DNA from: a virus
Virus record (IMG/VR): IMGVR_UViG_3300027719_000006
Length of the DNA: 61,295 bases
Reading direction: 5' to 3' (one strand)
The position numbers and the translations under genes are program-made. The notes below the pieces were generated by a model. It saw only the letters and a program-made list of their open reading frames with translations. It was not told the origin of the DNA and searched no databases. Of the stretch, positions 1-61,295 are shown one piece after another; positions within the stretch are counted from its first letter, which is position 1, and each line of letters starts with the position of its first letter.

Positions 1-127
1 ATAAAATTTAAATTGTTGGTAAGTATAAAAGACGGCGATATAAAATTCCACTTAAATAAAGCCATTGAAAACTATATCGACGATTTCGAATTAAAAAACG
101 ATATAAAAATTTTGGAAACGTCGAAAT
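1..127. repeat. 127-bp terminal direct repeat, copy 1 (identical to 61169..61295); circular-assembly overlap or terminal redundancy
   Basis: Read directly: bases 1..127 (ataaaatttaaattgttggtaag...ggaaacgtcgaaat) recur base-for-base at 61169..61295, so the window closes on itself with a unique length of 61168 bp. Confidence 0.95.
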
Positions 128-129
128 GA
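1..129 (+). CDS. 3' part of the small RHH-like ORF that starts at 61109 (wraps over the circular junction); stop TGA at 127..129
   Basis: The frame of ATG 61109 continues through the repeat. Codons starting at base 1 read IKFKLLVSIKDGDIKFHLNKAIENYIDDFELKNDIKILETSK then TGA. Confidence 0.6.
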   Translation: MKFKLLVSIKDGDIKFHLNKAIENYIDDFELKNDIKILETSK

Positions 130-162
130 TATAGATAACTAACTAAAGCAAAGGAGAACGAT

Positions 163-375
163 ATGACTATATCTACTTCAATAAACAATTCACACAAGGA
201 TTTCAACTCATTAGAATCACTAAGAAGACACATTTTAAAAGAAAAGAAAATCGAGAGCATGACAATATCACTACTAAAAGATGGTAGACATTGTAAGTTG
301 TCGATTCTAGGAGCTACATATTTTATTTTAACTGGAGAAATTATAGATTATCAAATGAAGAAAAGGAGTGCTTAA
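163..375 (+). CDS. hypothetical protein (70 aa)
   Basis: ORF track. RBS aaaggaga lies about 6 nt upstream of ATG 163. No recognisable motif. Confidence 0.6.
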   Translation: MTISTSINNSHKDFNSLESLRRHILKEKKIESMTISLLKDGRHCKLSILGATYFILTGEIIDYQMKKRSA

Positions 376-377
376 AT

Positions 378-1052
378 ATGCAAGCTAGTTCATATTGGAC
401 AATAAGTTCAATAATACTTATTACAGGTTATTCTATTTTTATAGTTATTTTGACATTTTATATAAGCGGTAGAGTTAAAGAAATTTTTAAATTGTTGAAT
501 AACTTTGAAAATATAATTAAGAATCTTGAGAATGGTTTGAACAACATTGATAAATCATCTTATCAGATTAATCACAATCAGAAGAAAATTAAACAAGACC
601 TCAATGTAATTGACATTGTGCTAAAAAAATACAAAGGAATAAGTTTTGATACACAAGTAAACACTAGTCTAGTATCCGAGATAGAAGAAAGGTTGAAAAT
701 AGAAGAAGCTAAGAAATTACCACAGTATAAAGACATAGAAGATACTAGAGTTATAGAAGAACAGGAAGAAACACCATGTATATTCATAGATAAACCTAGA
801 AATAAAAAAATATTGTCACAATCTCCAATTAAAAGTAAATTCGTTAATGCTGTTGATAGAGTTGCACATACTGTGGATAACTTAACGGATAAGATAAAAA
901 ATGTGGATAACTTAGATTACAAAGTTAGTGACAGTTTTTCTACTACAAAAATACCAAATGTAAATCCATCACAAAATATTTATAGATATGAAGATAATTT
1001 TAGTTTAGAAGATTCAATAAAAGAAAATATAAAAGTTGAGGTAGCAGAATGA
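378..1052 (+). CDS. membrane-anchored hypothetical protein (224 aa), N-terminal TM segment then charged coiled-coil-like region
   Basis: ORF track. RBS aaaaggag precedes ATG 378. Hydrophobic stretch WTISSIILITGYSIFIVILTFYI. Sits just upstream of the holin. Confidence 0.65.
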   Translation: MQASSYWTISSIILITGYSIFIVILTFYISGRVKEIFKLLNNFENIIKNLENGLNNIDKSSYQINHNQKKIKQDLNVIDIVLKKYKGISFDTQVNTSLVSEIEERLKIEEAKKLPQYKDIEDTRVIEEQEETPCIFIDKPRNKKILSQSPIKSKFVNAVDRVAHTVDNLTDKIKNVDNLDYKVSDSFSTTKIPNVNPSQNIYRYEDNFSLEDSIKENIKVEVAE

Positions 1053-1258
1053 ATTGGAATAATGTAAAAAAGAGAATGAGAAGTAAAGTTTTGTGGGTTA
1101 GTATATTTTCTCTATTATCAATGATAGCTGGTAATGTGGGATTATATGAACAAATGGGCATAACAGAAGAATCAGCAAAAACTATGATTGATATGTTGCT
1201 TAGTATCATGATTGGATTTGGTGTATTTAATAATCCAGATGATTTAACAAAATTTTAG
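1049..1258 (+). CDS. holin, phi-LC3 / Phage_holin_1-like (69 aa)
   Basis: ATGA overlap with the upstream ORF. Basic N-terminus (NWNNVKKRMRSK), two hydrophobic segments (VLWVSIFSLLSMIAGNVG and MLLSIMIGFGVF), then NNPDD. This matches the small Gram-positive phage holin architecture. It is immediately upstream of the amidase. Confidence 0.7.
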   Translation: MNWNNVKKRMRSKVLWVSIFSLLSMIAGNVGLYEQMGITEESAKTMIDMLLSIMIGFGVFNNPDDLTKF

Positions 1259-1273
1259 AAAGGGGAATATTTT

Positions 1274-1957
1274 ATGGCTAAAAAAGTAATAGTTTTCGAC
1301 GCGGGTCATGGTGGAACTGATTCAGGCAGCATATGGAACAATGGATTTCCAGAAAAGAATTATAATTTAAATATGTCACTTGCTGTTGCTGAACATTTAG
1401 GAACTGCAAATATTACATGTTTTCTTAATAGGATTACAGATATAACATTAGATCAGGATGACAGAATTAAATATTTAAATGAATTTTCATGCAAAAATGA
1501 TTTAGTTGATGTTTATAGTTTTCACACTAATGCTTTTGATAAAAAAACTGAAGGTGTGGAAATATTATTATCTCAATCAAATACAGTAGATGAAGAATGG
1601 TCTAAGGCTTTTCTAAGTGAATACTGTAAGCAATTTAAATTTGTAAACAGGGGAATAGTAAGAAGAAAAAAAGATAATGGAGATGACTATTATTTCTTAC
1701 ACAGATTAACAGAGAAAAATGTAAAAGTTAAGATAATTGAATTTGGCTTTGGTGATAAATTAACAGATATGGTCAAACTCATAAATAACTTTGAGGCAAT
1801 TGCATTTTTCACAGCTCAGCAGATAGCTTATAGATATGGGAAGGTACTAAAGAAACCAGACAAGAGAAAAACTTATACTGAAATATTAAAAGAATTTGAT
1901 GTAGAAAACTTAACATTACCACAACTTATAGAAAAATTATATTATACAATTCCATAA
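1274..1957 (+). CDS. endolysin, N-acetylmuramoyl-L-alanine amidase (Amidase_3 type)
   Basis: N-terminal VIVFDAGHGGTDSGS and later YSFHTNAF..GVEIL are the zinc-ligand motifs of Amidase_3. RBS aggggaa. Follows the holin. Confidence 0.88.
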   Translation: MAKKVIVFDAGHGGTDSGSIWNNGFPEKNYNLNMSLAVAEHLGTANITCFLNRITDITLDQDDRIKYLNEFSCKNDLVDVYSFHTNAFDKKTEGVEILLSQSNTVDEEWSKAFLSEYCKQFKFVNRGIVRRKKDNGDDYYFLHRLTEKNVKVKIIEFGFGDKLTDMVKLINNFEAIAFFTAQQIAYRYGKVLKKPDKRKTYTEILKEFDVENLTLPQLIEKLYYTIP

Positions 1958-1967
1958 CTGAATATCA

Positions 1968-2009
1968 TAAAAAAGCTTATTCATAGATAAAAATAGAATA
2001 AGCTTTTTT
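1968..2009. terminator. bidirectional rho-independent terminator between the convergent lysis and tail-fibre genes
   Basis: 10-bp perfect stem aagcttattc (1973..1982) / gaataagctt (1996..2005), flanked by an A-run on the left and a T-run on the right. Confidence 0.8.
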
Positions 2010-2019
2010 ATGTAGAAAT

Positions 2020-3753
2020 TTAGTTCATTATTTTGACTTTTTGTACAATTATATGACTTCCCGATTGAACAGTTGATGGATTTGCCGCATCTGTGTTTAT
2101 TTGAGCAGCCCTGTATTGCAAAGTTATAGCTGCCTCGAATGTCTCTATTACAAAGTGTTCCTGTATATGTGAACCAGTTGTCGAATTTGCCAATGGATAA
2201 CATACATCTGTTGAAAGTCCGTGTGTTCCAGAATTTCGAGTTAATGAAAGTGTTGTAGAACTAGCAACCTGAGATTCACCACCTCGACAATTTCTTTCAC
2301 ATAATAAAGTGTAATTTGTACCAGCCACACTCCAGTCAAATTTTATATCTGGCACAGTATCTATGCATTTCGCATTTATATGAGCATCTATTACATAAAC
2401 TCCATTTGGAGGAAGTGTAAATACTAGTCCTGTAATTGCTGTCATAGCGTTGCTTAAAAGTTGTTGGTCTGCTGTCATCCTATAATATTTTGACAACTCT
2501 TGATATTTTCCATCTTTATTAATATCCTGATTTTCCATATGCGAACATACAAAATCTGTTAACAAACCATAACTTGTTGCACCTGTTGCACCAAGACATA
2601 CAGCTCCTTCGTCTGTAGCAGTTATGGACGTTTCATATTCACATATTTTTTCGAGTTCACCTTCTTTTTTACATGTGACTCTGCAGGTCTGCGAACTTTT
2701 ATCAAACATAATTACAACTCTTTCGTGTTTAGCAAGTGCATTTGTAAGGGCAGATGATATTGTTGTTCCAACTCCACCTTGGTGTAAATATAAATATAAT
2801 ATACTAGATGACACATAAACTTTAACATAATTATTAGCATCTACATACCAAATCATACTTGGCAATTCTCCAGCAGTTTTACAATACCACTCAAACTTAC
2901 ATATAAAATTTATTACATCACTGTATAACTGTATACCATTATTCAATTCATAAGGATTACTAAAAAACATACCACTTCTATGTATTTTTTCACAATATAC
3001 TAATAAGAACCAATCAATATTTACAGTAAAGCTGCTGACCCATCCAGTGCCAGTACCCATGTACCTCTGAAAACTCTCATTGTATCCACCATTTTCTCTA
3101 TACATTCCACAATATACAAATACAACATATGCAGCTGTTGCACTTGCTGTTGAGACATAATCGAATCTAGCATATATAATAGTATCCCAATCTGGAGGCG
3201 CTCCAAAATCCGTAAAATCACTTTTTGCAACATCTATTGTATTATATCCATTTTCCAAATCAGCAGACAGTACTCTTGCGTATCTGAAATTTGTTGAATT
3301 TGTTCCAAGTTTTATTTGTACATAGTTTACTTTTGTCTTATCTGATACATATACAATACAAGTTATTTTATCATCAGTAGAAGAAACGGATCCGTCGTTA
3401 AATTTTTCAAGATTCAATAAAACAGCTTTATATATTCCTAATGTTCCAGCACTTGCATCTGGTTCTGTTATTCTAATAGAATTTTTGCCAATTACATTAT
3501 ATGTTGTGTCATTAGTCATTGAACCTGCTACATCTTCTGAAAATTCACTTATAGCAGAAAAATTTTCTATTTCTTTGAAATTTCTTTGAAAATAATAATC
3601 TACATAATCACTAAGCTTAAATGTTTTAGACCTACTTAATTCTGTATCAGCTCCACCTATTATTCTTTCATATTCATTTAAATTTGCATCATTTATTGCT
3701 GGAACTCCACCATTAGCCCATGTTAAAGGCGTATGTTTACCAAAAATAGCCAT
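2020..3753 (-). CDS. tail fibre / receptor-binding protein candidate (577 aa)
   Basis: Last and largest gene of the tail module. RBS aggagg. The N-terminus MAIFGKHTPLTWANGGVPAINDANLNEYERIIG resembles conserved fibre N-termini. Function inferred from position. Confidence 0.5.
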   Translation of the reverse strand: MAIFGKHTPLTWANGGVPAINDANLNEYERIIGGADTELSRSKTFKLSDYVDYYFQRNFKEIENFSAISEFSEDVAGSMTNDTTYNVIGKNSIRITEPDASAGTLGIYKAVLLNLEKFNDGSVSSTDDKITCIVYVSDKTKVNYVQIKLGTNSTNFRYARVLSADLENGYNTIDVAKSDFTDFGAPPDWDTIIYARFDYVSTASATAAYVVFVYCGMYRENGGYNESFQRYMGTGTGWVSSFTVNIDWFLLVYCEKIHRSGMFFSNPYELNNGIQLYSDVINFICKFEWYCKTAGELPSMIWYVDANNYVKVYVSSSILYLYLHQGGVGTTISSALTNALAKHERVVIMFDKSSQTCRVTCKKEGELEKICEYETSITATDEGAVCLGATGATSYGLLTDFVCSHMENQDINKDGKYQELSKYYRMTADQQLLSNAMTAITGLVFTLPPNGVYVIDAHINAKCIDTVPDIKFDWSVAGTNYTLLCERNCRGGESQVASSTTLSLTRNSGTHGLSTDVCYPLANSTTGSHIQEHFVIETFEAAITLQYRAAQINTDAANPSTVQSGSHIIVQKVKIMN

Positions 3754-3762
3754 AACAACCTC

Positions 3763-4275
3763 CTAAGATATTTTATCTACTCTTTCAAATTGTATTTCTT
3801 CTGTGCTTTCTTTTGAATAACTCCACAATATTCTAGACACCAATAGTCCTGTGTCTTTTCCTGCTCCACTGTCCCAAGGCAATGCATTACCTGCAAACAA
3901 TCCTATTTCTTCTATATTAACATCTCCTATATCACCAGAGCCAATTAAAAGGTAATTAGGTTCGTCTGCCGTTAAAGTTGCCCTTGATGTCAACTCGCCT
4001 GTACCAGTGCGAAGCTTAGAAACTACTGGTATTCTATAAACCTCATCTCCAAGAGCTGTGTTAGTTGCTGCCAGTGGTAATATTGTTCCATTGTCTTCTC
4101 CAATTGCAATGTATCTATATGTCAAATTTGTATTAGAGTAAAATGCCTTGATAAGTTCGTCAAAAGCAAGGTTCATTATTAAATTATCTTTTACAAAAAT
4201 ACCTTTTCTAGTTATTATTTTGTACGAGCCTTTCCATTTCAAAAAACTTCCTTTTATAGTATCAATTGAACTCAT
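3763..4275 (-). CDS. baseplate / fibre-associated protein (170 aa), tail-collar-like motif
   Basis: The ORF track gives 3763..4590, but that overlaps the upstream gene by 240 nt. The internal ATG at 4275 has RBS aaggaaggaa. Pattern IAIGEDNGT..L..E.YR...EEIGLF resembles phage tail-collar fibre N-terminal domains. Confidence 0.55.
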   Translation of the reverse strand: MSSIDTIKGSFLKWKGSYKIITRKGIFVKDNLIMNLAFDELIKAFYSNTNLTYRYIAIGEDNGTILPLAATNTALGDEVYRIPVVSKLRTGTGELTSRATLTADEPNYLLIGSGDIGDVNIEEIGLFAGNALPWDSGAGKDTGLLVSRILWSYSKESTEEIQFERVDKIS

Positions 4276-4348
4276 GTTCACGATTCCTTCCTTAACTGGA
4301 TTCTTTTTATAAATTCTAAACCTATCGAATTCGAGGGGTTTAGAATAA

Positions 4349-5890
4349 TTAATCAGTCTCAATATCAACTGTTGTAGGTACAGAGTTAGGATACAAATTA
4401 TCTGCCGGATATAAATTATCTGCTGGAAATAATGCATCCGATACAGATATAGTCGTAGAACCATCCCAGCCATATCCCTCCGAAACTTGTTTCGTAACAT
4501 AAACTTCTGAATCTTCTCTAAGAGTAAAATTTTTACTAGTAGATAGCCAACTTTTAAAAAATTTCTGCCACCCTCCCTGAGCTTCTCCATCTATAATAGT
4601 ATATGCATTCAATAGCCTTGTTCCAACATCAGATATTCTTTTTTCACAAACAAGATATCCATTTCCAGTAGAATATAGCGAGTTTATGTTAAAACTTGGT
4701 AATACAACATCAATGATATCTCCAATCTCAAAATTTAAATTATAGCTACTAAAATTGATAACTTGAGACATGTTAGAATATTTTCTCAATATAGCTTTTG
4801 CCCTATCTTCTGCAACTGTTGCACCTTCTATATTATCGCCACTTTCTACAGCCTCATATAAACCGCTGCCGCCTTCTATTGCTTGTCTAGCTGCTATTTG
4901 TACTAAATCATCTTCAATTATATTATTCTTAAATTGTCCAACATATTTAACTAATAAAAAATATCCAGTAGCTATCAATGGTTCTAGTTCATCAGCACTG
5001 ATAGTATTTGTTGCTTTACTCCAATAATAACTTAGCCCACTATCTATTCCACTAATTCCAACTTGACTACCGGGAATCATTTTAGAATTAGGTGGATTCA
5101 ATATATCATTCAAATCATTTGTAACATATAAAGTAGGCTTGCTATTAACAGGATATTTTAAAAAGAATACCCTGTCATTGTCTGGTGTTGGTGTTGCTTT
5201 TTCTACTAATTCATCAGTCAACATATTCACATCTCTAAATATCTGCCTATTTCTATAGTCATCTCTTGATTTAGACAATGATAGACTATCAAATAAATAG
5301 CTGGTAACATATTCTTCAAGTCTGCCACCATAAACAGTTCTATTATTCAGAATAAACTTTTTATCAGGCAGTATATCCCATTGGTATCCTATTTGTTCGC
5401 ATAATTCATCAAAAACAGTAGTTGCTGGAACATATGAACAATTTATTGAAGCTGTTAAACCTGTAGTAGTCATAAACGAGCCATCAAGCAAACTATAATA
5501 TATTCCATCAACTGCAAGATATGTATCAATGATTTCTTTTATTATCAAACTTACCAATTGTTTAGGAAATGACTGATTTACAAGTCTTCTATTTGCAAAA
5601 TATTCATTCCCTATGCAAGTTATTTTCATTCCATATACTGCATTATTTATTTTTCTTGTTGTCGGTTCATCAAGTTGTCCGCCAAAAATTAGCACTCCAT
5701 CTTCAAAAAGTTGTATATATTTTCCAATTAAAATAGACCAGTTGTATGGAGGTACAGTATTATTCATATCAATTAACTCAAATGACAAAACACTTGCTTC
5801 TCCAGGATTACCCTTGTTAATATTGGTAGAACCTGCCTTAACCTTAACTCCATCTGGAAGAAGTGAACCATTAATTTTTATATATATCAT
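4349..5890 (-). CDS. distal tail / baseplate protein (Dit/Tal position, 513 aa)
   Basis: Starts with a TAATG overlap on the tape-measure stop. Function inferred from synteny only. The C-terminus carries the tandem PADNLYPADNLY. Confidence 0.5.
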   Translation of the reverse strand: MIYIKINGSLLPDGVKVKAGSTNINKGNPGEASVLSFELIDMNNTVPPYNWSILIGKYIQLFEDGVLIFGGQLDEPTTRKINNAVYGMKITCIGNEYFANRRLVNQSFPKQLVSLIIKEIIDTYLAVDGIYYSLLDGSFMTTTGLTASINCSYVPATTVFDELCEQIGYQWDILPDKKFILNNRTVYGGRLEEYVTSYLFDSLSLSKSRDDYRNRQIFRDVNMLTDELVEKATPTPDNDRVFFLKYPVNSKPTLYVTNDLNDILNPPNSKMIPGSQVGISGIDSGLSYYWSKATNTISADELEPLIATGYFLLVKYVGQFKNNIIEDDLVQIAARQAIEGGSGLYEAVESGDNIEGATVAEDRAKAILRKYSNMSQVINFSSYNLNFEIGDIIDVVLPSFNINSLYSTGNGYLVCEKRISDVGTRLLNAYTIIDGEAQGGWQKFFKSWLSTSKNFTLREDSEVYVTKQVSEGYGWDGSTTISVSDALFPADNLYPADNLYPNSVPTTVDIETD

Positions 5891-8211
5891 TATTCAATCC
5901 TCCCAGTATATTTTTGCACAGTTGATTTTAATTCCTTCATGAATCCATATGTATCCTGTACTCCATAGAAGTTAAATGGTCCAGATAGAACTATACTTCT
6001 ATTAGCCATTCCCGATAATCCATTTCCTTCTGCTAATTCTACTTGATTTATTAATTCACTTCCTATTTTAAATGCTGGCATTTTTATTTTATTTCTAGCT
6101 TTCTCCAAACTTTTTATTATCATTCCATGAAAATTTAATTTATCCAAATCTTTAAGTGGTCCAACTTTAGCAGGTGAAAATGGCAAATAACTTCTTAATG
6201 TTCCAGCCAAATCCTTTGCAGCAGATGCCAAATCTCCAAACATACTTCTAATTCCTTTTACTATTTGAGATACTATTTTAGCACCAGCCGCGACAAAGTC
6301 TGTTTTAAATAATGAATCAATAATTTTAGCTGCCAAGTCTGCTGCAACTTTTCCCATTGTAGTAAAATAACCTCTAAATAATTTTACTATTGCATCCCAT
6401 GCACTTTTAAAAATACTTTTTACGCTAGTCCATACTTGCGACCAGTCTCCACGAATTACACCGCAAAATATTTTTACTAAATCTTTTATGATTCCAGATA
6501 CAACTCTTATTACTCCAAGCATTGCATTCCATGCAAATTTAACAATTGTTAAAACTGTATCTCCATTTTGTTTCCACCATACTTTTGTAGCATCCAACAT
6601 ATATTTTATAGTTTTCTTTATTTCATCAAATATAATTTTCGCATTTTCTTTTAAAACATTCCAAGTTTTTGTAACTTTTTCTTGAACATCTGCATTATTT
6701 TTATACATATTAATCATCATTGCAATAAATCCAACTATTGCAGTAACTACAGCGCCTATCCAAATAACTATTATTGGTAAAGCTGCTGCAATAATAGCCA
6801 ATGCTGGTGCTCCTACAGTAGCTATTGCAGTTGATACAGCTGTTATTATTGCACCTAGCCCGGCAAACGCTCCACCAACTAACATTATTGCAGTTCCTAT
6901 TCCTGCTATAATTGGACCAAGTATCGCTAATGAACCTATGATTAATAATGAACTTTTTTGAAATCCACCTGACATGCTTTCAAATTTAGACATAACAAAA
7001 TCAATAAACTTTGCAACACTTTCGAGTACTGGAATAAATACACCTTTAAGTATATTAAAAAATGTTAATGCTGTTGCCTGCGCTTTCGATAAAGCTTTAT
7101 CCCACCTAAAGTCAACCGTATCTGTAGCAGCTTTAAACGCTGCGTTTAAGTCACCTGTACTATTTGTTACACTTTCTATTACAGCCTTATTTTTATCAAC
7201 ATTCAAATTTGCTAATCCCAAAGCTCCTGTAAATGCCCTAATATTTGGAAATACATCTGCAAGGGCATCATCACCATATTTTTTAGTTAGCCTATTTAAT
7301 TCATCCAATGTTGATAATAATCCTTCTTCTTTAATTTGTTTTCTTAACTTTGCTGATGAAGTACCCATTGCACCTAATGCATCTTCTGCACCTTTTGAAG
7401 GTTTAATTAAGCCAGACATGATTGCTTTAAGTTGTGTTGTACTTTCTGCACAATCTAATCCATTTAAAGTAAGTACAGCAACCGAGCCGGCAACTTCTTC
7501 AAATTGGACACCCATTGTTGAAGCAATAGGCAAAACCTGACCTAACGCACTCGCAAACTCTGGAGCATCTGCTTTTCCTTCTTTTACTGCTGCTGTCAAA
7601 ATATCTGTTGCTTTTCCTGCATTCATAACTTTTGGACCATATGCATTCATTGCGCTTGTTACCAAATTAGCTACATCTTTTGTAGTGCCTAATCCAGCCG
7701 TTGCAGCTTTTGCCGATTCTTTTAATACTGCCATTGCTTCGCCTGCTTTAATGCCTGAACTTGTTACATCATATAATCCGGCAGCGAGTTCTATTGGTGT
7801 TTGTCCTAACTGTGGTGCTAAATCTATTATTTCTTGTCCCCATTTATCAACTTGCTCCTTTGATATTCCTACAAGTCCTGTTATGTGAGACATTTCTCTT
7901 TCAAAATCCTTGCCTAGTTTAAATATGGCTACCCCAGCAGCTGCAATAGGAAGTGTTATAAATTTTGTCAATGTTCCACCTAAATTTTTAACCTGTGAGC
8001 CTACACTTGAAATAGTATTTCCCATTGAAGTAGCAAATCCGCCAATTGCTGTACCTATATTATCAAAGCCTCCACCAATACTACTATTCATACTGCTAGC
8101 CAATCCCCTCGAAAAACTATTGCCTAATCTTCTTGCTTCATTAAAGCTAGTTTGAAGTTGATTAGTATTACCAGTTATATCTACAGATACTTCACCTAAA
8201 CTTAACCCCAT
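5890..8211 (-). CDS. tail tape measure protein (773 aa)
   Basis: Position after the G/GT chaperone. Long Ala/Gly-rich helical protein with a TP901-type core (ELAAGLYDVTSSGIKAGEAMAVLKESAKAATAGLGTTKDVANLVTSAMNAYG) and central hydrophobic segments. Confidence 0.9.
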   Translation of the reverse strand: MGLSLGEVSVDITGNTNQLQTSFNEARRLGNSFSRGLASSMNSSIGGGFDNIGTAIGGFATSMGNTISSVGSQVKNLGGTLTKFITLPIAAAGVAIFKLGKDFEREMSHITGLVGISKEQVDKWGQEIIDLAPQLGQTPIELAAGLYDVTSSGIKAGEAMAVLKESAKAATAGLGTTKDVANLVTSAMNAYGPKVMNAGKATDILTAAVKEGKADAPEFASALGQVLPIASTMGVQFEEVAGSVAVLTLNGLDCAESTTQLKAIMSGLIKPSKGAEDALGAMGTSSAKLRKQIKEEGLLSTLDELNRLTKKYGDDALADVFPNIRAFTGALGLANLNVDKNKAVIESVTNSTGDLNAAFKAATDTVDFRWDKALSKAQATALTFFNILKGVFIPVLESVAKFIDFVMSKFESMSGGFQKSSLLIIGSLAILGPIIAGIGTAIMLVGGAFAGLGAIITAVSTAIATVGAPALAIIAAALPIIVIWIGAVVTAIVGFIAMMINMYKNNADVQEKVTKTWNVLKENAKIIFDEIKKTIKYMLDATKVWWKQNGDTVLTIVKFAWNAMLGVIRVVSGIIKDLVKIFCGVIRGDWSQVWTSVKSIFKSAWDAIVKLFRGYFTTMGKVAADLAAKIIDSLFKTDFVAAGAKIVSQIVKGIRSMFGDLASAAKDLAGTLRSYLPFSPAKVGPLKDLDKLNFHGMIIKSLEKARNKIKMPAFKIGSELINQVELAEGNGLSGMANRSIVLSGPFNFYGVQDTYGFMKELKSTVQKYTGRIE

Positions 8212-8863
8212 TACTTCACCTTCTTATTTACATTTTTTATTTCATTGTATATATTTTCTTCTTCAAATTCTGCAAAATTTCTATTATCTTTATCCCTGAC
8301 AAAATGAGAAAAAGCTGAATTTTCGGGCAAACTTTTTAAAAATATTGAAAACCTTCTCCAAGTTATATTGGTGGCAAGTAAATCAATATTATAAAAGTGC
8401 CAAAAATCAGCCTCTATATATCCCCATCCCCAAATTATTATTCTTGGGTCTATGTTTTTTTTTCTACATCTTCATTAGTTGTGTCATATCCCCAATGTTT
8501 TAATATTTGAGGTGATAATTTTTCAAACACCAAATTCATTCCAACTGTGCTATTGCTAAATTCTTCAACTAATTCTTTACCAAACATTAATTCTATAAAT
8601 TCATACATTTTTTCTTCTGGTATATCTATATTCATTTTACCTGACTTCTTATTATAACAATGTCTAAAGAAAAATAGTCCAAATGACATAGGCATCTCAT
8701 TAGCAACTTCAAAAAACTTATTATTGAATTTAACATGATATTGCTTTAATTGAGATTTTTTCTCTTTTATCGCAGCATCAAAATCAATAATTAGATCTGA
8801 CTCTTGTTGCTCTTTTAATTCTTGTACTTTTTCATTTAGAAATTGTTCATTATCTTTTTTCAT
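8211..8863 (-). CDS. tail assembly chaperone long form (GT-type) produced by a -1 programmed frameshift
   Basis: I translated the -1 frame by hand from the A-run at 8455..8463. It stays open for 81 codons (NIDPRIIIWGWGYIEADFWHFYNIDLLATNITWRRFSIFLKSLPENSAFSHFV...KKVK) and stops at TAA 8213..8211, overlapping the tape-measure ATG. Confidence 0.75.
8450..8863 (-). CDS. tail assembly chaperone short form (G-type, 137 aa)
   Basis: Acidic protein between the major tail and tape-measure genes. RBS aggaga. Ends just after the slippery A-run. Confidence 0.8.
   Translation of the reverse strand: MKKDNEQFLNEKVQELKEQQESDLIIDFDAAIKEKKSQLKQYHVKFNNKFFEVANEMPMSFGLFFFRHCYNKKSGKMNIDIPEEKMYEFIELMFGKELVEEFSNSTVGMNLVFEKLSPQILKHWGYDTTNEDVEKKT
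8456..8462 (-). promoter_or_regulatory. slippery heptamer A_AAA_AAA for the -1 frameshift
   Basis: Zero-frame codons on the minus strand are GTA GAA AAA AAA ACA TAG. The X_XXY_YYZ heptamer ends 4 nt (one ACA codon) before the zero-frame stop. Confidence 0.7.
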
Positions 8864-8883
8864 ATATTCTCCTAACTATTTTC

Positions 8884-9309
8884 TTATGATCCTGGAACTA
8901 TTTCTGTTTTGCTGTTAATTCTGAACGAACCTTTAAATTTATATACTTCTGACGTGCTGCCTTCTTCGTCGTATTTTGTAAAGAATCCATTTAAAGTAAA
9001 TCCGTATCCTGTATTTCTAGTATATCTTACTGAGACAATCTTGCCTGTTTCGGCTGCGTCCCTAAGTTCACTTTGTCCAATATCTAATCCAGTTAATGCG
9101 CTTTCTATTGCTATTCCTTCGATTTCTGCTGTCTCATCTACTGCAATACTAACCATCTGTATATGTAGTACATCTGTACCAGCTATGCAATCCTCAGAAC
9201 CTGTAACATCTTCCTCAGATATAGATAAACTTCTTTTAAAACTTGTTACCTTTGCAACTACTTCGCTATCTACTTTTATGACTGTACATGCAAATTTTAC
9301 CTCATTCAT
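8884..9309 (-). CDS. major tail protein (141 aa)
   Basis: Position upstream of the chaperones. Beta-rich sequence with SFKRSLSISEEDVTGSED, typical of phi13/TP901-type major tail proteins. Confidence 0.75.
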   Translation of the reverse strand: MNEVKFACTVIKVDSEVVAKVTSFKRSLSISEEDVTGSEDCIAGTDVLHIQMVSIAVDETAEIEGIAIESALTGLDIGQSELRDAAETGKIVSVRYTRNTGYGFTLNGFFTKYDEEGSTSEVYKFKGSFRINSKTEIVPGS

Positions 9310-9325
9310 TTTCTCACCTTCCTAA

Positions 9326-9727
9326 TTATAATCTGTTAACACCTGCTGTCATGGTTCTAATGTTATATGTTCCAGAATATTCATTTCTATTTTTTTCATC
9401 TTTATTCAGATAAGTTGGATTAGTCTCAGTAGTAATATAACTCACTTCATGACCACTAGGTATAAGTTTACTTCCGCCAAAACCAACTATTTTTTCATGT
9501 ATAGACCACATTAGATTTTTTGCAGTTATACAATTTGAATTTCTAACAATAATATGAACTCCATAATTATCAACATTCAATGAATCTGACTCAAGTAAAT
9601 TAGGTGCTGATGCAGATTCAACAGTTATGCAATTATCTGGCATATCAGGTTGAAATTCTAAAAACAAATTAACTCCTTCAGTGCCATATCCTTCAGATTC
9701 AAAATATTTTAATAATTCATAGTTCAT
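9326..9727 (-). CDS. tail terminator / tail-completion protein (133 aa)
   Basis: Synteny. The N-terminus (GVNLFLEFQPDMPDNCITV) resembles the 'minor capsid' / DUF3168-like tail terminator family. Confidence 0.5.
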   Translation of the reverse strand: MNYELLKYFESEGYGTEGVNLFLEFQPDMPDNCITVESASAPNLLESDSLNVDNYGVHIIVRNSNCITAKNLMWSIHEKIVGFGGSKLIPSGHEVSYITTETNPTYLNKDEKNRNEYSGTYNIRTMTAGVNRL

Positions 9728-10104
9728 ATGTTTAACACCTTTCTAACTTCTTCACTTAAATATTGATTCAGTCTCAATGTACCTATGTGATTCATTGGGT
9801 CTAAGAGATAAAATCTCTTTCTACCATGTTGAAAATGTCTAGCTTGTTTCTCATGCCACCTAAGAGCATAAGGCAAACGACGCTTTCCAGTTCCACGACC
9901 TCCACCAAAAGACACAACAAATCTTTGTTTTTTCTTTGTGCTTCGCTCAATTACAATACCACTATTCATCAATGGGCTTTCGTCGAGCGGTACTTCTTGT
10001 TTAGCTTGTGTTAATATATCACTTGCTGTTTTAAAAACAGCAACATTTACAGCGGATGAAATAATGTCAAATACAAATCTATCTTCAAATCGTCTCCATG
10101 CCAT
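9724..10104 (-). CDS. HK97 gp10-like neck / tail-completion protein (126 aa)
   Basis: Motif QAKQEVPLDESPLMNSG resembles the vP.dTG.L..S signature of the HK97 gp10 family. Overlaps the downstream gene by 4 nt. Confidence 0.55.
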   Translation of the reverse strand: MAWRRFEDRFVFDIISSAVNVAVFKTASDILTQAKQEVPLDESPLMNSGIVIERSTKKKQRFVVSFGGGRGTGKRRLPYALRWHEKQARHFQHGRKRFYLLDPMNHIGTLRLNQYLSEEVRKVLNI

Positions 10105-10108
10105 ATTA

Positions 10109-10453
10109 TCACCTACAGATTAATTCAAAGTGATGAGTATCTCCAGTTTGTGGGTCATCTATTCTATTCACTTTTAATACTTCTAAATTTGATTTTATAT
10201 GTGGTGAAGTTTCGTCTATCATCCAATAAGGATAGTTATCATCTATTCCACAATTATCCTGCAAAAATACTATAGCACTCGCATGTATAAATGTTTCATT
10301 CTTCTCTTTTATGACTAAGCTTGAATCATATTGTACAAATCCTTTCAATCCATTTGTCGTTGCTATAGTCGAGAAGTCACCTGCTACATTTCTGCTTAAT
10401 TTTCTTAGATTAACAGTATGTGTCATTAGTGCCTTGAAAGCTGGCAAACTCAT
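10109..10453 (-). CDS. head closure / head-tail adaptor candidate (114 aa)
   Basis: Synteny only. RBS gaggtga. Confidence 0.4.
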   Translation of the reverse strand: MSLPAFKALMTHTVNLRKLSRNVAGDFSTIATTNGLKGFVQYDSSLVIKEKNETFIHASAIVFLQDNCGIDDNYPYWMIDETSPHIKSNLEVLKVNRIDDPQTGDTHHFELICR

Positions 10454-10457
10454 TTTA

Positions 10458-10925
10458 TCACCTCGAATATATCTTTCGATTTATGATTCCACTTGTAATT
10501 AATATAGAATCAGCATATCCCATCTCATCAGGAATCAAATTATTAGTTGAACCACTTCCAGCATTATTGCCTATAGAAAAACGTCCTAGTTTTATATTTT
10601 TTTGAGAGCTGGGTGGATTATTATTATTGTCAGTTAAGTAAGAAATCATCTTTGCTGTCCATAACTTGACTGCATCTATTTTAGCGTTAGATAACTTTAC
10701 ATAGTATAGACCATTGATACAGCAACAATTGCAGCAATTTTCTATATTAGGATTACTCACATACCAATATGAATCTGATTTAAATAATTTATATCCATCA
10801 GCATTAATAGCATAGTTGCCAATTCTAGCATCTAATAATTTAGAAGAAATCATCAATCTTTCAGTTGTGGCTTCTGCCGTTGGTCTTCCTGTTATTGTGT
10901 TGTATTCTGTTGTTGTTATATACAT
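10458..10925 (-). CDS. head-tail connector candidate (155 aa) with an unusual Cys cluster NCCNCCC
   Basis: Synteny. RBS aaggagg. Cys cluster IENCCNCCCING read from the ORF track. Confidence 0.4.
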   Translation of the reverse strand: MYITTTEYNTITGRPTAEATTERLMISSKLLDARIGNYAINADGYKLFKSDSYWYVSNPNIENCCNCCCINGLYYVKLSNAKIDAVKLWTAKMISYLTDNNNNPPSSQKNIKLGRFSIGNNAGSGSTNNLIPDEMGYADSILITSGIINRKIYSR

Positions 10926-10956
10926 CAGATTCCTCCTTAACTGGTCTTTTTATATT

Positions 10957-11262
10957 TTATTCAAATGGGTCAAACCATTCCTCAGGATTTTCTTCTGGAT
11001 ATGTTCCTATTGTATCCCAAGTTACTCCTGCTAAATAATTTGTAACTTGAGCTTGAGAATAACCACGTTCTAGTGAGCATTCTACGTATCCACAAACACA
11101 CAGTACTCCATTAATCATTGCACCGCCAGATTTTAACATTTGAACATCAGCCCAATGTGATTGTGGATTCAATGGAAACATTGCTGTCATATTTGCTGCA
11201 ATTAATAAATCCATTTCCTGTGCCTTTGCTACTGAATCAAACAACATCCATTTTGTTGACAT
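10957..11262 (-). CDS. hypothetical structural-module protein (101 aa)
   Basis: ORF track. RBS aggagg. Co-oriented and tightly packed with neighbours. Confidence 0.6.
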   Translation of the reverse strand: MSTKWMLFDSVAKAQEMDLLIAANMTAMFPLNPQSHWADVQMLKSGGAMINGVLCVCGYVECSLERGYSQAQVTNYLAGVTWDTIGTYPEENPEEWFDPFE

Positions 11263-11263
11263 T

Positions 11264-12106
11264 TTAACAACCTCCTGAAATTAGACTATAATTATCATAC
11301 TGATTTGTATTAAATATTAACACTGTGTTTAAATAACCATTTAAATATGTCGACACAGCTGGATAAGTGTTAAATCTTGCGCCAATACACACATTTGTAT
11401 CTGTATTTGTAATTGGAGTAGTATTATACGTTGCTGTTACTTCGCTACCATTTGCATTTATTTTTGAATTATTTGTACCAGTTTCCCATTTGAATAGTAC
11501 TTTATTAATTCCTATCGCATTTTGTATGGCAACACTATTTATTACTGTACTATTGTTTATATACGCTGTAATATTTCCAGCAATTCCAACTAATGATATA
11601 CTTCTATTCGACGTGTCACTATTTTTTGCAAATATGTAACTCGTATGACTACTTATATTGTTGTAATTTGTGTAAAAACTAATTGGTTGCACTGTTATTT
11701 GTATTGCTGCATAATTCAAACAAACTAAATAAGTATTTTCAATTGCAACAAACTTAATTCCATTTGTTTCAAAGACTCCATTTGTTGCAATTATTGGCAT
11801 ATTATTAAAAGTTGATTGAGTTGCATTAGGATATAAAAATTGGTCATACCATGTCTTCACACGACCTGTTGTGCCTGCACAAAATGATTCAATTGCTGAT
11901 ACATCTACATATGGATTCTTTAAAGCAAAATTAAATCCTACATTTAAAGTTGCTGAATCGCTAAGTCTTTGTACCTCAAGGCAATAACCTTTATACTTAT
12001 TTGTTAACAAATATAAACTTTTTCCAAACACACAACCATCAACATTATCTAGTATATATTTTCTTTTAGCACTCATAATAATTCTATTAACTGTAGACGT
12101 AGCCAT
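11264..12106 (-). CDS. hypothetical virion-module protein (280 aa), Asn/Thr/Ser-rich
   Basis: TAATG overlap with the upstream gene. No motif recognised. Located between capsid and connector genes. Confidence 0.6.
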   Translation of the reverse strand: MATSTVNRIIMSAKRKYILDNVDGCVFGKSLYLLTNKYKGYCLEVQRLSDSATLNVGFNFALKNPYVDVSAIESFCAGTTGRVKTWYDQFLYPNATQSTFNNMPIIATNGVFETNGIKFVAIENTYLVCLNYAAIQITVQPISFYTNYNNISSHTSYIFAKNSDTSNRSISLVGIAGNITAYINNSTVINSVAIQNAIGINKVLFKWETGTNNSKINANGSEVTATYNTTPITNTDTNVCIGARFNTYPAVSTYLNGYLNTVLIFNTNQYDNYSLISGGC

Positions 12107-12774
12107 TAAATAGCCACCACCTTCAATATTAACTTTTTAACAGCACTCGCCGTAGGCGTATAAGCTGTTCTAGTCTCAAGTACTCCGTACAAAGTTGTAC
12201 TACTTGCAGCTAACTTACCTTTAAAATTTAAATTGTCATTCTGACTCCAAAGTGTATCTCCCAAATCTATAGCTGCGGCAATGTCTATATATCCTAAATA
12301 TTTATCTCTATCTGCTGCAATTAAGTTAAACGCTGCATTATCTGCAATTGCCGTAGGAGCTGCATTATATATATGCAATCTAAACGCACCCATGCCAGCA
12401 GGTATTGCAGCAACATCAATTTCAAGATTAACACCAACTATAAAAAATCCTGAACCTGTAATATTTGATACACCACTAAATAATAAGTTTGTTCCTGGAT
12501 TAGTACCACATACATCACCTATAGCATATATGTCAGTATTATCAGGTCTGGCAGATGTGTCAGATACTTGACTATTGTTGCTGTACACAGGAACTGGATT
12601 AGTTGATTTGGCATCAACATTTTCAATTTGTAAATTAGCATCTTTGCTAACATTATTTAAATTATTAGTGTTAACAACAACATCGTTTAGCAATTCAGCA
12701 ATATTTACTGTGCTGCCATCTGGTAAATAAAAATCTCCAGAATTTGCTGAAAAATTAGAACCTTTTATATTCAT
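12106..12774 (-). CDS. hypothetical virion-module protein (222 aa)
   Basis: ATGA-type overlap with the upstream gene. No motif recognised. Confidence 0.6.
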   Translation of the reverse strand: MNIKGSNFSANSGDFYLPDGSTVNIAELLNDVVVNTNNLNNVSKDANLQIENVDAKSTNPVPVYSNNSQVSDTSARPDNTDIYAIGDVCGTNPGTNLLFSGVSNITGSGFFIVGVNLEIDVAAIPAGMGAFRLHIYNAAPTAIADNAAFNLIAADRDKYLGYIDIAAAIDLGDTLWSQNDNLNFKGKLAASSTTLYGVLETRTAYTPTASAVKKLILKVVAI

Positions 12775-13001
12775 GTTACACCAACTTTATTTTTAGTATT
12801 CTTTTTTTTAGATGTCTTTTTTTCTAATGTAACTTCTTGTACTTCATCTTCTATTATTATTTCTTTATCTTGTGTAAATGATATTCTGCAAAGGTTTGTC
12901 TGTAAATATATTGCAGTATCTTGAGTTTCAAATTCTATAATAGAACCTTTATTATATTTTTTGCCTTTGTACATACCATTTTTTAAAAATTCAAGTTTCA
13001 T
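12771..13001 (-). CDS. hypothetical protein (76 aa)
   Basis: The ORF track starts at a TTG (13013) that lies inside the RBS ttggagg. ATG 13001 sits 5 nt after GGAGG. Confidence 0.55.
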   Translation of the reverse strand: MKLEFLKNGMYKGKKYNKGSIIEFETQDTAIYLQTNLCRISFTQDKEIIIEDEVQEVTLEKKTSKKKNTKNKVGVT

Positions 13002-13032
13002 AAGTGCCTCCAATTAAAGGAAAAGCTGAGAT

Positions 13033-14013
13033 TTAACTCCCAGCATTACCTAATACAGCAAATGGATATCTAGAGTCTTCATCTGTGTTGATTCTGTTTA
13101 TTGGATTTGGAACTTGCCATGCTATTCTCATGCAACTTCTTAATCCAACCATATTTTGCTGTGCCAAATTATATACGATTTCTCCTGTAACTGGGTCTTG
13201 TATAACAGATTCAGTCAACAGTTTCCAGGTAATATCTTTTCTTATTGCATACATTAATTTGTTCCATTCTCCACTAACTAACAATGACCTTGAAGGAACA
13301 ATGCTTCCGTTTCTTGGGAACAATACTTGTTCGCCATCCAATTCGTATCTTGTAGCACCTTGTACGCCTTCTTTATAAAGAGGTTTGAATATTGGATTAC
13401 CTGTTGAGTCTCTCAATGCTCTAAGCTTAGCTCTCATGCTCATAGCAGCAATGTGACCTGTAACCATATATCCATCTTCTTCAACTTTTGCAATTACACC
13501 ATTTTCGCCCATGATATCATCATATATATCACCAAGACTATTTAATGTTACAAAATTTCCAGCTGCTGTTGCTGCTGCTATTATATTTGTTGGCCATATT
13601 GCAGGTGCGTTAACTCCATATAATACAGCTTGGTCAAATGCTAAACCATAGGCTTCTAGTAGCTTAGGTCTGATTTCTGCCCAAATATCATAGTCGGCAT
13701 CATCTAATACAGACTCAGGGATAACAACAATAACATTTAACTCTTCTGCATCTAGATATTTATTTTCCCACATCATTCTAGTTGTCTTTTTCCATCCAAG
13801 AAAATCAGTTCCAGGGTTAGTTGGTCCAGGATTGGTAAAATATGTTGTAGGTAGTACTGATAAAATTGGTAATCTTCTTTGTGCTCTAGACATGTCTGGA
13901 GCTCTATAAGCAAGTGACATTATTGCACTTTGTTCAGCTACATTTTGAATAATTTCTCTTTGATATTCTTCTGGCATCAAAGCTTCTGCGCCACTACGTG
14001 GTATATAAGACAT
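13033..14013 (-). CDS. major capsid protein, HK97 fold family (326 aa)
   Basis: Position after the scaffold gene. Size and sequence character (SYIPRSGAEALMPEEYQREIIQNVAEQSAIMSLA...) are typical of HK97-family capsid proteins. RBS aaggaaaa. Confidence 0.85.
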   Translation of the reverse strand: MSYIPRSGAEALMPEEYQREIIQNVAEQSAIMSLAYRAPDMSRAQRRLPILSVLPTTYFTNPGPTNPGTDFLGWKKTTRMMWENKYLDAEELNVIVVIPESVLDDADYDIWAEIRPKLLEAYGLAFDQAVLYGVNAPAIWPTNIIAAATAAGNFVTLNSLGDIYDDIMGENGVIAKVEEDGYMVTGHIAAMSMRAKLRALRDSTGNPIFKPLYKEGVQGATRYELDGEQVLFPRNGSIVPSRSLLVSGEWNKLMYAIRKDITWKLLTESVIQDPVTGEIVYNLAQQNMVGLRSCMRIAWQVPNPINRINTDEDSRYPFAVLGNAGS

Positions 14014-14052
14014 TTGTTTTCCTTCTTTCGTATTAAGTTGAAAGAAATCCTA

Positions 14053-14709
14053 TTACCTTCCTGCTGCTTTTCTAATCAATTCTGTCATACTAAAAGGTGA
14101 TTTCTTATTGTTAACATTGCTTTGGTCATCTCCAACTTTAGTTTTAGTATCATCTGTATCAGCTTTTACTTTTTTAACTAAATGTGGTTTTAGTTGCATA
14201 ATTCTTTTTAATTCTTGTTCAACGCCTGTAATATTGCCATCGTCATCAACCTCAACATTTTCATTATTCAATAACAACATTGCTATATCTGAGTCGATAA
14301 ATCCAAGCTTTTCAGACATTTGTTTAACTTCAAACTTTATTAATTTCTTATTTGCCGCTTCAATTTTTGAATCTGTTATCTTTTGCAATTCTTCTTTTTC
14401 AAGTTTCAACCTATCTGCTTCTGTCATGTTTAATTTTTCTATTGCAGCTTTAACTTCTTTTTCTGTGTTTATTTTATGTTTTTTTGTAACTTTAGAAATA
14501 ATTAGATCTATTTCTTTTTGTGAATAAACTTTATCTTCTACTTTTGTTTCACTTGTTTTTTCATCATCTGTTGATTTAACTTCTGCATCATCAGTTGATT
14601 TATCTACTTCATCCTCTGATTTAGTTTCCTCTGCACCTATACCAACCATAGGTATAATCGGCATTAGAAAAATAATTGATAATAATCTTTTTAGTTTATT
14701 TATGTTCAT
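14053..14709 (-). CDS. scaffolding protein (DUF4355-like, 218 aa)
   Basis: Highly acidic, Lys/Glu-rich coiled-coil protein directly upstream of the capsid gene. RBS ggggg. Unusually hydrophobic N-terminus (LLSIIFLMPIIPMVGIGA). Confidence 0.75.
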   Translation of the reverse strand: MNINKLKRLLSIIFLMPIIPMVGIGAEETKSEDEVDKSTDDAEVKSTDDEKTSETKVEDKVYSQKEIDLIISKVTKKHKINTEKEVKAAIEKLNMTEADRLKLEKEELQKITDSKIEAANKKLIKFEVKQMSEKLGFIDSDIAMLLLNNENVEVDDDGNITGVEQELKRIMQLKPHLVKKVKADTDDTKTKVGDDQSNVNNKKSPFSMTELIRKAAGR

Positions 14710-14804
14710 ATTGACCCCCGTTTTAAGCTCGTCAGCATAAATTCCGTTTATAGTCCGTTTGACTCTTATTTTTATTATATATGTTTACTAGAAAAAAACA
14801 ACAC

Positions 14805-14842
14805 AAAAAAAGTTATGATTAAACTTTATCATAACTTTTTTT
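14805..14842. terminator. bidirectional rho-independent terminator
   Basis: Stem aagttatgat (14810..14819) / atcataactt (14828..14837), with an A-run before and a T-run after. Confidence 0.75.
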
Positions 14843-14874
14843 GTGATTATATTTTATTTAGTTGTGCTTTTTGT

Positions 14875-15342
14875 TTAAAATACTGCTAAATTTTTACATC
14901 CTATGATTTTACCATCTGAATCTCTAATTATTTCGCCAGGTAATAATAAGTCATCTCTTTCTCCTTGTTCGTCATAGTTGATTGGTTCTTTCGCAGCCAT
15001 TGCTACAATTATTGATACTACGTATTTAACTCCAATCATTCTTTCTGGCAAATTCTCAATCTTGCTAAAACTTTTTTTAATTAATTGGATTCCTGCAAAA
15101 TTTCCAGCATTTTCAATTGTTTCTGAAACTCTGCAAATACCAGAACTTTTTATTGCTTGCTGTCCTTCTATATTTATATCATGTGGAGTCAAGTTGATTA
15201 TTTTTTCAACTCTTAGAAGTTGATTACATCCGCATTCTTTACATTCTGACTCGTTTGAACTATCCCATTTTTCCCATTCGTCTTGATTAAAAAAATACGT
15301 TCTTCCGCATTCTTAACACTCGTATCTTTGTTTTTTATTCAT
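14875..15342 (-). pseudogene. zinc-ribbon protein gene interrupted by an in-frame TAA (15313..15315); alternatively a 105-aa product restarting at TTG 15192
   Basis: ATG 15342 has a strong RBS (gaggaga). Hand translation gives MNKKQRYEC*ECGRTYFFNQDEWEKWDSSNESECKECGCNQLLRVEKIIN, then runs in frame into the tracked ORF. The stop sits inside the first CxxC knuckle. Confidence 0.6.
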
Positions 15343-15403
15343 AATAATATTCTCCTCTAAATTTTATTTGGCAGTTTAGGTTGACTGCCAACCATATATA
15401 ACT

Positions 15404-15745
15404 TTATTTTACTAATTCAACTTTGTTGTCTATGTTGCACATAATTATTTTTATTGTATTTAAGTTGTATGGTTCTTTGTTTGCTTCTGGGTAGTCTATG
15501 AATTCGTATAACTCAAATCCTGCTTCTATCTGATATCCATATCTATCAGACATATTTATTAAAATCACAGTATCATTTTTACCTGGATTGCCTTGTCCTT
15601 GATATGAAAATAATGCACTTTCTATTATGCTAATATCTTTTCTTGAGCCAAATTCTTTAGTTAACTCATTGAGAGCTTTTGTGTCAACTACCATGTCCAT
15701 ATTTTCATTTCTTATAAATCTTTTTCCAATTATTATATAAGTCAT
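15404..15745 (-). CDS. hypothetical protein (113 aa)
   Basis: ATG 15745 is preceded by RBS aagggga. The longer tracked start (15790) lies inside the leader hairpin. This is the first gene after promoter copy P1. Confidence 0.6.
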   Translation of the reverse strand: MTYIIIGKRFIRNENMDMVVDTKALNELTKEFGSRKDISIIESALFSYQGQGNPGKNDTVILINMSDRYGYQIEAGFELYEFIDYPEANKEPYNLNTIKIIMCNIDNKVELVK

Positions 15746-15801
15746 TTTAATCCCCTTGTTTTTATAGTAGGTTAAGTTTGTTTCTCTCAACCTCTGATTA
15801 C

Positions 15802-15830
15802 ATTATATATGTTAATTTACTTTCTGTCAA
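15802..15830 (-). promoter_or_regulatory. sigma-A-type promoter, copy P1 of a 4-member conserved promoter-leader cassette
   Basis: Minus strand reads TTGTTGACAgaaa, a 17-nt spacer, then TATAAT (-35 at 15830..15825, -10 at 15807..15802). It is followed by leader hairpin 15769..15793. Confidence 0.7.
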
Positions 15831-16887
15831 CAAGTATTTTAATATTTTTTATTTTATCTTCAAATGATTTCTTATCAGACATTAAAAATTCATTAATATC
15901 CTTATATTTTCCTAAAAATAATGTATGCCTTTCTATTTTTAGTTTTTCTAATTCATCAACGATTGTCTTAGTATACCTTTTTCCAACTTCGTCATTATCA
16001 AGACATATTACAAATTTAATATCATTCACCTTAATATATTCTAGATTTACTTTAACTGAATCCAACAGCCTTCTATACATTGTTACACTATTCAGGCAAA
16101 TAGACTTTATTCCATAATTCTCTAGTGATAGACAATCAAATATACCTTCTGTTATGTAGATAACATCATCTTTATCGCATTTACTCAGATAAGATATATT
16201 AAATATTTCTAATGGTATACCTTTGAGATTGTAAACTTTGTTATTTGCAGTTGATAAACTGTCATTTCTTCTCAGAATACAATTTACAACTTTTTGATTT
16301 TTCCAGATTGGAATTATATTTGTATAAGCCCAAATGTTGCTTAAGTTTGGCAATAATTCTACTGGAATAACTTTCTGAGGATTACATGATAGAATACGAT
16401 ATTTTGCTAAAACTTTGATATTTGTTATCCCCCGATTAAAATAATATCTGTAGTCTTTTAGATTTTGTTTTTTCATTGCTTTTGTGATACAATCAGTGAG
16501 ATTGTATTTTATTACAAAATCATAGTTTGCTATTTTATTTATTCTATTATCAGGTGGATTAACGTCAATGTTTTTATTATTAATGGCAGTAGCTTTCTGG
16601 GCAGAGTTACTGTCATTACTCATATTCAAAATACTTTTTGCCTTTTCAATAATTTTATCGAAATCTCTTTTTAGATCTAAATTTTCCATTTCTGCAATAA
16701 CACAAAATGAATCACCTCGAATGCCGCAGGCACAGCAACATATATTATTTTTTAGACTAAGCGAACCAATAGGGCTATTATGTCTATCATTTCTACATGT
16801 CCAATTTTGTCTATCCGTTTTTCCTGGAGTCAATCCATAATATATTAATATATTTCTTATCTCATTTTTAATTATTTGTTTTTCCAT
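15817..16887 (-). CDS. DNA primase, DnaG-like (CHC2 zinc finger plus TOPRIM), 356 aa
   Basis: N-terminal zinc-finger motif CRNDRHNSPIGSLSLKNNICCCACG. TOPRIM motifs YITEGIFDCLSL and FVICLDNDEVGKRY. RBS aaggag. Confidence 0.8.
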   Translation of the reverse strand: MEKQIIKNEIRNILIYYGLTPGKTDRQNWTCRNDRHNSPIGSLSLKNNICCCACGIRGDSFCVIAEMENLDLKRDFDKIIEKAKSILNMSNDSNSAQKATAINNKNIDVNPPDNRINKIANYDFVIKYNLTDCITKAMKKQNLKDYRYYFNRGITNIKVLAKYRILSCNPQKVIPVELLPNLSNIWAYTNIIPIWKNQKVVNCILRRNDSLSTANNKVYNLKGIPLEIFNISYLSKCDKDDVIYITEGIFDCLSLENYGIKSICLNSVTMYRRLLDSVKVNLEYIKVNDIKFVICLDNDEVGKRYTKTIVDELEKLKIERHTLFLGKYKDINEFLMSDKKSFEDKIKNIKILVDRK

Positions 16888-16954
16888 AACAAACTCCTTA
16901 TTAATAAAATACTTACATAATACTATTATAATATTATTCTTTAAAAAAGTAAAT

Positions 16955-16989
16955 AAAAAAGATAATGCCTAGTTAACATTATCTTTTTT
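16955..16989. terminator. bidirectional rho-independent terminator closing the sugar island
   Basis: Stem aaagataatg (16958..16967) / cattatcttt (16977..16986), with flanking A-run and T-run. Confidence 0.75.
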
Positions 16990-17075
16990 GTGCATTTTTA
17001 TATAGGGTTCAAATTCAATTTTTTTAGAGTGTTTTTGTGTTTTTGATGTGCATACATAGTCTTTGAGTTATTATA

Positions 17076-18206
17076 TTATATGTTTAAACTAGTTGCAATA
17101 CTTTTCAAACATTCTGCTGCTGTTTTTCCTGCCTTGCCTTTTAAGTTACTTGGATAAATATTTTCTATGAATTCCTTTTCTTTGTCTCCCATGCCTTTTT
17201 CTAATGCTATATCAATCATCTTGTTTAATTCTTTCATGTCTCTTGCATGATATCCTATTCCTTCGTTGTATATCCTATATTCAAAATTATCTTTATCATT
17301 CTTAAAGTGATTCAATACGCTATCTTTACATATCCAGTCAGGAAAAATTACAGGCTTTCCTATTATCCAAGCTTCATATAGTGTAGAACCTGCATCAGCA
17401 ATTACTACATCTGAGTCGACAAGCTCCTGAATAGTAGGTGTTTGTTTTTGTCTCTCATTCATCTTGCTTGTTGGATGAAGTGCTATCTTTGTTATGTAAT
17501 CCTTTGAAATTTCTTTGACCAACTTATTACATTGTGGATAGCTTGACCTTCCTTGATTCTTTGTATTATAGCCATGTGTAGGACACCATGCAACATATGG
17601 CTTGTTATATGTATTTCTTTTTACTTCACCATTTAAAATATCATCCAATTTAGTGTAGCCAGTAATAAATATTTCGCCTTTGTAACCAGTTTTTCTCATT
17701 CTATCTTCCCAAGCTTGCCCAGGCACAAAAGCATATTTGTATTCTCTTATATTTTCGCCTATCCAATAATTCTTATCTGCTATGCCATGACTTATAAAAA
17801 TGTCTTTGTCTCCAACTGGATACTTGCCTTGTTCATTTATTCTCATAGATGAAAAGAATCGACAATTTATTCCTGGAAATGGTCTATTAATCAAATCAGA
17901 TGAAGGAAGATGTTTTATTATTGGGTTAGCTAATGCAGCAATAGCAAACTTATAAGCTTCACCAGCATGTTGTCCTTGATTGTCTAGGCAAAAGTGAAAC
18001 TTGTTAGGATTAGGTTTAGTCAACCCATGTATTTTTGCGTATTCTGCATTATTTAATTTACCTACTCTTAACCCTTTATTGCATCGTATATTTCTAAAAG
18101 TTTCAGATGTGCTTCCAAGATTAACGATTTTCTCCTTAAATGGTTCAAAGTCTAAACCATCAATAGAAATTTTATAATGACACTTATTAAATATATTTAC
18201 TAACAA
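17076..18206 (-). CDS. CDP-glycerol/ribitol (poly)alditol-phosphate transferase, TagB/TagF-like GT-B protein (376 aa)
   Basis: TTG start 5 nt after the strong RBS aggaggtga. Motifs KPYVAWCPTHGYN (compare the YAPTWR motif of Glyphos_transf) and DSDVVIADAGSTLYEAWIIGKPVIF (C-terminal Rossmann of GT-B). A PseG-like role cannot be excluded. Confidence 0.6.
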   Translation of the reverse strand: MLVNIFNKCHYKISIDGLDFEPFKEKIVNLGSTSETFRNIRCNKGLRVGKLNNAEYAKIHGLTKPNPNKFHFCLDNQGQHAGEAYKFAIAALANPIIKHLPSSDLINRPFPGINCRFFSSMRINEQGKYPVGDKDIFISHGIADKNYWIGENIREYKYAFVPGQAWEDRMRKTGYKGEIFITGYTKLDDILNGEVKRNTYNKPYVAWCPTHGYNTKNQGRSSYPQCNKLVKEISKDYITKIALHPTSKMNERQKQTPTIQELVDSDVVIADAGSTLYEAWIIGKPVIFPDWICKDSVLNHFKNDKDNFEYRIYNEGIGYHARDMKELNKMIDIALEKGMGDKEKEFIENIYPSNLKGKAGKTAAECLKSIATSLNI

Positions 18207-18210
18207 TGTT

Positions 18211-18843
18211 TCACCTCCTAATAGTTATATTTTGTCCATCTAAAAATGGTATATCTTTATCTAAGATTGATACTATAAAGTCTGCTATCTCATCAGCTTT
18301 CAACATATTTTCAAAATCATCATCTGGACAAATTTTGAATCTCATTTTAGATCCAAAAGCTTCAGGAGATATGCAATATACTTTTATACTGTTTTCTTTC
18401 AAACTCTCTGACAAACTCAAGCTAAAACTTATTACCGCCGCTTTGCTTGCAGCATATGCAAATCTATCCGGTCTTACTCCTGTGCCTGCTGTACTTGATA
18501 TGTTTATTATGTTGCCAGGTATATCATTTAAGATACAAAAATCTACATATGTTTTGCATAAGTTAACCATGGCAAAAAAGTTTACTTCAAATTGTTGTTT
18601 AACATCATCCATAGTTGTTTCTAAAATATTGCCAGGTATACATACTCCAGCATTATTTATCAGTGCAACTGGTAAATCTCCCAAATCACTTAAGAAACTA
18701 TTTACAGCTTCATAATCTGTTATATCAAGGTTATTCCATTTTGACAATCCATAATAATTTCTATCTTTATCAGACATACACCACTTTTTAGCAATTGCAC
18801 TTCCTAATTTGCCTTCACTTCCAGAAATTATTATGTTACTCAT
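18211..18843 (-). CDS. short-chain dehydrogenase/reductase (210 aa), candidate sugar-phosphate reductase
   Basis: Classical SDR motifs: N-terminal glycine-rich ISGSEGKLGSAI, NNAG, and catalytic S...YAASK. Overlaps the cytidylyltransferase gene by 8 nt. Confidence 0.75.
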   Translation of the reverse strand: MSNIIISGSEGKLGSAIAKKWCMSDKDRNYYGLSKWNNLDITDYEAVNSFLSDLGDLPVALINNAGVCIPGNILETTMDDVKQQFEVNFFAMVNLCKTYVDFCILNDIPGNIINISSTAGTGVRPDRFAYAASKAAVISFSLSLSESLKENSIKVYCISPEAFGSKMRFKICPDDDFENMLKADEIADFIVSILDKDIPFLDGQNITIRR

Positions 18844-19525
18844 TTGTAATTGTACCTTTCTTATACTTGTATATAGTTTCAGCTAATTTCAAATCAAGTG
18901 GTGTAGTAATTTTAATATTTTCTTCTAATCCATTGACTGTTGAAAATTCTTTGTACATCTGATAATAAGTGTATATATCATCTGAGTCATCTTCTCTATT
19001 TTGCATTTTTGCCTCAAGGTGACTATTTATAAGAAGTTCAGTGTTGAATTTTTGAGGCATCTGAACCTCTCCTATTTCGTTTCTATTGAATGCTTCAAAC
19101 CTTGATATTGGAGTAGATGCAGTATATTTTATAGGTGTTACAGCTTCACCATTTTTACAATTAACAGTGTTGAATAATTCTTCTGTAATAAAAGGTCTTA
19201 CTGCCTCAGATATAAAAACATAATCCGAGTTAACTTCTAATAAAGCATTGTATACTGAAAATTGCCTTGTTTCTCCTTCTCCAATTAAAATAAATCTGCT
19301 CATATCAAATTGATATGCTTTCAATATTTCAGAAGTTAATTTCATATCACATGTAACTATGATAATGTTGTCAATATAGTCTATGTTTGTTGCAACTTCC
19401 AAACCATGTATAAATATTGGTTTAAATCCTAATCTAGAAAATTGTTTAGGATATCCTAAATTTGTCCTGAATCCTTTTCCACCCATTAGATAAATTAGAT
19501 CAGCTTTCTCCATTTGTTTCTCCAT
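18836..19525 (-). CDS. IspD/TarI-family sugar-phosphate cytidylyltransferase (about 229 aa)
   Basis: N-terminal LMGGKGFRTNLGYPKQFSRLGFKPIFIHGLE matches the aGG.G.R....PKQf..l.gkPi signature. ATG 19525 has GAGG 9 nt upstream. The track's 19534 and ATG 19513 are alternative starts. Confidence 0.7.
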   Translation of the reverse strand: MEKQMEKADLIYLMGGKGFRTNLGYPKQFSRLGFKPIFIHGLEVATNIDYIDNIIIVTCDMKLTSEILKAYQFDMSRFILIGEGETRQFSVYNALLEVNSDYVFISEAVRPFITEELFNTVNCKNGEAVTPIKYTASTPISRFEAFNRNEIGEVQMPQKFNTELLINSHLEAKMQNREDDSDDIYTYYQMYKEFSTVNGLEENIKITTPLDLKLAETIYKYKKGTITNE

Positions 19526-20957
19526 CAATTTCATCCTCTACTTTGTCTATTTCTTTCTTTTTTGTTCTTGTCTTCTTGACTACATTTTTCTTGAATACTC
19601 TTGTTATATATTCCTCATGCAATCCAAATTCTTTAGTGCAATTGTATTCTTCTATTTGAGTAAAATTATATTGTTCAAAGACATCCTTATAATTTCTTTT
19701 AAATGTTCTACTACCATCTTTTGTTTCAATTTCTATTACTACCAACATTTTACAAGCATATGCTATTTTCTCAAATATCCAATCTGAGTCAGGATGAACA
19801 TGATTAAACACTGCCATGCTTATTCCTAAATCAAATTCATTTTCTGTGAACCCTGTAACTCCGCTTACAAAATGTTCAATAGTTCCATGCATAACATTTA
19901 TAGATTCTGCCATTTCTGAATATTCTTTTTGCATTAGTTTTATTGCGTCCGAATTTAATTCTATTCCAGATAAATTTTTATGTCCTTTTTGGAATAGATA
20001 ATTTAAGTTCCTACCACAGTTACAGCCATATTCTATTATGTTAGATTTTTCTGTAATATATTTTTGTACAATGTTGTACAAGAATTCGCTTCTTTCTGTG
20101 TGTACAATATATTTGTCTGTAGTATTCTTCGAAGGTGGATTTGACCAATATTTTAATGCTTCTTTTAATGTTAATGGAACTATTGTATCTTTCTTAATGC
20201 CTTTATTTTTTAATGCATTGTCAAATGTTTTATCCATTTTAATCCTCTTTTCTTTTAATCTTAATTTATGCAAAAATATTTTTTGTATCTCCCAATCATG
20301 CCTTATCTTAGGAGTCCTAGGTTTTTTATTATCCTTTCTAACTAGTCTCTTTTTACTGTCTTCCCAAAGCCAATCTGGAGATACTGTATATCCACTATTA
20401 TACCCAGTTCCATAGAAGTCACATCCACAAATATATAATTCTTTTAAGGATGTTTGCAGTAAATACACAATGGCTAATGTTGACATGTTTGGGTCTGTAT
20501 TCTCTAGTTTAGCTCTTAGCTTTCTAAGAAAAAATGTTTCTATTGCAACCATTTTAATTTTACTACTTCTTTGTTCGATTAAGTCTGTCAATTTGTCTAT
20601 CATTACTTTTTCAGCTTTTCCACCAGTAATAGGGTTTCTTTTAGATATGAACCACTTTAATTTATTCAACTCCAATGTTTCTATTCTTCCTAGTTTAAGT
20701 TGATTAGCTGCATATTTTAAAGTTGTATTGACTGCTCCTGTGTGAAATAAAACATCTGTTCTGCTGCCTAAATCTACAAATGATTCTTTCTTAATTGGAT
20801 AGCTATTATTTAATCTTACAACTATATCATAGCTATCAATAAACTTGCCCATTCCACTACCATCTAGATACTGAGCTGGTCCAACTATGATAACTTTTTT
20901 ATTGTTTACATATTTGAAAAAGTCTTTTCTATTGCTTACATATTCCATGGCATCCAT
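19500..20957 (-). CDS. two-domain protein: sialyltransferase-like (GT29/GT42-type) nonulosonate transferase fused to a class I SAM methyltransferase (485 aa)
   Basis: N-terminal KKVIIVGPAQYLDGSGMGKFIDSYDIVVRLNNSYP...LGSRTDVLFH resembles sialyl motif L. DPNMSTLAIVYLL..LKELYICGCDFYGTGYN resembles motif S. The C-terminal IIEYGCNCGRNLNYL is SAM motif I. Confidence 0.55.
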   Translation of the reverse strand: MDAMEYVSNRKDFFKYVNNKKVIIVGPAQYLDGSGMGKFIDSYDIVVRLNNSYPIKKESFVDLGSRTDVLFHTGAVNTTLKYAANQLKLGRIETLELNKLKWFISKRNPITGGKAEKVMIDKLTDLIEQRSSKIKMVAIETFFLRKLRAKLENTDPNMSTLAIVYLLQTSLKELYICGCDFYGTGYNSGYTVSPDWLWEDSKKRLVRKDNKKPRTPKIRHDWEIQKIFLHKLRLKEKRIKMDKTFDNALKNKGIKKDTIVPLTLKEALKYWSNPPSKNTTDKYIVHTERSEFLYNIVQKYITEKSNIIEYGCNCGRNLNYLFQKGHKNLSGIELNSDAIKLMQKEYSEMAESINVMHGTIEHFVSGVTGFTENEFDLGISMAVFNHVHPDSDWIFEKIAYACKMLVVIEIETKDGSRTFKRNYKDVFEQYNFTQIEEYNCTKEFGLHEEYITRVFKKNVVKKTRTKKKEIDKVEDEIDGETNGES

Positions 20958-21668
20958 TTACTTTGCCTCCTTTATTAACTTTGCTAAAACATCATCAAAA
21001 TATAATCTATTATCTCTATTTTGTAACTTTTTCAAATAAGACAATTGTATATCTTTAAAATGTCCATTTTTAGGCATAGTAAACGTCATGCTCTTCTCTC
21101 TGACTAGCTTGTTTTGCGAATCATCCCATACCCAACCAGGCGTAATTGTATAAGCTTTGTTATATCCAGTTCCATAGAAATCACAACCACATACATACAA
21201 CGTTTTCAAGTCAGTTTTCAATAAATAATCTATTGCTATGGTTGACATGTTAGGTTCTGTTTTATTCAGTTGTATTCTTAGATTTTCTAGAAATTTTAAC
21301 TCGATAGGAAGTACTTTTATTTGACCAGTTCCATCTTGCTCAATTTCATTTATCAATTTTGTAACATTTGGTGCTTCTGCTTTTCTCTTTGATACATACC
21401 ATCTTATCCCGTCATTATTTAGTGTCTTTACATCTGTAAAAATACCGCCAGTATGGAATAAAATGTCTGTTCTACTTCCTAAATTGCTAAAATCACACAA
21501 AGGATAACTGTTATTCAACCTTATTATTACATCATATTTGTCTATGAACTCGCCATGGTTTGATCTTGATAAATAATCGGCTGGTCCAACTATGATGCAT
21601 TTTTTGTCTCTAACAGTTTTGTTAAAAGTTTCAAAATCTCTAATTGTTCTCATTATTTTTAAAATCAT
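20958..21668 (-). CDS. sialyltransferase-like (GT29/GT42-type) nonulosonate transferase, paralogue of the N-domain of 19500..20957 (236 aa)
   Basis: KKCIIVGPADYLSRSNHGEFIDKYDVIIRLNNSYP..LGSRTDILFH and EPNMSTIAIDYLL..LKTLYVCGCDFYGTGYN align colinearly with the neighbouring gene. The start is uncertain (21668 or 21653). Confidence 0.55.
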   Translation of the reverse strand: MILKIMRTIRDFETFNKTVRDKKCIIVGPADYLSRSNHGEFIDKYDVIIRLNNSYPLCDFSNLGSRTDILFHTGGIFTDVKTLNNDGIRWYVSKRKAEAPNVTKLINEIEQDGTGQIKVLPIELKFLENLRIQLNKTEPNMSTIAIDYLLKTDLKTLYVCGCDFYGTGYNKAYTITPGWVWDDSQNKLVREKSMTFTMPKNGHFKDIQLSYLKKLQNRDNRLYFDDVLAKLIKEAK

Positions 21669-22308
21669 CTCTCATTTCTATTAAATTTATTATGTCTTCG
21701 ACTTTCTTAAAATCGTCCAAGGTGTCTACACTATATTTACCATTTATTACTTTTCCAAAACAATTAACTTCACTTTTTTTATAATTTTTGTTGTTTCTAA
21801 TCCATGGTGTAACATGTTCTCTGTCATATCCCACGGCGAAATCATTTGCAGCAAATAAAGCCTCAATTGTCATAACTTCGACATCTAATCCGCTTGGATA
21901 TCCTTTCAACCCCCTATTCCATGTATAATCATTCTTTTTTTCTATATGTTCTTCTATGACTAAATCTATTATCCATTTAAAGTAAAACAGTAGTGGACAA
22001 TCCGAAGTTATTCTTACTACATTTTCGATTTTGCTATTCTTTTTATATTCTTCAAAGGCTATGCTATAATATCTTTTCAGTACGTCACTACTATCCCCAC
22101 TAAATACCCTTACATTATTAAAATTATCAGTAAATATTTTCGTCTTATCTCCTTCGTCAGGAACAGCTAAAAATACTTTATTTACATATTTAGCTTTGCA
22201 GGCTGCTAGATAAGAGTAATTTGTCATAGGTATATTTAACATTTCCTTCATACATTTTCCTGGGAATCTTGATGATTCTAGTCTTGATTGAATAATTGCT
22301 ATGTTCAT
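21640..22308 (-). CDS. nonulosonate cytidylyltransferase (SpsF/PseF-like, CTP_transf_3), 222 aa
   Basis: N-terminal IAIIQSRLESSRFPGKCMKEM matches the iQaR.gS.RlPgK signature of SpsF-type cytidylyltransferases. Adjacent to the NeuB-like gene. Confidence 0.65.
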   Translation of the reverse strand: MNIAIIQSRLESSRFPGKCMKEMLNIPMTNYSYLAACKAKYVNKVFLAVPDEGDKTKIFTDNFNNVRVFSGDSSDVLKRYYSIAFEEYKKNSKIENVVRITSDCPLLFYFKWIIDLVIEEHIEKKNDYTWNRGLKGYPSGLDVEVMTIEALFAANDFAVGYDREHVTPWIRNNKNYKKSEVNCFGKVINGKYSVDTLDDFKKVEDIINLIEMRDDFKNNENN

Positions 22309-22309
22309 T

Positions 22310-22933
22310 TTACATTATCTCCTTTAGTTGCCTTGGTGTTCTTGCAAATTCGCCACTGTCTAACCCTGTTGTATTCTCTAATTTATAGTGCCATTCTATT
22401 ATTTCAGGCTTATATATATTGTATAACTCAAATGTTGCTGTATGGTCTGATATATTATCGCCTCGCAACATTCCCAAATCTTCATATTCTTTTCGATAAG
22501 CTGGGTAATTAGACACACACCAAAGATGAGTTACTCTTCTTTTAAAATCTACTGAATAACTATATTTGTATGAAGAAATATAAACATCTATATTTTTTGG
22601 AACATGTTTTACAAGGCTATGTAAAGTTTTATTATTTGCTATTTTTACAAATGGTATATTATAATTCAATAAAAATTTTAATGATTCTATGTCAAATACT
22701 GAGGCAGTAACATTGTATCCTAAGTATTTTCCGTATCTATAAGCTAAATCAAATTTATCCATTTCCAAAGGTGTATTTAATCCAGCTGATTTAAACAATT
22801 GCCATTTTATAGTTATTTTAGTTTTGCCTGAGTCTATTTTCTTTAACTCATTGTACATTTCTTTTATTATGTCATCATCATTCAAACAAGTGTTGCCACT
22901 TCCAAAATCTAATACTATCTCTTTAGTCTTCAT
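22310..22933 (-). CDS. NeuB-family nonulosonic acid synthase (PseI/LegI/SpsE-like) TIM-barrel domain only (207 aa, no SAF domain)
   Basis: Motifs KWQLFK, ASVFDIESLKFLLNYNIPFVKIA, LWCVSNYPA and ISDHT, then IEWHYKL. These follow the order of NeuB-family signatures. The protein is short relative to typical family members. Confidence 0.6.
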   Translation of the reverse strand: MKTKEIVLDFGSGNTCLNDDDIIKEMYNELKKIDSGKTKITIKWQLFKSAGLNTPLEMDKFDLAYRYGKYLGYNVTASVFDIESLKFLLNYNIPFVKIANNKTLHSLVKHVPKNIDVYISSYKYSYSVDFKRRVTHLWCVSNYPAYRKEYEDLGMLRGDNISDHTATFELYNIYKPEIIEWHYKLENTTGLDSGEFARTPRQLKEIM

Positions 22934-24008
22934 CTTCCTGTCTCCTTAAAAACATATTTATCGAGTCAGCAATACCATTTCTGAGATAGAATTTTAATCC
23001 AACAAATAATGGTATAGAAACTATTATGTCTTTTATTAGTTCTGTATTTTTGCAATTTTCTTTTGATTGGTCTGTGTAATCTGAATAATATTGATTTTCA
23101 TAGATAGGTCTATAGTGAACTCCACAATTTATATTATTAGTTTTCATATATTCTATAAATTCCTGCCTATCTTTCATCTTTATGACAAATAAATGGTTGG
23201 CATGATTATTTTCTTTTTTGAGTAAGATTTCTTTAGGAAGTTTTCTTCTGTATTCTTGTGCTTGTTCTTCTCTCCTATTAAGGAATAAACCGATTTTCTT
23301 TAACTGGGATATCCCTAAAGCCGCTTGCATTTCATTCATTCGATAATTATATCCTAGTATAGTTTGTGTAAATCCATCATACCTTCCATGATTTATAAAC
23401 GCTTTAATATATAAATATGTTTCAAAATCATTAGTTAGACACATTCCACCTTCTCCAGTTGTGATATTTTTAACTGGATGAAATGAATAGCATGTTATAT
23501 GAGAATATTCTTTGTCATTGCAGCTACTTGTCAAGGCTCCTACTGAATGACAGGCATCTGAAATTAACTTTAAGTTATATTTATCGCATAGTTCATTTAG
23601 CTTTATATAATTACACATTTGTCCAGCATAATCCATAGCTATCACTGCTTTTGTCAACGGAGTTATAAGTTTTTCTATGTTGTCTATATCTATTAACAAT
23701 GTGTTAATATTTACATCTGCAAATACTGGTACACAGTCGCAATACTTGACACAATTCGCAGTAGCCAAAAATGATAATCCTGGAACTATTACTTCGCTGT
23801 CTTTTTCTAAATTTAATGAACTTATTGCAGAGTGTAAAGCAGCTGTCCCAGATGACATTGCTATGGCATACTTGTAACCAGTATATTCACACATTTGTTC
23901 TTCGAATTGTAAAACTTTTGTACCTTGTGTTAAAAAATCAGAATTCATCACATTTGTAACTGCTTCTGTATCATTGTAATCTATCCATTGCTTTCCATAG
24001 TTAATCAT
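22923..24008 (-). CDS. DegT/DnrJ/EryC1-type PLP aminotransferase (PseC/SpsC-like), 361 aa
   Basis: Motifs FLTQGTKVLQFEE, MSSGTAALHSAI and the PLP-lysine context YSFHPVKNITTGEGGMC. Confidence 0.8.
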   Translation of the reverse strand: MINYGKQWIDYNDTEAVTNVMNSDFLTQGTKVLQFEEQMCEYTGYKYAIAMSSGTAALHSAISSLNLEKDSEVIVPGLSFLATANCVKYCDCVPVFADVNINTLLIDIDNIEKLITPLTKAVIAMDYAGQMCNYIKLNELCDKYNLKLISDACHSVGALTSSCNDKEYSHITCYSFHPVKNITTGEGGMCLTNDFETYLYIKAFINHGRYDGFTQTILGYNYRMNEMQAALGISQLKKIGLFLNRREEQAQEYRRKLPKEILLKKENNHANHLFVIKMKDRQEFIEYMKTNNINCGVHYRPIYENQYYSDYTDQSKENCKNTELIKDIIVSIPLFVGLKFYLRNGIADSINMFLRRQEDED

Positions 24009-24966
24009 TTATAATATTCCTCATTTCATCAACCGTATAAAATAGATCTTCGTTGTCTGATGTGTAATTTAAAATACTGTGTTCTTTTATATTTTTTACA
24101 GATTCTTTATTTTTATATACAACAAAATAATTTTCGAATTCTTCAGTTCTAATTGATTCATCTTCTGAAATTAATATTTCATTTATCTTTTCGCCTTGTC
24201 TAGTACCAACAAACTTAATTTTTATATTAGGATTTATTGCTTCTACTAACTCAGTTATTTTCATTGATTTTATTTTAGGTATGAATATCTCTCCACCTTT
24301 CATATTCATCAATGCAAATATAACTATATCTATCGCCTGTTCAATCTTCATGAAAAACCTAGTCATATCTTTATCTGTAACATTAACTATATTTTTATCA
24401 ATTATTTGTTGTTTGAATTTTGGTATAACTGAACCTCTAGAACTTAGTACATTTCCATATCTAACACATGACATAGTTGTATATTTTGTAGAATAGCAAT
24501 TACCATTAATAAATATTTTCTCAAGACACATTTTAGTGCCTCCGTATAAATTTATAGGGTTAACTGCCTTATCTGTGCTTAATGCTACAACTTTTCTGAC
24601 CTTGCAATCTATAGCAGCATTTGCGACATTCATTGCTCCGAGTATATTTGTTTGTATTGCTTCGAATGGATTATCTTCGCAGGATGGAACTTGCTTTTGA
24701 GCAGCTGCATGTATAACAAAATCTATGTCATAAAATGCTCTTTTAAGTCTTTGGTAATCTTTTATATCTCCAATTAAGAAAGAAATCTTGATGCTATTTC
24801 CAAACTCTTCTCTCATCAAATCTTGTTTGAATTCATCCCTGCTATAAATGTATATCTGTTGTACATCATAATTATCTAGCAAGTATCTTGTAAATGCTTT
24901 GCCAAATGTACCAGTTCCACCAGTTATTAAAATCCTTTTGCCGTTCAGTATATTTGTATTTATCAT
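24001..24966 (-). CDS. UDP-GlcNAc 4,6-dehydratase (PseB/FlaA1/CapD/SpsM family), 321 aa
   Basis: Motifs ILITGGTGTFGKAF, YSRDEFKQ, STDKAVNPINLYGGTK and VRYGNVLSSRGSVIPKF are the hallmarks of Polysacc_synt_2. Confidence 0.85.
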   Translation of the reverse strand: MINTNILNGKRILITGGTGTFGKAFTRYLLDNYDVQQIYIYSRDEFKQDLMREEFGNSIKISFLIGDIKDYQRLKRAFYDIDFVIHAAAQKQVPSCEDNPFEAIQTNILGAMNVANAAIDCKVRKVVALSTDKAVNPINLYGGTKMCLEKIFINGNCYSTKYTTMSCVRYGNVLSSRGSVIPKFKQQIIDKNIVNVTDKDMTRFFMKIEQAIDIVIFALMNMKGGEIFIPKIKSMKITELVEAINPNIKIKFVGTRQGEKINEILISEDESIRTEEFENYFVVYKNKESVKNIKEHSILNYTSDNEDLFYTVDEMRNIIND

Positions 24967-24977
24967 GTTTTTCTCCT

Positions 24978-25021
24978 AAAAAAATATTCTGTATATGTAT
25001 AATCATACAGAATATTTTTTA
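24978..25021. terminator. 12-bp perfect hairpin (terminator and/or operator) just upstream of the dehydratase gene
   Basis: Stem aatattctgtat (24983..24994) / atacagaatatt (25005..25016), with an A-run before and a T-run after. It splits the island into two transcription units. Confidence 0.65.
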
Positions 25022-25040
25022 AAAAACTCAAAATATAATT

Positions 25041-25373
25041 TTAAAAATTATCTATTCTGAAAATTCTTTTTGAGTCTTCGTTTAATTTTTGTTTTATGAA
25101 TAACAATTCTTCTAATGAAAAATATGTTATTGAATCTTTGCTCTTGCCTCCAAGGCTACATATTTTATTACAAAGTGTGCCTTTAGTTATTTTTAACTCA
25201 GTAGCTAACTGTTTTAGAGATATTTGATTTTCTTTTAACTGGTCTCTTAGGCAATCACTATCAATGATATAATTTAAATCAGCCAAATTAGATAAATATA
25301 TAATATCTTCAATAGTTATATTTTTAAATAATTCTAATCGTTCTGATATTGTTAACTTATTTTTTTTCTTCAT
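25041..25373 (-). CDS. small HTH protein (110 aa)
   Basis: ISLKQLATELKITKGTLCNKI looks like a helix-turn-helix. Overlaps the GNAT gene by 17 nt. Confidence 0.5.
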   Translation of the reverse strand: MKKKNKLTISERLELFKNITIEDIIYLSNLADLNYIIDSDCLRDQLKENQISLKQLATELKITKGTLCNKICSLGGKSKDSITYFSLEELLFIKQKLNEDSKRIFRIDNF

Positions 25374-25905
25374 AACTCATATAAAAATCAAACTTATTAA
25401 TATTAAAATATAAACTATCCCAAAACTCATGGTCATAAAATTTTCTTGAAGGTAACAATGTTTTATAACCTTTATATTTATCGGCTATCTTCTCCCAAAA
25501 TTTTATAGCTGGCTTATTGCACTTGTAACATTCACCATAAATATTAGTTAAATGCATATTTCCAAATGCATGTTTAAGCAAGCACTCGACCGATTCAGTT
25601 CCATAACCTTTTCCAGTATATTCAGGATTAACTATTAATGATATCTCTGCTATAGAGTTTTCATATTCTATGTTTGTGATTCCTCCAAATGCAACAAATT
25701 CAGCATTATGATAAAACCCCTCAGCAATGCTCTCTATTGCAAAATATCTATGTTTACTATTTCTATTAGATATAACTTCTTTATAAAATTTTTCTTGCAT
25801 TTCAGTACTTGTAAAATATGGGGTTCTAAGTGTTTCTATTTTGTCATTTCTCCATTTTATTATATCTATACAATGTCCTAACTCTACACTAGCTAATTTA
25901 ATCAT
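25357..25905 (-). CDS. GNAT N-acetyltransferase (PseH/SpsD-like), 182 aa
   Basis: N-terminal ...IDIIKWRNDKIETLR resembles PseH-type proteins. GNAT core LIVNPEYTGKGYGTESVECLLKHAF. RBS gaggaga. Confidence 0.7.
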   Translation of the reverse strand: MIKLASVELGHCIDIIKWRNDKIETLRTPYFTSTEMQEKFYKEVISNRNSKHRYFAIESIAEGFYHNAEFVAFGGITNIEYENSIAEISLIVNPEYTGKGYGTESVECLLKHAFGNMHLTNIYGECYKCNKPAIKFWEKIADKYKGYKTLLPSRKFYDHEFWDSLYFNINKFDFYMSYEEKK

Positions 25906-25915
25906 TTTTATCTCC

Positions 25916-26164
25916 TCATTTCAAAAATCCAATTAAAATACCAATTATGGCAGATACAAGTGTTGAAATAGCTATAATCTTTTTAGTTTCAGATTCAGCC
26001 TTTTTAATTTCTAAATCATATTTAGTTTTAAATGAACATTCGCCCTGTTTCTGACTACATTCATTTTTAGTCATCATCACATCAATGACATGGTCTAATT
26101 TTGACTCTACTCTATTGACACTATTTGTTAGTATTCTAATTGCTTCTAGTTCTCCAACACTCAT
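25916..26164 (-). CDS. small C-terminally membrane-anchored protein (82 aa), XhlA/holin-like architecture
   Basis: Coiled-coil N-terminus plus a single C-terminal TM segment (IIAISTLVSAIIGILIGFL). RBS aagagg. The family call is tentative. Confidence 0.4.
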   Translation of the reverse strand: MSVGELEAIRILTNSVNRVESKLDHVIDVMMTKNECSQKQGECSFKTKYDLEIKKAESETKKIIAISTLVSAIIGILIGFLK

Positions 26165-26205
26165 ATAATACCTCTTTCACTGTTCTTCTTATGTTTTGTA
26201 TAACA

Positions 26206-27372
26206 TTAACTTATTTGCTCTCTTGCATAATTTCTATTCAAATATCTATTTTTATTAAGATGTTCTCTTTGTACCTTTTGCCATTCTCTAACTTTATCAT
26301 TCATTGCTTTTTTATCTCTATCAGTTAATTGTACATCTTTGAGTCTTTTGTATTTTCTTATCTGTCTTTCATTATATCGTTGCCTTTGTTGTTGCTGATA
26401 AGTATATTTCTGAGCTTCCTCATATCCCATATCATTTATTAATTTTCTTTCTGCATAATCTATACTGGCGTTAACTTTATCTGTATGTTCCAAGTATACC
26501 GACATACCATGCTTGCAATTTGGATGAAATAACCCGTCTAATATTGCTTCATCTACTGTTTTGTATCCTGGAATAGGTTGAATGGAAAGTATCTCGCCTT
26601 CAAATTGAGCGCAAACATCACAACTTCTAAAATGTGCTGTAATTTGTACTAGTTCATACCCTCCCTCTTGAAATGCGTTTAGTGAACCCTGTAATGAAGC
26701 CCTACCTGACATTGTTCGACCTACCATTTCGCAATATGTGTCTAAGGAATGTTTTGCACCATTTTTATATGTTATACTTTGCAATCCAGCTTTGGCATAG
26801 TTATTTAATAGTCTCTGTGAAAATTGTTTTCTTGTCATTACATTTCCTTCTATAAATTCACTTGTTCCTGTTTCAATGGCTATTTTTCTAAATAAATCGT
26901 CAGTTGTTCGAATAATTTGAATACCTGTGCCATCCCATGTATTAATTGCCGCTTCTCTGAAAATATTATAAAATCTAATATGATTCTTGTATTCAGTAAA
27001 TTCAGATGTTATTTTAATCGGAATAGTTGTATTAGTTGGTGCTGTATGTTTAATTAAAGATGAACCATTTTTTATATCAGCAACTACAGGTGAACTTAAA
27101 CCATTTTGTAATAATTGTTTTTGGGCATCTTTTATTCCAATTAAATAAGAATCTGCTATGCCATAATTTGACCACTTTTTAGCATCTTGCTCAAATTTTA
27201 CAGCAATCTTTTTCACTTCTTTTTCATAAAACATTCTTATTCTTGAGATATCCCCTGGGTTTTTAATAAGTCTTTCATTAACATTTTTAAGCAATACACC
27301 TATTCCAAAAACAACTTCCTCAGAGGCTAATATCAAGTCATCAGCTAAATATTCATAAGTTCCAGCATCCAT
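26206..27372 (-). CDS. minor head protein, SPP1 gp7 / Mu F-like (about 388 aa)
   Basis: Follows the portal gene. Motifs CDVCAQFEGEILS and HPNCKH. The tracked start 27381 is a GTG inside the RBS ggtga; ATG 27372 follows it by 5 nt. Confidence 0.8.
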   Translation of the reverse strand: MDAGTYEYLADDLILASEEVVFGIGVLLKNVNERLIKNPGDISRIRMFYEKEVKKIAVKFEQDAKKWSNYGIADSYLIGIKDAQKQLLQNGLSSPVVADIKNGSSLIKHTAPTNTTIPIKITSEFTEYKNHIRFYNIFREAAINTWDGTGIQIIRTTDDLFRKIAIETGTSEFIEGNVMTRKQFSQRLLNNYAKAGLQSITYKNGAKHSLDTYCEMVGRTMSGRASLQGSLNAFQEGGYELVQITAHFRSCDVCAQFEGEILSIQPIPGYKTVDEAILDGLFHPNCKHGMSVYLEHTDKVNASIDYAERKLINDMGYEEAQKYTYQQQQRQRYNERQIRKYKRLKDVQLTDRDKKAMNDKVREWQKVQREHLNKNRYLNRNYAREQIS

Positions 27373-27383
27373 TTTTATCACCT

Positions 27384-28880
27384 CTAAGCTTCAGGATTGA
27401 AAATGTCTGTTTCACTTTGCATGCTATTTTCTTCTTTGATTTTTTCTACCTCTGCCATAATATCTTCGATTGACCAATTTGGATGTTGCATCTTAACTTT
27501 TATTTCTGTGCTTATTGCCCTTGCCTGATCTAAGCTCTTTATAGTTTCACTCATCTCAGAATTATCTATAATTATGGAATCTTCTAGTTCAACATTAAAT
27601 TCATTGGGGTTATAATAATTATTATATAAAATATCTAATTGTTGAGCTTGTTTTAATATACTTTCTATACCTTGTATCCAGTATCTTTCCTTTTTCCCTC
27701 GAGTAGAAAAACTTTTCTTTTCTCTCACCCTCAAAGCAGTTCCAGACTCAGCCATGCCACCAATGTCTAATCCAAATGTCTGTGTAGAATATCCACACAT
27801 ATTTACAATATTCTTAAAAAGAGTTTCGCATGATTTAATATGTTCATCTACTCTCATTTCAAATTGAACGACTTTTATTGGTTCTAGTGATTCGCCGCCC
27901 ATTCTCCAGCTGCTTAAATTTAGTTTAAGAAATGTCTTTTGAAATTTACTAAACTTATTTAATACAGTTTTCTCGCTGCCATAAATTGTTGTATCTTCCC
28001 TTTGTAACAAGTCTTCATCAATAAATATTTGTCCCATGCCTAACTCAATATCCCTTATTAAACTTGTCCATGCTAAGTCAAGGCTATCTAGCAATGGTAT
28101 ACATCCAGAATAATCATTAATTCCCAAGGATGAACCTGGGAAAATTTTATTAGGTCTCATGTTTGGAATATATGTACATCCTAATCCATCTATAGCCCAT
28201 GCTACATCAACTAAATTTAGGTTCATTGTTTCTTCCAATGATTCCAATGGCATCACATGACCAACTTTGTCAATTGTTCCTTTGTATAATCTGTATTCAA
28301 TTAAAGTTGTACTTTTTTCAATTTTCCTATTCTCAAATAGCCTATAAAATACACCTGAACTATAGTCTTCTTTCACTGTTCTCCAGAATAAAACTTCTAC
28401 AAGTCTACCTCTATGAAATGTCGGGAATGCATTTTCTGGAATTACACATGATATTATAGGAAGCTTAGAAATGCTCGTGTCTATGTCTAATTTTAGAAAT
28501 ACACCTGTTAAAGCGGCGGCAATTTCGGCAGCTTCTAACAGTATATTGTTGAATCCATTTTCTTTTATAATGTCTTTCATTCTTTGACCTGATACTGATT
28601 TTTCGTCATAAGCATATCTTGGAGACTCAGAAAATAACAAGTTTGCGCTTGTAGCTGCAATATCTCCAGCCGCTGGCATGTTTACAGCGTTTGCCCTTTC
28701 TTCTGCGTCTATTCTTGCCCAAAATATTTTGTTTTCAAATTGAGAATTAGCAATCTTTGTTGTATAGTATTTTAACAATTCCTCGGAGCTTCCAGAGTAC
28801 CATGCCCCATATTCACTATATTTGTCATACCAAAACGACCATTCTAAAGGTGGAAAGTGAGTTCCTTCTTTTATAAACAT
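27384..28880 (-). CDS. portal protein (SPP1 gp6-like), 498 aa
   Basis: Size and position between terL and the MuF-like gene. RBS gaggtg. Confidence 0.8.
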   Translation of the reverse strand: MFIKEGTHFPPLEWSFWYDKYSEYGAWYSGSSEELLKYYTTKIANSQFENKIFWARIDAEERANAVNMPAAGDIAATSANLLFSESPRYAYDEKSVSGQRMKDIIKENGFNNILLEAAEIAAALTGVFLKLDIDTSISKLPIISCVIPENAFPTFHRGRLVEVLFWRTVKEDYSSGVFYRLFENRKIEKSTTLIEYRLYKGTIDKVGHVMPLESLEETMNLNLVDVAWAIDGLGCTYIPNMRPNKIFPGSSLGINDYSGCIPLLDSLDLAWTSLIRDIELGMGQIFIDEDLLQREDTTIYGSEKTVLNKFSKFQKTFLKLNLSSWRMGGESLEPIKVVQFEMRVDEHIKSCETLFKNIVNMCGYSTQTFGLDIGGMAESGTALRVREKKSFSTRGKKERYWIQGIESILKQAQQLDILYNNYYNPNEFNVELEDSIIIDNSEMSETIKSLDQARAISTEIKVKMQHPNWSIEDIMAEVEKIKEENSMQSETDIFNPEA

Positions 28881-28883
28881 TTG

Positions 28884-29177
28884 TTACACCTCGCTAAGAT
28901 ATTTTATAAGTTCTGTATTATCTTTTATTACTGCAAATAACGCTGTTTCTAATACACATATTTTATTATGTTCAAATTCAAAGTTATATTCAAAATTTAA
29001 AGCCTCTATTATTTCATGAAGCAATGTTTTCTTTTTTACATCTTCTTTTAAATCCTTATCTACATTTATTGTTAAATTGTTACCACAGCAATTCCCTAGA
29101 CTTCCATGGTCTCTTGTTAAGTTTTCAGTTTCTTTAATCTCATATTTCATGCCTGCTATTTTTACATTATCAATCAT
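28884..29177 (-). CDS. hypothetical protein (97 aa) with an HEIIE motif
   Basis: ORF track. Lies between terL and the portal gene. LLHEIIEAL is only metallopeptidase-like (HExxE, not HExxH). Confidence 0.55.
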   Translation of the reverse strand: MIDNVKIAGMKYEIKETENLTRDHGSLGNCCGNNLTINVDKDLKEDVKKKTLLHEIIEALNFEYNFEFEHNKICVLETALFAVIKDNTELIKYLSEV

Positions 29178-29193
29178 ATGTTTAAATTCCTTT

Positions 29194-29288
29194 CCAATTA
29201 AATAAAATCTGTTGTGTTTCAGATTATTGTATACTATTTCAAATAAAGATTCTCTATAATTTTAATAATTATATTTTACTTTAATTGG
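29194..29288. repeat. dispersed motif CCAATTAAA-TAAAATCTGTTGTGTTT (29194..29219) plus an inverted partial copy ATTTTACTTTAATTGG (29273..29288)
   Basis: Read directly. The same motif occurs at 31164, 40045, 42123 and 51804 (see findings). The two arms here could form a long hairpin in the terL to gp97 intergenic RNA. Confidence 0.7.
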
Positions 29289-30647
29289 CTAACCTAATAT
29301 TTTATATCTAGATGCAGCCCATGCTATTAATGCATCTGGGTAATGGTCATCTTCTTTTGCTATCTGTTCAGTTTGCGTATTACTATAATGATATTTCTTT
29401 AATTTATCCTGACAAGTTTTATCTTTTATGTTTATCAAGTCTTTTTCTAGTAAAAATCTAATTACATTTATTCCAAACTCTTTCCATTGTCCGAATACAA
29501 CAGGTACAACAGTAGTTGAGCATCTTCTCTTCTTCATTATTTTCCTTAATGTTATATGCCCATCTTTTGGATTACTGTCGCAGTACAATGTTGTGATTCT
29601 TTTATCTATGCATATTTTTATTATTTCTTCACATCTTTCTGTAAGCTCCCAGTACTCCCAGCTTTTAGATTCAGGTATATTTATATATTCTTTCAAATCT
29701 TCTATGATATGCAATACTGTGCAAGTATGTCCCCAGTCAACACCTGCTTCAAGGTCATTTTTCTTTTCATATGTAATGTTGAATCCTCGTTGCCATGCTC
29801 TATCAACTGATTCAAAATCAAATATTGTATCGCCAACTTTAGGACGCTTTAAAAGATATTCAGAATCCCACATTTCTTTAGTAATCTGTTTTCTTTTTCT
29901 TTCTATTTCTTCAATTGTCCAGAATCCACGAGGTTCGGTTACTTCATGAATACACCATGGATATAATACAGCTCCTGTTTTATCTCTTGTATCTATAATA
30001 TCTGTCATTAGCCCGAATGCATGATGTAATGTTGAGCTTACAATTATGTTGTCCTTTATACCTCTGTTTGCTTTAGGTTGACCAAATGCAGCATCATAAA
30101 TAACTTTTGCCATCTCGTCGACTTCATCTAATCTCAATTTTTGTGGATGTGGACCTCTTACAGATTTAGGTGATGCCGCCAATGCTTCAATCCAACTGCC
30201 ATTATGTAATTTGTATCCTCTTCCTCCTATTTCACTGTTGACTAATAAATGTCTAGGCATGCCAGGTAAATCCCATAATATTTTTAAATATGATACAGCT
30301 TTCATTGACTGTTCTAAGCTTCCTCCGAGTATTGTTATTCCACATCCATGCTTAAACACAGATTCCAGAAATCCCAAAATTGATAAGTCAAAAGTTTTAC
30401 CACTTCCTCTCATTGCATACCATATACTAAAATCATCTATTTCTGCATATGCTGCCCATAGTGCATCTAGTGGTGACTTATGATTATTTTTTACGCAGTA
30501 TTCTTCATCTGAGGCAGGTGATGGAAATCTACTTCCTAACACAGTTGCACAATATACAGCTAAATGTTCTTTTGTCTTTGGTGCAATACATTCAAAGTTA
30601 GATCCGACATCCCGAACATTCATAATAATTTTATTATCATATATCAT
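29289..30647 (-). CDS. terL: terminase large subunit (452 aa)
   Basis: Walker A-like MRGSGKTFD and Walker B-like KLRLDEVDE, followed by a C-terminal nuclease-like region. ATGA overlap with terS. Confidence 0.85.
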   Translation of the reverse strand: MIYDNKIIMNVRDVGSNFECIAPKTKEHLAVYCATVLGSRFPSPASDEEYCVKNNHKSPLDALWAAYAEIDDFSIWYAMRGSGKTFDLSILGFLESVFKHGCGITILGGSLEQSMKAVSYLKILWDLPGMPRHLLVNSEIGGRGYKLHNGSWIEALAASPKSVRGPHPQKLRLDEVDEMAKVIYDAAFGQPKANRGIKDNIIVSSTLHHAFGLMTDIIDTRDKTGAVLYPWCIHEVTEPRGFWTIEEIERKRKQITKEMWDSEYLLKRPKVGDTIFDFESVDRAWQRGFNITYEKKNDLEAGVDWGHTCTVLHIIEDLKEYINIPESKSWEYWELTERCEEIIKICIDKRITTLYCDSNPKDGHITLRKIMKKRRCSTTVVPVVFGQWKEFGINVIRFLLEKDLINIKDKTCQDKLKKYHYSNTQTEQIAKEDDHYPDALIAWAASRYKILG

Positions 30648-31153
30648 TTTGGCTTATTGTCCTTTTGCTTTTGTGATTTCTTATCTTTAGCCTCTGGAAC
30701 TGGATACAACAATTCAAATGCTCTTTTTATTCTGTCATCACTAAACTCAATTTTAAGTGTGTTTTCTTTCTGAGAATTTTCGTCCTTATCATTTCTCTTC
30801 CATTTTTCAGGTAGCATGTTACACAAGGTAAATATTATAGCTGTATCACTTGGAGGTATATGTTTTGTTATTTTCTCTGTTCTCGTATCCTTGCCTGTAA
30901 CAGTTTTTGTTTCTGTAACCTCATATCCCATGCATTTTTTATATAATGAAGATTCTATATGTTCAGCTAAATTTTGCTTGCCTTTTACTATTGCGTCTTC
31001 TAATGCAGGGTATTTCTTTTTAAATGCATACCATGTGGTTTCACCTATTCCAAGTTTTTTATATATAGTTGCTTGTGTTTCGCCTATTCTTATCCATTCT
31101 TTTATGTCTTCTAAATATGGCTTAACATACTTTACATAGTTCTTTTCTGACAT
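30644..31153 (-). CDS. terS: terminase small subunit (169 aa)
   Basis: Immediately upstream of terL and overlapping it. N-terminal HTH-like region (GETQATIYKKLGIGETTWYAFKKKYPALEDAI). RBS ggagga. Confidence 0.65.
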   Translation of the reverse strand: MSEKNYVKYVKPYLEDIKEWIRIGETQATIYKKLGIGETTWYAFKKKYPALEDAIVKGKQNLAEHIESSLYKKCMGYEVTETKTVTGKDTRTEKITKHIPPSDTAIIFTLCNMLPEKWKRNDKDENSQKENTLKIEFSDDRIKRAFELLYPVPEAKDKKSQKQKDNKPK

Positions 31154-31163
31154 TCTAAATCCT

Positions 31164-31187
31164 CCAATTAAAGTAAAATCTGTTGTT
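31164..31187. repeat. dispersed motif copy CCAATTAAAGTAAAATCTGTTGTT in the terS leader
   Basis: Read directly. On the minus strand it reads AACAACAGATTTTACTTTAATTGG, followed by AGGA (RBS) and the terS ATG. Confidence 0.7.
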
Positions 31188-31232
31188 TATATTTCTATGA
31201 TATCTACTATATCAAGTTTTTACAAACAAAAC

Positions 31233-31264
31233 AAAAAAGACTTCTAAAGTTGAAGTCTTTTTTG
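31233..31264. terminator. rho-independent terminator separating the early region from the late (terS) operon
   Basis: Stem aaagacttc (31236..31244) / gaagtcttt (31252..31260), flanked by an A-run and a T-run. Confidence 0.8.
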
Positions 31265-31279
31265 TTAATTATATTTTAT

Positions 31280-31603
31280 TTAGTTAGGTTGACCATTTTT
31301 AAGTGAATCCACTATTGAGTCTATTATTTTCCATTTGATTATTTCTGACAAAAATATTTCTACTTCATTCTTGATACTTTTTCCCATTATATTTTTCAAA
31401 GACATTGCTATCAATATGTCTTGCAATTTTGATGTAAAAACATTTTCATCATAGTTCATTACAAAAAGAGTTAATTCATATAATTCCTTGCTAATCTTTT
31501 CTTCATCTTCTATATTTTCTTTTATAATTAGCAATCTCTTTTCTAATTCAATATGGATTTCTCTTAGCTGTTCCTTTGTTCCATCTTTCAATTCATCACT
31601 CAT
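31280..31603 (-). CDS. hypothetical early protein (107 aa)
   Basis: ORF track. RBS agagga. Confidence 0.6.
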   Translation of the reverse strand: MSDELKDGTKEQLREIHIELEKRLLIIKENIEDEEKISKELYELTLFVMNYDENVFTSKLQDILIAMSLKNIMGKSIKNEVEIFLSEIIKWKIIDSIVDSLKNGQPN

Positions 31604-32099
31604 AATAATTTCCTCTTTTTCTCATAATTTTACTTTCATTTTCATATTCTTCATCATCAAATACCATTGAGAAATTATATTTAACTTTCATATATCTTGT
31701 TTGTAAGTCAATAGTATATTCAACGACATCATCTTTAAAATAAAATTCATATTTATTTACTTTGAATTCCTTATTACTATTTCCAACAAATGAATTCTCC
31801 TTTAAATTTGTAGCTACTTTTTCCATCTCAGACACAAATGCTGTTAATATATCTAAATAATTTACACATTCTATGAATATATTAAACTCATCACTATATC
31901 CAAGTGCTAATTCTTTTATATTTTCTTTTATTTTTGTACTATCTAAATAAAATAATTTCACAAGTTTATTATCATCTGTTTTTAAATTTTTAACATTATT
32001 TGATTCATCATTGGCATATAATGAATCAAATAAGTTTTTATCTATGCTATTATCTGAAGTATTGTTTAATTTATTTTTTATATAATCTAATATTTTCAT
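31596..32099 (-). CDS. hypothetical early protein (167 aa)
   Basis: ATG 32099 forms an ATGA overlap with the upstream stop and lies 9 nt from gaagga. The tracked ATG 32108 abuts the RBS. Confidence 0.6.
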   Translation of the reverse strand: MKILDYIKNKLNNTSDNSIDKNLFDSLYANDESNNVKNLKTDDNKLVKLFYLDSTKIKENIKELALGYSDEFNIFIECVNYLDILTAFVSEMEKVATNLKENSFVGNSNKEFKVNKYEFYFKDDVVEYTIDLQTRYMKVKYNFSMVFDDEEYENESKIMRKRGNYYE

Positions 32100-32470
32100 G
32101 TGTTCCATTCCTTCATTTTATTTCTAAATAAATCTACATAAAACTTAACTTTATTCATTTTAAATTCAGTCATGCCAACTACATTTTCAACTGCAATCAA
32201 CAATAATATTTCTTTCAGTTGTTTTGTAATATTTAATATAATTTCATCATGTATATTCGTTTCAAAATCTACAAGCCAACTATAAGTTTTTTCTATTTCT
32301 TTATCTATTACATTGTCTGTTATATTAACGTTGTTACTACCGTTGTTTAGATTATTTTCAATCAAGGTAAAACTTTCATCTAATTTTACCTTGATTTCCT
32401 TTAACAGGATTTTTCTTTCTTCTACCTTCATCATATTGTCTTTTATATTGTCATCCTTTATATATCCCAT
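32096..32470 (-). CDS. hypothetical early protein (124 aa)
   Basis: ORF track. Co-oriented and tightly packed with neighbours. Confidence 0.6.
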   Translation of the reverse strand: MGYIKDDNIKDNMMKVEERKILLKEIKVKLDESFTLIENNLNNGSNNVNITDNVIDKEIEKTYSWLVDFETNIHDEIILNITKQLKEILLLIAVENVVGMTEFKMNKVKFYVDLFRNKMKEWNT

Positions 32471-32499
32471 TTTTCGTTATTCCTTTCTTGATTAACGTT

Positions 32500-32715
32500 T
32501 TACAAGTTTATTTCTTCTTTTATTTCTACTCCATTAATTTCAAGTATCTTAGCCGTTCCATCTTTTGATATTTTTATTTTTACAGAAATTTCATATCCAA
32601 GATACGAAAGCATTTCAGTCACATCTTTTGGAGAACGTTTGTATACTTTTTTAAATCTTTCTATGATTTCCCAATTATCTTCTTTGTTTCTGCTAAAATA
32701 AATTTCTTCTATCAT
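32500..32715 (-). CDS. hypothetical early protein (71 aa)
   Basis: ORF track. ATGA overlap with the upstream gene. Confidence 0.55.
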   Translation of the reverse strand: MIEEIYFSRNKEDNWEIIERFKKVYKRSPKDVTEMLSYLGYEISVKIKISKDGTAKILEINGVEIKEEINL

Positions 32716-32906
32716 TTTTCATTCCCCCATATAAATTCCAAATCTTTGGCTCGTGTCGCTGCACTAATTACATCATTTCCATATCTTACGAATACATAAT
32801 ATTCGTTTGTGCTTGTAATAACGCCTTCTTCTTTTTGATTACTTTCTTCAAATGGTGTGTATATTACTTTTCTTCCGATTCCATCTTTCGCCTCTTCTAA
32901 TTTCAT
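32712..32906 (-). CDS. hypothetical early protein (64 aa)
   Basis: ATG 32906 lies 5 nt after ggtga. The tracked start is a GTG within the RBS. Confidence 0.55.
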   Translation of the reverse strand: MKLEEAKDGIGRKVIYTPFEESNQKEEGVITSTNEYYVFVRYGNDVISAATRAKDLEFIWGNEK

Positions 32907-32930
32907 TTTTATCACCTTTCTTGCTTCGCA

Positions 32931-33368
32931 TTATTCTTTTATTCCTAATACTAATCCCTGGAACTCATATTCAATATTATACAAATACATAGCATAGTTA
33001 CTTCGCATTATGTAATAAAAATTTGCTGTATCATTTATTTTAAACATGTAATTTAGTGCTTCGTTGTTCAATGTTATAATTTTATCTTTTGCATATTCAA
33101 ATTGTCTCCTTCCTTCATAGTCTCCACCATGTTTTATATAGTTGTCTTCTGTTATTTCATTTATATTTAAATCTTTATGCATAAACTTATCAAATCCATC
33201 TATTACAAGTTTATTTTTTGGAATAGTTAATCTTGGATTATTTATCTTTATAAATCCCGATAAATTAGTAAGCCACTTTCCATTTAACCATTCATGATAA
33301 CCCTTTCTTAATTCTTCCATTGCAGAATTTTCATAGCAACTCATGCAATATTTTTCCCATAATTTCAT
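32931..33368 (-). CDS. hypothetical early protein (145 aa)
   Basis: ORF track. Abuts the upstream stop. Confidence 0.6.
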   Translation of the reverse strand: MKLWEKYCMSCYENSAMEELRKGYHEWLNGKWLTNLSGFIKINNPRLTIPKNKLVIDGFDKFMHKDLNINEITEDNYIKHGGDYEGRRQFEYAKDKIITLNNEALNYMFKINDTANFYYIMRSNYAMYLYNIEYEFQGLVLGIKE

Positions 33369-33611
33369 CTACCTATCCTCCCAATATTTATCAATACTTT
33401 GTTCCCATAACATGCAGTCACTTGGTTTGCTATCTCCAACCTCGCAATGTCTGACTTCCATGTCGCTGCAAGTAATACAATATATTCTTCCTGTTGGATT
33501 CCATAAATTAAACCCTGGATTTTCTTTTTCTAATATTTCAAGGCACTCCTTGCAGTTTCTGCACTGCAAGGTTTCATATTTTGAATAATTAACTTTATTA
33601 GAACGGCTCAT
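33369..33611 (-). CDS. small Cys-rich (zinc-ribbon-like) protein (80 aa)
   Basis: Motifs CRNCKEC ... CITC ... HC, read from the ORF track. Confidence 0.55.
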   Translation of the reverse strand: MSRSNKVNYSKYETLQCRNCKECLEILEKENPGFNLWNPTGRIYCITCSDMEVRHCEVGDSKPSDCMLWEQSIDKYWEDR

Positions 33612-33826
33612 TCCTTCGCCTCCTTTACCAACTTGAACATATTCTCAAACTCTTCATCAAAAATATCTAGTATTAAAAAAATATTGTTAATATTCAATTT
33701 GCCATTTTGTATTTTTTGGTTAAGTGCCTGCGGTGATATATTCATTTTTTTAGCAAGTTCGGATATTTTACATCCTTTTTGCTTAAGCTTGTATCTGAAG
33801 TATTCTCCATCAAATATAGTTTCCAT
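33608..33826 (-). CDS. XRE-type HTH protein (72 aa)
   Basis: ISELAKKMNISPQALNQKIQNGK is a canonical HTH. RBS agagga. Confidence 0.65.
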   Translation of the reverse strand: METIFDGEYFRYKLKQKGCKISELAKKMNISPQALNQKIQNGKLNINNIFLILDIFDEEFENMFKLVKEAKE

Positions 33827-33848
33827 TGTTATTCCTCTTTTCTCGCCA

Positions 33849-34304
33849 TTAAAATGGCGATTCTTCGTTGATTAAATCTGACATATATTGTTCTTCTTCT
33901 AATGCTTTGTTATCTTGTAATTCTACCCATTCGGAAGATGAGTAATTTACTGGAGTTGATATTTGTGTTTCGTATGTGTCTTCTCGGTCTTCCATTCTGG
34001 TGAATTCTTCTGTGATAATGTTGATTAAATATTTTTCTACTTCAACTAAAAATTTTAAATCTCTAGTTGTTCTTTGAAAAAATGATTCAACATAACCTTT
34101 TTTAAAAGTTCTAAATATAAAAGCTGTACCTTTTTTCCCAAGTTGAGACCAGCTAAACATATTTTTTATTACTTCTTCATGTTGTAAATCAAATTCTATG
34201 TATTTCTCTAAGCATTCTTCTTTAAGTAATGATATTGCTGCTTTTTCTTCTTCAATTTTGTTAATATTTTCAATTACCTTTGTTGCCATTTCTAGTTTAG
34301 TCAT
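33849..34304 (-). CDS. hypothetical acidic protein (151 aa), first gene after promoter copy P4
   Basis: ORF track. Extended RBS aaggggaactaaaatt. Confidence 0.6.
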   Translation of the reverse strand: MTKLEMATKVIENINKIEEEKAAISLLKEECLEKYIEFDLQHEEVIKNMFSWSQLGKKGTAFIFRTFKKGYVESFFQRTTRDLKFLVEVEKYLINIITEEFTRMEDREDTYETQISTPVNYSSSEWVELQDNKALEEEQYMSDLINEESPF

Positions 34305-34358
34305 AATTTTAGTTCCCCTTAAAATTAATTAGTAAGCATGTTTAAGCTCCTAAAATAT

Positions 34359-34387
34359 ATTATATTATATAAAACGCTTTCTGTCAA
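34359..34387 (-). promoter_or_regulatory. sigma-A-type promoter, copy P4
   Basis: Minus strand reads TTGTTGACAgaaa, a 17-nt spacer, then TATAAT (-35 at 34387..34382, -10 at 34364..34359). Confidence 0.7.
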
Positions 34388-34426
34388 CAACTTAATTGAG
34401 ATAATGTTATTTATATTACTCCAATT

Positions 34427-34465
34427 AAAAGGAAATCCATATCTCAGCAACACGGATTTCCTTTT
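34427..34465. terminator. rho-independent terminator downstream of the exonuclease gene
   Basis: 12-bp stem aaaaggaaatcc (34427..34438) / ggatttcctttt (34454..34465). Confidence 0.7.
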
Positions 34466-34489
34466 AATTGATTGTATTTTAAATTTATT

Positions 34490-35014
34490 TTATTTAATCA
34501 TATGCTTACAACTATTGTGATGTATTAAAAAATATAAACTAGCTTTTGCATCATCTAATGGATTATGTTGTCTAAGTTTTTCCTTTTGTTCATTTTCAAA
34601 AAAATCATTTCTTGAAATATTTATATTAGATGGATTGCAGCAATCCATTAATGGAAATGGCATATCCAAACATCTTGATTCATTGTCTGATACAATAGCA
34701 GATAAGAAGTTTGTCTCCACTGGATAGTTGCAGTCAGAGTATATCAAGCACACTTCTTTATTTCTCATATAAAACTCATAAAATTTTGTTCTAAGTTCTT
34801 TAGTCGAACTAACTTTTGGCATATCTTTAAGATGTTGTAAAACATTTTTCCTTACCCAGTTATCTGTAATTTCTATGTCTACCATTAGTTCAAATCTTTC
34901 TATAATTGTACAAGCTCCAACAAAATCAACATTTGCAACTACTGCACCGACTGCAAATCCTTCGCCATATAATCCATCTGATTCAACGTCAAACATAAAT
35001 ATATTTTTACCCAT
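34490..35014 (-). CDS. DEDDh 3'-5' exonuclease (DnaQ-like), 174 aa
   Basis: Exo I motif FMFDVESDGL and Exo III motif HNPLDDAKA. RBS aggag. Confidence 0.75.
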   Translation of the reverse strand: MGKNIFMFDVESDGLYGEGFAVGAVVANVDFVGACTIIERFELMVDIEITDNWVRKNVLQHLKDMPKVSSTKELRTKFYEFYMRNKEVCLIYSDCNYPVETNFLSAIVSDNESRCLDMPFPLMDCCNPSNINISRNDFFENEQKEKLRQHNPLDDAKASLYFLIHHNSCKHMIK

Positions 35015-35068
35015 AATGCACTCCTGTCTCAGAAGCGGTTTATAGATTACCGCAAACTTATTTTAATT

Positions 35069-35431
35069 TTAATTATTACAATTTTTAATCCTTTTAGCTT
35101 TTTCGCCATAAATCATGTTGTGTCCTTTGCTGTATAACCACCTTATTATTTTTGGAGACAATATATCTCCGTTTAATCCATGATGCTTTATCAAATTTAT
35201 GTTGTCTTGGCTAACTTCTTTGTAATTGTCATAATGTTCCAAAAACCAAATCAAGTGATTAGCCGCTCTTCCTGCTCCAGATGATGGATTGTCTCCGTAT
35301 CCATAGCTAATATGAAATACTAAATCTCTTTTGTCTATCTTAGCTTCTGGAGTTTTCTGTGTTAGATTTCTGAGATTTATTGCAGTTACTCCAGTTAGTT
35401 CACTTTTTTCTAACCATTTCATTTTAGTCAT
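35069..35431 (-). CDS. hypothetical protein (120 aa)
   Basis: ATG 35431 is preceded by ggaggg. The tracked start 35461 would overlap the upstream gene. Confidence 0.55.
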   Translation of the reverse strand: MTKMKWLEKSELTGVTAINLRNLTQKTPEAKIDKRDLVFHISYGYGDNPSSGAGRAANHLIWFLEHYDNYKEVSQDNINLIKHHGLNGDILSPKIIRWLYSKGHNMIYGEKAKRIKNCNN

Positions 35432-35448
35432 TTTGTTCCCTCCTAAAT

Positions 35449-35637
35449 TTATTTCCAACATGCTTGTATTTTATACATTCTTTCTTTGCTTTCTACATCT
35501 TCCACAATTTTAATTTCGTCAAACTCAAGTTCTGACTCGTCTATCTTCTCGATTTTTTTTAACATATCTTTCGTTCCTGATGTTCTTTCCATGTGTACCT
35601 GCATTCCTTCATTCAACCATATTATTTTTCTAAACAT
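35449..35637 (-). CDS. hypothetical protein (62 aa), first gene after promoter copy P2
   Basis: ORF track. Extended RBS gggggaactaaa. Confidence 0.55.
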   Translation of the reverse strand: MFRKIIWLNEGMQVHMERTSGTKDMLKKIEKIDESELEFDEIKIVEDVESKERMYKIQACWK

Positions 35638-35696
35638 TTTAGTTCCCCCATATAAATTTAGTAGGTTAAGTTTTGTTTATCTTAACCTCTAAATAT

Positions 35697-35725
35697 AGTA
35701 TATATATTAAATTAGTTTCTGTCAA
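35697..35725 (-). promoter_or_regulatory. sigma-A-type promoter, copy P2
   Basis: Minus strand reads TTGTTGACAgaaa, a 17-nt spacer, then TATACT (-35 at 35725..35720, -10 at 35702..35697). The leader hairpin aggttaag/cttaacct lies at 35663..35688. Confidence 0.7.
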
Positions 35726-35740
35726 CAAGTATTTTAATAT

Positions 35741-36238
35741 TTATTCACTCATCTCACAGTCAGTTACAAATACGTCAAATATGCTGATTCCATCAATTTT
35801 ACCTTTTATTACAACCTTATCTCCAATGTTGTAATCTTCTAGCCCTTTGCGACTTTTCATTGAACAAGATATCGCATTATAGTTGTATCCTTTTAGCCTT
35901 ATTAATACTGTGTCAACTAAGAAATCAGATTCAGTTATAGAATCAATTTCGCCTTTAATTTCAACATTTTTATCTTTGTACAAGTTGTTTGCTTTAATTT
36001 CGTTTTTCTGATATTCCTTGCTTAATTCAACAGCTGTAAGTTTTAATACTTTTATTGTCGGCTTCGGTGTCTTAGTTGGCTTTGCAGTAGCAGTTGAATT
36101 TGTTATCAATGTATTTTTTTGTGGTTCTATGTTTGCTTCTGTGTCTTCTGAAAATAAGTTTATTATAAATCCGACTCCACAGCATCCAAATATTATTACA
36201 ACTGTTATTATTAAGATTATTATTACTTTTTTATTCAT
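35741..36238 (-). CDS. membrane-anchored or lipoprotein with a tRNA_anti-like OB fold (165 aa); superinfection-exclusion candidate
   Basis: Signal or anchor segment VIIILIITVVIIFGCCG with a lipobox-like IFGC. C-terminal ...NEIKANNLYKDKNVEIKGEI... resembles tRNA_anti-like OB domains. ATG 36238 lies 8 nt after gagga. Confidence 0.5.
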   Translation of the reverse strand: MNKKVIIILIITVVIIFGCCGVGFIINLFSEDTEANIEPQKNTLITNSTATAKPTKTPKPTIKVLKLTAVELSKEYQKNEIKANNLYKDKNVEIKGEIDSITESDFLVDTVLIRLKGYNYNAISCSMKSRKGLEDYNIGDKVVIKGKIDGISIFDVFVTDCEMSE

Positions 36239-36248
36239 CAAAATTTCC

Positions 36249-36482
36249 TCATTTTCTATATTTTTTTATTGTATTGACAGATGATTTTACTTTAACTGAT
36301 GTCTTTGGCTTAGCTGTGTTTATGTTGTAATTCCTATATGTAGAATGTATTGATTGTGTCACATTTGGAATAGTTGTCTTTGATGTGTTGACTCCAATTA
36401 TGATTAATTTTATTACACATATTACAAATACAATTATCATTAAGATTACTATAATAGCCATTTTTCTATTCATTCTATTCAT
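36249..36482 (-). CDS. small membrane protein (77 aa)
   Basis: ATG 36482 lies 5 nt after ggagg. TM segment MAIIVILMIIVFVICVIKLIIIGV. Confidence 0.55.
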   Translation of the reverse strand: MNRMNRKMAIIVILMIIVFVICVIKLIIIGVNTSKTTIPNVTQSIHSTYRNYNINTAKPKTSVKVKSSVNTIKKYRK

Positions 36483-36506
36483 GTTAGCCTCCAAAATTAT
36501 TTTTAT

Positions 36507-36707
36507 TTAAAGTTGTTCAGTTCTCTTTACTCCATTTTCCTCAATTGTAATTTCTGTATATCCTTCTCTTTTTAAATCTCTTTTGTATGCTGCTATAGCT
36601 TTTTCAGTGTGACAGTTTACCCATTTACCACTGTCTATTGTTGGATATGCAAAATATTTATCCTTTTTTATTATTCTTCCACGCTTATTTATAAATGTAT
36701 CTGACAT
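36507..36707 (-). CDS. hypothetical protein (66 aa)
   Basis: ORF track. RBS agaggga. Confidence 0.55.
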   Translation of the reverse strand: MSDTFINKRGRIIKKDKYFAYPTIDSGKWVNCHTEKAIAAYKRDLKREGYTEITIEENGVKRTEQL

Positions 36708-36730
36708 AATTAATTCCCTCTTTTCTTTTT

Positions 36731-36847
36731 TTATTTTAGATCTATTTTCTTAATATCATATATTGTTATGCTTTTGCTATGGCTTGGACTATCACATAAT
36801 CTTATAGCAATGCTGAATCCAATCGTCATAACAATTAACATCTTCAT
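36731..36847 (-). CDS. possible 38-aa hydrophobic peptide (MKMLIVMTIGFSIAIRL...)
   Basis: Found by hand; too short for the ORF track. It fills the gap between two genes and has ggtga 8 nt upstream. Confidence 0.3.
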   Translation of the reverse strand: MKMLIVMTIGFSIAIRLCDSPSHSKSITIYDIKKIDLK

Positions 36848-36854
36848 TCCATGG

Positions 36855-37088
36855 TCACCTGATATAATCAGGTTTCTTATATTTTCTAGTATGTGTAACA
36901 TTTTTATCACCTCCGAAATATCTCACATAATCTGAATGGTCACGACCAACTAATTTATTAAATATGCTGTTTAATGCTCCTGCGTATTCTTTGCTGTACA
37001 CACTACATTCTCTTAATTTTATGTTCAACTCAATCTCCAGATATGATTTTTCGTCTTTTGTTAATTCAATTTTATACATAATATTCAT
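36855..37088 (-). CDS. hypothetical protein (77 aa)
   Basis: ORF track. Confidence 0.5.
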   Translation of the reverse strand: MNIMYKIELTKDEKSYLEIELNIKLRECSVYSKEYAGALNSIFNKLVGRDHSDYVRYFGGDKNVTHTRKYKKPDYIR

Positions 37089-37115
37089 TATCCTTTCTCA
37101 ATTTTATATTTCTAG

Positions 37116-37604
37116 TTACTTCAAGTGTACTATTTTTCTTGTTTCTCTAATCAATTCTATCCTTCCATCTAAATGTTTCATCTCTCTTTCTGTAACTGTT
37201 TCTTCTAATGCTTTTGCAGCAGAATATTTATTGTCAACTTTGTTGACTTGATAATCATTTTCTTGACTAACATTGTCTAAATTAATTATTGGATATTTTG
37301 CTTTGACTTGTTGTGGCTGCTGTTGTTGTTGGTTGTAGTTTTTGCCTTTAAATTCATGTGATAAGAAGCCGACTGCTATAAAGAATAGTGGTAATGCAGA
37401 TATGAAAAACATTTCACATGTCATTGAGTGAGTGTATAGTTTCCCAGATTTAAATAAGATTATGTCAATTAATGTTATGACTGCTAATATAGTTAGTTTC
37501 AGTGTTCTAAAGTTTTTTGTAAATATATGATATATACCATAGAAGAAATATATCACGGATCTAATTACAAATTTGTTGAATGTTTTAATTATTGAATTTG
37601 TCAT
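37116..37604 (-). CDS. multi-pass membrane protein (162 aa) with a poly-Gln tract
   Basis: Three hydrophobic segments followed by NQQQQQPQQ. Extended RBS aaggggaactaag. Confidence 0.6.
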   Translation of the reverse strand: MTNSIIKTFNKFVIRSVIYFFYGIYHIFTKNFRTLKLTILAVITLIDIILFKSGKLYTHSMTCEMFFISALPLFFIAVGFLSHEFKGKNYNQQQQQPQQVKAKYPIINLDNVSQENDYQVNKVDNKYSAAKALEETVTEREMKHLDGRIELIRETRKIVHLK

Positions 37605-37667
37605 TTTCTTAGTTCCCCTTTAATTAATGTTTTATGATTTCGGACCAGTTAAGATAAAATCAATTGT

Positions 37668-37895
37668 CTATTCCATGAACTTTTTAACTATTCTAAACTT
37701 TGGTTTGCCTATCAACGTTCTTTGATAAACTCCCCATTCTCTGGCTGTCAATTCTCTCTCAATCCTGGTATTCCCTTTTTGCCAGCTCACAATGATTTTC
37801 TTTAACTGTTTCCCTTTTCTCTCTACCTTGTCAAATACAAAGTCAAGTTCGTCAAGCTCATCATATGTATCAATCTTATATTCATTCTTCATCAT
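37668..37895 (-). CDS. hypothetical protein (75 aa)
   Basis: ORF track. Extended RBS aaggggaactaag. Confidence 0.55.
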   Translation of the reverse strand: MMKNEYKIDTYDELDELDFVFDKVERKGKQLKKIIVSWQKGNTRIERELTAREWGVYQRTLIGKPKFRIVKKFME

Positions 37896-37925
37896 CTTAG
37901 TTCCCCTTTCTAACTTTAGATTAAC

Positions 37926-38222
37926 TTAATTACAAATTAATTCATTTTCATTTTTTAATTCTGCCTTTTGTTCTCCATAAAAACAATTTAAAGGGTCTTT
38001 TAATTTATTCGCAATACTTTTCAAAAATACATCTTCCAAATCACTTTTCAATTGTCCTATGTCATTGCACAACCTTCTAGTTTTAACACTTAGTTTATGA
38101 TTCTTAGGTAATCTATTATTAGTTTGAGTTGTTATCTTAACCATGTAGTTATATAATTTTTTAACGTTTTCACCTAAAATAATAATGTCTTCTGGTTTAC
38201 ATTGTTCAAGTTTATTGTTCAT
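37926..38222 (-). CDS. hypothetical protein (98 aa)
   Basis: ATG 38222 lies 8 nt after ggaaggaag. The tracked start is a GTG. Confidence 0.55.
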   Translation of the reverse strand: MNNKLEQCKPEDIIILGENVKKLYNYMVKITTQTNNRLPKNHKLSVKTRRLCNDIGQLKSDLEDVFLKSIANKLKDPLNCFYGEQKAELKNENELICN

Positions 38223-38257
38223 TCTCGTCACTTCCTTCCCTTTCCTGGCTATGCCAG

Positions 38258-38536
38258 CTACATATAACTTCTTATGATTTCCTTTGGGTCTAGTAAGTTT
38301 TTACCAACTGATTTCATTCCCTTAGGTAGTTTTTCTATTACTTCTTCTTCTGTATCTCCAGTAACAACTAAATGTGTTGCCAGAATTTCCATTTTTTCAA
38401 TTGAGTATAATCTCGCATAAAAACACTTATCTCTATAGTCTATGTCAGTATTATTTTTGTCGAATACTGTAATAATTTTAACTTTAAACATGTTTAGATA
38501 ATGGTTAAAGTTATTTAAAATAATATCACCTGTCAT
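38258..38536 (-). CDS. hypothetical protein (92 aa)
   Basis: ORF track. Overlaps the upstream gene by 11 nt. Confidence 0.55.
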   Translation of the reverse strand: MTGDIILNNFNHYLNMFKVKIITVFDKNNTDIDYRDKCFYARLYSIEKMEILATHLVVTGDTEEEVIEKLPKGMKSVGKNLLDPKEIIRSYM

Positions 38537-38750
38537 TTTTGTTTGCCTCCTGTTCTATATTTCCTATATTGTACAAATGTTTAAGTCCATACAATATACA
38601 TTCTAAGATGATAGTATTTCTATTTTTCTTTTGTATGTTTACTAAAACTAACTCGTCTAATACAAATTTGATTGACTTGTGCATATATACTGGAAATATT
38701 GCCGTGTCTTTGTTTCTTTTTTTACTTTTTGAAGATTCATTTTCTTTCAT
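38526..38750 (-). CDS. small protein (74 aa), possibly RHH/Arc-like
   Basis: A beta-strand-like stretch (TAIFPVYMHKSI) followed by two helices. RBS aagggg. Tentative. Confidence 0.45.
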   Translation of the reverse strand: MKENESSKSKKRNKDTAIFPVYMHKSIKFVLDELVLVNIQKKNRNTIILECILYGLKHLYNIGNIEQEANKNDR

Positions 38751-38835
38751 ACTTTACCCCTTTCATTTTGTAGTCTATGTTGATTTTATAATACTATCTT
38801 AAATTTATTATAATACTATTTAAATATTATTGCAA

Positions 38836-38867
38836 TAAAAAATAACTTATTTCTAAGTTATTTTTTA
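38836..38867. terminator. rho-independent terminator
   Basis: Stem aataactta (38841..38849) / taagttatt (38854..38862), extended by A/T runs. Confidence 0.7.
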
Positions 38868-38881
38868 TTGATTGTATTTTG

Positions 38882-39040
38882 TTAGCTGTTTTTCTTTTTG
38901 AATATTTCATATGTTGCCTCTGACATCTTGCCATTGTCTAGGTCTTTCTTTGCTTCTTGGAGTACTACTTCTTTAGTTCGTTTTGCTTTTTGAGTTATTA
39001 GATAAGCTGATAGCTTTTCTTTCCTTTCTTGTTCAGTCAT
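38882..39040 (-). CDS. hypothetical protein (52 aa)
   Basis: ATG 39040 is preceded by aaggagg. The tracked start 39073 would overlap the upstream gene by 28 nt. Confidence 0.5.
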   Translation of the reverse strand: MTEQERKEKLSAYLITQKAKRTKEVVLQEAKKDLDNGKMSEATYEIFKKKNS

Positions 39041-39045
39041 GGTTA

Positions 39046-39321
39046 TTAACCTCCTTGATTGATATTTACCCACATTTTAATTAAAACTTCTTTTTGTATG
39101 ACCTCATCAAATTCTCCGCCTTCAATTTCAGTATCTTGTATTTCAGTAGAACCTTCAGACCATGTTAACATATAATGCTTGCCTTCTATTTCTGCAACAC
39201 CTTCGTAATATGTTGACCACCTGTCTTTTTCGATTATTTTCTTATCATTGTAACTCATAACATATATTAATTCTTTTACTTCTTCACTGCTTAATGTTAC
39301 GCTTTTTTCATTAATTATCAT
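39046..39321 (-). CDS. hypothetical protein (91 aa), first gene after promoter copy P3
   Basis: ORF track. Extended RBS aaggggaactaag. Confidence 0.55.
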   Translation of the reverse strand: MIINEKSVTLSSEEVKELIYVMSYNDKKIIEKDRWSTYYEGVAEIEGKHYMLTWSEGSTEIQDTEIEGGEFDEVIQKEVLIKMWVNINQGG

Positions 39322-39369
39322 CTTAGTTCCCCTTTGAAATTTAGTAGATTATTTCTAATCTCTAATTAT

Positions 39370-39398
39370 AGTATATATATTAATTTAGTTTCTGTCAA
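39370..39398 (-). promoter_or_regulatory. sigma-A-type promoter, copy P3
   Basis: Minus strand reads TTGTTGACAgaaa, a 17-nt spacer, then TATACT (-35 at 39398..39393, -10 at 39375..39370). Confidence 0.7.
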
Positions 39399-39406
39399 CA
39401 ATTAAA

Positions 39407-39610
39407 TTAAACTTTTTTATCTGGTATAAATTTCAAAATATCTTTTTTTAGTTCTTCAAATGTTATATTTTCTTTTATGTTTACTATATGTTTCATTAAG
39501 TTACCATAATTACAAATAAATACTTCTTTGTTCCATATTTCTATATTGCGTGAAATTATTTTATAATCAATCCAGCGTTGGCAAACTTTGTCTAAATTAT
39601 CAGTAACCAT
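39407..39610 (-). CDS. hypothetical protein (67 aa)
   Basis: ORF track. Confidence 0.5.
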   Translation of the reverse strand: MVTDNLDKVCQRWIDYKIISRNIEIWNKEVFICNYGNLMKHIVNIKENITFEELKKDILKFIPDKKV

Positions 39611-39642
39611 AACAATTTCTTTATCTTCGTATTCTCCATCTA

Positions 39643-39921
39643 TTAATATAAAATTTTTTCTTTTAATTTTTCTCGATATAAATCACATTGCAGACGATAT
39701 CCTTCAAGTTCCCATATTTTATTTTTTGCTTCTTCTTCAGCTATTTGTTTTCCTATTTCAGAATCAAAGTTTTTTACATCAACACATGCAGATGTTCCAG
39801 TAACTTCAAATCCATTTTTCAGCTTCAGGCAGCAGATTGTTGTTTTCTTATGTGCTCTAATGAAAACTTTTTCTAAGATTAAATTTTCTATCATTTCTTG
39901 TGTAATTTTATTATCATTCAT
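39643..39921 (-). CDS. Gp49-like (N4 gp49 / Sf6 gp66 family) protein (92 aa)
   Basis: TTICCLKLKNGFEVTGTSACVDVKNFDSEIGKQIAEEEAKNKIWELEGYRL matches the characteristic pattern of this family. Confidence 0.6.
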   Translation of the reverse strand: MNDNKITQEMIENLILEKVFIRAHKKTTICCLKLKNGFEVTGTSACVDVKNFDSEIGKQIAEEEAKNKIWELEGYRLQCDLYREKLKEKILY

Positions 39922-40044
39922 TTTAAAACCTCACTTTATTTATTTATATTAAATCATATCAAAACATATGAAAATATCAAATATTTTATGTGTAAAACGA
40001 TATTTAATGTGAAAATGTGATAATTATACATATTGGGATTTATG

Positions 40045-40070
40045 CCGATTAAAGTAAATCTGTTGTGTTT
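40045..40070. repeat. dispersed motif copy CCGATTAAAGTAAATCTGTTGTGTTT
   Basis: Read directly. Lies in the divergent control region upstream of 39921. Confidence 0.6.
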
Positions 40071-40145
40071 TAGGATATGCTTATCTGATTAAGTAAAAGG
40101 TGTATCTTTTTTTTAAAAATAATAGCACTTTTATAAATATATATT

Positions 40146-40236
40146 AATCTTTACAATAAAAAATATATATTTATCTTTACAATAAAAAATATATATTATA
40201 TAATATATATTAATCTTTACAAAAATAAATATATAT
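40146..40236. repeat. three direct repeats of (A/T)ATCTTTACAA(T/A)AAA.A.ATATATAT upstream of the KilA-N gene (operator candidates)
   Basis: Copies start at 40146, 40172 and 40212. Each contains TTTACA, but no properly spaced -10 could be placed. Confidence 0.6.
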
Positions 40237-40252
40237 TAAGGAGAAATAAAAT

Positions 40253-40858
40253 ATGAAAACCGAAGTAATTATGAAAAGACCTTTGTTTGGAATTGAAATA
40301 TCTCAAAAATCAAAAACAGAATTTTTGTCAGCAACAGACTTAGTAAGAGCAGGAAATAAATGGAGAAATGAAAATAACCTAAATGACTTTAATTTGTCTT
40401 TATGGTTTACACAAAAAAGTACAGTAGAATTTATGGAAGAATTAAATAAAAAATATGGAGTAGTAAAAATTTCAGGGAGAGGAAGAGGCGTTCATACATG
40501 GGTACATCCATTTTTATTTATAGATATTGCTCTTGCTATATCTCCAAAATTAAAAATAGAAACATACGAATGGCTATATGACCATCTTTTAAAATATAGA
40601 AATAATTCTGGAGATTCATATAAAAAAATGTCTGGAGCCTTGTATAATAATTGCTCAAATAAAAGCGAATTTGCAGATTTTATTAAAAATGTTGCAAAGC
40701 AAATACAAAATGCTTGTGGAATAAATAGTTGGGAAGAATGGCAAAAAGCAGATATAGAAACATTACAAAAAAGAGATAGAATGCATGAAAATATAGCATT
40801 GTTAACAGATATATTGCCACTTAACGAAGCAGTTAGAATAGGAATACTCAAGTCGTAA
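40253..40858 (+). CDS. KilA-N domain protein (201 aa)
   Basis: Motifs FLSATDLVRAGNKW and GRGVHTWVHPFLFIDIALAISPKLKIETYEWLY are KilA-N signatures. RBS aaggag. Confidence 0.75.
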   Translation: MKTEVIMKRPLFGIEISQKSKTEFLSATDLVRAGNKWRNENNLNDFNLSLWFTQKSTVEFMEELNKKYGVVKISGRGRGVHTWVHPFLFIDIALAISPKLKIETYEWLYDHLLKYRNNSGDSYKKMSGALYNNCSNKSEFADFIKNVAKQIQNACGINSWEEWQKADIETLQKRDRMHENIALLTDILPLNEAVRIGILKS

Positions 40859-40882
40859 TTATTGAAATATTCCCTAATGTAT

Positions 40883-40949
40883 CAAATCACATAAGTTATT
40901 CAAGTTTATGTGTTTCAATGCACATATTCGATTGAGTTTATGTGATTTG
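40883..40949. repeat. 12-bp perfect inverted repeat caaatcacataa / ttatgtgatttg with a 43-nt spacer
   Basis: Arms at 40883..40894 and 40938..40949. The loop contains a second direct copy of agtttatgtg. Confidence 0.7.
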
Positions 40950-40963
40950 TATTTATTAGACAT

Positions 40964-40996
40964 AAAAAAAGACACTTCCGAGATGTCTTTTTTTAT
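40964..40996. terminator. probable bidirectional terminator
   Basis: Sequence aaaaaaagaca-N9-tgtcttttttt. The stem is short (5 to 7 bp) but has strong A and T runs. Confidence 0.5.
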
Positions 40997-41060
40997 CCTG
41001 ATAAAGTTTTAGCGGGAACTAAAATATCAAAAATAACATTGAAAACATTAATTAATTGTA

Positions 41061-41089
41061 ATTATATGTATCCGTGGGGATATTGTCAA
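41061..41089 (-). promoter_or_regulatory. orphan consensus promoter (TTGACA, 17 nt, TATAAT) with no annotated gene downstream
   Basis: Minus strand: TTGACA at 41089..41084, a 17-nt spacer, TATAAT at 41066..41061. It points at terminator 40964..40996, about 60 to 90 nt away. Confidence 0.5.
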
Positions 41090-41115
41090 TATTATTTTAT
41101 TTTATCTAATAAACT

Positions 41116-41146
41116 AAAAATACAACTTAAATAAGTTGTATTTTTT
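41116..41146. terminator. bidirectional rho-independent terminator downstream of the Rha-like gene
   Basis: Stem tacaactt (41121..41128) / aagttgta (41133..41140), extended by five A-T pairs. Confidence 0.7.
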
Positions 41147-41202
41147 AGAATTCTTTAAATTCTTTTACTAATCTAGCATACTTATTTGTTTAAATTCTTT
41201 TT

Positions 41203-41979
41203 TTAAGATTCAAACATTGATATTTGTTTTGGTATTAGCAAATCAATAACATTGGATTTCCCTATAAATTTCGCATATGGTTCAATCTCAATTTGCAATA
41301 TTTTATATGTTTCTTTAGCATCTTTATTTTCATCTATGCATTTATGTATTATTTCCTGCATTTTTATTTCTGCTGTATCTAAATAAGATAATTGATGTTT
41401 AGTCATACAATCTCGTTTATTAATATTTGTAGTTATTTGTATATCAAATAAAGCTTTATTTATCATTCTTGTAATATTAGAGTATAATAAGTTAGGTTTC
41501 TTTACATAAGTAGAATCGGGATTATTTTTGCAGTGTTCTTCGTGTAATTTTTTAATAGCATCTGTAAATTCTTTTCTTGATTCTTTTCCTTTTTTTCTTG
41601 TTTCTATCCATTCTTGATTCTGTTGTTGTAATTTAATTTGCAATAATGCTTTTCTCATTGATACAAATTGTCTTGATATTTCTAATTTAGCTTTCATGAC
41701 CTTAGTCATTTCATTTGGCTTAGTTCTCATGTTCGTAATTACAAATATGTATTGTTCCTCATTTAAATAATATATCTTTTTGGGAGCTCCTCCCTTATCT
41801 GTAATTTCATGTTTTACGATTTCAAATCGCAAAACCCCCAACATTTGTAGTTCTTTTTCGTAATTTATTACCACTTTAATAATTGTTTGATGTTTTCTTT
41901 CTAGTTCTTGAGCAATAATATTTGTAGCTACATAAATTTCATCATTTTTAATTTCTACTAAATTATTCAATATCAACAC
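41203..41979 (-). CDS. Rha-family phage regulatory protein (258 aa)
   Basis: YVATNIIAQELERKHQTIIKVV matches the tsr.iAe.f.K.H..vl Rha N-domain pattern. Non-ATG start (GTG 41979 or TTG 41976/41970) after aaggag. Confidence 0.6.
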   Translation of the reverse strand: MLILNNLVEIKNDEIYVATNIIAQELERKHQTIIKVVINYEKELQMLGVLRFEIVKHEITDKGGAPKKIYYLNEEQYIFVITNMRTKPNEMTKVMKAKLEISRQFVSMRKALLQIKLQQQNQEWIETRKKGKESRKEFTDAIKKLHEEHCKNNPDSTYVKKPNLLYSNITRMINKALFDIQITTNINKRDCMTKHQLSYLDTAEIKMQEIIHKCIDENKDAKETYKILQIEIEPYAKFIGKSNVIDLLIPKQISMFES

Positions 41980-42342
41980 TCCTTATAATTTTAATGCTTT
42001 AATTGTAACGTAATTACCTTATAAGGTCAATATTGAATAGTATAAATCTTATTAAAGTTTTTCATATAATATTTTAATAAGACTAAGAATATTTATTTTT
42101 ATTAAAGTACATTTAACTTTGTCCAATTAAATAGAAATCTGTTATCCTAATTTCAACTTTGAACATCTAAGCAACATAATCTCATGCAATATACTTCTCA
42201 TTAAAAATTTGCTACCTAAAACAACGTTTTAAATTATTTTCACATAATTACACTATCTAAACAAAACACGTCTTAAAATGCAAAATACTGCGTCAAACAA
42301 ATATCAGATTTACTTTTAACTGGAGATGTATTTTTTTATCTT

Positions 42343-42818
42343 GTTACACTCTATTTTCTTATAAAACATCCATTTTTGTAAAACTCGCTAATAGCTTGAA
42401 ACTTAACTATAAAAAAACTTGTTACACACCTACACGATTGTTATAACTTAAAAGTTAATTTAAAAATAGTGCTGTAACAAAAACAAAAAAAATGTTTTCA
42501 ATCTATTAGCTAGCTTGGATACTAAAGCTAGTGTAACGAAAAGTCGATGTTACAAAAAAAAAATCTACAATTCAGCATTCATCAATATTAGAGTGCTATG
42601 GCTTGCTGTAACAAAAAAATCAAAACACACACCCCTATATATAATATATATATAATTTTATAATTACCATTATATGTATTTTCTCCATTTTGCATATAGG
42701 GTATTAACATTATTTTTTGTTACACTGTTACACTTATATATATTATTCTTATAATGTACTAATATATATGCATATAGGGCTTTTACCCTGTAACATTTTA
42801 TGTAACTGAAAGTGTAAC
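42343..42818. other. candidate replication origin: at least 12 copies of GTTACA(C)/(G)TGTAAC iterons flanking an AT-only tract
   Basis: GTTACA-core copies occur at 42343, 42421, 42549, 42719 and 42727 (forward). Reverse copies are at 42473, 42531, 42607, 42789, 42801 and 42812. The alternating AT tract is at 42636..42660, and tgcatataggg occurs twice. The region is a 1.2-kb gene-free stretch upstream of the SF3 helicase operon. Confidence 0.55.
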
Positions 42819-43176
42819 AAAAACACTGTTTAAAGTAGTTGCATAAGTAAGTGTATTTTATTGCTTACATTTTTTAGGATATTTTTTGGTATACATACTA
42901 ATTTATTTATATACATTATATGTAATATACCATTTTTTATATATAGAAAGTGTACAAATTTTACTAGTTTTATGTATTTTATTGCTGTAATATATTTGCT
43001 ACAAAAAAGACATTTGTAAAAATGATAAAAATGACAAAACACGTGTTCTAATTGCTGCCAATAATTTCCTTTAATTGGATTTCGTTTTTACTCTTTACAA
43101 ATCAAGTTTGTTATTATACAATTTACTAGATAATGTATTAGGTAAAACTATTGATTATAAATTGGGGGAAATTAAA

Positions 43177-43380
43177 ATGAAATGTCAAGTATCAAATGAA
43201 TTATTTGAAAAAGCTGCTGAAAATAGGTCTTATAAAATAGCAAATGTAGTTTTTGAACCAGACACAATGAAAATGCTTGAAAAATTACAAACATGTTTTG
43301 GCGAAAAGAAAATATCTAGGTCAAAAGTAATAAGACTATTAACTCTAGACTTCTGCACTAAAAATGGGATTGAGGTGTAG
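43177..43380 (+). CDS. small RHH-like protein (67 aa)
   Basis: ATG 43177 is preceded by ggggga. VVFEPDTMKMLEKLQTCFGEKKISRSKVIRLLTLDF fits a strand-helix-helix. The tracked longer start lacks an RBS. Confidence 0.55.
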   Translation: MKCQVSNELFEKAAENRSYKIANVVFEPDTMKMLEKLQTCFGEKKISRSKVIRLLTLDFCTKNGIEV

Positions 43381-43382
43381 TT

Positions 43383-45599
43383 ATGACTACTCAAATTTGC
43401 AATCCCTCTCAATTAGAGGGAAAACTTAGATATCCTCATAACTACGAATACAAATATCATGAAGATAAATTTTTAGATGGGACATATGTTTATATAGAAA
43501 ATGGTGAAGCTCCACCAATATATGAGCATTTGTGCCATCAGAGAATAAGTGTAACAGGAAAATTTTATTCAATTGAAAATAATAGTTATTGTTTTGAAAT
43601 AAAAGTTGAAGATGTCTTCACTAACGAATATGGAATAATACAATCAAAAACAAATGTTGAAATATGCAGTGGTTCAACATTAACAGCTAAAAATTCTATA
43701 ATTAAGTTTTTATCAGATAAATTAGACATTTCAATAACAGAACTTAACTATAAACATTATGTTAAATTTTTTGTTGAGTTTTTAAAAATTAATAAAAATA
43801 ATTTAACAACAAAAAAGTCAACTTCAAGATTAGGATGGCATGATGATTTATTTGCTTCTGTAGATTCAGAATTATGTTACGATTTTTCTTCGGACAGTGG
43901 TTCATTTAGAAGCATGACTAATAATGTAAAACCAAAGGGAACGCTTAAAAGGTGGAAAGAAGTTATAAGAAGATATACTGCATATAAAGATTTTAATTTC
44001 ATAATGGGAACATCTATGGCAAGTGTATTATTAAAACCTCTTGGAGTAAGAAGTTATACAATCATTCCAATGGGCGATAGTGAAAATGGAAAAACATTCG
44101 CAGCTCATTGCGGATTAAGCATATATGGAAAACCTAGCTTTTTAAAAATTGGATCTAATGATACACAAAATGCAATATTAGAAAAAGCATATAGGTATCA
44201 AAACATATGCTTATTGATTGATGATCCTTATCGAAAAGGTAATGATAGTAAGGGCGTTATTGATTTTTACGCAATTGCTAATGAAAAAAATAGAGGAAGG
44301 CTAAACAAAGAATCCCAGTTGACTAAAGAAAAAAGCTGGAGACTCACAAGTATAATAACTACTGAATCTGCATTGATAAAAGATAATGCACAAGCCGGAG
44401 AACACAATAGAATACTGGAATACTATACGAAAAAAATGTACAAAAAAGAAGACCAAAAGCAGGTTGAAAGAGATTATGAACATCTGGAAGAAAATTATGG
44501 CTTAGTGCTGCCAATGGTTATAGACCTATTAAAAGAAATACCTATTGACCAATTAAAGCAGATATTGTTCTTAATTGAAGATGCTTTAAGTGATAAATTT
44601 GAAAACGGAAAACTCAAGGCACATATTAAAAGTGTAGCTATGTCTTGCTTAGGTTCATATATTCTTAATAAATATTTTCTTGAAACAAAAAAGGAGGACA
44701 ACAAATTACTTATGGAGTCAATAGAACTCGGAACATTTATTCTTGACAAGCTTATCGACAAAAAGGATTCTGTAACAGGTAAGGTTGCATTAGAAGAAAC
44801 ATATAACTTCTTCTCAACTAATTATCAAAAGTTTCAAAATGACGTGTTAAACGAAAGATTTGGAACTCTAAATGAATCAAAGATTATTTTCATAATTGCA
44901 CCACTTAAAAAGTATCTTGAAAATTTAGGATATAACTTTAAGGATTTCAAGAAATATGCAATTGATAATAAATTAGCAGAATATAAACAATTGCGAATAA
45001 ATGGAGTTGCAACATGGAGGCTTGTAATACCTCTAGAACAACCAAATGATAATAATGACAATAATACTACAAATAAAAAGATAACACTATTTTACACAGA
45101 TTATAGCTCCTTAGAAGTTAAGTCTGTGACTTTAGACATGAACAATAAAAAAGATGTTGCATGTCTTGACACGGATATAAAATATTTCAAAATTGAGAAT
45201 AACAACATAATTCCATTTGATTTATCAGAATATATTGCAAAAGATGAAAAAGCTGTCGAAATATTAAAAGAATACGCAGAGGAAAAAGAAGCAAAAATTG
45301 CTATAAATAGGGGAAATGATTTGTCGGCAATGATAACAGAAAATGAAATTGAACAGTCGAATGAAGAACTATTAGAGTTTGACATTAATACAGGAGAACT
45401 CAAAGAAGTCAAAGTTGTAGAACCTAATCGTGTTTACATATCTCGAAAAACGTATAATATAACAACACCACGTTTTACAGTGTCGACATATAAAAGTATT
45501 TATGTACAAAATTTGACACGACTAGGTGTCCGGTTAGGAGAAAACATTGAGAATTTAATTTTAAGATTAGCTGAATCGGCTAACTTGAATTTTGAATAA
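43383..45599 (+). CDS. DUF927-type SF3 replicative helicase / primase-helicase-like protein (738 aa)
   Basis: SRLGWHDDLF, then Walker A MGDSENGKTF, Walker B ICLLIDDP, and NEKNRGRL...WRLTSIITTESAL follow the DUF927 pattern. RBS gaggtg. Confidence 0.7.
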   Translation: MTTQICNPSQLEGKLRYPHNYEYKYHEDKFLDGTYVYIENGEAPPIYEHLCHQRISVTGKFYSIENNSYCFEIKVEDVFTNEYGIIQSKTNVEICSGSTLTAKNSIIKFLSDKLDISITELNYKHYVKFFVEFLKINKNNLTTKKSTSRLGWHDDLFASVDSELCYDFSSDSGSFRSMTNNVKPKGTLKRWKEVIRRYTAYKDFNFIMGTSMASVLLKPLGVRSYTIIPMGDSENGKTFAAHCGLSIYGKPSFLKIGSNDTQNAILEKAYRYQNICLLIDDPYRKGNDSKGVIDFYAIANEKNRGRLNKESQLTKEKSWRLTSIITTESALIKDNAQAGEHNRILEYYTKKMYKKEDQKQVERDYEHLEENYGLVLPMVIDLLKEIPIDQLKQILFLIEDALSDKFENGKLKAHIKSVAMSCLGSYILNKYFLETKKEDNKLLMESIELGTFILDKLIDKKDSVTGKVALEETYNFFSTNYQKFQNDVLNERFGTLNESKIIFIIAPLKKYLENLGYNFKDFKKYAIDNKLAEYKQLRINGVATWRLVIPLEQPNDNNDNNTTNKKITLFYTDYSSLEVKSVTLDMNNKKDVACLDTDIKYFKIENNNIIPFDLSEYIAKDEKAVEILKEYAEEKEAKIAINRGNDLSAMITENEIEQSNEELLEFDINTGELKEVKVVEPNRVYISRKTYNITTPRFTVSTYKSIYVQNLTRLGVRLGENIENLILRLAESANLNFE

Positions 45600-45627
45600 A
45601 TAAAACATGAAAAGGAAGTGTAATCAA

Positions 45628-45936
45628 ATGAGTCACATGATATTTGCACGTAAAAATTCAAAAGATAAGACAGATAACGAAATACTATTTGATGGAATAG
45701 AAATTGCAGAATTAAATTATAGTATGTCAAATAATAATTCATATATACCATATGCATTATTGAATTCGTTAGAAAATCATGGCGGAGTTTCTGGAAATGG
45801 TGAGAGGAAAGAATATACTTTTGAAGATATTCAAAATGCATTAAAAAATATTGAAAAAGTTAAAGATTTTTTTACACAAATAGAAAAAGAAATGGATAGT
45901 GATAATTTAAATAAAATAACTATATGGTGGGGATAA
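45628..45936 (+). CDS. hypothetical protein (102 aa; 109 aa if ATG 45607 is used)
   Basis: ATG 45628 lies 9 nt after aaggaag. ATG 45607 has no RBS. Confidence 0.5.
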   Translation: MSHMIFARKNSKDKTDNEILFDGIEIAELNYSMSNNNSYIPYALLNSLENHGGVSGNGERKEYTFEDIQNALKNIEKVKDFFTQIEKEMDSDNLNKITIWWG

Positions 45937-45937
45937 A

Positions 45938-46096
45938 ATGAATATATATGGGGACAAAGAATCAGATCAGAGAAATGAATTAAAAGATATGAAAATATTA
46001 TTAGAAAAATTAAATAAAAAGATTGATACTCAAAATATGTTAATTCTAATATATTTTATTCTATTGATTATTTGTATAGGTGCGATACAGATATAA
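45938..46096 (+). CDS. small protein (52 aa) with a C-terminal TM; paralogue of 46127..46291
   Basis: Hand-translated as MNIYGDKESDQRNELKDMKILLEKLNKKIDTQNMLILIYFILLIICIGAIQI. Shares the motif (D)xKxxLEKLNKxIxTQN with the next ORF. Confidence 0.45.
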   Translation: MNIYGDKESDQRNELKDMKILLEKLNKKIDTQNMLILIYFILLIICIGAIQI

Positions 46097-46126
46097 ATAA
46101 ATTTAAAGAGACTGGAGAAATTTTAT

Positions 46127-46291
46127 ATGGACAACACATTCACAAGCAACATGAAAGACATCAAGGAGATGCTTGAAAAGTTAAACAAGAATATTGAAAC
46201 ACAAAATAAGTTAGCTTTTATTAATTTACTGGATACTAAAGACCCGATGAGAATAAGGCTGCTTACGCAGTTAAGAAATGAGTTGTTTTAG
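46127..46291 (+). CDS. small protein (54 aa), paralogue of 45938..46096
   Basis: Hand-translated as MDNTFTSNMKDIKEMLEKLNKNIETQNKLAFINLL... RBS ggagaaa. Confidence 0.45.
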   Translation: MDNTFTSNMKDIKEMLEKLNKNIETQNKLAFINLLDTKDPMRIRLLTQLRNELF

Positions 46292-46293
46292 AA

Positions 46294-46461
46294 ATGACAA
46301 ATAAGGAACTATATAAATATTATAAAGATAAGAAAATATGTCCATGGTGCAAGAAAAACAAAGCAGTCAAGGGAAAAGTAAAATGTCTTATATGCTTAAT
46401 GGATGATAGAGAATACAGAACACAAAAGAGAGAAAATTTAAAATTATTAAATAGTAGGTGA
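46294..46461 (+). CDS. small zinc-ribbon protein (55 aa)
   Basis: Hand-translated. Contains CPWC...CLIC. Starts 2 nt after the previous stop. Confidence 0.45.
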   Translation: MTNKELYKYYKDKKICPWCKKNKAVKGKVKCLICLMDDREYRTQKRENLKLLNSR

Positions 46462-46468
46462 AAATAAA

Positions 46469-46801
46469 ATGATGAATGATAGATTATATGATTTTATTGC
46501 TAATAATATGCATACTTTTGATAAGCAAACTAGAATGTTATCAATTGCTAATATTAAAAATATGAGCAATGATTATTCAGAAGACGAGTTGAATAAATAT
46601 GATACTCAAAAATTAATATGCTTAGAACAAATAATTAAATATGGAATAGGAATAGAAAAACATGATAAATTAATAGACTTATCATATAAAGTAGATTTTA
46701 ATAGATTTTTAGCAATATTAAGACTACAAACCGAAACAAATATTTATAATAAAGATAAATTAGTTAATATGTCAAAAATAAATTTAGTTATAAAAGATTA
46801 A
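46469..46801 (+). CDS. hypothetical protein (110 aa)
   Basis: ORF track. RBS aggtga. Confidence 0.55.
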   Translation: MMNDRLYDFIANNMHTFDKQTRMLSIANIKNMSNDYSEDELNKYDTQKLICLEQIIKYGIGIEKHDKLIDLSYKVDFNRFLAILRLQTETNIYNKDKLVNMSKINLVIKD

Positions 46802-46820
46802 TTAGAAAGTGGGAATTAAG

Positions 46821-46940
46821 ATGAAAATTTTAGATTATTTATATGAAAAGTTTCAAAAGAGTATTACGCCAAAGCAAAAGATGATTGCAATTTTTACTAG
46901 AAAAAAGATGATATATAAAATAAAAAAGACCTTATCATAA
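46821..46940 (+). CDS. possible small basic protein (39 aa)
   Basis: Hand-translated. RBS gtgggaattaag. The stop lies inside the terminator hairpin. Confidence 0.35.
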   Translation: MKILDYLYEKFQKSITPKQKMIAIFTRKKMIYKIKKTLS

Positions 46941-46950
46941 GGTCTTTTTT
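46922..46950. terminator. bidirectional rho-independent terminator at the end of the plus-strand island
   Basis: Stem aaagacctta (46925..46934) / taaggtcttt (46938..46947), with a 3-nt loop and A and T runs. Confidence 0.8.
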
Positions 46951-47156
46951 ATAGTTAACTTTTTAACTGTGAGTAATTCATTTATAGACTTACCGTTTTT
47001 CAATTGCACTTCTAATATTTCAAGTGCAGTATCTAGCAACACTGATTGGTTGAGTCTAGTGATTTCCTTTAACCGGACAATCCTTTGTACTTCATCCGGA
47101 TTAACTTTAAATGTTTTAGTAATGTCGAATTTATTTCTATTAATTAAACTTTTCAT
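46935..47156 (-). CDS. small protein (73 aa), possibly RHH-like
   Basis: ATGA overlap with the ParB-like gene. TKTFKVNPDEVQRIVRLKEITRLNQSVLLDTALEIL fits a strand-helix-helix. Tentative. Confidence 0.45.
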   Translation of the reverse strand: MKSLINRNKFDITKTFKVNPDEVQRIVRLKEITRLNQSVLLDTALEILEVQLKNGKSINELLTVKKLTIKKTL

Positions 47157-47812
47157 GATATCGTGTCCTTTCTATCTTCAAAATTACTTTCATATTCCTC
47201 CCATGACCTAGAAAATTCATGATTGCCAAAAGCTTCCTTTAATCCAGTTATTTGTTTAAGTCTCAATACTTCTTCAAATGACATTCCTAGCTTTTTACAT
47301 ATATATTCATCTGTCCACCCACTACTTACTAACTCCAATACAATTCCACTCATTGACTTTATTTTATGAGTTCCTCTCGCTCTGTTATGTCTTATTGTGC
47401 TTCCTATTCTTTCGTCAATTTCTTTATCTATTGTTGTGACTGGAAGCCTTCCAAATGTTCTTTTATATATATCCTTATGCTCATTACATATTCTATTTCT
47501 ATGAAACCCATCAACTATCTCTCTGTTACCTGTATCCATTTTATAGGTTACCACTGGTTGAGTATATCCATCTGACTTTATTGATTCATAAAGTAATTTC
47601 ATCTCAGGTCCAGCAACTTGGTTTGGATTATATTCATTTGCTTGTATATTTTCAATTTTTTCCCATAGCACGCAGTCAATAGGTTCATTGATTGGTGATA
47701 TTTTATGTAAACTACTTTTAATCATATTTAATGTATCTATTTTATTATCATCATCAAGTAAACTTATTTCATCAATTATTATTTTTAAAGCCTCTTCTAT
47801 TTTATTGTTCAT
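47153..47812 (-). CDS. ParB-like N-terminal (nuclease/NTPase-type) domain protein, IbrB-like (219 aa)
   Basis: IQANEYNPNQV...LLYESIKSDGYTQPVVTY...EIVDGFHRNRI is the ParB/Srx signature. ATG 47812 lies 9 nt after ggagg. Overlaps the PAPS-reductase-like gene. Confidence 0.7.
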   Translation of the reverse strand: MNNKIEEALKIIIDEISLLDDDNKIDTLNMIKSSLHKISPINEPIDCVLWEKIENIQANEYNPNQVAGPEMKLLYESIKSDGYTQPVVTYKMDTGNREIVDGFHRNRICNEHKDIYKRTFGRLPVTTIDKEIDERIGSTIRHNRARGTHKIKSMSGIVLELVSSGWTDEYICKKLGMSFEEVLRLKQITGLKEAFGNHEFSRSWEEYESNFEDRKDTIS

Positions 47813-49103
47813 TTTCAATTTCCTCCTTTAGTCTTGCCATTTCCTTAGTATTTGTAGGAATTGACAATAATTCTTTCCATTTTGATTTTAAATTTCTCAT
47901 GTCATTTTTGTCTGCTTTTGTAATTCCATAGTTGCATCCAGTTAAAGCAAAATCATTTTTTTCTATACATTTGGCTATTCTTTTCCATTGAATCCATCTT
48001 CCATTTTCTCTTCCTATTATTTCTTTTACAGTTTTTTTATCGATTTCATCAGGTATTTCGCTTTGATGTTTTATTCTGTTTTCTTTAATGTAGTGGTCAA
48101 TATATATTCTTATTTTTCTATAGTAATGCTTTTCTAACTCGTTGCAGTATAGACCAAGGCTTTCTAATAAAAAAACTGTATATTGCTCCCATGTCATATG
48201 ATTTGGTTTTTCTGTTCCATTGTTTCCTAATAAAGTTGTTTTTGCATACAATGCCCCAAAATTAGCTCCAGAAACTCTATTAACAATTTTTTCCCATGTA
48301 TCAGGTTCAAATTTAGCCCATTGGTTTAAACTATTTTTTTGTGACAATCCAAATGGCTGAGCTATCCTAGATTCATGAATTGACATTCCAGACTTAAACA
48401 TTAATTCATACACATAATTATATGAAAAATTGTATTTAGAAACACATCCCCATATATCTTGAGTTGACCAATCATAGATAGGATAAAAACTATAGCAACC
48501 ATTAAAATTATCTGTACTCCAATATAAATTTTTATACATATTTTTGCCAAGGGCAATAGCCCTAAACCTATTCAGACTTTCATCTGCTCTTATACCTTGT
48601 AGATTTGCAATCTTGTTAGTTTTGTTTATATGCTTGTACCAATTTGTAAAAGCCTCAAACATTCCCCTAAGGAACAAATCATTTACAAAATATTTATCAA
48701 AATTTTCAGGATAATTATTTTTATTAATTGAATCTTTTGGTAATTTTCTAACCCATTTCTTTTTAAATTTTTCATCCCAAGGATACCAGAATCTATCAAA
48801 AACACTAGTAGCATTATTAGCCTTAAATGACCAACATATGTGATAGAAATTTTTAATATTTGACAACTTTTTAAGTTCATATATATGATTTATAGTAGCC
48901 TCATATTGGGCTTCGTAATCGATAAACATAACATCAAAAGTTCTATTTCTTTCAATAGCTACTTTATTTAATAATTGAACTAATGTACTGCTATCTTTTC
49001 CACCAGATAGGCTTATGTATATATGCTCAAATTCATCAAAGATTAAATTAATTCTTTCAATTGAAGCATCATATACATTTTTATTAGTATATATTTTACC
49101 CAT
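47802..49103 (-). CDS. PAPS reductase-like PP-loop ATPase with a DUF3440-like C-terminus, IbrA-like (433 aa)
   Basis: PP-loop motif YISLSGGKDSSTL, plus GIRADESLNR. The long C-terminal extension is typical of IbrA-type proteins. RBS ggaggtg. Confidence 0.7.
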   Translation of the reverse strand: MGKIYTNKNVYDASIERINLIFDEFEHIYISLSGGKDSSTLVQLLNKVAIERNRTFDVMFIDYEAQYEATINHIYELKKLSNIKNFYHICWSFKANNATSVFDRFWYPWDEKFKKKWVRKLPKDSINKNNYPENFDKYFVNDLFLRGMFEAFTNWYKHINKTNKIANLQGIRADESLNRFRAIALGKNMYKNLYWSTDNFNGCYSFYPIYDWSTQDIWGCVSKYNFSYNYVYELMFKSGMSIHESRIAQPFGLSQKNSLNQWAKFEPDTWEKIVNRVSGANFGALYAKTTLLGNNGTEKPNHMTWEQYTVFLLESLGLYCNELEKHYYRKIRIYIDHYIKENRIKHQSEIPDEIDKKTVKEIIGRENGRWIQWKRIAKCIEKNDFALTGCNYGITKADKNDMRNLKSKWKELLSIPTNTKEMARLKEEIENEQ

Positions 49104-49133
49104 GTTCCCACCTCCATTTATATTAATATAATA

Positions 49134-50507
49134 TTACTTTATATTACTTTTATCAATACTTTTATCATTCTTATAATAATCAATCCACTTCTTAAAATTC
49201 TCAACCATGGATTCTTTTTTAAATAAGCAATTCAATATTTGTCTATCTACCGTACCAGTTGCATATATGTCATAAATATAAACTTCATCTTCCTGTCCAA
49301 TTCTATGTATTCTGTCTTCTGATTGCATTCTTGTAGCAAAATCAAAATCATTCGAATAATAAATAGCATTTCTACAAAATTGAAGATTAAGCCCATATCC
49401 TGCACATGTTTTATTTGCTATAAAAAATTGTGTTTCATTGCTAAATTTATTTATAGCCTCAATTCTATTTTTCTTTGTTACTGCTCCGTAAAATTCAACA
49501 ACTGAATCAGATCCAAATCTATCTTTGCAATATTGAGAAATCATTTTTATTTCATCAGTGTATTTACACCAGATGATACACTTATCTGTTACTATCCAGT
49601 TATCTAAAGTTTTAATTAATTCAATCATCCTTGGATTATCCATATAATCTTTAAAAAATGGTTTAGTCTTAATTCTATCTTTATATTCAGATACAATTTT
49701 TCTGCCACTCACAACATGTTGCAATGCTGTAAATAAACGATATATTGTTGTAGAATCATATTCATCAACTTGCATTAAAAAAGCATCTAGTACTTCGGCA
49801 TAATGTTCTTGTTGCTTGCCAGTTAAATAAAATCTGTACTCTTTATAATGCTTAGTTGGCAAACTTAGACAATCTGATTTCTTCACCTGATAAGTATATG
49901 GTGCTATTTTCTTACTAAGATAGTCAACATTTAAGGTTTTTCTTATTCTGCCATAATCATCATATTCAAGATGATTAGCAGCAAATGACCAAAACGATTT
50001 ATATCCTAGTATTCTCCAGTCTAAAATATACCATTGAGAGAATAAATCAGCTTCATTTTTGCTTACTGGTGTTCCATTTAAAATAAGTTTGTATTGACAT
50101 AATTCTGCTAGTCTTTGTATATTTTTAGTCCTCATTGCTGAAGGATTTTTGACTAAATTAGATTCATCTATCACAAGATAAGTTTTATATTGACTAACTA
50201 ATCTAAGTAATAATGAATTTAATCTAATCGAGCTTGATAAACTTTCTATTCCATATACAAAAATAATATTTGAATAATCATCCCCAATATGCTTATTCAA
50301 CTCTTTGACTATTTCTGACTTAACAGAACAAGGACATAACCATAAAACTTTATCAACCTTATTATTTTCTAATCTAAGATTGATAAGTTCTAAGGCTGTC
50401 CTTGTTTTACCTGTGCCTTGTTCCATATATAAAGCACCAATCTTTATCTTGGACAATTTTTCTATTGCAATAGACTGGTGCTCTAATAATTTAGATAACA
50501 GTTTCAT
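49134..50507 (-). CDS. SNF2-family helicase (457 aa)
   Basis: Motif I MEQGTGKTRTALE, motif II LVIDESNLVKN, and C-terminal helicase motifs (GLNLQ, QSEDRIHRIGQ). Confidence 0.8.
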   Translation of the reverse strand: MKLLSKLLEHQSIAIEKLSKIKIGALYMEQGTGKTRTALELINLRLENNKVDKVLWLCPCSVKSEIVKELNKHIGDDYSNIIFVYGIESLSSSIRLNSLLLRLVSQYKTYLVIDESNLVKNPSAMRTKNIQRLAELCQYKLILNGTPVSKNEADLFSQWYILDWRILGYKSFWSFAANHLEYDDYGRIRKTLNVDYLSKKIAPYTYQVKKSDCLSLPTKHYKEYRFYLTGKQQEHYAEVLDAFLMQVDEYDSTTIYRLFTALQHVVSGRKIVSEYKDRIKTKPFFKDYMDNPRMIELIKTLDNWIVTDKCIIWCKYTDEIKMISQYCKDRFGSDSVVEFYGAVTKKNRIEAINKFSNETQFFIANKTCAGYGLNLQFCRNAIYYSNDFDFATRMQSEDRIHRIGQEDEVYIYDIYATGTVDRQILNCLFKKESMVENFKKWIDYYKNDKSIDKSNIK

Positions 50508-50508
50508 T

Positions 50509-51663
50509 TTAATTGGAATCCTTTAAGTCATCTAAAATATCAACATTGCTGTTTAATATTTCTTCTAACTTATTTAATTCTTTATCTCTATTTTTTGAGG
50601 ATAATATTTTTTCAACTTTGAAGCTATCTTTATATTTTTCCATAGCTTCAACAGCCATTGGAGAAAACTTATATCCAAACATATCAGCAAAGTCTTTAAC
50701 CTCTTTCCATGCTGATAAGTCAATATGTGTTTTTCCATTAACATATTTTTGTGTTGGCAACTTTCTACTTTTCTCATAGTTATTTATGACTAGTTTTTTA
50801 TCTCTTGAATTAAACTTAATCCACTTAGTAAATTCTGGTATAAACATTGCGTTAATAGCTGATTGAATAACTTTATCATTTTCAAATTTTACAGGATAAC
50901 CATTTTTAAGAAAATGATTTCCGACTTCTGAAATTCTATCAATTGCATCATTATTTAATAATTCAAGTTGTTTTTCCCATTTATAACTACCACTATTCCA
51001 TTTATACCCATCTAGTCTTTTTATTAAATCAACCATATCTCTATCATAATCAAACTTGACTTCGATAGATTCTTTATTTGAAGTTATTTCAACAACATTA
51101 TGAGAAATTTCGTTTTCTGGATGAACAATTAATTCTTCGTTGATTTCATTCTCTATTTCTTTTTCAACTTTATTTTCAATAGATAGTTGAATATAAAGCT
51201 TATAGAACATACCTAACACAATAATAGTCTGCAAGCTTCTATTATCTATATACCATTTTGCAGATTTAAAATTATTAATAATAAAATCAACTAATTCTAC
51301 TGAATTAATTTGTTTCATATTTGAAAATACACTCATCTCATTTTCAAATACTCTAAAGTTTCCATTTTCAGAATCAAGATAAATAATTTTATTATCTATA
51401 TAATCAATCCATTTTTGTCTAAGCGTATTTGCCCAGATAACTTGTTTTTCACTACCTGATAATGCAGGCAATTCCATTTCTTTTGATTTTTCAGCAGCAG
51501 CAGCATTTTCTTTTTCTACTTTTCTTAAAAACGCTTCTTTGGCACATTCTTCGCAAAGGTTGTCAAATTTACCATCTGCAATATATTGTCTGTTTTTTAC
51601 TGGTCCAATTATATTTACTTTTCCTTCGTGCCCACATCTGAATTCTCCATAATACCATGCCAT
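50509..51663 (-). CDS. hypothetical protein (384 aa) with an N-terminal Cys/His zinc-ribbon-like segment
   Basis: ATG 51663 lies 8 nt after ggagg; the tracked start is a TTG inside the RBS. Motifs FRCGHEG...CEEC, then LSGSEKQVIWANTLRQ. Confidence 0.6.
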   Translation of the reverse strand: MAWYYGEFRCGHEGKVNIIGPVKNRQYIADGKFDNLCEECAKEAFLRKVEKENAAAAEKSKEMELPALSGSEKQVIWANTLRQKWIDYIDNKIIYLDSENGNFRVFENEMSVFSNMKQINSVELVDFIINNFKSAKWYIDNRSLQTIIVLGMFYKLYIQLSIENKVEKEIENEINEELIVHPENEISHNVVEITSNKESIEVKFDYDRDMVDLIKRLDGYKWNSGSYKWEKQLELLNNDAIDRISEVGNHFLKNGYPVKFENDKVIQSAINAMFIPEFTKWIKFNSRDKKLVINNYEKSRKLPTQKYVNGKTHIDLSAWKEVKDFADMFGYKFSPMAVEAMEKYKDSFKVEKILSSKNRDKELNKLEEILNSNVDILDDLKDSN

Positions 51664-51967
51664 AATTAATACCTCCAAAAATTTTATTTTTTTATCATAT
51701 AATAATTATACTACTTTATATTACTTTTGTACATACTTTTTAAAAATATTATTTATCATAATTATCAAATTAGCCTCACAGTTTTATTTAGTCTTACATA
51801 TATCCATTTAAAAATCTGTGTTGTCTCCATAACCTCGATAATAAAAATAACGCCTGAACACTGCTGTATCACTACAATACAAGCGATAGCTTGAAAGCAT
51901 TGATATCACTGCATTTGAATAACATTAACATGTTTATAGATTTTTGAGTTGAAAATTAGACTAAAAT

Positions 51968-51992
51968 AAAAAGACTATGGATAAGTCTTTTT
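51968..51992. terminator. bidirectional rho-independent terminator at the end of the membrane/FtsK operon
   Basis: Stem aaaaagact (51968..51976) / agtcttttt (51984..51992). Confidence 0.65.
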
Positions 51993-52200
51993 ATTTTAAG
52001 ATACTGTCAATTATAAATTTGTTGAAATTATTTTTTGAATTTAGTTTTGATAAGTATACTATATCTTTAAATGCAACTATGAAGAATATTACTGATGAAA
52101 TTAATGTGATATATAAAAATTCTTGATAGTCTATTGCATGTGTGAATGTGATACCTATACAGAAACTGCATAATATAGTTTTAATTACTAGCAGATACAT
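51991..52200 (-). CDS. small two-TM membrane protein (69 aa)
   Basis: ORF track. RBS agaggtg. Confidence 0.55.
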   Translation of the reverse strand: MYLLVIKTILCSFCIGITFTHAIDYQEFLYITLISSVIFFIVAFKDIVYLSKLNSKNNFNKFIIDSILK

Positions 52201-52202
52201 TG

Positions 52203-52715
52203 CTACACCTCTATTTTATTATTTATTATATATTCTATAAACTTTTTTAATATAAAGAAAGCACAATTTTTCTTTTCTTTTATAAAAAATATGTCCATGT
52301 CAAAATCTCTTTTTAGTGAATTCAATGAACCTTTGTAACAATTCGGATGAAAGTTAGATCTATAGTTATGATTTTCAATATCTGCATACATTGCATCTTC
52401 TATCATCAATAATATCCTTGCTCCAATTTCATTAGCTCGTCTAAATTCGTTTTTGAATCGTTCTCTTTTATTAGGTTCACCTTTTTTGCCAGTTTGAAAA
52501 TTACTAGCCAATTCATTTAAACGTTTTCTTTCTACGGCAATTTTTTTTGTGAAGTCTAACGGATTTCCTTTTAATCGGAATCCATAATCACCAAAATTAA
52601 GCTTTTCTCTATAAAATTTTATATTGTAGTTTTTTAGGACTCTAGCAATATGCCAGAAGTCCTGTTCCCTTGTATCTATTATTATTTCTATATTACTTAA
52701 TATTTTCTTAACCAT
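52203..52715 (-). CDS. ERCC4-type (XPF/Mus81/Hef-like) nuclease, resolvase candidate (170 aa)
   Basis: Motifs IIIDTREQ, NFGDYGF and AVERKRLNELASN reproduce the ERCC4 catalytic motif order. Confidence 0.7.
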   Translation of the reverse strand: MVKKILSNIEIIIDTREQDFWHIARVLKNYNIKFYREKLNFGDYGFRLKGNPLDFTKKIAVERKRLNELASNFQTGKKGEPNKRERFKNEFRRANEIGARILLMIEDAMYADIENHNYRSNFHPNCYKGSLNSLKRDFDMDIFFIKEKKNCAFFILKKFIEYIINNKIEV

Positions 52716-52716
52716 T

Positions 52717-52821
52717 TTAGTTATCTCCCTGAACTAATTCTAAAGTTATATAAATGCTTGCACACAATATGATACATAAACATGTTTTAAATCCTTCAGT
52801 TAAAAGTAAATCTATAATCAT
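52717..52821 (-). CDS. possible 34-aa hydrophobic peptide
   Basis: Hand-translated as MIIDLLLTEGFKTCLCIILCASIYITLELVQGDN. It exactly fills the gap between the FtsK-like and ERCC4 genes. RBS gaggtg lies 8 nt upstream. Confidence 0.35.
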   Translation of the reverse strand: MIIDLLLTEGFKTCLCIILCASIYITLELVQGDN

Positions 52822-52822
52822 G

Positions 52823-54361
52823 TTAGACACACCTCTCATCACCTAATATTTTTTCTTTTGATTCAAGCATTGGGACCTTTACAAATGTATATTCCCTATC
52901 ATTTTTCAATACAATTTCTCCTGGTTTAGTTGCTCGCATATCAACTATATCCAACACAACTTTAGATGCTGTTCCATCCGCAACAGGTAGACATATTCTG
53001 TTAGGCATATTTGTCTTTAGTGTATTGGGAATAATATCTATGCTTGGATATTGTGTAATAACAAATATTCTAAAACCGCTACTTCTACCTTGTTCCAACA
53101 ATTTTTTTAACATCTTTGCAAATGCTGACTTCTTATCAAAATGTGCAAATTCTTCTACAATGATTAATTGATAACCTAACTTATTAGGCTCATTTTCATT
53201 GTATTTTTCTATGTCTGTATATCCAAGTTTAGCAAATAGGTTGTTTCTTGTGTTCATTTCCTGCAAGCAACTTACTAACTGTGCTTCCATTAGATTGTCT
53301 TCACATGAATATCTTACATTTTTGTATCTCTCATAATATTTTAAACCCACTTTTTTAGGGTCAAACAAATGAAGAAATACATTGTCTTTTCCAGCTGTAA
53401 AAATACTACACAGCATAACATCTATTAAATTACTCTTACCACCTCCAGTAGTACCGGCTATTAGCCAGTGAGTATTTTTGATTAAGTTTATTATTTTTTG
53501 TTCTCCATCTTCTGTATATCCAAGTAAGACACACAAATCATGTTTATCATTTACAGCCTGTTGAATATCCTCAAATCGGTAAATATTGTCCTTCTTTGCA
53601 GTTGATAATTCGACATATCCATCTTTAGATTTCAAAGTAAATACCATACCTAGTTGATGACTGATTTCCTTTAACTGGGATTCCCAGTCTTTCAACATGC
53701 TATTAGATTTTATAATAAACTTTATATTTACAGGATTTTCTTTTTCTTTTATTTCTTCTATGTTAAGTTTTAAGTTTTTACATACTTGATTTATTCTACT
53801 TATTAGTGTATTCTCAACTTTTTTTGTTAATTCTACGTTTTTATTTATGTTAATTGTCGAAATTACATCATTTTTCATATCAATTATTGGTTTATCAATT
53901 TTATTTTCAAAGTTACAATCCTCAAAACAAATTATAACTTTTTGAAAACTTTTATAAAAATCAATTTTAGTTATTTCTTTGTTAAATATAATTTTTAGTT
54001 CTTCTTTTTTAGTAGTCCATTTATTTAATAGATAAGTGTTTTTTAAAATTAAATCATTTCCATGTTTTTTTATCAATTCTGTTTCAATGTTAACCTTTTC
54101 AAATTTTTTCTTTATCTTTTTATTTATATTTTCAAATTTTAAAATATTTATCATAACTTCAGGTACTGGAACAATTAAGAATAAAAATATGAATATTAAT
54201 TTTTCAGTTGCAATTGTAGGAATAGTTGATATCATTATCATTATAAATAAATATATTCTCTTCTTTAACAAGCTACTTTTCTGGAATAATTCTTTTATTC
54301 CAGAAAAGTATTTTTTCATAAATTCAAGCAAATCAAACTCTTTTTTATTATCATTTTTCAT
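52823..54361 (-). CDS. membrane-anchored FtsK/SpoIIIE-family DNA translocase-like ATPase (512 aa)
   Basis: N-terminal TM segments. Walker A LIAGTTGGGKSNL, Walker B QLIIVEEFAHF, and GFRIFVITQYPSIDIIPNTLKTNMPNRICLPV (compare aTQRPs..vi...iKaN.p.Ri). ATG 54361 follows agagga; the tracked alternative is 54421. Confidence 0.8.
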   Translation of the reverse strand: MKNDNKKEFDLLEFMKKYFSGIKELFQKSSLLKKRIYLFIMIMISTIPTIATEKLIFIFLFLIVPVPEVMINILKFENINKKIKKKFEKVNIETELIKKHGNDLILKNTYLLNKWTTKKEELKIIFNKEITKIDFYKSFQKVIICFEDCNFENKIDKPIIDMKNDVISTININKNVELTKKVENTLISRINQVCKNLKLNIEEIKEKENPVNIKFIIKSNSMLKDWESQLKEISHQLGMVFTLKSKDGYVELSTAKKDNIYRFEDIQQAVNDKHDLCVLLGYTEDGEQKIINLIKNTHWLIAGTTGGGKSNLIDVMLCSIFTAGKDNVFLHLFDPKKVGLKYYERYKNVRYSCEDNLMEAQLVSCLQEMNTRNNLFAKLGYTDIEKYNENEPNKLGYQLIIVEEFAHFDKKSAFAKMLKKLLEQGRSSGFRIFVITQYPSIDIIPNTLKTNMPNRICLPVADGTASKVVLDIVDMRATKPGEIVLKNDREYTFVKVPMLESKEKILGDERCV

Positions 54362-54431
54362 TTTATTATCCTCTTTAATTTTTATTTTTTTATCATGTGA
54401 AATTGTAAAGTGTTTTATCATGTGAAATTCT

Positions 54432-55069
54432 ACCTTGCGATACCTTGCGAAATTTTATTTATTACCTTGCGAAATATCAACATTACCTTGCGAATTCGCA
54501 AGGTTCAAAACCTTTATTTTTTTATTCTCAATTATAATTTTACCTTGCGATTTTAATTCATCTTTAAATTTTCTCAACTCATATGATGTTAGATTGAACA
54601 TATTCTCAAGGTCTGAATTTGTTTTCTCAACATAACCTTGCGAATTTCTCAAGGTATTTATCAAGTTGAGAAATTCATTTTCACAAGATGGCTTATTAAA
54701 TTTCGCAGGGTTAGTTGATACAAAATGGGTATACCTTGCGTCGTCTAATGCAGTCATATCAAGTGTCGCAATGTCTTTCACAGGGTTATTTGAAATGTCC
54801 GTATTTTCATCAAAAACTTTTTTGTTACCTTGCGAATTCTCAGGATAACCTTGCGAACCTTGCGATTCTACCTTGCGAATACCTTGCGAATTCTCAATGT
54901 TACCTTGCGATACCTTGCGAATACCTTGCGAAAAAACGAGGTTACCTTGCGAATCATCTTGCGATTTCTCAAGGTCTACCTTGCGAATTTTTTTACTACC
55001 TTGCGAACCTTGCGAAATAATTTTACTACCTTGCGAATTACCTTGCGAAATTTGTAAATTACCTTGCGA
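54432..55069. repeat. array of the 9-mer ACCTTGCGA: 21 perfect direct copies, 1 perfect inverted copy and several 8/9 variants
   Basis: Perfect copies start at 54432, 54442, 54464, 54485, 54542, 54635, 54827, 54848, 54857, 54870, 54881, 54902, 54912, 54923, 54944, 54978, 54998, 55007, 55028, 55040 and 55061. The inverted copy at 54496..54504 forms the 20-bp palindrome ACCTTGCGAATTCGCAAGGT. Confidence 0.95.
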
Positions 55070-55789
55070 AATTTTTATGTTTTCCTGATACAAATTTTCA
55101 ATTCTCATGATAAATTTATAAGAAAAGTTGAAAAATATTTTTGACAAGATTCCTTTATATAAATTTTCACTAGAATTTTTATTCAACATTTTAAAATCTT
55201 GGGCAATTGCTATTGCAAAAATTGATATAAAATCTATTGAAATACATAGTACTAAAGTTGTGATCATGTTTATCATGTTGCCATTATTTTTTCCTGAGAA
55301 AAAAGTGTAATTTCCATATACACTTATTCCAAGCAACATATATTTTAAGAAAATAGCCTTTGAAGCGTGTTGCCTAAAATGTTTTTTTACATTTGTATCC
55401 TGTTTGGATAGCAGAAACACTGTAAACTGAATCATGATTATTGCTGAGACAAAAGAAACAAGCTTAAAAGTATTTCCAATAAATAATTCATATAACCCAG
55501 CTATTGTAAGACAAGTTGAGATTATTGTTGCTAATGTTCCCCAGAAGTCAATTAACTTACCAGCCCTTACAATAGCTTTATCTTGTAGTACAGTTATTTT
55601 CAATTGTCTGATTCTTTCGTTAACCTTCAATTGGTCTTCTTCTGTTTTTATTTTATTTAGTTCAACTTCATTTTTTGTCTTAATTTCTGTGACTTGAAGT
55701 TGAGAATTGCTTTTCATTAGTTGTATTTTTTTTGCGTGAATTCTTTCTATGTCTTCTATGTTTGCATTTTTTCTAAATAATTTAAACAT
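54455..55789 (-). CDS. multi-pass membrane protein (444 aa) whose C-terminal half is encoded across the 9-mer array (SQG / IRKV repeats)
   Basis: RBS aggaggg. Coiled-coil N-terminus, 4 to 5 hydrophobic segments, then a repeat region and a non-repetitive tail (…LTSYELRKFKDELKSQGKIIIENKK…). The reading frame is open but the repeats are stop-free in several frames, so the extent of coding is uncertain. Confidence 0.6.
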   Translation of the reverse strand: MFKLFRKNANIEDIERIHAKKIQLMKSNSQLQVTEIKTKNEVELNKIKTEEDQLKVNERIRQLKITVLQDKAIVRAGKLIDFWGTLATIISTCLTIAGLYELFIGNTFKLVSFVSAIIMIQFTVFLLSKQDTNVKKHFRQHASKAIFLKYMLLGISVYGNYTFFSGKNNGNMINMITTLVLCISIDFISIFAIAIAQDFKMLNKNSSENLYKGILSKIFFNFSYKFIMRIENLYQENIKISQGNLQISQGNSQGSKIISQGSQGSKKIRKVDLEKSQDDSQGNLVFSQGIRKVSQGNIENSQGIRKVESQGSQGYPENSQGNKKVFDENTDISNNPVKDIATLDMTALDDARYTHFVSTNPAKFNKPSCENEFLNLINTLRNSQGYVEKTNSDLENMFNLTSYELRKFKDELKSQGKIIIENKKIKVLNLANSQGNVDISQGNK

Positions 55790-55813
55790 ATTACCCTCCT
55801 AAATAGAAAAAGC

Positions 55814-56041
55814 CTACATTAGGCTGTTTCCAATCGATTTAACAAATTTAATTACTATCATTCCTAAATCTCTAAATTGAAGTGGAAAGAATGCAAATGC
55901 TACAACTATACATCCTATTCCAAGTTTTTGTAATGTCCTTCCTGCTTGTTCCCCTTTTATCATTCCTTGAACCACTCCCCATAAAACTAGCCCAGTTGCT
56001 ATAGTTCCAAAGATTGGAGATAAATTAGTTAATATATCCAT
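55814..56041 (-). CDS. small two-TM membrane protein (75 aa), VirB2/Maff2-like architecture
   Basis: FGTIATGLVLWGVVQGMIKGEQAGRTLQKLGIGCIVVAFAFFP gives two TM segments around a short polar loop. Extended RBS gggggaactaag. Family assignment is tentative. Confidence 0.5.
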   Translation of the reverse strand: MDILTNLSPIFGTIATGLVLWGVVQGMIKGEQAGRTLQKLGIGCIVVAFAFFPLQFRDLGMIVIKFVKSIGNSLM

Positions 56042-56065
56042 CTTAGTTCCCCCTATTTATATTTT

Positions 56066-56206
56066 TTAAAATATTATTTTTTTTAATATTATCGTACTAA
56101 TTAAACTCATGACTAACATATAATAATCAGCCTGTGATACTGCTACTGTCCAGAGCATTATAACGATAAGTATAATTAATAATTTGTAACAAAGTTTTAT
56201 TTTCAT
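56066..56206 (-). CDS. possible 46-aa membrane peptide
   Basis: Hand-translated as MKIKLCYKLLIILIVIMLWTVAVSQADYYMLVMSLISTIILKKIIF. ATGA overlap with the upstream stop. Confidence 0.4.
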   Translation of the reverse strand: MKIKLCYKLLIILIVIMLWTVAVSQADYYMLVMSLISTIILKKIIF

Positions 56207-56619
56207 AAAAACTCATTCCTTTTTATAATTTTTATTCTGCCTTGTTTCTCAGCTTTGTAGATATCGTCTCTGTCCATGTTGTCTATATCTAAGTTTTCTA
56301 TGTCTTCTTGATTTCTTATTGTATATGCACCTAATAACCAGAAATACAATGGAATACTACAAAACATTGTTATGTTTGTAAGCAAGTTGTTAGCCCATAC
56401 AGGATTATTATTATGCAATAAAGTTGAAGTTGTGTCTTTGGTAATAATTGTAATAGTTGTTAATGCTATAAATGGTAAAAATGATATTACCTGTGTCAAT
56501 GATGGTTTTATGAAAAATTCTTTCATTCCAGTTAAAAGTAAACCCATTGTTTTAAACAAAACGGATTCCTTCTTAATTGGACATCTTATAATTTCTTTTT
56601 TCTCAATAATGTTATTCAT
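56203..56619 (-). CDS. membrane protein (138 aa)
   Basis: ORF track with hydrophobic segments. RBS aaggggaattaataag. Confidence 0.6.
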   Translation of the reverse strand: MNNIIEKKEIIRCPIKKESVLFKTMGLLLTGMKEFFIKPSLTQVISFLPFIALTTITIITKDTTSTLLHNNNPVWANNLLTNITMFCSIPLYFWLLGAYTIRNQEDIENLDIDNMDRDDIYKAEKQGRIKIIKRNEFL

Positions 56620-56647
56620 CTTATTAATTCCCCTTAAATTTTATTTT

Positions 56648-56893
56648 TTATTCAGTTAAACAATTTCTTAGTAAATCACTTATAAAAATGTCTAAATTAT
56701 AAGTTGACCTATACCAGTTAATCATTGTTAGTTGTTCATCTCTAAACATTTCTATTTTATAAATGACTTTGTTAACTGTTTCTTCCTTGTCGGATTCAAC
56801 CACGAATAGTGAGATAAATTCACTTCCAATGCTGTCGAAAAATCCATTTACTATTTTGAAATCTTTTTGCTTTAGCAATATTCTAAAATACAT
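56648..56893 (-). CDS. hypothetical protein (81 aa)
   Basis: ORF track. RBS ggag lies 8 nt upstream. Confidence 0.55.
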   Translation of the reverse strand: MYFRILLKQKDFKIVNGFFDSIGSEFISLFVVESDKEETVNKVIYKIEMFRDEQLTMINWYRSTYNLDIFISDLLRNCLTE

Positions 56894-57013
56894 GCTTTCA
56901 GCTCCTTTACATTTTTGAAACTGTGTCTTATACTAAGGTTGTATACTTTGTAATGTACCAATAAATATACTTTCAAAAATTTGCTACAGCGGTGACTAGC
57001 CGCTTTTTTTTGT

Positions 57014-57187
57014 TTATTTTTCTTTTGTTTTTTTATTCTTTTGTTTTTCTTTGTGCAACAAAAACATTTTTATTGCTGCAACTATGATAGAGTTCATACT
57101 TGGTATTTCTCTATCACTTTTTTTAATATTTTCTAATTCAGTCTTCATGTCTTCTGAAACGTAGACACTTATTTTTTTTCTGCCCAC
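57014..57187 (-). CDS. ribbon-helix-helix (CopG/Arc-like) protein (57 aa), GTG start
   Basis: Hand-translated as (M)GRKKISVYVSEDMKTELENIKKSDREIPSMNSIIVAAIKMFLLHKEKQKNKKTKEK. Classic strand-helix-helix layout. Too short for the ORF track. Confidence 0.55.
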   Translation of the reverse strand: MGRKKISVYVSEDMKTELENIKKSDREIPSMNSIIVAAIKMFLLHKEKQKNKKTKEK

Positions 57188-57211
57188 TGTTTTACATGCC
57201 TCCTTTTTACC

Positions 57212-57260
57212 TCTAATTTAACTCTAATTATTCCCCTAATTTGTATCTAATTTAACTCTA
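57212..57260. promoter_or_regulatory. two 15-bp direct repeats TCTAATTTAACTCTA (operator candidates) upstream of the RHH gene
   Basis: Perfect copies at 57212..57226 and 57246..57260, 34 bp start to start. A third partial copy (ctaattt) lies between them. Confidence 0.6.
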
Positions 57261-57361
57261 TCATGTCATCCAAAAAAAGTCAAATAATTTCTCAGAAATA
57301 TGATATAATTATGTTGATTTTATTTGATTACTTATTCTAAATTATTTTTTTATAGTTCTTC

Positions 57362-57402
57362 AAAAAAAAGAGCTGAATCTTTAAGATTCAAACTCTTTTT
57401 TT
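57362..57402. terminator. probable terminator overlapping the RecD-like gene stop
   Basis: Stem tgaatct (57374..57380) / agattca (57384..57390), an outer gag/ctc pair, an A8 run on the left and a T7 run on the right. Confidence 0.5.
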
Positions 57403-59501
57403 AATCTCATTTTTAAGTTGCTATTTCTCTTTTCCTTATGATTCCTTCTACATATCTTATTGATTAGTTCTTGTTGACTTATCATTATCACTGTTTGCTT
57501 TCCTCGTGTCACTGCTGTATATAGTAGTCTGCTATCTAAAAACATGCTATCTTGTGCTATTACAATGACAACATATTTGAATTCTGAACCCTGTAATTTG
57601 TGGACAGTAGCCACATATGCTAATATGAAATTATTACATTCTTCAAAATTCTTAACATATGTAACACTTTTCTGCAGGTCATAATAATATACAGTAAAGT
57701 GTTTATCAGTGATTAATGTAACGATTCCAGCTTCGCCGTTCATTATCATGTTTGTTTTATCATTTTTAATACACATGACTTTATCATCTTTATCAAATGG
57801 AAAAAACCATTTCTGGTTAGATCTAAGTTCCTTTCTTTTGTTGTCCAATGGATTATATTTTTCTTTTATCAAATCATTTATTGCAGTCACACCTATCTCA
57901 CCTTTTTTCATAGGTATAACTAATTGACATTCCTGGTAGAACTTTTCAAGAACTGTGTATCTTTCTTTTAGATTTTCATAAAAATATAAAATGTAACTTA
58001 CAAATTCATCTCTTGTTTTGGCTTCTCTACAATAAAAATCAGCCTTTTTCATAAAATTGAAAGTTTGATTATTTCTGATAGAGTTTGCAACATCTAAGAT
58101 ATTGCCTCCATTAGCTTGTCTAAAAGTGTGTGTTAAATGTACATGTTTTATAATTTCAGACTCGATTAAATCCTTTAATACACTACCAGCACCAACGGAT
58201 GGCAGTTGTCCATCATCACCAACAATTATTAGTTTCTTGAAGTCTACTGGTAATAACTTCATTGTGGATAATAAATCGTACATAAGTTCCAAATCGACCA
58301 TGGATGACTCGTCAATTATCATGCAACCTTTTGAAGTTGTAGCCATGTCTGAATACATGAAACTATGTATTGTTTGAGCATGTTCACAAGTAGCCTGAGC
58401 CATTCGGCGAGCTGCCTTACCTGTTGGTGCAACATTTTTTATGGAATAATCTAATTTTTTAAGACAGTATATGATACATTTTAGGATACTACTTTTGCCT
58501 GTTCCAGCTCCCCCAGTTAAAAGAAATGCCTTGTTGTTTATTGAACACTTGATTGCTTCAATTTGGGTTTCATGAAATTTAATTCTATTCAAGTCCTCAA
58601 ATTCTTTTATGAATGAATCTAGCTCATATGTATCTAAATCAACTTCATCTATTTCTTTTAAACTGATCTCTTTTAACTGGCAAGGTATTTCATTTTCTGC
58701 AATATACATTCTTTTTGTATATATACACTCTCCATCAATAACGAGTCTTTCGTTATTCTCCAAGTCAATAGAATTTCTATCTATATTATATTGACTTACT
58801 AACTCATAGAAATCACTTCTTTCTATGAAAACATTTCCAGTACTTGTATATGTTTTTACAATGTATTCAAGTAAATATTTTTGTCTCATTTTAGAATTAG
58901 CATCGATTCCCATTCCTAAGGCTATTTTATCAGCCTTCCTGAAACTCATCTCATACTCAGCAATCAGGTAATCATATGGATTAGCCTTAAAGTTTTCCAA
59001 GCTTCCATCTTCGCACTCAATTTTTTGAGCAAGTTCTTTGATGACATTTTGCCTTGCATTGCTTCCAATGATAATATTTAACTCTTTTAAAATTTTCATA
59101 GAGTCTAATATTTTTAGACCTTCTATAACCAAAGCTAATTTTTTACTTCCAAGACCTTTGATTTTCTCGTCAGTTGTTTTAATTATGTCAAGAGTTCTAT
59201 CTCCTAACCAATCCAATACTTGATTAGCAGTCTTTTCCTTTATACCAGTTATTGAACATAATAAATTAAACTTAGCATCTCTAGAATTTTCGTCAAACTC
59301 TTCATATTTAGCTTGAAAACTTTTTTGACTATTATAAGTTCCCATAACGCCAACTAATGTTTTAATACCTTTTGATAGTTCAAAACCATTACATTTTATG
59401 CTAATTTCTTCATAATCATTAAGAATTCCTGAATATATATAGAACATTGAATCCTCATTTGCGAAAATTTCTCTTTTAATCTCAACTTTTATTTTATCCA
59501 T
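57381..59501 (-). CDS. RecD-like SF1B DNA helicase (706 aa)
   Basis: Walker A LLTGGAGTGKSS, Walker B CMIIDESSMVD, GDDGQLPSVGAGSV, and C-terminal ATVHKLQGSEFKYVVIV. N-terminal HhH-like segment. RBS aaggaga. Confidence 0.85.
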   Translation of the reverse strand: MDKIKVEIKREIFANEDSMFYIYSGILNDYEEISIKCNGFELSKGIKTLVGVMGTYNSQKSFQAKYEEFDENSRDAKFNLLCSITGIKEKTANQVLDWLGDRTLDIIKTTDEKIKGLGSKKLALVIEGLKILDSMKILKELNIIIGSNARQNVIKELAQKIECEDGSLENFKANPYDYLIAEYEMSFRKADKIALGMGIDANSKMRQKYLLEYIVKTYTSTGNVFIERSDFYELVSQYNIDRNSIDLENNERLVIDGECIYTKRMYIAENEIPCQLKEISLKEIDEVDLDTYELDSFIKEFEDLNRIKFHETQIEAIKCSINNKAFLLTGGAGTGKSSILKCIIYCLKKLDYSIKNVAPTGKAARRMAQATCEHAQTIHSFMYSDMATTSKGCMIIDESSMVDLELMYDLLSTMKLLPVDFKKLIIVGDDGQLPSVGAGSVLKDLIESEIIKHVHLTHTFRQANGGNILDVANSIRNNQTFNFMKKADFYCREAKTRDEFVSYILYFYENLKERYTVLEKFYQECQLVIPMKKGEIGVTAINDLIKEKYNPLDNKRKELRSNQKWFFPFDKDDKVMCIKNDKTNMIMNGEAGIVTLITDKHFTVYYYDLQKSVTYVKNFEECNNFILAYVATVHKLQGSEFKYVVIVIAQDSMFLDSRLLYTAVTRGKQTVIMISQQELINKICRRNHKEKRNSNLKMRLKKEFES

Positions 59502-59534
59502 AATTAATTCTCCTTTTGATTTTATTTGATTATG

Positions 59535-59561
59535 TTCATATTATACCACACTTATTCATAC
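59535..59561 (-). promoter_or_regulatory. 27-bp promoter/operator element, copy A (TTCATATTATACCACACTTATTCATAC), upstream of the RecD-like gene
   Basis: Matches 60987..61013 at 25 of 27 positions. On the minus strand it contains the extended -10 TGgTATAAT, with TTGTAA 17 nt upstream. Confidence 0.6.
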
Positions 59562-59583
59562 TTTACAATACAAAATTAACATT

Positions 59584-59617
59584 AAAACAACTAATACTAT
59601 TTATTATTAGTTGTTTT
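59584..59617. terminator. rho-independent terminator downstream of recT
   Basis: 13-bp perfect stem aaaacaactaata (59584..59596) / tattagttgtttt (59605..59617). Confidence 0.75.
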
Positions 59618-59638
59618 AATGAAATAATGTTTCTAAAT

Positions 59639-60676
59639 TTATTTTTCTTCTTTGGGTTCTGGAATAAATTCCTCAAACATTGATTCTCCATCATTTACAG
59701 GTTCTAACACATCTACTATATTGACTTCTGTTGTTTTATCTTTTGGAACTTCTTTGTCTTCTTTGGCTTCTTCTTTTATGCTTTTCTTTTCTTTTTCTTC
59801 TTTAAGTTTAATTAAGTTTTTCAATGTTTTTTTGAATACGCTTAATTTACTTTTTTCCAACATGTCTAAACTTTCAATGCCCATTTTTGACAAGGTATAA
59901 TTAATTAAGCTGTCAGCATCTATATCGACTATGTTGCTTTTACAGCCTTCAACTATCTCTCTTATTGCAAATATGTCAATATATTCTATCTTGATTTCCT
60001 CAACCTTAACAGGTTCAACATTTACAGTCTTTTTATTTTGTTTTGTCTGTGTAGCAGGTACTGACACAGGTGTTATATCAATAGCTTTTTCCAAGTCGTT
60101 TCCAATCTCATCCGCTGTATATACTCCCTTGAATTCACCTGGAAGTATTCTTCTAATTCCAAATGCAACTGCACATTTTTCAATCATTACTGCGGGCATA
60201 CTAGCCCACTGACTTTGTGGCTTTCCAAATTTATTAAATTTTAAATAATCATCAAGATTTATTGTTTCCATAAAAGACGTTTTCCATCCTTTTATGTGAG
60301 CCTCAAACCACGCTCCAACTAGTTCTTCTGTCTTCTTATTAAAAAAAGTTCCTTTTTTGTATTCCTCTTTTTGTGTTTCTTGATTTATTACAATAATTCC
60401 AGAGTTCCAACCTTCTAGCCTGTCATACTCGTTTAGCCTTTGAGTCATAACATTTATAGAAGTCATCATCTGAACTGTGTCATTAAATTTTACAAGATAC
60501 ATATCTTTTGTAAATGGATTCATGCCTTGATATTTACATGCTTCCATGAAAAATATTATTTCCTTATTGGTTATGTTGTTACCTACTGCAATAAAACTTC
60601 TAACTGTTTCTATATCTAAATTAATTTTTTGACCTGCAACTTCATAACTAACCTCATGTTTTTGTAAATTATACAT
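59639..60676 (-). CDS. recT: RecT/Bet-family single-strand annealing recombinase (about 345 aa)
   Basis: Motifs NPFTKDMYLVKF, and WASMPAVMIEKCAVAFGIRRILPGEF is characteristic of RecT. ATG 60676 lies 7 nt after aaggaga; the tracked ATG 60682 abuts the RBS. Confidence 0.8.
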   Translation of the reverse strand: MYNLQKHEVSYEVAGQKINLDIETVRSFIAVGNNITNKEIIFFMEACKYQGMNPFTKDMYLVKFNDTVQMMTSINVMTQRLNEYDRLEGWNSGIIVINQETQKEEYKKGTFFNKKTEELVGAWFEAHIKGWKTSFMETINLDDYLKFNKFGKPQSQWASMPAVMIEKCAVAFGIRRILPGEFKGVYTADEIGNDLEKAIDITPVSVPATQTKQNKKTVNVEPVKVEEIKIEYIDIFAIREIVEGCKSNIVDIDADSLINYTLSKMGIESLDMLEKSKLSVFKKTLKNLIKLKEEKEKKSIKEEAKEDKEVPKDKTTEVNIVDVLEPVNDGESMFEEFIPEPKEEK

Positions 60677-60787
60677 ATTCATTCTCCTTTTAATTTTTAT
60701 TTTTAATCAAACATTTCAACTATCATAATTATTATTTCCATTACTATTTCAAATGGTTTCAATATTATCCTTCCAACTTTTCTCATA

Positions 60788-60961
60788 TTATTCCTCCTCG
60801 ATATAAGCATCTATAAGTCTTTTTTTAGACTTGTAGAATTCCTTTAAAGCCATTTCTACTATGGATGTCTTCTTCCAATTATAAAAATTAGCCAATATGT
60901 CTAGTATACTTATGCTCTCGGTATTTAGAGTAAAAGTTGCCCTTGTTTTATTTCTTGCCAT
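60788..60961 (-). CDS. ribbon-helix-helix protein (57 aa)
   Basis: Hand-translated as MARNKTRATFTLNTESISILDILANFYNWKKTSIVEMALKEFYKSKKRLIDAYIEEE. RBS aaggag. Too short for the ORF track. Confidence 0.6.
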   Translation of the reverse strand: MARNKTRATFTLNTESISILDILANFYNWKKTSIVEMALKEFYKSKKRLIDAYIEEE

Positions 60962-60986
60962 TTAACTCACTCCTTTTTATATATTA

Positions 60987-61013
60987 TTCATATTATATCA
61001 TACTTATTCATAC
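60987..61013 (-). promoter_or_regulatory. 27-bp promoter/operator element, copy B (TTCATATTATATCATACTTATTCATAC), upstream of the RHH-recT operon
   Basis: Matches 59535..59561 at 25 of 27 positions. The minus strand carries TGaTATAAT. It lies in the divergent region between the RHH gene (60961) and the plus-strand RHH/lysis unit (61109). Confidence 0.6.
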
Positions 61014-61108
61014 AGTGCCACACTTTTTTTTAATAAATTATAATTATTGTAAAAGTTATTTTTATATTTTATACTATATTAATACATATAAATTCAAGAG
61101 GTGATGAC

Positions 61109-61295
61109 ATGAATAACTGTTTAAGTCAAGAAGTGGTAATAAATAAAAAAATAAACTATTTAACATGGATAAAATTTAAATTGTTGGTAAGTATAAAAGA
61201 CGGCGATATAAAATTCCACTTAAATAAAGCCATTGAAAACTATATCGACGATTTCGAATTAAAAAACGATATAAAAATTTTGGAAACGTCGAAAT
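61109..61295 (+). CDS. small RHH-like protein (62 aa); the ORF runs off the window end and closes at 127..129 after the circular wrap
   Basis: RBS gaggtga precedes ATG 61109. Sequence MNNCLSQEVVINKKINYLTWIKFKLLVSIKDGDIKFHLNKAIENYIDDFELKNDIKILETSK has a strand-helix-helix-like core. Confidence 0.55.
   Translation, partial: MNNCLSQEVVINKKINYLTWIKFKLLVSIKDGDIKFHLNKAIENYIDDFELKNDIKILETSK
61169..61295. repeat. 127-bp terminal direct repeat, copy 2 (identical to 1..127)
   Basis: Direct comparison of the two window ends. Confidence 0.95.

What the first reader, a model, noticed from the sequence alone, without database searches (positions are those of the whole stretch)
17076..26164. Phage-borne 5,7-diamino-nonulosonic acid (pseudaminic/legionaminic-type) pathway inserted inside the head-morphogenesis operon
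The canonical order terS, terL, portal, MuF, scaffold, capsid is broken between the MuF-like gene (26206..27372) and the scaffold gene (14053..14709). A co-oriented insert sits there, and its core reads as a nonulosonate pathway.
- 24001..24966: PseB/CapD/SpsM-type 4,6-dehydratase (GGTGTFG, SRDEFKQ, STDKAVNPINLYGGTK, VRYGNVLSSRGSVIP).
- 22923..24008: DegT/PseC-type aminotransferase (SSGTAALH, FHPVKNITTGEGG).
- 25357..25905: PseH/SpsD-like GNAT.
- 22310..22933: NeuB-family synthase barrel (KWQLFK, FVKIA, CVSNYPA, ISDHT) without a SAF domain.
- 21640..22308: SpsF/PseF-type cytidylyltransferase (IIQSRLESSRFPGK).

These cover the dehydratase, aminotransferase, N-acetyltransferase, condensation and CMP-activation steps. 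Only the UDP-sugar hydrolase step (PseG/SpsG) is not recognisable.

Such pathways are known as bacterial flagellin, capsule or spore-crust functions. Here the genes sit in a phage late operon, bracketed by terminators at 24978..25021 and 16955..16989. That placement suggests either glycosylation of virion proteins or remodelling of host surface glycans late in infection. I cannot match this arrangement to a described phage system from memory.
Basis: partly seen in the sequence, partly recalled or inferred. Interest (0 to 1): 0.88.

Follow-up and report, generated by a model that had tools for sequence, protein, structure and literature searches.

The report
Phage-encoded pseudaminic-acid and ribitol-phosphate glycan cassette
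A complete 61-kb phage genome, like every relative checked, carries between its head-assembly genes a conserved set of soluble enzymes for a bacterial sialic-acid-like sugar (pseudaminic-acid type) and CDP-ribitol, plus the transferases to attach them, which most likely sugar-coat the phage's own particle, although the target has not been shown.

Summary
The window is a complete phage genome with a 127-bp terminal repeat. Between the MuF-like gene and a primase-like gene, scaffold and capsid lies a co-oriented cassette.

- **Nonulosonate branch:** PseB (378 bits), PseC (328 bits), a GNAT, a 207-aa SAF-less NeuB/PseI-fold barrel (pLDDT 94) and a CMP-sugar-type cytidylyltransferase.
two GT29 sialyltransferase-like proteins (one fused to a SAM methyltransferase), an IspD/TarI-like cytidylyltransferase, an SDR, and a TagF/TarL-like polyol-phosphate transferase (by Foldseek and bacterial homologues).
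- **Missing:** PseG is not found in the window or in the relatives' Pfam tables.

The cassette is not a chimera or a recent insertion. All 12 distinct relatives with enough flanking DNA have it in the same place. It is about as conserved as portal and terminase. dN/dS is 0.06-0.21.

No enzyme has a membrane segment. No priming transferase, flippase or exporter is recognised. No integrase is recognisable.

Best reading: cytoplasmic synthesis of CMP-pseudaminic-type sugar and CDP-ribitol, followed by transfer to virion proteins. The chemistry is at about 0.8 confidence and the virion target at about 0.45. The main rival is remodelling of host envelope or flagellar glycans. Seven literature searches found no description. 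I rate it a new variant of a known kind.

The parts
25916..26164 (-). orf82, a small protein with a C-terminal hydrophobic helix. It is conserved only in near relatives and its role is unknown.
   Evidence: ORF. Maximum KD19 hydropathy 2.65 at residue 63. No Pfam hit. 93-100% identical in L010-L012 only.
25357..25905 (-). GNAT N-acetyltransferase, the candidate for the PseH-like 4-N-acetylation step.
   Evidence: PF00583 and PF13302, 51 bits. TIGR03585 PseH only 28 bits against a cut-off of 93. A 42-52% identical orthologue is present in most relatives but placed after the cytidylyltransferase.
25041..25373 (-). orf110, a small protein, possibly a helix-turn-helix protein. It is not part of the conserved core.
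   Evidence: HTH_11 with E 0.037 only. Found in near relatives only.
24978..25021 (-). A-tract / 17-bp hairpin / U-tract, terminator-like, immediately upstream of the PseB ribosome-binding site.
   Evidence: dG -16.4 kcal/mol, z -7.2, 0 of 200 shuffles as stable. Sequence. Not called by the GC-requiring scan.
24001..24966 (-). PseB-type inverting UDP-GlcNAc 4,6-dehydratase/5-epimerase.
   Evidence: TIGR03589, 378 bits, E 3e-113 (cut-off 407.75). PF02719, 328 bits. The STDKAVNPINLYGGTK motif is present. 50-55% identical orthologues in relatives. dN/dS 0.21.
22923..24008 (-). PseC-type PLP aminotransferase (DegT family).
   Evidence: TIGR03588, 328 bits, E 9e-98 (cut-off 423.5). PF01041, 332 bits. 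The SFHPVK lysine motif is present. dN/dS 0.15.
22310..22933 (-). Short (207 aa) NeuB/PseI-fold TIM barrel without a SAF domain, the candidate PEP-condensing nonulosonate synthase.
   Evidence: PF03102, 25.4 bits. Family profile against PDB: best hit is PseI 8h2c, E 3.6e-6, with the CxSxYP, SDH and ExH motifs aligned. AF2 pLDDT 94.2; Foldseek top hits are all NeuB/PseI/SpsE, with 6ncs at TMq 0.78. 757 homologues of about 205 aa. H164 is nearly invariant (90% or more) and H182 is invariant. dN/dS 0.07.
21640..22308 (-). CMP-sugar-type cytidylyltransferase (CTP_transf_3, SpsF/KdsB/NeuA superfamily), the candidate for CMP activation of the nonulosonate.
   Evidence: PF02348, 80.6 bits. KdsB subfamilies 42 bits and PseF 22 bits. 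PDB 6oew 'Cytidylyltransferase', E 3.5e-16. dN/dS 0.08.
20958..21668 (-). GT29 (sialyltransferase-family)-like protein, a candidate CMP-nonulosonate transferase.
   Evidence: PF00777, 38.5 bits against a cut-off of 23. Sialylmotif L- and S-like blocks and an invariant His are in alignment A3. The only significant PDB hits of the family profile (E <= 0.022) are GT29 sialyltransferases, best E 1.2e-4; the three weaker rows are unrelated.
19500..20957 (-). Fusion protein: an N-terminal GT29-like domain (about residues 1-240) and a C-terminal class I SAM methyltransferase (about residues 290-415).
   Evidence: PF00777, 39.8 bits. Methyltransf_25/11, 32 bits. Best NCBIfam hit is TIGR03587 'pseudaminic acid biosynthesis-associated methylase', 37.6 bits (cut-off 112). 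In relatives the two domains are separate adjacent genes.
18836..19534 (-). IspD/TarI-family cytidylyltransferase, the candidate ribitol-5-phosphate (polyol-phosphate) cytidylyltransferase that makes the CDP-polyol.
   Evidence: PF01128, 88.6 bits. TIGR00453, 118.6 bits. NF001183 ribitol-5-P cytidylyltransferase, 89 bits. PDB hits: IspD 5ddt E 5e-19 and TarI 6xhp E 1.5e-16. Bacterial orthologues are adjacent to the TagF-like gene.
18211..18843 (-). Short-chain dehydrogenase/reductase, the candidate ribulose-5-P to ribitol-5-P reductase (Bcs1-type logic).
   Evidence: PF00106, 93 bits. The YAASK catalytic motif is present. It is always adjacent to the IspD-like gene in relatives and in Anaerovorax and Luteimonas.
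17076..18206 (-). TagF/TarL-like GT-B protein, the candidate CDP-polyol:acceptor polyol-phosphate transferase. It is the most conserved protein of the cassette.
   Evidence: No Pfam hit of its own. Faint TarB match, E 0.002. AF2 pLDDT 90.6. Foldseek top hits are TagF 3l7j (E 2.5e-10), Cps3D 8qoy and TarL with CDP-ribitol 8va1. A 37% identical Anaerovorax homologue passes PF04464 Glyphos_transf (23.9 against 22.1) and sits next to IspD-like and SDR genes. 50-66% identical across the clade. dN/dS 0.06.
16955..16989 (-). A-tract / 15-bp hairpin / U-tract, terminator-like, downstream of the TagF-like gene.
   Evidence: dG -13.6 kcal/mol, z -5.4. Sequence.
15817..16887 (-). Zn-finger plus Toprim (DnaG-like primase) gene. 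It is syntenic with the cassette in the relatives whose sequence reaches that far and is probably not part of the glycan chemistry.
   Evidence: PF13155, 50.7 bits. PHROG DNA primase families. 39-47% identical orthologue between the cassette and the scaffold gene in relatives.
26206..27381 (-). MuF-like minor capsid protein 2, the upstream border.
   Evidence: PF06152, 119.8 bits.
14053..14709 (-). Scaffolding protein (weak match), the downstream border. It is followed by the major capsid protein at 13033-14013.
   Evidence: PF06810, 22.9 bits (below cut-off), and PF05065, 76.5 bits.

Best explanation
The stretch 17076-25905 is a self-contained cytoplasmic glycosylation cassette. It is a fixed part of the head-gene region in a clade of uncultivated phages of about 55-62 kb with a long tape-measure protein.

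**Branch 1: the nonulosonate donor.** This branch would turn host UDP-GlcNAc into a CMP-activated 5,7-diamino-nonulosonate of the pseudaminic type. The proposed steps are:
1. PseB-type dehydratase.
2. PseC-type aminotransferase.
3. GNAT N-acetylation.
4. An unidentified UDP-sugar hydrolase, either host-supplied or non-homologous.
5. PEP condensation by the short SAF-less NeuB-fold barrel.
6. CMP activation by the CTP_transf_3 enzyme.

**Branch 2: the polyol donor.** The SDR would reduce a pentulose-5-phosphate. The IspD/TarI-like enzyme would then make the CDP-polyol, most likely CDP-ribitol.

**Transfer.** Three transferases and a methyltransferase would assemble a short methylated glycan containing nonulosonate and ribitol-phosphate. 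The two GT29-like enzymes would use the CMP-sugar. The TagF-like enzyme would use the CDP-polyol.

**Acceptor.** The acceptor should be available in the cytoplasm. I think it is most likely the phage's own virion proteins (capsid, decoration or tail), giving a glycan-coated particle.

**Shown and inferred.**
- Shown: gene content, folds, conservation and purifying selection.
- Shown: absence of membrane segments and of recognisable export functions.
- Inferred: substrate identities, the order of steps, expression timing and the acceptor.
For: **Enzyme assignments.**
- PseB scores 378 bits and PseC 328 bits, each far above any other family.
- The NeuB-fold barrel is modelled at pLDDT 94. Its 12 best PDB matches are all NeuB/PseI/SpsE structures. 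The family profile's best PDB hit is PseI, with the CxSxYP, SDH and ExH motifs aligned.
- The cytidylyltransferase matches CTP_transf_3 at 80.6 bits.
- Both GT29-like proteins pass the Pfam gathering score. The family profile's only significant PDB hits are GT29 sialyltransferases.
- The IspD/TarI-like enzyme is supported.
- The TagF-like assignment rests on Foldseek hits to TagF, Cps3D and TarL. It also rests on a bacterial homologue that passes PF04464 and is adjacent to IspD-like and SDR genes.

**Transferase slot.** This slot swaps between relatives:
- GT29 plus methyltransferase plus pyruvyltransferase.
- A KpsS/KpsC-like Capsule_synth protein.
- GT2 plus a GT32-like protein.

This pattern resembles surface-glycan loci.

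**Integral to the phage.**
- The genome is complete, with a 127-bp terminal repeat.
- The cassette is at the same site in all 12 distinct relatives with enough flank.
- Its proteins are as conserved as portal and terminase. The TagF-like protein is 50-66% identical, portal 50-55% and MuF 41-50%.
- dN/dS is 0.06-0.21, against 0.13 for MuF.

**Cytoplasmic acceptor.**
- No enzyme has a hydrophobic segment.
- None of the Pfam hits in the window or in the relatives' gene tables is a polyprenyl-phosphate priming transferase, flippase, polymerase or ABC exporter.

**Lifestyle.** No ORF of 300 aa or more matches an integrase or recombinase family. This argues against lysogenic conversion.

**Precedents.**
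- Flagellin is pseudaminylated in the cytoplasm (PMC13317340).
- Mycobacteriophage capsid and tail-tube proteins carry glycans made by phage enzymes (Freeman et al. 2023, PMID 37329881, as cited in PMC12619734 and PMC11256854).
Against: - **PseG step.** No PseG-type UDP-sugar hydrolase is recognisable in the window or in the relatives' Pfam tables, so the pathway is incomplete by homology.
- **Weak assignments.** The NeuB-like protein lacks the SAF domain and scores only 17.5 bits on the PseI equivalog model. The cytidylyltransferase and the GNAT are assigned at family level only.
- **Variant relative.** L023 keeps PseC, the short NeuB and the ribitol trio but lacks PseB, the CMP-transferase and the GNAT. 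The nonulosonate reading does not explain this.
- **No acceptor identified.** The major capsid protein has no obvious Ser/Thr-rich extension. The small proteins next to it are not conserved across the clade.
- **Position is weak evidence.**
  - The same region holds moron-like genes in relatives (Dam, Tad5, pRha, GerE).
  - Terminator-like hairpins subdivide it.
  - In the mycobacteriophage precedent the glycosyltransferase genes are not in the head operon (PMC11256854).
- **TagF substrates.** TagF-family enzymes normally act on lipid-linked cell-wall polymers.
Confidence: 0.45

Rival explanations
1. The chemistry is the same, but the target is the host. The transferases would decorate host glycoconjugates assembled on the cytoplasmic face: lipid-linked wall teichoic acid or capsule precursors, or flagellin or S-layer protein before export. 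Host machinery would then export them. This would change the cell surface during infection, for example to block superinfection or to stop progeny adsorbing to debris.
For: - TagF/TarL-family enzymes normally extend lipid-linked teichoic acids at the inner face of the membrane. The best structural matches are TagF, Cps3D and TarL.
- Bacterial homologues with IspD-like and SDR neighbours exist in cellular genomes.
- Phage-borne genes are known to modify host nonulosonate-containing capsules (PMC12053666, PMC6586298).
- Clostridial flagellins are pseudaminylated in the cytoplasm (PMC13317340).
- If the host already makes pseudaminic acid, it could supply the missing PseG step.
Against: - No integrase or recognisable lysogeny module is present. 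Conversion of a long-lived lysogen is therefore unlikely.
- The cassette is fixed next to the capsid genes and is as conserved as core structural proteins. That is unusual for conversion morons.
- No membrane-association segment was detected.
- A surface change made during a lytic cycle has limited time to act.
Confidence: 0.3
2. The cassette makes a soluble or nucleotide-linked product, or drains a host nucleotide-sugar pool. It would act as a counter-defence or metabolic take-over function and would glycosylate no macromolecule that ends up in the virion or on the cell surface.
For: - The region is a hotspot for counter-defence-like and regulatory genes in relatives: Dam, Tad5, a weak Acb2/Tad1 hairpin, pRha.
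- The pathway is incomplete by homology, since PseG is missing.
- L023 lacks several steps.
Against: - Three or more transferases are conserved alongside the donor-synthesis genes. This implies transfer to an acceptor.
- The swapping of the transferase slot is typical of glycan-structure diversification.
Confidence: 0.1
3. The sugars are attached to phage DNA as a hypermodification that blocks restriction or CRISPR.
For: - Virus-encoded glycosyltransferases that hypermodify DNA with diverse glycans are known (Pyle et al. 2024, cited in PMC12619734).
- A Dam-like methylase sits next to the cassette in some relatives.
Against: - No dNMP hydroxymethylase, thymidylate-synthase homologue or DNA-glycosyltransferase family was found among the window ORFs scanned.
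- GT29-like and TagF-like enzymes are not known to act on DNA (my own knowledge).
- CMP-nonulosonates and CDP-ribitol are not known donors for DNA modification (my own knowledge).
Confidence: 0.03
4. Artefact: a chimeric assembly, or bacterial DNA misjoined into a phage contig.
For: A glycan island of bacterial type inside a head operon is unusual. GC content in the island is about the same as in the flanks, which neither supports nor excludes this reading.
Against: - The window has an exact 127-bp terminal repeat, so the assembly closes on itself.
- The same cassette is at the same position in independent assemblies from NCBI, JGI, ENA, Logan and IMG/VR.
- GC content is uniform at 0.28-0.33 across the borders.
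- All genes are under purifying selection.
Confidence: 0.01

Closest known systems
Bacterial CMP-pseudaminic acid pathway with cytoplasmic flagellin O-pseudaminylation (PseB/C/H/G/I/F plus Maf transferases in Campylobacter, Helicobacter, Aeromonas, Clostridium)
   Same: - It uses the PseB- and PseC-type first two enzymes, a GNAT, a NeuB-family condensing enzyme and a cytidylyltransferase.
- A methyltransferase is associated.
- All enzymes are soluble and cytoplasmic, with direct transfer to a protein before assembly or export (PMC13317340).
   Different: - There is no PseG.
- The synthase is a 207-aa barrel without the SAF domain.
- The transferases are GT29-like (or KpsS-like in relatives), not Maf/DUF115.
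- It is linked to a CDP-ribitol branch.
- It is encoded by a phage beside capsid genes rather than beside flagellin genes.
Mycobacteriophage virion glycosylation (Che8, Rita and others; Freeman et al. 2023, PMID 37329881)
   Same: - Phage-encoded transferases act in the cytoplasm on capsid and tail-tube proteins.
- The result is a glycan shield (as summarised in PMC12619734 and PMC11256854).
   Different: - As far as the texts I could read show, those phages carry glycosyltransferases only, located near the right end of the genome.
- Here the phage carries two donor-synthesis branches as well as the transferases.
- The sugars and the transferase families differ.
- Attachment to the virion is unproven here.
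Wall teichoic acid and group 2 capsule polyol-phosphate machinery (TarI/TarJ or Bcs1 CDP-ribitol synthase with TagF/TarL/Cps3D-type transferases)
   Same: - An IspD-family cytidylyltransferase and a reductase sit next to a TagF-fold transferase.
- An SDR serving as the reductase matches the Bcs1 type (my own knowledge).
   Different: - The phage protein is a compact 376-aa single GT-B unit with no detectable membrane-binding region.
- It does not reach the PF04464 threshold itself.
- There is no linkage-unit priming enzyme or TagGH-type exporter.
- It is paired with a nonulosonate pathway.
GT29 sialyltransferases of eukaryotes and their viruses
   Same: - Both proteins pass the Pfam PF00777 gathering score.
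- Blocks resembling sialylmotifs L and S and an invariant His are conserved.
- The donor is expected to be a CMP-nonulosonate.
   Different: - The proteins are about 240 aa, soluble, and have no stem or transmembrane region.
- They belong to a large uncharacterised metagenomic family: 5,329 cluster representatives at E <= 1e-3.
- The probable donor is a pseudaminic-type sugar, not Neu5Ac.
- No activity has been shown.
Prophage-borne modifiers of host nonulosonate glycans in Acinetobacter baumannii (epaA/epaB; O-acetyltransferases)
   Same: Phage genes act on pseudaminic or legionaminic acid chemistry (PMC12053666, PMC6586298).
   Different: - Those are one or two tailoring genes on prophages, and they alter a host-made capsule.
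- Here a non-integrating phage carries the synthesis pathway and the transferases.

Membership tests
CMP-pseudaminic acid pathway | PseB: inverting UDP-GlcNAc 4,6-dehydratase | tested here: inconclusive
   TIGR03589 scores 378 bits over the full length, just under the equivalog cut-off of 407.75. The next family, FnlA, scores 254 bits and LegB 59 bits. The best reading is PseB-type, but the strict equivalog threshold is not reached.
CMP-pseudaminic acid pathway | PseC: UDP-4-keto-sugar aminotransferase | tested here: inconclusive
   TIGR03588 scores 328 bits over the full length against a cut-off of 423.5. The LegC family scores 215 bits.
CMP-pseudaminic acid pathway | PseH: 4-N-acetyltransferase | tested here: inconclusive
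   A GNAT is present (51 bits). The PseH model scores only 28 bits against 93, similar to the RimI and SpeG models.
CMP-pseudaminic acid pathway | PseG: UDP-sugar hydrolase | tested here: not met
   None of the ten island proteins scanned with NCBIfam matches PseG. The only GT-B protein resembles TagF/TarL, and PseG is not among its 50 best structural matches. Nothing PseG-like appears in the relatives' Pfam tables.
CMP-pseudaminic acid pathway | PseI: NeuB-family synthase made of a TIM barrel plus a C-terminal SAF domain | tested here: not met
   The barrel is present and confidently NeuB/PseI-like. The protein ends at residue 207 with no SAF domain. TIGR03586 scores 17.5 bits against 340. 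It may work like PseI but is not a canonical member.
CMP-pseudaminic acid pathway | PseF: CMP-pseudaminic acid synthetase | tested here: inconclusive
   CTP_transf_3 scores 80.6 bits. TIGR03584 PseF scores 22.5 bits against 205.7, and KdsB subfamilies score 42 bits. This is a superfamily-level assignment only.
GT29 sialyltransferase family (PF00777) | Pfam gathering score reached, with sialylmotif L/S-type blocks | tested here: met
   The two proteins score 39.8 and 38.5 bits against a cut-off of 23. Conserved IVGPA..G..ID..D.V.R.N and PN(M/T)S...G(C/F)DFY blocks and an invariant His are in alignment A3. The profile's only significant PDB hits are ST3Gal-I, ST6Gal-I, ST8Sia-III and ST6GalNAc-II. 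Reading the blocks as sialylmotifs rests on my own knowledge.
GT29 sialyltransferase family (PF00777) | CMP-sialic acid-dependent transferase activity | not testable with these tools
   This needs an enzyme assay.
TagF/TarL CDP-polyol phosphotransferases (PF04464 Glyphos_transf) | Sequence membership in PF04464 | tested here: inconclusive
   The window protein has no Pfam hit at E <= 0.01 and only a faint TarB match, E 0.002. A 37% identical Anaerovorax homologue does pass PF04464, at 23.9 against 22.1.
TagF/TarL CDP-polyol phosphotransferases (PF04464 Glyphos_transf) | TagF-type GT-B fold | tested here: met
   The AF2 model has pLDDT 90.6. Foldseek ranks 1-14 are TagF (E 2.5e-10, TM about 0.5), Cps3D and TarL with CDP-ribitol. 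UDP-GlcNAc 2-epimerases follow. The TM-score is only moderate.
TagF/TarL CDP-polyol phosphotransferases (PF04464 Glyphos_transf) | Genomic coupling to a CDP-polyol synthase | tested here: met
   It is adjacent to IspD-like and SDR genes in the window, in all phage relatives, and in Anaerovorax and Luteimonas genomes.
CDP-ribitol synthase (TarI/TarJ or Bcs1 type) | Ribitol-5-phosphate cytidylyltransferase, as distinct from IspD | tested here: inconclusive
   IspD models score 118 bits (cut-off 181) and the ribitol-5-P model NF001183 scores 89 bits (cut-off 166). The PDB hits IspD (5e-19) and TarI (1.5e-16) are about equal. Context favours a polyol-phosphate, but the identity of the polyol is not established.
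Phage virion glycosylation systems (mycobacteriophage type) | Glycan covalently attached to capsid or tail proteins | not testable with these tools
   This needs glycoproteomics of purified virions. No isolate of this clade was found in the phage collection.

The most novel reading that the evidence does not exclude
A widespread, so far uncultivated clade of phages builds two activated donors itself: a CMP-pseudaminic-type nonulosonate and CDP-ribitol. It then uses GT29-like and TagF-like transferases to coat its own capsid or tail with a teichoic-acid-like, sialic-acid-like glycan. This would be the first virion glycosylation system in a phage that carries its own nonulosonate pathway. It would also be the first assigned function for a prokaryotic or viral branch of the GT29 sialyltransferase family, and for a SAF-less mini-NeuB synthase.
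Probability: 0.35. Interest if true: 0.85.

Novelty: new variant of a known kind. Interest (0 to 1): 0.72.

Why it matters
**If the glycan ends up on the particle.**
- Phages would be able to make and wear bacterial 'sialic-acid-like' sugars and teichoic-acid-like phosphodiester groups.
- That would bear on how phages evade antibodies or host surface traps, how they stick to mucus or biofilms, and how they mimic their host's surface.

**Whatever the target.** The cassette offers three enzymological leads.
- A minimal 207-aa NeuB-fold synthase without the SAF domain.
- A soluble GT29-like transferase of about 240 aa. It belongs to a family with thousands of uncharacterised metagenomic members.
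- A compact TagF-like polyol-phosphate transferase that is always coupled to an IspD-like/SDR pair, also in bacteria.

**Testable evolutionary point.** The donor-synthesis genes stay constant while the transferase slot swaps, which suggests glycan diversification in a virus.

Tried and rejected
- **Close DNA relatives among deposited phages.** A megablast of 13000-31200 found none.
- **Protein searches of deposited phages.**
  - PseB gives only distant hits of 41% identity or less.
  - The short NeuB gives none.
  - The TagF-like protein gives one hit, Thermobifida phage P1312 at 30% identity.
  - No cultured member of the clade is available.
- **The 376-aa protein as the missing PseG.**
  - Rejected as the main reading, because its best structural matches are TagF, Cps3D and TarL.
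  - Its bacterial homologue is PF04464 and sits next to IspD-like and SDR genes.
  - A hydrolase role is not strictly excluded.
- **Sequence-only PDB searches.** The 376-aa protein and its family profile found nothing useful.
- **WDGH-domain gene.** Some relatives carry one between the NeuB-like and cytidylyltransferase genes, and I considered it as a PseG substitute. It is absent from the window and from other relatives, and the Pfam entry carries no function.
- **Host identification.** The long contigs of 122 kb and 113 kb are about twice the genome size and show only phage genes in the stretch read. MAG labels are mutually inconsistent (Spirochaetes, Clostridiales, Bacteroidales, Ignavibacteria, archaea), so these are binned phage contigs. 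The host remains unknown.
- **A conserved Ser/Thr-rich acceptor next to the capsid gene.** orf222 is not conserved, and orf280 changes position between relatives.
- **Names for the GT29-like family.** Cluster look-ups returned only unnamed metagenomic proteins.
- **Gene position as evidence.** I had recalled that the mycobacteriophage glycosyltransferases sit after the tail genes. The text I could read places them near the 3' end of the genome, so I dropped the positional analogy.
- **Freeman et al. 2023.** The paper itself is not held in the library.

Full report
**1. What the window is**

The 61,295-base window begins and ends with the same 127 bases. It is therefore a closed assembly of a 61,168-bp phage genome.

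Most genes are on the minus strand. Reading that strand 5' to 3' (window coordinates from high to low), they are:
- A RecT recombinase.
- A RecD-like helicase.
- An FtsK-like ATPase.
- An ERCC4 nuclease.
- An SNF2 helicase.
- A PAPS-reductase/DUF3440 gene paired with a ParB-like gene.
- A block of small ORFs.
- The small and large terminase subunits.
- An SPP1-type portal.
- A MuF-like 'minor capsid protein 2'.
- The region in question.
- A scaffold-like protein.
- An HK97-type major capsid protein.
- Head-tail connectors.
- A 773-aa tape measure protein.
- Tail proteins.

A DUF927 primase-like gene and an endolysin are on the plus strand.

No ORF of 300 aa or more matches an integrase or recombinase family. 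There are no tRNA genes. GC content is a uniform 0.26-0.37, with no break at the borders of the finding.

Yes. Their family assignments hold.

| Coordinates | Assignment | Score |
|---|---|---|
| 24001-24966 | PseB (TIGR03589) | 378 bits, cut-off 407.75; FnlA next at 254 |
| 22923-24008 | PseC (TIGR03588) | 328 bits, cut-off 423.5; LegC family next at 215 |
| 25357-25905 | GNAT | 51 bits; PseH model only 28 |
| 22310-22933 | NeuB family (PF03102) | 25.4 bits, above gathering score |
| 21640-22308 | CTP_transf_3 (PF02348) | 80.6 bits |

No PseG-like protein was found.

They are clearly non-random:
- The hairpin at 24978-25021 has dG -16.4 kcal/mol and z -7.2.
- The hairpin at 16955-16989 has dG -13.6 kcal/mol and z -5.4.
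- Each is flanked by A- and U-tracts.

**3.

This stretch turns a sugar pathway into a complete glycosylation system.

- **GT29-like transferases.** Two paralogous proteins pass the Pfam gathering score for GT29 sialyltransferases, at 38.5 and 39.8 bits against 23. They are 20958-21668 and the N-terminal half of 19500-20957.
  - An alignment with 19 relatives shows conserved blocks. From my knowledge of the family, these resemble sialylmotifs L and S, and there is an invariant histidine.
  - A profile of this alignment finds only GT29 enzymes in the PDB at E <= 0.022: ST3Gal-I, ST6Gal-I, ST8Sia-III and ST6GalNAc-II. The three weaker rows are unrelated.
- **Methyltransferase.** The C-terminal half of 19500-20957 is a SAM methyltransferase. 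Its best NCBIfam match, though weak, is the 'pseudaminic acid biosynthesis-associated methylase'.
- **CDP-polyol pair.** 18836-19534 is an IspD/TarI-family cytidylyltransferase, about equally similar to IspD and to ribitol-5-phosphate cytidylyltransferases. 18211-18843 is an SDR with an intact YxxxK motif.
- **TagF-like transferase.** 17076-18206 has no Pfam match.
  - Its family-based AlphaFold model (pLDDT 90.6) is a GT-B protein.
  - The best structural matches are the teichoic-acid polymerase TagF, the capsule polymerase Cps3D, and TarL bound to CDP-ribitol.
  - A scan of species-representative genomes found 33-37% identical homologues in isolates: Anaerovorax odorimutans, Lederbergia lenta and Paenibacillus fonticola. 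Homologues of 28-31% occur in Luteimonas.
  - In Anaerovorax and Luteimonas the gene is next to IspD-like and SDR genes.
  - The Anaerovorax protein itself passes PF04464, the CDP-glycerol glycerophosphotransferase family.
  - The trio is therefore a recurrent unit that makes a CDP-polyol and transfers polyol-phosphate. An SDR as the reductase recalls the Bcs1-type CDP-ribitol synthase (my own knowledge).

**4. Is the short NeuB-like protein a truncated relic?**

No.
- It belongs to a family of at least 757 proteins of about 205 aa.
- H182 is invariant and H164 nearly invariant (90% or more).
- The CxSxYP, SDH and ExH blocks align with the corresponding blocks of C. jejuni PseI. From memory, the two His residues are the metal ligands of NeuB.
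- The model is a compact barrel with pLDDT 94.2.
- Its 12 best PDB matches are all NeuB, PseI or SpsE structures. The best is a 285-residue Leptospira NeuB-family chain (6ncs, TMq 0.78). KDO8P and DAH7P synthases follow.
- It lacks the SAF domain that defines canonical PseI and NeuB, so I do not file it as PseI. I expect it to work like one.

**5. Is this an insertion or an assembly artefact?**

Neither.

*Contexts retrieved.* I used exact-protein look-ups, an IMG/VR scan with the MuF protein, and the genome scan.
- Every distinct relative with enough downstream sequence has the cassette immediately after MuF. There are 12: L002, L004, L010, L012, L015-L019, L023, L025 and L027.
- Wherever the sequence extends far enough, the cassette lies ahead of the Toprim, scaffold and capsid genes.
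- The contigs come from five data sources. Most complete ones are 55-62 kb.

*Identity to the window.*

| Protein | Identity to the window |
|---|---|
| Major capsid protein | 63-75% |
| TagF-like | 50-66% |
| Large terminase | 55-61% |
| Portal | 50-55% |
| PseB | 50-55% |
| Short NeuB | 50-56% |
| PseC | 44-56% |
| MuF | 41-50% |

*Selection.* Against a near relative (L012, about 90% nucleotide identity), dN/dS is 0.06-0.21 for every cassette gene. MuF is at 0.13.

The cassette has been inherited with the phage core and is under strong purifying selection.

**6. Variation between relatives**

Most donor-synthesis genes and the ribitol trio are constant. The transferase slot swaps:
- **Window:** two GT29-like genes, one fused to the methyltransferase.
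- **L002, L005, L015, L016, L019:** polysaccharide pyruvyltransferase, GT29 and methyltransferase.
- **L004, L008:** a KpsS/KpsC-like 'Capsule_synth' protein. From memory, this family includes predicted pseudaminic-acid transferases of Acinetobacter capsule loci.
- **L023:** an FrhB-like protein, a pyruvyltransferase, a GT2, a methyltransferase and a GT32-like protein. This relative has lost PseB, the CMP-type cytidylyltransferase and the GNAT.

This pattern is typical of surface-glycan loci under diversifying selection. The L023 variant does not fit a pure nonulosonate reading, and I cannot explain it.

Regulatory and counter-defence-like genes are interspersed in relatives: Dam, pRha, GerE, HTH proteins, Tad5 and a weak Acb2/Tad1 hairpin. 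The region therefore also tolerates accessory genes.

**7. How it most likely works**

*Shown:*
- The gene content, folds and conservation.
- The absence of any hydrophobic segment in the enzymes.
- The absence of any recognisable polyprenyl-phosphate priming transferase, flippase, polymerase or exporter.

*Inferred:*
- Branch 1 converts UDP-GlcNAc to a CMP-pseudaminic-type sugar. The UDP-sugar hydrolase step comes from the host or from a non-homologous protein.
- Branch 2 makes CDP-ribitol or a related CDP-polyol.
- The GT29-like enzymes transfer the nonulosonate, the TagF-like enzyme adds polyol-phosphate, and the methyltransferase tailors the product.

Because everything is soluble and nothing exports, the acceptor should be cytoplasmic. 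Three observations make me favour virion proteins:
- The phage shows no lysogeny module.
- The cassette is fixed beside the capsid genes.
- The cassette is as conserved as structural proteins.

Precedents are cytoplasmic flagellin pseudaminylation (PMC13317340) and mycobacteriophage virion glycosylation (Freeman et al. 2023, as cited in PMC12619734 and PMC11256854).

I put the chemistry at about 0.8 and the virion target at about 0.45.

**8. Rivals**

- **Host remodelling (about 0.3).** This is the main rival. The cassette would remodel host glycoconjugates assembled on the inner face of the membrane (teichoic acid, capsule) or host flagellin or S-layer proteins.
  - TagF-family enzymes normally act there.
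  - Phage genes that tailor host nonulosonate capsules are known (PMC12053666, PMC6586298).
- **Soluble-product or counter-defence role (about 0.1).** This cannot be excluded.
- **DNA hypermodification (about 0.03).** Unlikely. No hydroxymethylase or DNA-glycosyltransferase was found, and the enzyme families do not fit.
- **Artefact (about 0.01).** Excluded by the terminal repeat and the cross-assembly synteny.

**9. Caveats on 'late operon'**

- The hairpin at 24978-25021 separates the MuF/orf82/GNAT/orf110 unit from the PseB-to-TagF-like block.
- A second hairpin follows the TagF-like gene.
- A perfect sigma-70 consensus (15830-15802) and a strong hairpin (14802-14845) lie between the primase-like gene and the scaffold gene.
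- A weak promoter-like match (25031-25002, 9 of 12) overlaps the first hairpin, so transcripts starting there might escape termination. This is speculation.
- Timing is therefore unknown.

**10. Novelty**

- Seven full-text searches found no description of a phage-encoded pseudaminic-type pathway, of GT29-like phage transferases or of a CDP-ribitol branch in a phage head region.
- No deposited phage genome carries the cassette.
- The GT29-like family is large but unnamed. It has 5,329 cluster representatives at E <= 1e-3, many in multidomain proteins.
- Phage glycosylation systems and each enzyme family are known. The combination, the minimal NeuB, the transferase families used and the fixed place in a head module are new.
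- I therefore rate it a new variant of a known kind, with interest about 0.7.

Noticed in passing
window 1-127 and 61169-61295: An exact 127-bp direct terminal repeat. The window is a closed, complete phage genome of 61,168 bp.
   Followed up: yes
window 15817-16887 (-): A DnaG-like Zn-finger plus Toprim primase gene sits between the glycan cassette and the scaffold and capsid genes. It holds this place in the relatives whose sequence reaches that far (39-47% identity). This is an odd, conserved position for a replication-type gene, and the genome also has a DUF927 primase-like gene at 43383-45599.
   Followed up: partly
window 14802-14845 and 15802-15830: A very stable bidirectional terminator-like hairpin (18 bp, dG -21.3, z -7.8) lies just upstream of the scaffold gene. 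A perfect TTGACA-17-TATAAT consensus on the minus strand lies at the end of the primase-like gene. The head-gene region is therefore not one simple transcription unit.
   Followed up: partly
window 47153-49103 (-): A PAPS-reductase/DUF3440 protein (PHROG 2302, E 2e-84) is paired with a ParB_N-domain protein. From memory this pair resembles IbrA/IbrB. Its function in phages is unclear.
   Followed up: no
window 11264-12106 (-); L005 15856-16662; L025 15833-16591: orf280 has a PHROG 'virion structural protein' match and its relatives a weak ArabFuran-catal match. Its 30-34% identical homologues sit either after the capsid gene or inside the accessory region between the primase-like and scaffold genes. 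It may be a mobile decoration or carbohydrate-binding protein.
   Followed up: partly
L002 6016-6558; L005 658-1143; L004 15021-15449; L023 3701-4150: Relatives carry Dam methylase, Tad5 (a Thoeris anti-defence family) and a weak Acb2/Tad1-hairpin protein inside or beside the glycan cassette. The region doubles as a hotspot for counter-defence-like genes.
   Followed up: no
L023 (CAZWGG010000001.1) 1869-11131: This variant cassette lacks PseB, the CMP-type cytidylyltransferase and the GNAT. It keeps the PseC-like gene, the short NeuB, IspD-like, SDR and TagF-like genes. It adds FrhB-like, pyruvyltransferase, GT2, methyltransferase and GT32-like genes. It is not explained by the pseudaminic-acid reading.
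   Followed up: partly
L039 (Thermobifida phage P1312, KT021004.1) 10875-12804: This is the only deposited phage with a homologue of the TagF-like protein (30% identity, annotated as a glycosyl/glycerophosphate transferase). The gene sits next to an O-methyltransferase, directly after the tail genes of an isolated actinophage. It may be an experimentally accessible relative.
   Followed up: partly
L032 9962-12112 and L035 9962-11493 (Anaerovorax odorimutans DSM 5092); L037 (Luteimonas): Bacterial three-gene units of a TagF-like (PF04464) gene, an IspD-like gene and an SDR, homologous to the phage trio. Their cellular acceptor is unknown. One copy lies near a gene for an 1,805-aa TIG-domain protein.
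   Followed up: partly
alignment A3; proteins P0267-P0413: The phage GT29-like domain belongs to a large uncharacterised family: 5,329 cluster representatives at E <= 1e-3 and 406 at 1e-30. Members often occur as repeats or inside proteins of 500-1,200 aa. The ten cluster representatives looked up come only from metagenome-type sources and carry no informative name.
   Followed up: partly
L005 4102-4785; L008 4512-5186: A WDGH-domain protein (PF25311, E 6e-42) lies between the short NeuB and the cytidylyltransferase in some relatives but not in the window. Its function is unknown. I considered it and set it aside as a PseG substitute.
   Followed up: partly
window 40253-40858 (+) and 1274-1957 (+): Two separate lysis-type genes lie far apart on the plus strand: an amidase (PHROG 6095) and an endolysin (PHROG 435).
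   Followed up: no

Follow-up and report, generated by a model that had tools for sequence, protein, structure and literature searches.

Two adjacent genes in the head module of an uncultured phage encode paralogous proteins of the prokaryotic/viral branch of glycosyltransferase family GT29, with a modified GT-A 'variant 2' fold, soluble and cytoplasmic. They were found in the window, which is the whole analysed stretch of viral DNA, 61,295 nucleotides in length. In the explanation that we favor, and to which as a whole we give a probability of about 0.7, the two GT29-like enzymes would use a pseudaminic acid (Pse)-type donor, methylation would be carried out by a fused domain, polyol phosphate would also be added, and the acceptor would be in the virion head.

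The GT29-like gene pair, its family and its fold

The minus-strand genes form a tight string (Table 1), in which the pair is located directly 3' of the PseB, PseC, NeuB-like and CTP_transf_3 genes. The ORF map and the Pse-type pathway matches bear out the original prediction, which had placed the pair directly downstream of CMP-nonulosonate genes. The two genes abut, with the stop of the short copy at 20958 and the start of the long copy at 20957; the short copy overlaps the upstream cytidylyltransferase gene and the long copy overlaps the downstream IspD-like gene.

Table 1. Positions in the window of the cassette genes, the domains of the long paralogue and the flanking genes
Feature	Position	Strand	Evidence or remark
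SPP1-type portal, upstream flank of cassette	27384..28880	-	Pfam SPP1_portal, 76.9 bits
Minor capsid protein 2, upstream flank of cassette	26206..27381	-	Pfam Phage_min_cap2, 119.8 bits
GNAT acetyltransferase, candidate PseH	25357..25905	-	TIGR03585, weak
PseB-like inverting UDP-GlcNAc 4,6-dehydratase	24001..24966	-	Polysacc_synt_2, 327.7 bits
PseC-like aminotransferase	22923..24008	-	DegT_DnrJ_EryC1, 332 bits
NeuB/PseI-like nonulosonate synthase, 207 aa, divergent, without SAF domain	22310..22933	-	Pfam NeuB, 25.4 bits
CTP_transf_3 cytidylyltransferase (PseF/NeuA/KdsB family)	21640..22308	-	Pfam, 80.6 bits
Short GT29-like paralogue, 236 aa	20958..21668	-	Extra copy specific to the lineage; soluble, predicted CMP-nonulosonate transferase
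Long paralogue, 485 aa (GT29-like domain, methyltransferase domain and tail)	19500..20957	-
GT29-like domain of long paralogue, aa 1-250	20208..20957	-	PF00777 match at aa 20-164
Class I SAM-dependent methyltransferase domain of long paralogue, aa ~259-458	19584..20183	-	Motif I EYGCNCGRN
Lys/Glu-rich C-terminal tail of long paralogue, 27 aa and stop codon	19500..19583	-	Translation
IspD-like cytidylyltransferase (CDP-polyol synthesis)	18836..19534	-	Pfam IspD, 88.6 bits
Short-chain dehydrogenase (SDR), partner of the IspD-like gene	18211..18843	-	adh_short, 93.1 bits
TagF/TarL-fold protein, 376 aa, predicted polyol-phosphate transferase	17076..18206	-	AF2 and Foldseek
Scaffold, downstream flank of cassette	14053..14709	-	Weak Phage_scaffold match
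HK97-type major capsid protein (MCP), downstream flank of cassette	13033..14013	-	tblastn

Pairwise BLASTP of the short and long proteins gave 46% identity over 248 columns (E=3e-69). The N-terminal domain of ~235 aa that both ORFs had been said to share is thus homologous, and on sequence grounds the two ORFs are paralogues. The motifs claimed for the pair are present in the minus-strand translations: KKCIIVGPADYL / KKVIIVGPAQYL are found, both copies contain FIDxYD(V/I)(I/V)xRLNNSYP, LGSRTD(I/V)LFH, (E/D)PNMST(I/L)AI and LY(V/I)CGCDFYGTGYN, and the long copy also contains IIEYGCNCGRN, followed by the Lys/Glu-rich tail.

All animal sialyltransferases belong to GT29. With 38.5 and 39.8 bits, respectively, the short and long copies both exceed the cutoff (23) of Pfam PF00777 (Glyco_transf_29); the long copy aligns to HMM positions 55-208, and 25 of the 28 family members match the model at E<=0.01. 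When a profile was searched against the PDB, ST3Gal1 came first (E=1.6e-4), followed by ST6Gal1 and ST8Sia3 and then by CstII (E~0.16-0.3), in agreement with the predicted sialyltransferase-like family. The sequence matches in Pfam and the PDB are largely confined to sialylmotif L. Like the sequence, the AF2 model of the short copy (pLDDT 84.9, pTM 0.86) also points to sialyltransferases rather than to an unrelated fold: the top 31 Foldseek matches in the PDB are all GT29 or GT42 sialyltransferases (best E=1.9e-7), ranks 1-24 and 26-31 being GT29 structures (TM ~0.5), and the best matches include ST3Gal1, ST6GalNAc2, ST8Sia3 and CstII. BFVD matches include GT29-annotated proteins of ChoanoV1, of herpes/poxviruses and of one uncultured Caudovirales phage.

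Two other families were rejected at the sequence level. No Pfam GT42 match was found at E<=0.1 in either copy or in any of the 28 members, and CstII was reached only by the profile match given above, although the fold is similar. The Maf/MAF_flag10 model PF01973 (DUF115) matched neither copy and 0/28 members, and the PF01973-type structure MptE HPPK (8sd5) ranked only 32nd in Foldseek (E=7e-3).

No transmembrane segment was detected in either copy (maximum 19-residue Kyte-Doolittle values of 0.84 and 1.24), and the Cys positions of the L-S disulfide of the animal enzymes are not conserved in the alignment of GT29-like proteins. The bacterial GT29-like sequences catalogued previously, which are biochemically uncharacterised, also have no transmembrane anchor and no conserved disulfide cysteines, but retain the sialylmotifs (Petit et al. 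2018, Sci Rep, PMC5811610); type II topology and the L-S disulfide therefore mark the eukaryotic GT29 subgroup only. That set lists 23 sequences, 19 of them alphaproteobacterial, without genomic-context or functional inference (PMC5811610). The phage pair falls into the same Pfam family and deviates in the same way from the animal enzymes; different from the bacterial set, it is phage-borne, duplicated, methyltransferase-fused, Pse-linked and placed in a head module. An exhaustive search shows the prokaryotic/viral branch to be large, with 5,703 cluster representatives at E<=1e-3; the branch is the proposed ancestor of eukaryotic sialyltransferases, and its prokaryotic members had never been given a donor, an acceptor or a biological role.

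Residue conservation was scored across 149 diverse family sequences, with the numbering of the short copy for His203. Sialylmotif L is present, spanned by the HMMER alignments to ST3Gal1 and ST6Gal1, and its residues G28, P29, D46, R50 and N52 are 96-99% conserved (P29, 98%; D46, R50 and N52, 99%). K22 (96%), G161 (99%), Y173 (89%), H203 (91%) and Q208 (80%) are also conserved. Sialylmotif S is present as well; the family consensus is RPN(T/S)G...ITGF(T/D)F(F/Y), whereas the clade of the window has PNMST, in which Ser replaces the usual Gly (93% in the family). His203 aligns with the catalytic base His188 of CstII, in a C-terminal alignment that is weak by itself (E=0.43), and GxDFY aligns with CstII Tyr156. 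In sialylmotif VS, the position five residues after the His is occupied by Gln (80%), compared to Glu in H-x4-E. By analogy with GT29 and GT42, transfer would be metal-independent and inverting; the invariant His203 would be the general base, and contacts to the phosphate would come from the conserved Tyr residues that follow GCDFY.

Compared to known enzymes, the closest profile and structural matches are the GT29 proteins of eukaryotes and eukaryotic viruses (ST3Gal1 2WNB, ST6GalNAc2 6APL, ST8Sia3 5BO6, ST6Gal1 4JS1), which have in common with the phage pair motif L (xxVVG...G..ID..D.V.R.N), an S-like motif and a His near the C-terminus in a comparable H-x4-(Q/E) context. However, identity is only 13-17%, and the phage protein is soluble, ~236 aa in size and without a stem or transmembrane region; at VS +5 it has the Gln, the eukaryotic enzymes the Glu. 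Campylobacter CstII/CstI of GT42 have the same fold (Foldseek E=2.7e-4) and, like the phage proteins, are bacterial-type soluble or peripheral enzymes; the full-length profile alignment is weak, as is the one that relates His188 and Tyr156, and the sequence signal is weaker than that to GT29.

A probable CMP-activated, Pse-type donor

The genes upstream of the pair had been proposed to make a CMP-nonulosonate, and the matches agree with such a pathway, of Pse type. PseB (TIGR03589) is the best model for the dehydratase with 378 bits (cutoff 407.75), compared to only 58.6 bits for LegB, and PseC (TIGR03588) is the best model for the aminotransferase with 327.7 bits, below its cutoff of 423.5; both clearly outscore the Leg-type models. 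The GNAT protein matches PseH (TIGR03585) weakly, with 28 bits (cutoff 93.1), and its orthologues form part of the cassette in every sister locus. The 207-aa synthase exceeds the Pfam NeuB cutoff (22.1), its short size is conserved in sister phages, and the best PDB match of its clade profile is the pseudaminic acid synthase 8h2c (E=9.6e-4). The CTP_transf_3 protein matches the cytidylyltransferase 6oew (E=3.5e-16). All Pse models score below their NCBIfam cutoffs, with weak matches for PseH, PseI and PseF. A PseG homologue was not found, and given also the small size and strong divergence of the PseI-like protein, the exact sugar is uncertain.

That the pair uses the product of these genes, as had been suggested, agrees with the linkage seen elsewhere. 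Among 82 viral loci with the GT29-like family, CTP_transf_3 is present in ~61; ~20 loci have it as an adjacent gene and 5 within the same ORF, and in one protein (P0031) two GT29-like domains and CTP_transf_3 form one polypeptide. A NeuB- or KdsA-like synthase is present in 49/82. A CMP-ulosonate donor for the GT29-like enzymes is thus well supported. At this locus the donor is most likely a CMP-activated Pse-type nonulosonate, which the adjacent PseB-, PseC-, PseH-, PseI- and PseF-like enzymes would make; the predicted sugar would be a bacterial 5,7-diamino nonulosonate, compared to Neu5Ac for the eukaryotic GT29 enzymes. In some other phages, the synthase linked to the GT29-like genes is KdsA-like instead of NeuB-like, which indicates a broad donor range in the family, presumably Pse-type here and Kdo-type there. 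A GT29-like gene bracketed by or fused to CMP-ulosonate enzymes is an unusually clean genetic context, and it opens 'bacterial GT29' to direct tests as a class of Pse/Kdo transferases. Enzymes of this kind are scarce, and they are wanted for glycoengineering and as antivirulence targets.

Virion head or host envelope as possible acceptor

The acceptor is the most conditional step of our explanation. In 45 of the 82 viral loci, the GT29-like genes belong to the head module and are flanked, as in the window, by the minor head protein gene on one side and the scaffold/capsid genes on the other. Since this arrangement is repeated in many uncultured phages, a virion head protein or its glycan is the favored acceptor; the gene location hints at virion glycosylation and suggests, short of proof, that acidic sugars are placed on the phage's own particle. 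The position may instead reflect synteny inherited among related SPP1-like phages rather than function.

The main alternative is that the enzymes act as described on a host envelope polymer (wall teichoic acid, S-layer or flagellin glycan, capsule), for superinfection exclusion or so that progeny do not re-adsorb to lysed cells. CDP-polyol synthesis (IspD and SDR) together with a TagF/TarL-fold transferase is a hallmark of teichoic acid, and the relatives of the MCP (42-49% identity by tblastn) are major capsid proteins of phages that infect Gram-positive Clostridia. The phage also has Rha and KilA-N regulators, which are typical of temperate phages, and in Acinetobacter, phage-encoded enzymes that alter nonulosonate-containing host capsules are documented (PMC12053666, PMC6586298). 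However, the cassette is embedded in a late head-morphogenesis gene string, with no coding-strand terminator-like site between it and the portal/minor capsid genes, and phages with a cassette of synthase, GT29 and cytidylyltransferase only have it at the same place in the head module. Neither a flippase, polymerase or ligase nor a lipid-carrier priming transferase was seen, and no integrase was detected among the ORFs scanned. A search of 185,579 species genomes gave one match, a free phage-sized contig, and thus no sign of lysogens. We therefore regard a host-envelope target as unlikely, though it is the strongest of the alternatives, and retain the virion head as the favored acceptor.

If the acceptor is a protein, the functionally closest analogues are the Maf flagellin Pse/Leg transferases, the only established family of protein-directed Pse/Leg transferases, whose central domain has a GT29/GT42-like modified GT-A fold (bioRxiv 10.1101/2022.03.25.485807, 10.1101/2020.06.03.131540). 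Different from the phage proteins, they are larger and consist of three domains. Virion glycosylation in mycobacteriophages provides a precedent for phage-encoded self-glycosylation. As Freeman and colleagues are said to have found in 2023, these phages encode cytoplasmic glycosyltransferases that glycosylate their own capsid and tail proteins; the enzymes are reportedly GT2/GT-A-type hexosyltransferases that use host nucleotide sugars, with genes outside the head module and without nonulosonate, Kdo or polyol-phosphate chemistry.

A broader reading, possible but tentative, is that virion 'sialylation' is widespread: a minimal set of ulosonate synthase, CMP-activating enzyme and GT29-like transferase, flanked by minor head protein and scaffold/capsid genes in the SPP1-like head modules of tailed phages, would cover the capsid with acidic ulosonic sugars of 8 or 9 carbons, and this clade would have expanded the set to a full Pse pathway, methylation and polyol phosphate. 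If true, such a system is previously undescribed and gives the prokaryotic/viral GT29 branch its first function. The recurrent location raises the possibility that many uncultured phages carry sialic-acid-like capsid coats, with consequences for phage stability, adhesion and immune recognition.

Predicted polyol-phosphate addition, the duplicate copy and the methyltransferase fusion

The IspD, SDR and 376-aa genes are always contiguous in sister loci. The IspD-like protein matches a ribitol-5-P cytidylyltransferase subfamily model (89 bits), and together with the SDR it would follow Bcs1-type CDP-ribitol synthase logic. The AF2 model of the 376-aa protein (pLDDT 89.6) matches TagF 3l7j (E=2e-9) and TarL 8va1 in Foldseek, its NCBIfam matches to TarB and BFO_1060 are weak, and it has at least 211 homologues at 50-66% identity. 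It is predicted from its model to be a TagF/TarL-like polyol-phosphate transferase, and the three genes would add polyol phosphate from CDP-polyol.

In Tannerella forsythia, genetic evidence supports Tanf_01245/BFO_1060, which have a TagB-like GT-B domain, as Pse/Leg transferases; they are encoded beside the Pse/Leg pathway (PMC5420450), and their fold is unlike that of the GT29-like pair. The 376-aa protein, being of the same wider TagB/TagF-type fold class, could likewise be the real nonulosonate transferase, leaving the GT29-like proteins to CMP-sugar hydrolysis or editing, or to another CMP-ulosonate such as host CMP-Kdo; its marginal NCBIfam match to BFO_1060 (E=0.003) and the link of GT29-like genes to KdsA-like synthases in other phages would fit. 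We consider this improbable: the closest structures are CDP-glycerol and CDP-ribitol enzymes, and the invariable IspD and SDR neighbors point to a CDP-polyol. Moreover, only 12 of the ~61 loci that combine CTP_transf_3 with GT29-like genes contain the 376-aa protein, and the GT29-like proteins conserve the putative catalytic His and the CMP-binding residues of motif L, in addition to their fusions with CTP_transf_3.

The GT29-like domain of the long copy shares 41-49% identity with its relatives (P0002-P0014), compared to 35-42% for the short copy, which also lacks two short insertions (~12 and ~6 residues) common to all close relatives. Judged from sequence, the single GT29-like gene of sister phages has its orthologue in the long copy, and the short copy is a lineage-specific duplicate; it occupies the slot held by a pyruvyl-transferase-like gene in sister phages, and its role is presumably to add a second residue or to act on another acceptor. 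That its faster divergence and lost insertions mark a decaying or non-enzymatic protein, perhaps serving the long fusion protein as a structural partner, with one copy only being catalytically relevant, is improbable, because both copies retain every family-invariant residue (H203 in the short copy included), the short ORF is intact and 96% conserved in independent assemblies (P0001, L003, L004), and its AF2 fold is confident.

The extra methyltransferase domain claimed for the longer copy is recognised at aa 307-401 by Methyltransf_25 (32.8 bits, cutoff 27) and Methyltransf_11 (32.4 bits, cutoff 21.2), and it matches the SAM methyltransferase 3sm3 (E=7e-6); by sequence, the C-terminus is a class I SAM methyltransferase. 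Seven separate methyltransferase ORFs that lie downstream of GT29 (L001, L002, L005, L006, L010, L012, L076) align end to end with the domain, at 36-47% identity. E-Y-G-C-N-C-G is invariant in the 8 orthologues, and the pseudaminic-acid-biosynthesis-associated methylase model TIGR03587 is the best NCBIfam model in 8/8 (best E=1.3e-15), with 37.6-40.1 bits for the window domain, below the cutoff of 112. In sister phages, the single GT29-like gene is followed by a separate gene orthologous to this domain, so the long copy is a genuine gene fusion. The long copy would have absorbed that gene, and in our explanation transfer and methylation of the sugar (or of the acceptor glycan) would be physically coupled; that GT29 and methyltransferase are fused in nature is the sign of a functional partnership. 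The 485-aa fusion is retained in P0028, an independent variant (~95%). Among the seven stand-alone orthologues, one (L006) has a much longer acidic C-terminal extension comparable to the Lys/Glu-rich tail, and the other six have none.

Two GT29-like paralogues and a methyltransferase fusion

The window is a tailed-phage genome of low GC content (~29%), with nearly all transcription from the minus strand. The two ORFs of the original prediction, the short copy and the long copy, were present exactly as described; they abut each other and overlap the neighboring genes, forming a single packed gene string. The two copies are paralogues, with 46% identity (BLASTP, 248 columns, E = 3e-69). All the quoted sialyl motifs were found in the translations of both ORFs, and the methyltransferase motif IIEYGCNCGRN and the Lys/Glu-rich tail were found in that of the long copy.

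Coordinates of the window features discussed in the text
Feature	Position	Strand	Size or match
Portal and minor-capsid-protein-2 genes	26206..28880		
GNAT, PseH-like	25357..25905		weak match
PseB-like	24001..24966		TIGR03589 378 bits vs LegB 58.6 bits
PseC-like	22923..24008		327.7 bits vs LegC 215 bits
NeuB-like	22310..22933	-	207 aa; Pfam NeuB slightly over its cutoff
CTP_transf_3 cytidylyltransferase	21640..22308		80.6 bits
GT29-like, short copy	20958..21668	-	236 aa
GT29-like, long copy	19500..20957	-	485 aa
Teichoic-acid-like module	17076..19534	-	IspD-like, SDR, TagF/TarL-fold protein
TagF/TarL-fold protein	17076..18206	-	376 aa
Small ORF	14875..15192		
Terminator-like hairpin	14802..14845	both	perfect 18-bp inverted repeat
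Scaffold and major capsid genes	13033..14709		
Gene pair following the major capsid gene	11264..12774	-	222 and 280 aa
PAPS_reduct/PP-loop + DUF3440 protein	47802..49103	-	433 aa

Pfam PF00777 (Glyco_transf_29; gathering score 23) matched the short and long copies with 38.5 and 39.8 bits, respectively, and also matched 25 of 28 aligned relatives above the gathering score. The Pfam models of GT42 and Maf/DUF115 matched none of these 28 relatives, and no NCBIfam or PHROGs model covered the domain. Single-sequence search of the PDB was marginal; profiles and structure prediction were required. Against all PDB sequences, the 28-sequence profile matched ST3Gal1 best (E = 1.6e-4), followed by ST6Gal1, ST8Sia3 and ST6GalNAc2; Campylobacter CstII came next, with a full-length but weak match. 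AlphaFold2 gave a confident model for the short copy (pLDDT 84.9, pTM 0.86). When it was compared with the PDB by Foldseek, hits 1–31 were all sialyltransferases, so the fold is sialyltransferase-like rather than unrelated. GT29 enzymes came first (best E = 1.9e-7, TM ~0.5), CstII (GT42) was at rank 25, and the first non-sialyltransferase was one MptE/DUF115-type kinase (E = 7e-3).

In 147 diverse representatives taken together with the two paralogues, K22, G28, P29, D46, R50 and N52 of motif L are 96–99% conserved; the conservation of G161, Y173, H203 and Q208 is 99%, 89%, 91% and 80%, respectively. A profile of the C-terminal half, whose alignment alone is weak (E = 0.43), placed the invariant His (His203 of the short copy, equivalent to His220 of the long one) on the catalytic base His188 of CstII and the family GCDFY opposite GIDFY(156). 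No transmembrane segment was found in either copy. As every invariant family residue is kept in both, the two copies look catalytically competent. HMM score, fold and the conservation of motifs L and S mark them as members of the prokaryotic/viral branch of Pfam GT29, which bears out the proposed sialyltransferase-like identity; their sequences do not belong to GT42 or Maf.

The prokaryotic GT29-like family is already catalogued; its function here is what we infer. Petit et al. 2018 (PMC5811610) described 23 'bacterial GT29' sequences, basal to the eukaryotic enzymes, without TM anchor or conserved cysteines and with no assigned function. Word-indexed search returned just 26 relatives, each of them an unnamed metagenomic protein. 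With an exhaustive HMM search, the count rose to 5,703 cluster representatives at E ≤ 1e-3, of which 505 reached E ≤ 1e-30; many of the representatives are multidomain. Two near-complete GT29-like domains are present in one chain in 9 of the 147 top representatives, suggesting that tandem duplication is a recurring theme in the family. Structural matches in BFVD that were auto-annotated as GT29 came from ChoanoV1 and an 'uncultured Caudovirales phage'. The relatives in ChoanoV1 (Mimiviridae) are A0A5B8HVK7 and A0A5B8IFN6, and others were observed in giant-virus metagenome-assembled genomes (GVMAG contigs; loci L050, L059, L066–L070 and L072); most of the retrieved flanks of the giant-virus relatives showed no linked cytidylyltransferase.

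The long copy shares 41–49% identity and two insertions with the single-copy orthologues, whereas the short copy shares 35–42% identity with them and 49% with the long copy, and lacks both insertions. Within the cassette-bearing clade, two copies were found in the window's own species only (L004; L003 is truncated). Two genes flank the GT29 gene in the sister phages (cassette-bearing relatives), PS_pyruv_trans and an ORF of ~400 aa; the window lacks both, and the short copy occupies the slot of the former. Based on these observations, the short copy is read as a recent duplicate, evolving faster than the long copy. In the sister phages, PS_pyruv_trans (polysaccharide pyruvyl transferase) lies directly upstream of the GT29-like gene (L001 3989..7071, L002 8910..9998, also L005, L006, L007, L011 and L012); in some of them, the ~400-aa ORF, located downstream, carries a second methyltransferase-like motif, FLDIGCNAGY.

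As predicted, the long copy contains one class I SAM methyltransferase domain (residues ~259–458); Methyltransf_25 and Methyltransf_11 were both above their cutoffs, and the PDB match was 3sm3 (E = 7e-6). The sister phages have a single GT29-like gene and a stand-alone methyltransferase gene of ~195–200 aa, which follows directly (L002, L006, L010 and L076) or one ORF further on (L001, L005 and L012). Given that the stand-alone proteins can be aligned with the window domain over the full length (36–47% identity), the fusion is the joining of two neighboring genes. The same fused frame is kept in P0028 (485 aa), an independent ~95%-identical variant, and in locus L004, which excludes an assembly artefact. 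For 8 of 8 methyltransferase orthologues, the best NCBIfam model was TIGR03587 ('pseudaminic acid biosynthesis-associated methylase'), well under its cutoff, and this serves as a hint only.

The donor sugar

The cassette encodes a set of Pse-type proteins (see the table), for which all Pse models scored below the NCBIfam cutoffs. The NeuB-like protein had no match in single-sequence search of the PDB; its profile matched pseudaminic acid synthase 8h2c best (E = 9.6e-4). PseI is ~340 aa in length; the NeuB-like synthase homologue is without the N-terminal barrel part and the SAF domain, and every sister phage keeps it at this size. No homologue of PseG was found in the window cassette. In the best reading, the cassette sugar would be a Pse-type nonulosonate. 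Together with the GT29 HMM score, the fold, the motifs L and S and the methyltransferase domain, these neighboring genes support the overall interpretation of the original prediction.

Scanning of IMG/VR gave 121 viral stretches with relatives, and 80 loci were retained from these; two more were added through look-ups of encoding contigs, giving 82. Co-occurrence was counted from jackhmmer domain envelopes, as phmmer with single queries overlooked divergent genes of the CTP_transf_3 and KdsA-like types. A CTP_transf_3-like gene was present in ~61 of the 82 loci (not 62, as the jackhmmer set still takes in 11 IspD ORFs); it lies no more than 50 bp from the GT29-like gene in ~20 loci and shares its ORF in five (L028, L032, L035, L037 and L041). 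In addition, P0031 carries two GT29-like domains and CTP_transf_3 in one chain. A nonulosonate or Kdo-8-P-type synthase was present in 49 of the 82 loci, in two disjoint sets (24 NeuB-like and 25 KdsA-like); for L014, Pfam confirmed both the KdsA-like assignment (DAHP_synth_1, 232 bits) and the CTP_transf_3 gene. These co-occurrences and fusions lend independent comparative-genomic support to a CMP-ulosonate donor for the GT29-like enzymes.

Head-module setting and candidate acceptors

The cassette is located between the portal and minor-capsid-protein-2 genes on one side and the scaffold and major capsid genes on the other side. The same head-module placement was found in 45 of the 82 loci, which are not independent observations, owing to the SPP1-like head genes common to these phages. 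Three arrangements were observed. The window clade has a putatively full Pse-type pathway; L013–L042 have terminase, portal, Mu-F minor head protein, KdsA-like, GT29-like, CTP_transf_3, scaffold and MCP genes; L048–L058 have minor head protein, NeuB-like, CTP_transf_3 and GT29-like genes. The content of the cassette is exchanged across phages and its position is kept. The L013–L042 cassette (for example, L014 5144..7168 and L020 3861..7146), with its DAHP_synth_1-type KdsA-like gene, looks like a Kdo-type version; in L020, it also includes MurB-like and GT2 genes.

No terminator-like site was found on the coding strand within the cassette, a weak argument; the promoter/terminator scan counts were at chance level. 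The only strong hairpin from the portal to the capsid genes, bidirectional and terminator-like with T-rich tails on both strands, lies between the small ORF and the scaffold gene.

No integrase was found among the window ORFs scanned. Against 50,697 GenBank phages, neither the cassette DNA nor tblastn of three GT29-like proteins (the window short copy, L014 and L052) gave any match, and no cultured phage model was found among them. Tight-alignment scanning of 185,579 species-representative cellular genomes identified no host or prophage and gave one hit, L083 (JAFGQB010000135.1), a free, complete-phage-sized contig of 59,884 bp binned into a 'Spirochaetes bacterium' MAG (Zod_Metabat.719). The label 'Clostridiales bacterium' is attached to one homologue of the 376-aa protein, which lies on a 58-kb contig. 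Both are probably phage contigs mis-binned into MAGs and are thus unreliable as host evidence.

Owing to the recurrent head-module placement, the lack of an integrase and the free phage-sized contig as sole cellular-genome hit, we tentatively favor a virion (head) protein as the acceptor, with a probability of about 35–40%. The main alternative is that the cassette remodels the host envelope rather than the virion. The teichoic-acid-like chemistry in the cassette and the capsid relatives from phages of Gram-positive Clostridia are in line with such remodeling; however, the cassette sits among head genes, and does so recurrently. Just downstream of the major capsid gene, the 280-aa protein matched the alpha-L-arabinofuranosidase B catalytic domain (residues 34–97; Pfam 28.5 bits, cutoff 25). 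It may bind carbohydrates or act as a decoration protein, and is a candidate for an acceptor or partner.

The novelty lies in a phage-borne, duplicated, methyltransferase-fused GT29-like enzyme that is tied to a Pse-type pathway and set within a module for head morphogenesis. In the literature covered, which leaves out most subscription journals, we found no description of GT29-like genes in phages, of a complete Pse pathway encoded by a phage, or of head modules with an ulosonate cassette. The gene context opens this branch of the sialyltransferase family, long uncharacterised, to direct testing and hints at a capsid-glycosylation system that may be widespread.

The 376-aa protein and a predicted polyol module

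The 376-aa protein is the best-conserved member of the cassette, with at least 211 homologues of 50–66% identity, mostly on phage-sized contigs of 55–62 kb; in this phage lineage, it is more widespread than the word-indexed matches of the GT29-like genes (at least 211 versus 26). It has no Pfam domain and no match in single-sequence search of the PDB. Its model (pLDDT 89.6) matched TagF (E = 2e-9), Staphylococcus aureus TarL with CDP-ribitol and TagF-like capsule polymerases. In every case, the gene is contiguous with the IspD-like cytidylyltransferase and SDR genes. As known from Bcs1/TarIJ, such a pair is expected for CDP-ribitol-type synthesis, and by analogy the two enzymes would make a CDP-ribitol-type donor.

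The simplest pairing is two donors with two transferase types, CMP-nonulosonate with the GT29-like enzymes and CDP-polyol with the TagF-like protein. We keep as a minor rival that the 376-aa protein, in place of the GT29-like proteins, is the nonulosonate transferase, since it marginally matched the BFO_1060 family, members of which are TagB-like Pse/Leg transferases of Tannerella (PMC5420450); its constant contiguity with the IspD-like and SDR genes argues against this. The 376-aa protein was also considered as the missing PseG/NeuC-like hydrolase, owing to one weak Epimerase_2 match, and this was dropped, as the fold ranking favors a TagF/TarL-like protein.

Elsewhere in the window, the replication module encodes the 433-aa PAPS_reduct/PP-loop protein, next to SNF2- and RecD-like helicases, an FtsK-like ATPase and RecT; the protein may act as an enzyme in DNA modification or nucleotide metabolism.
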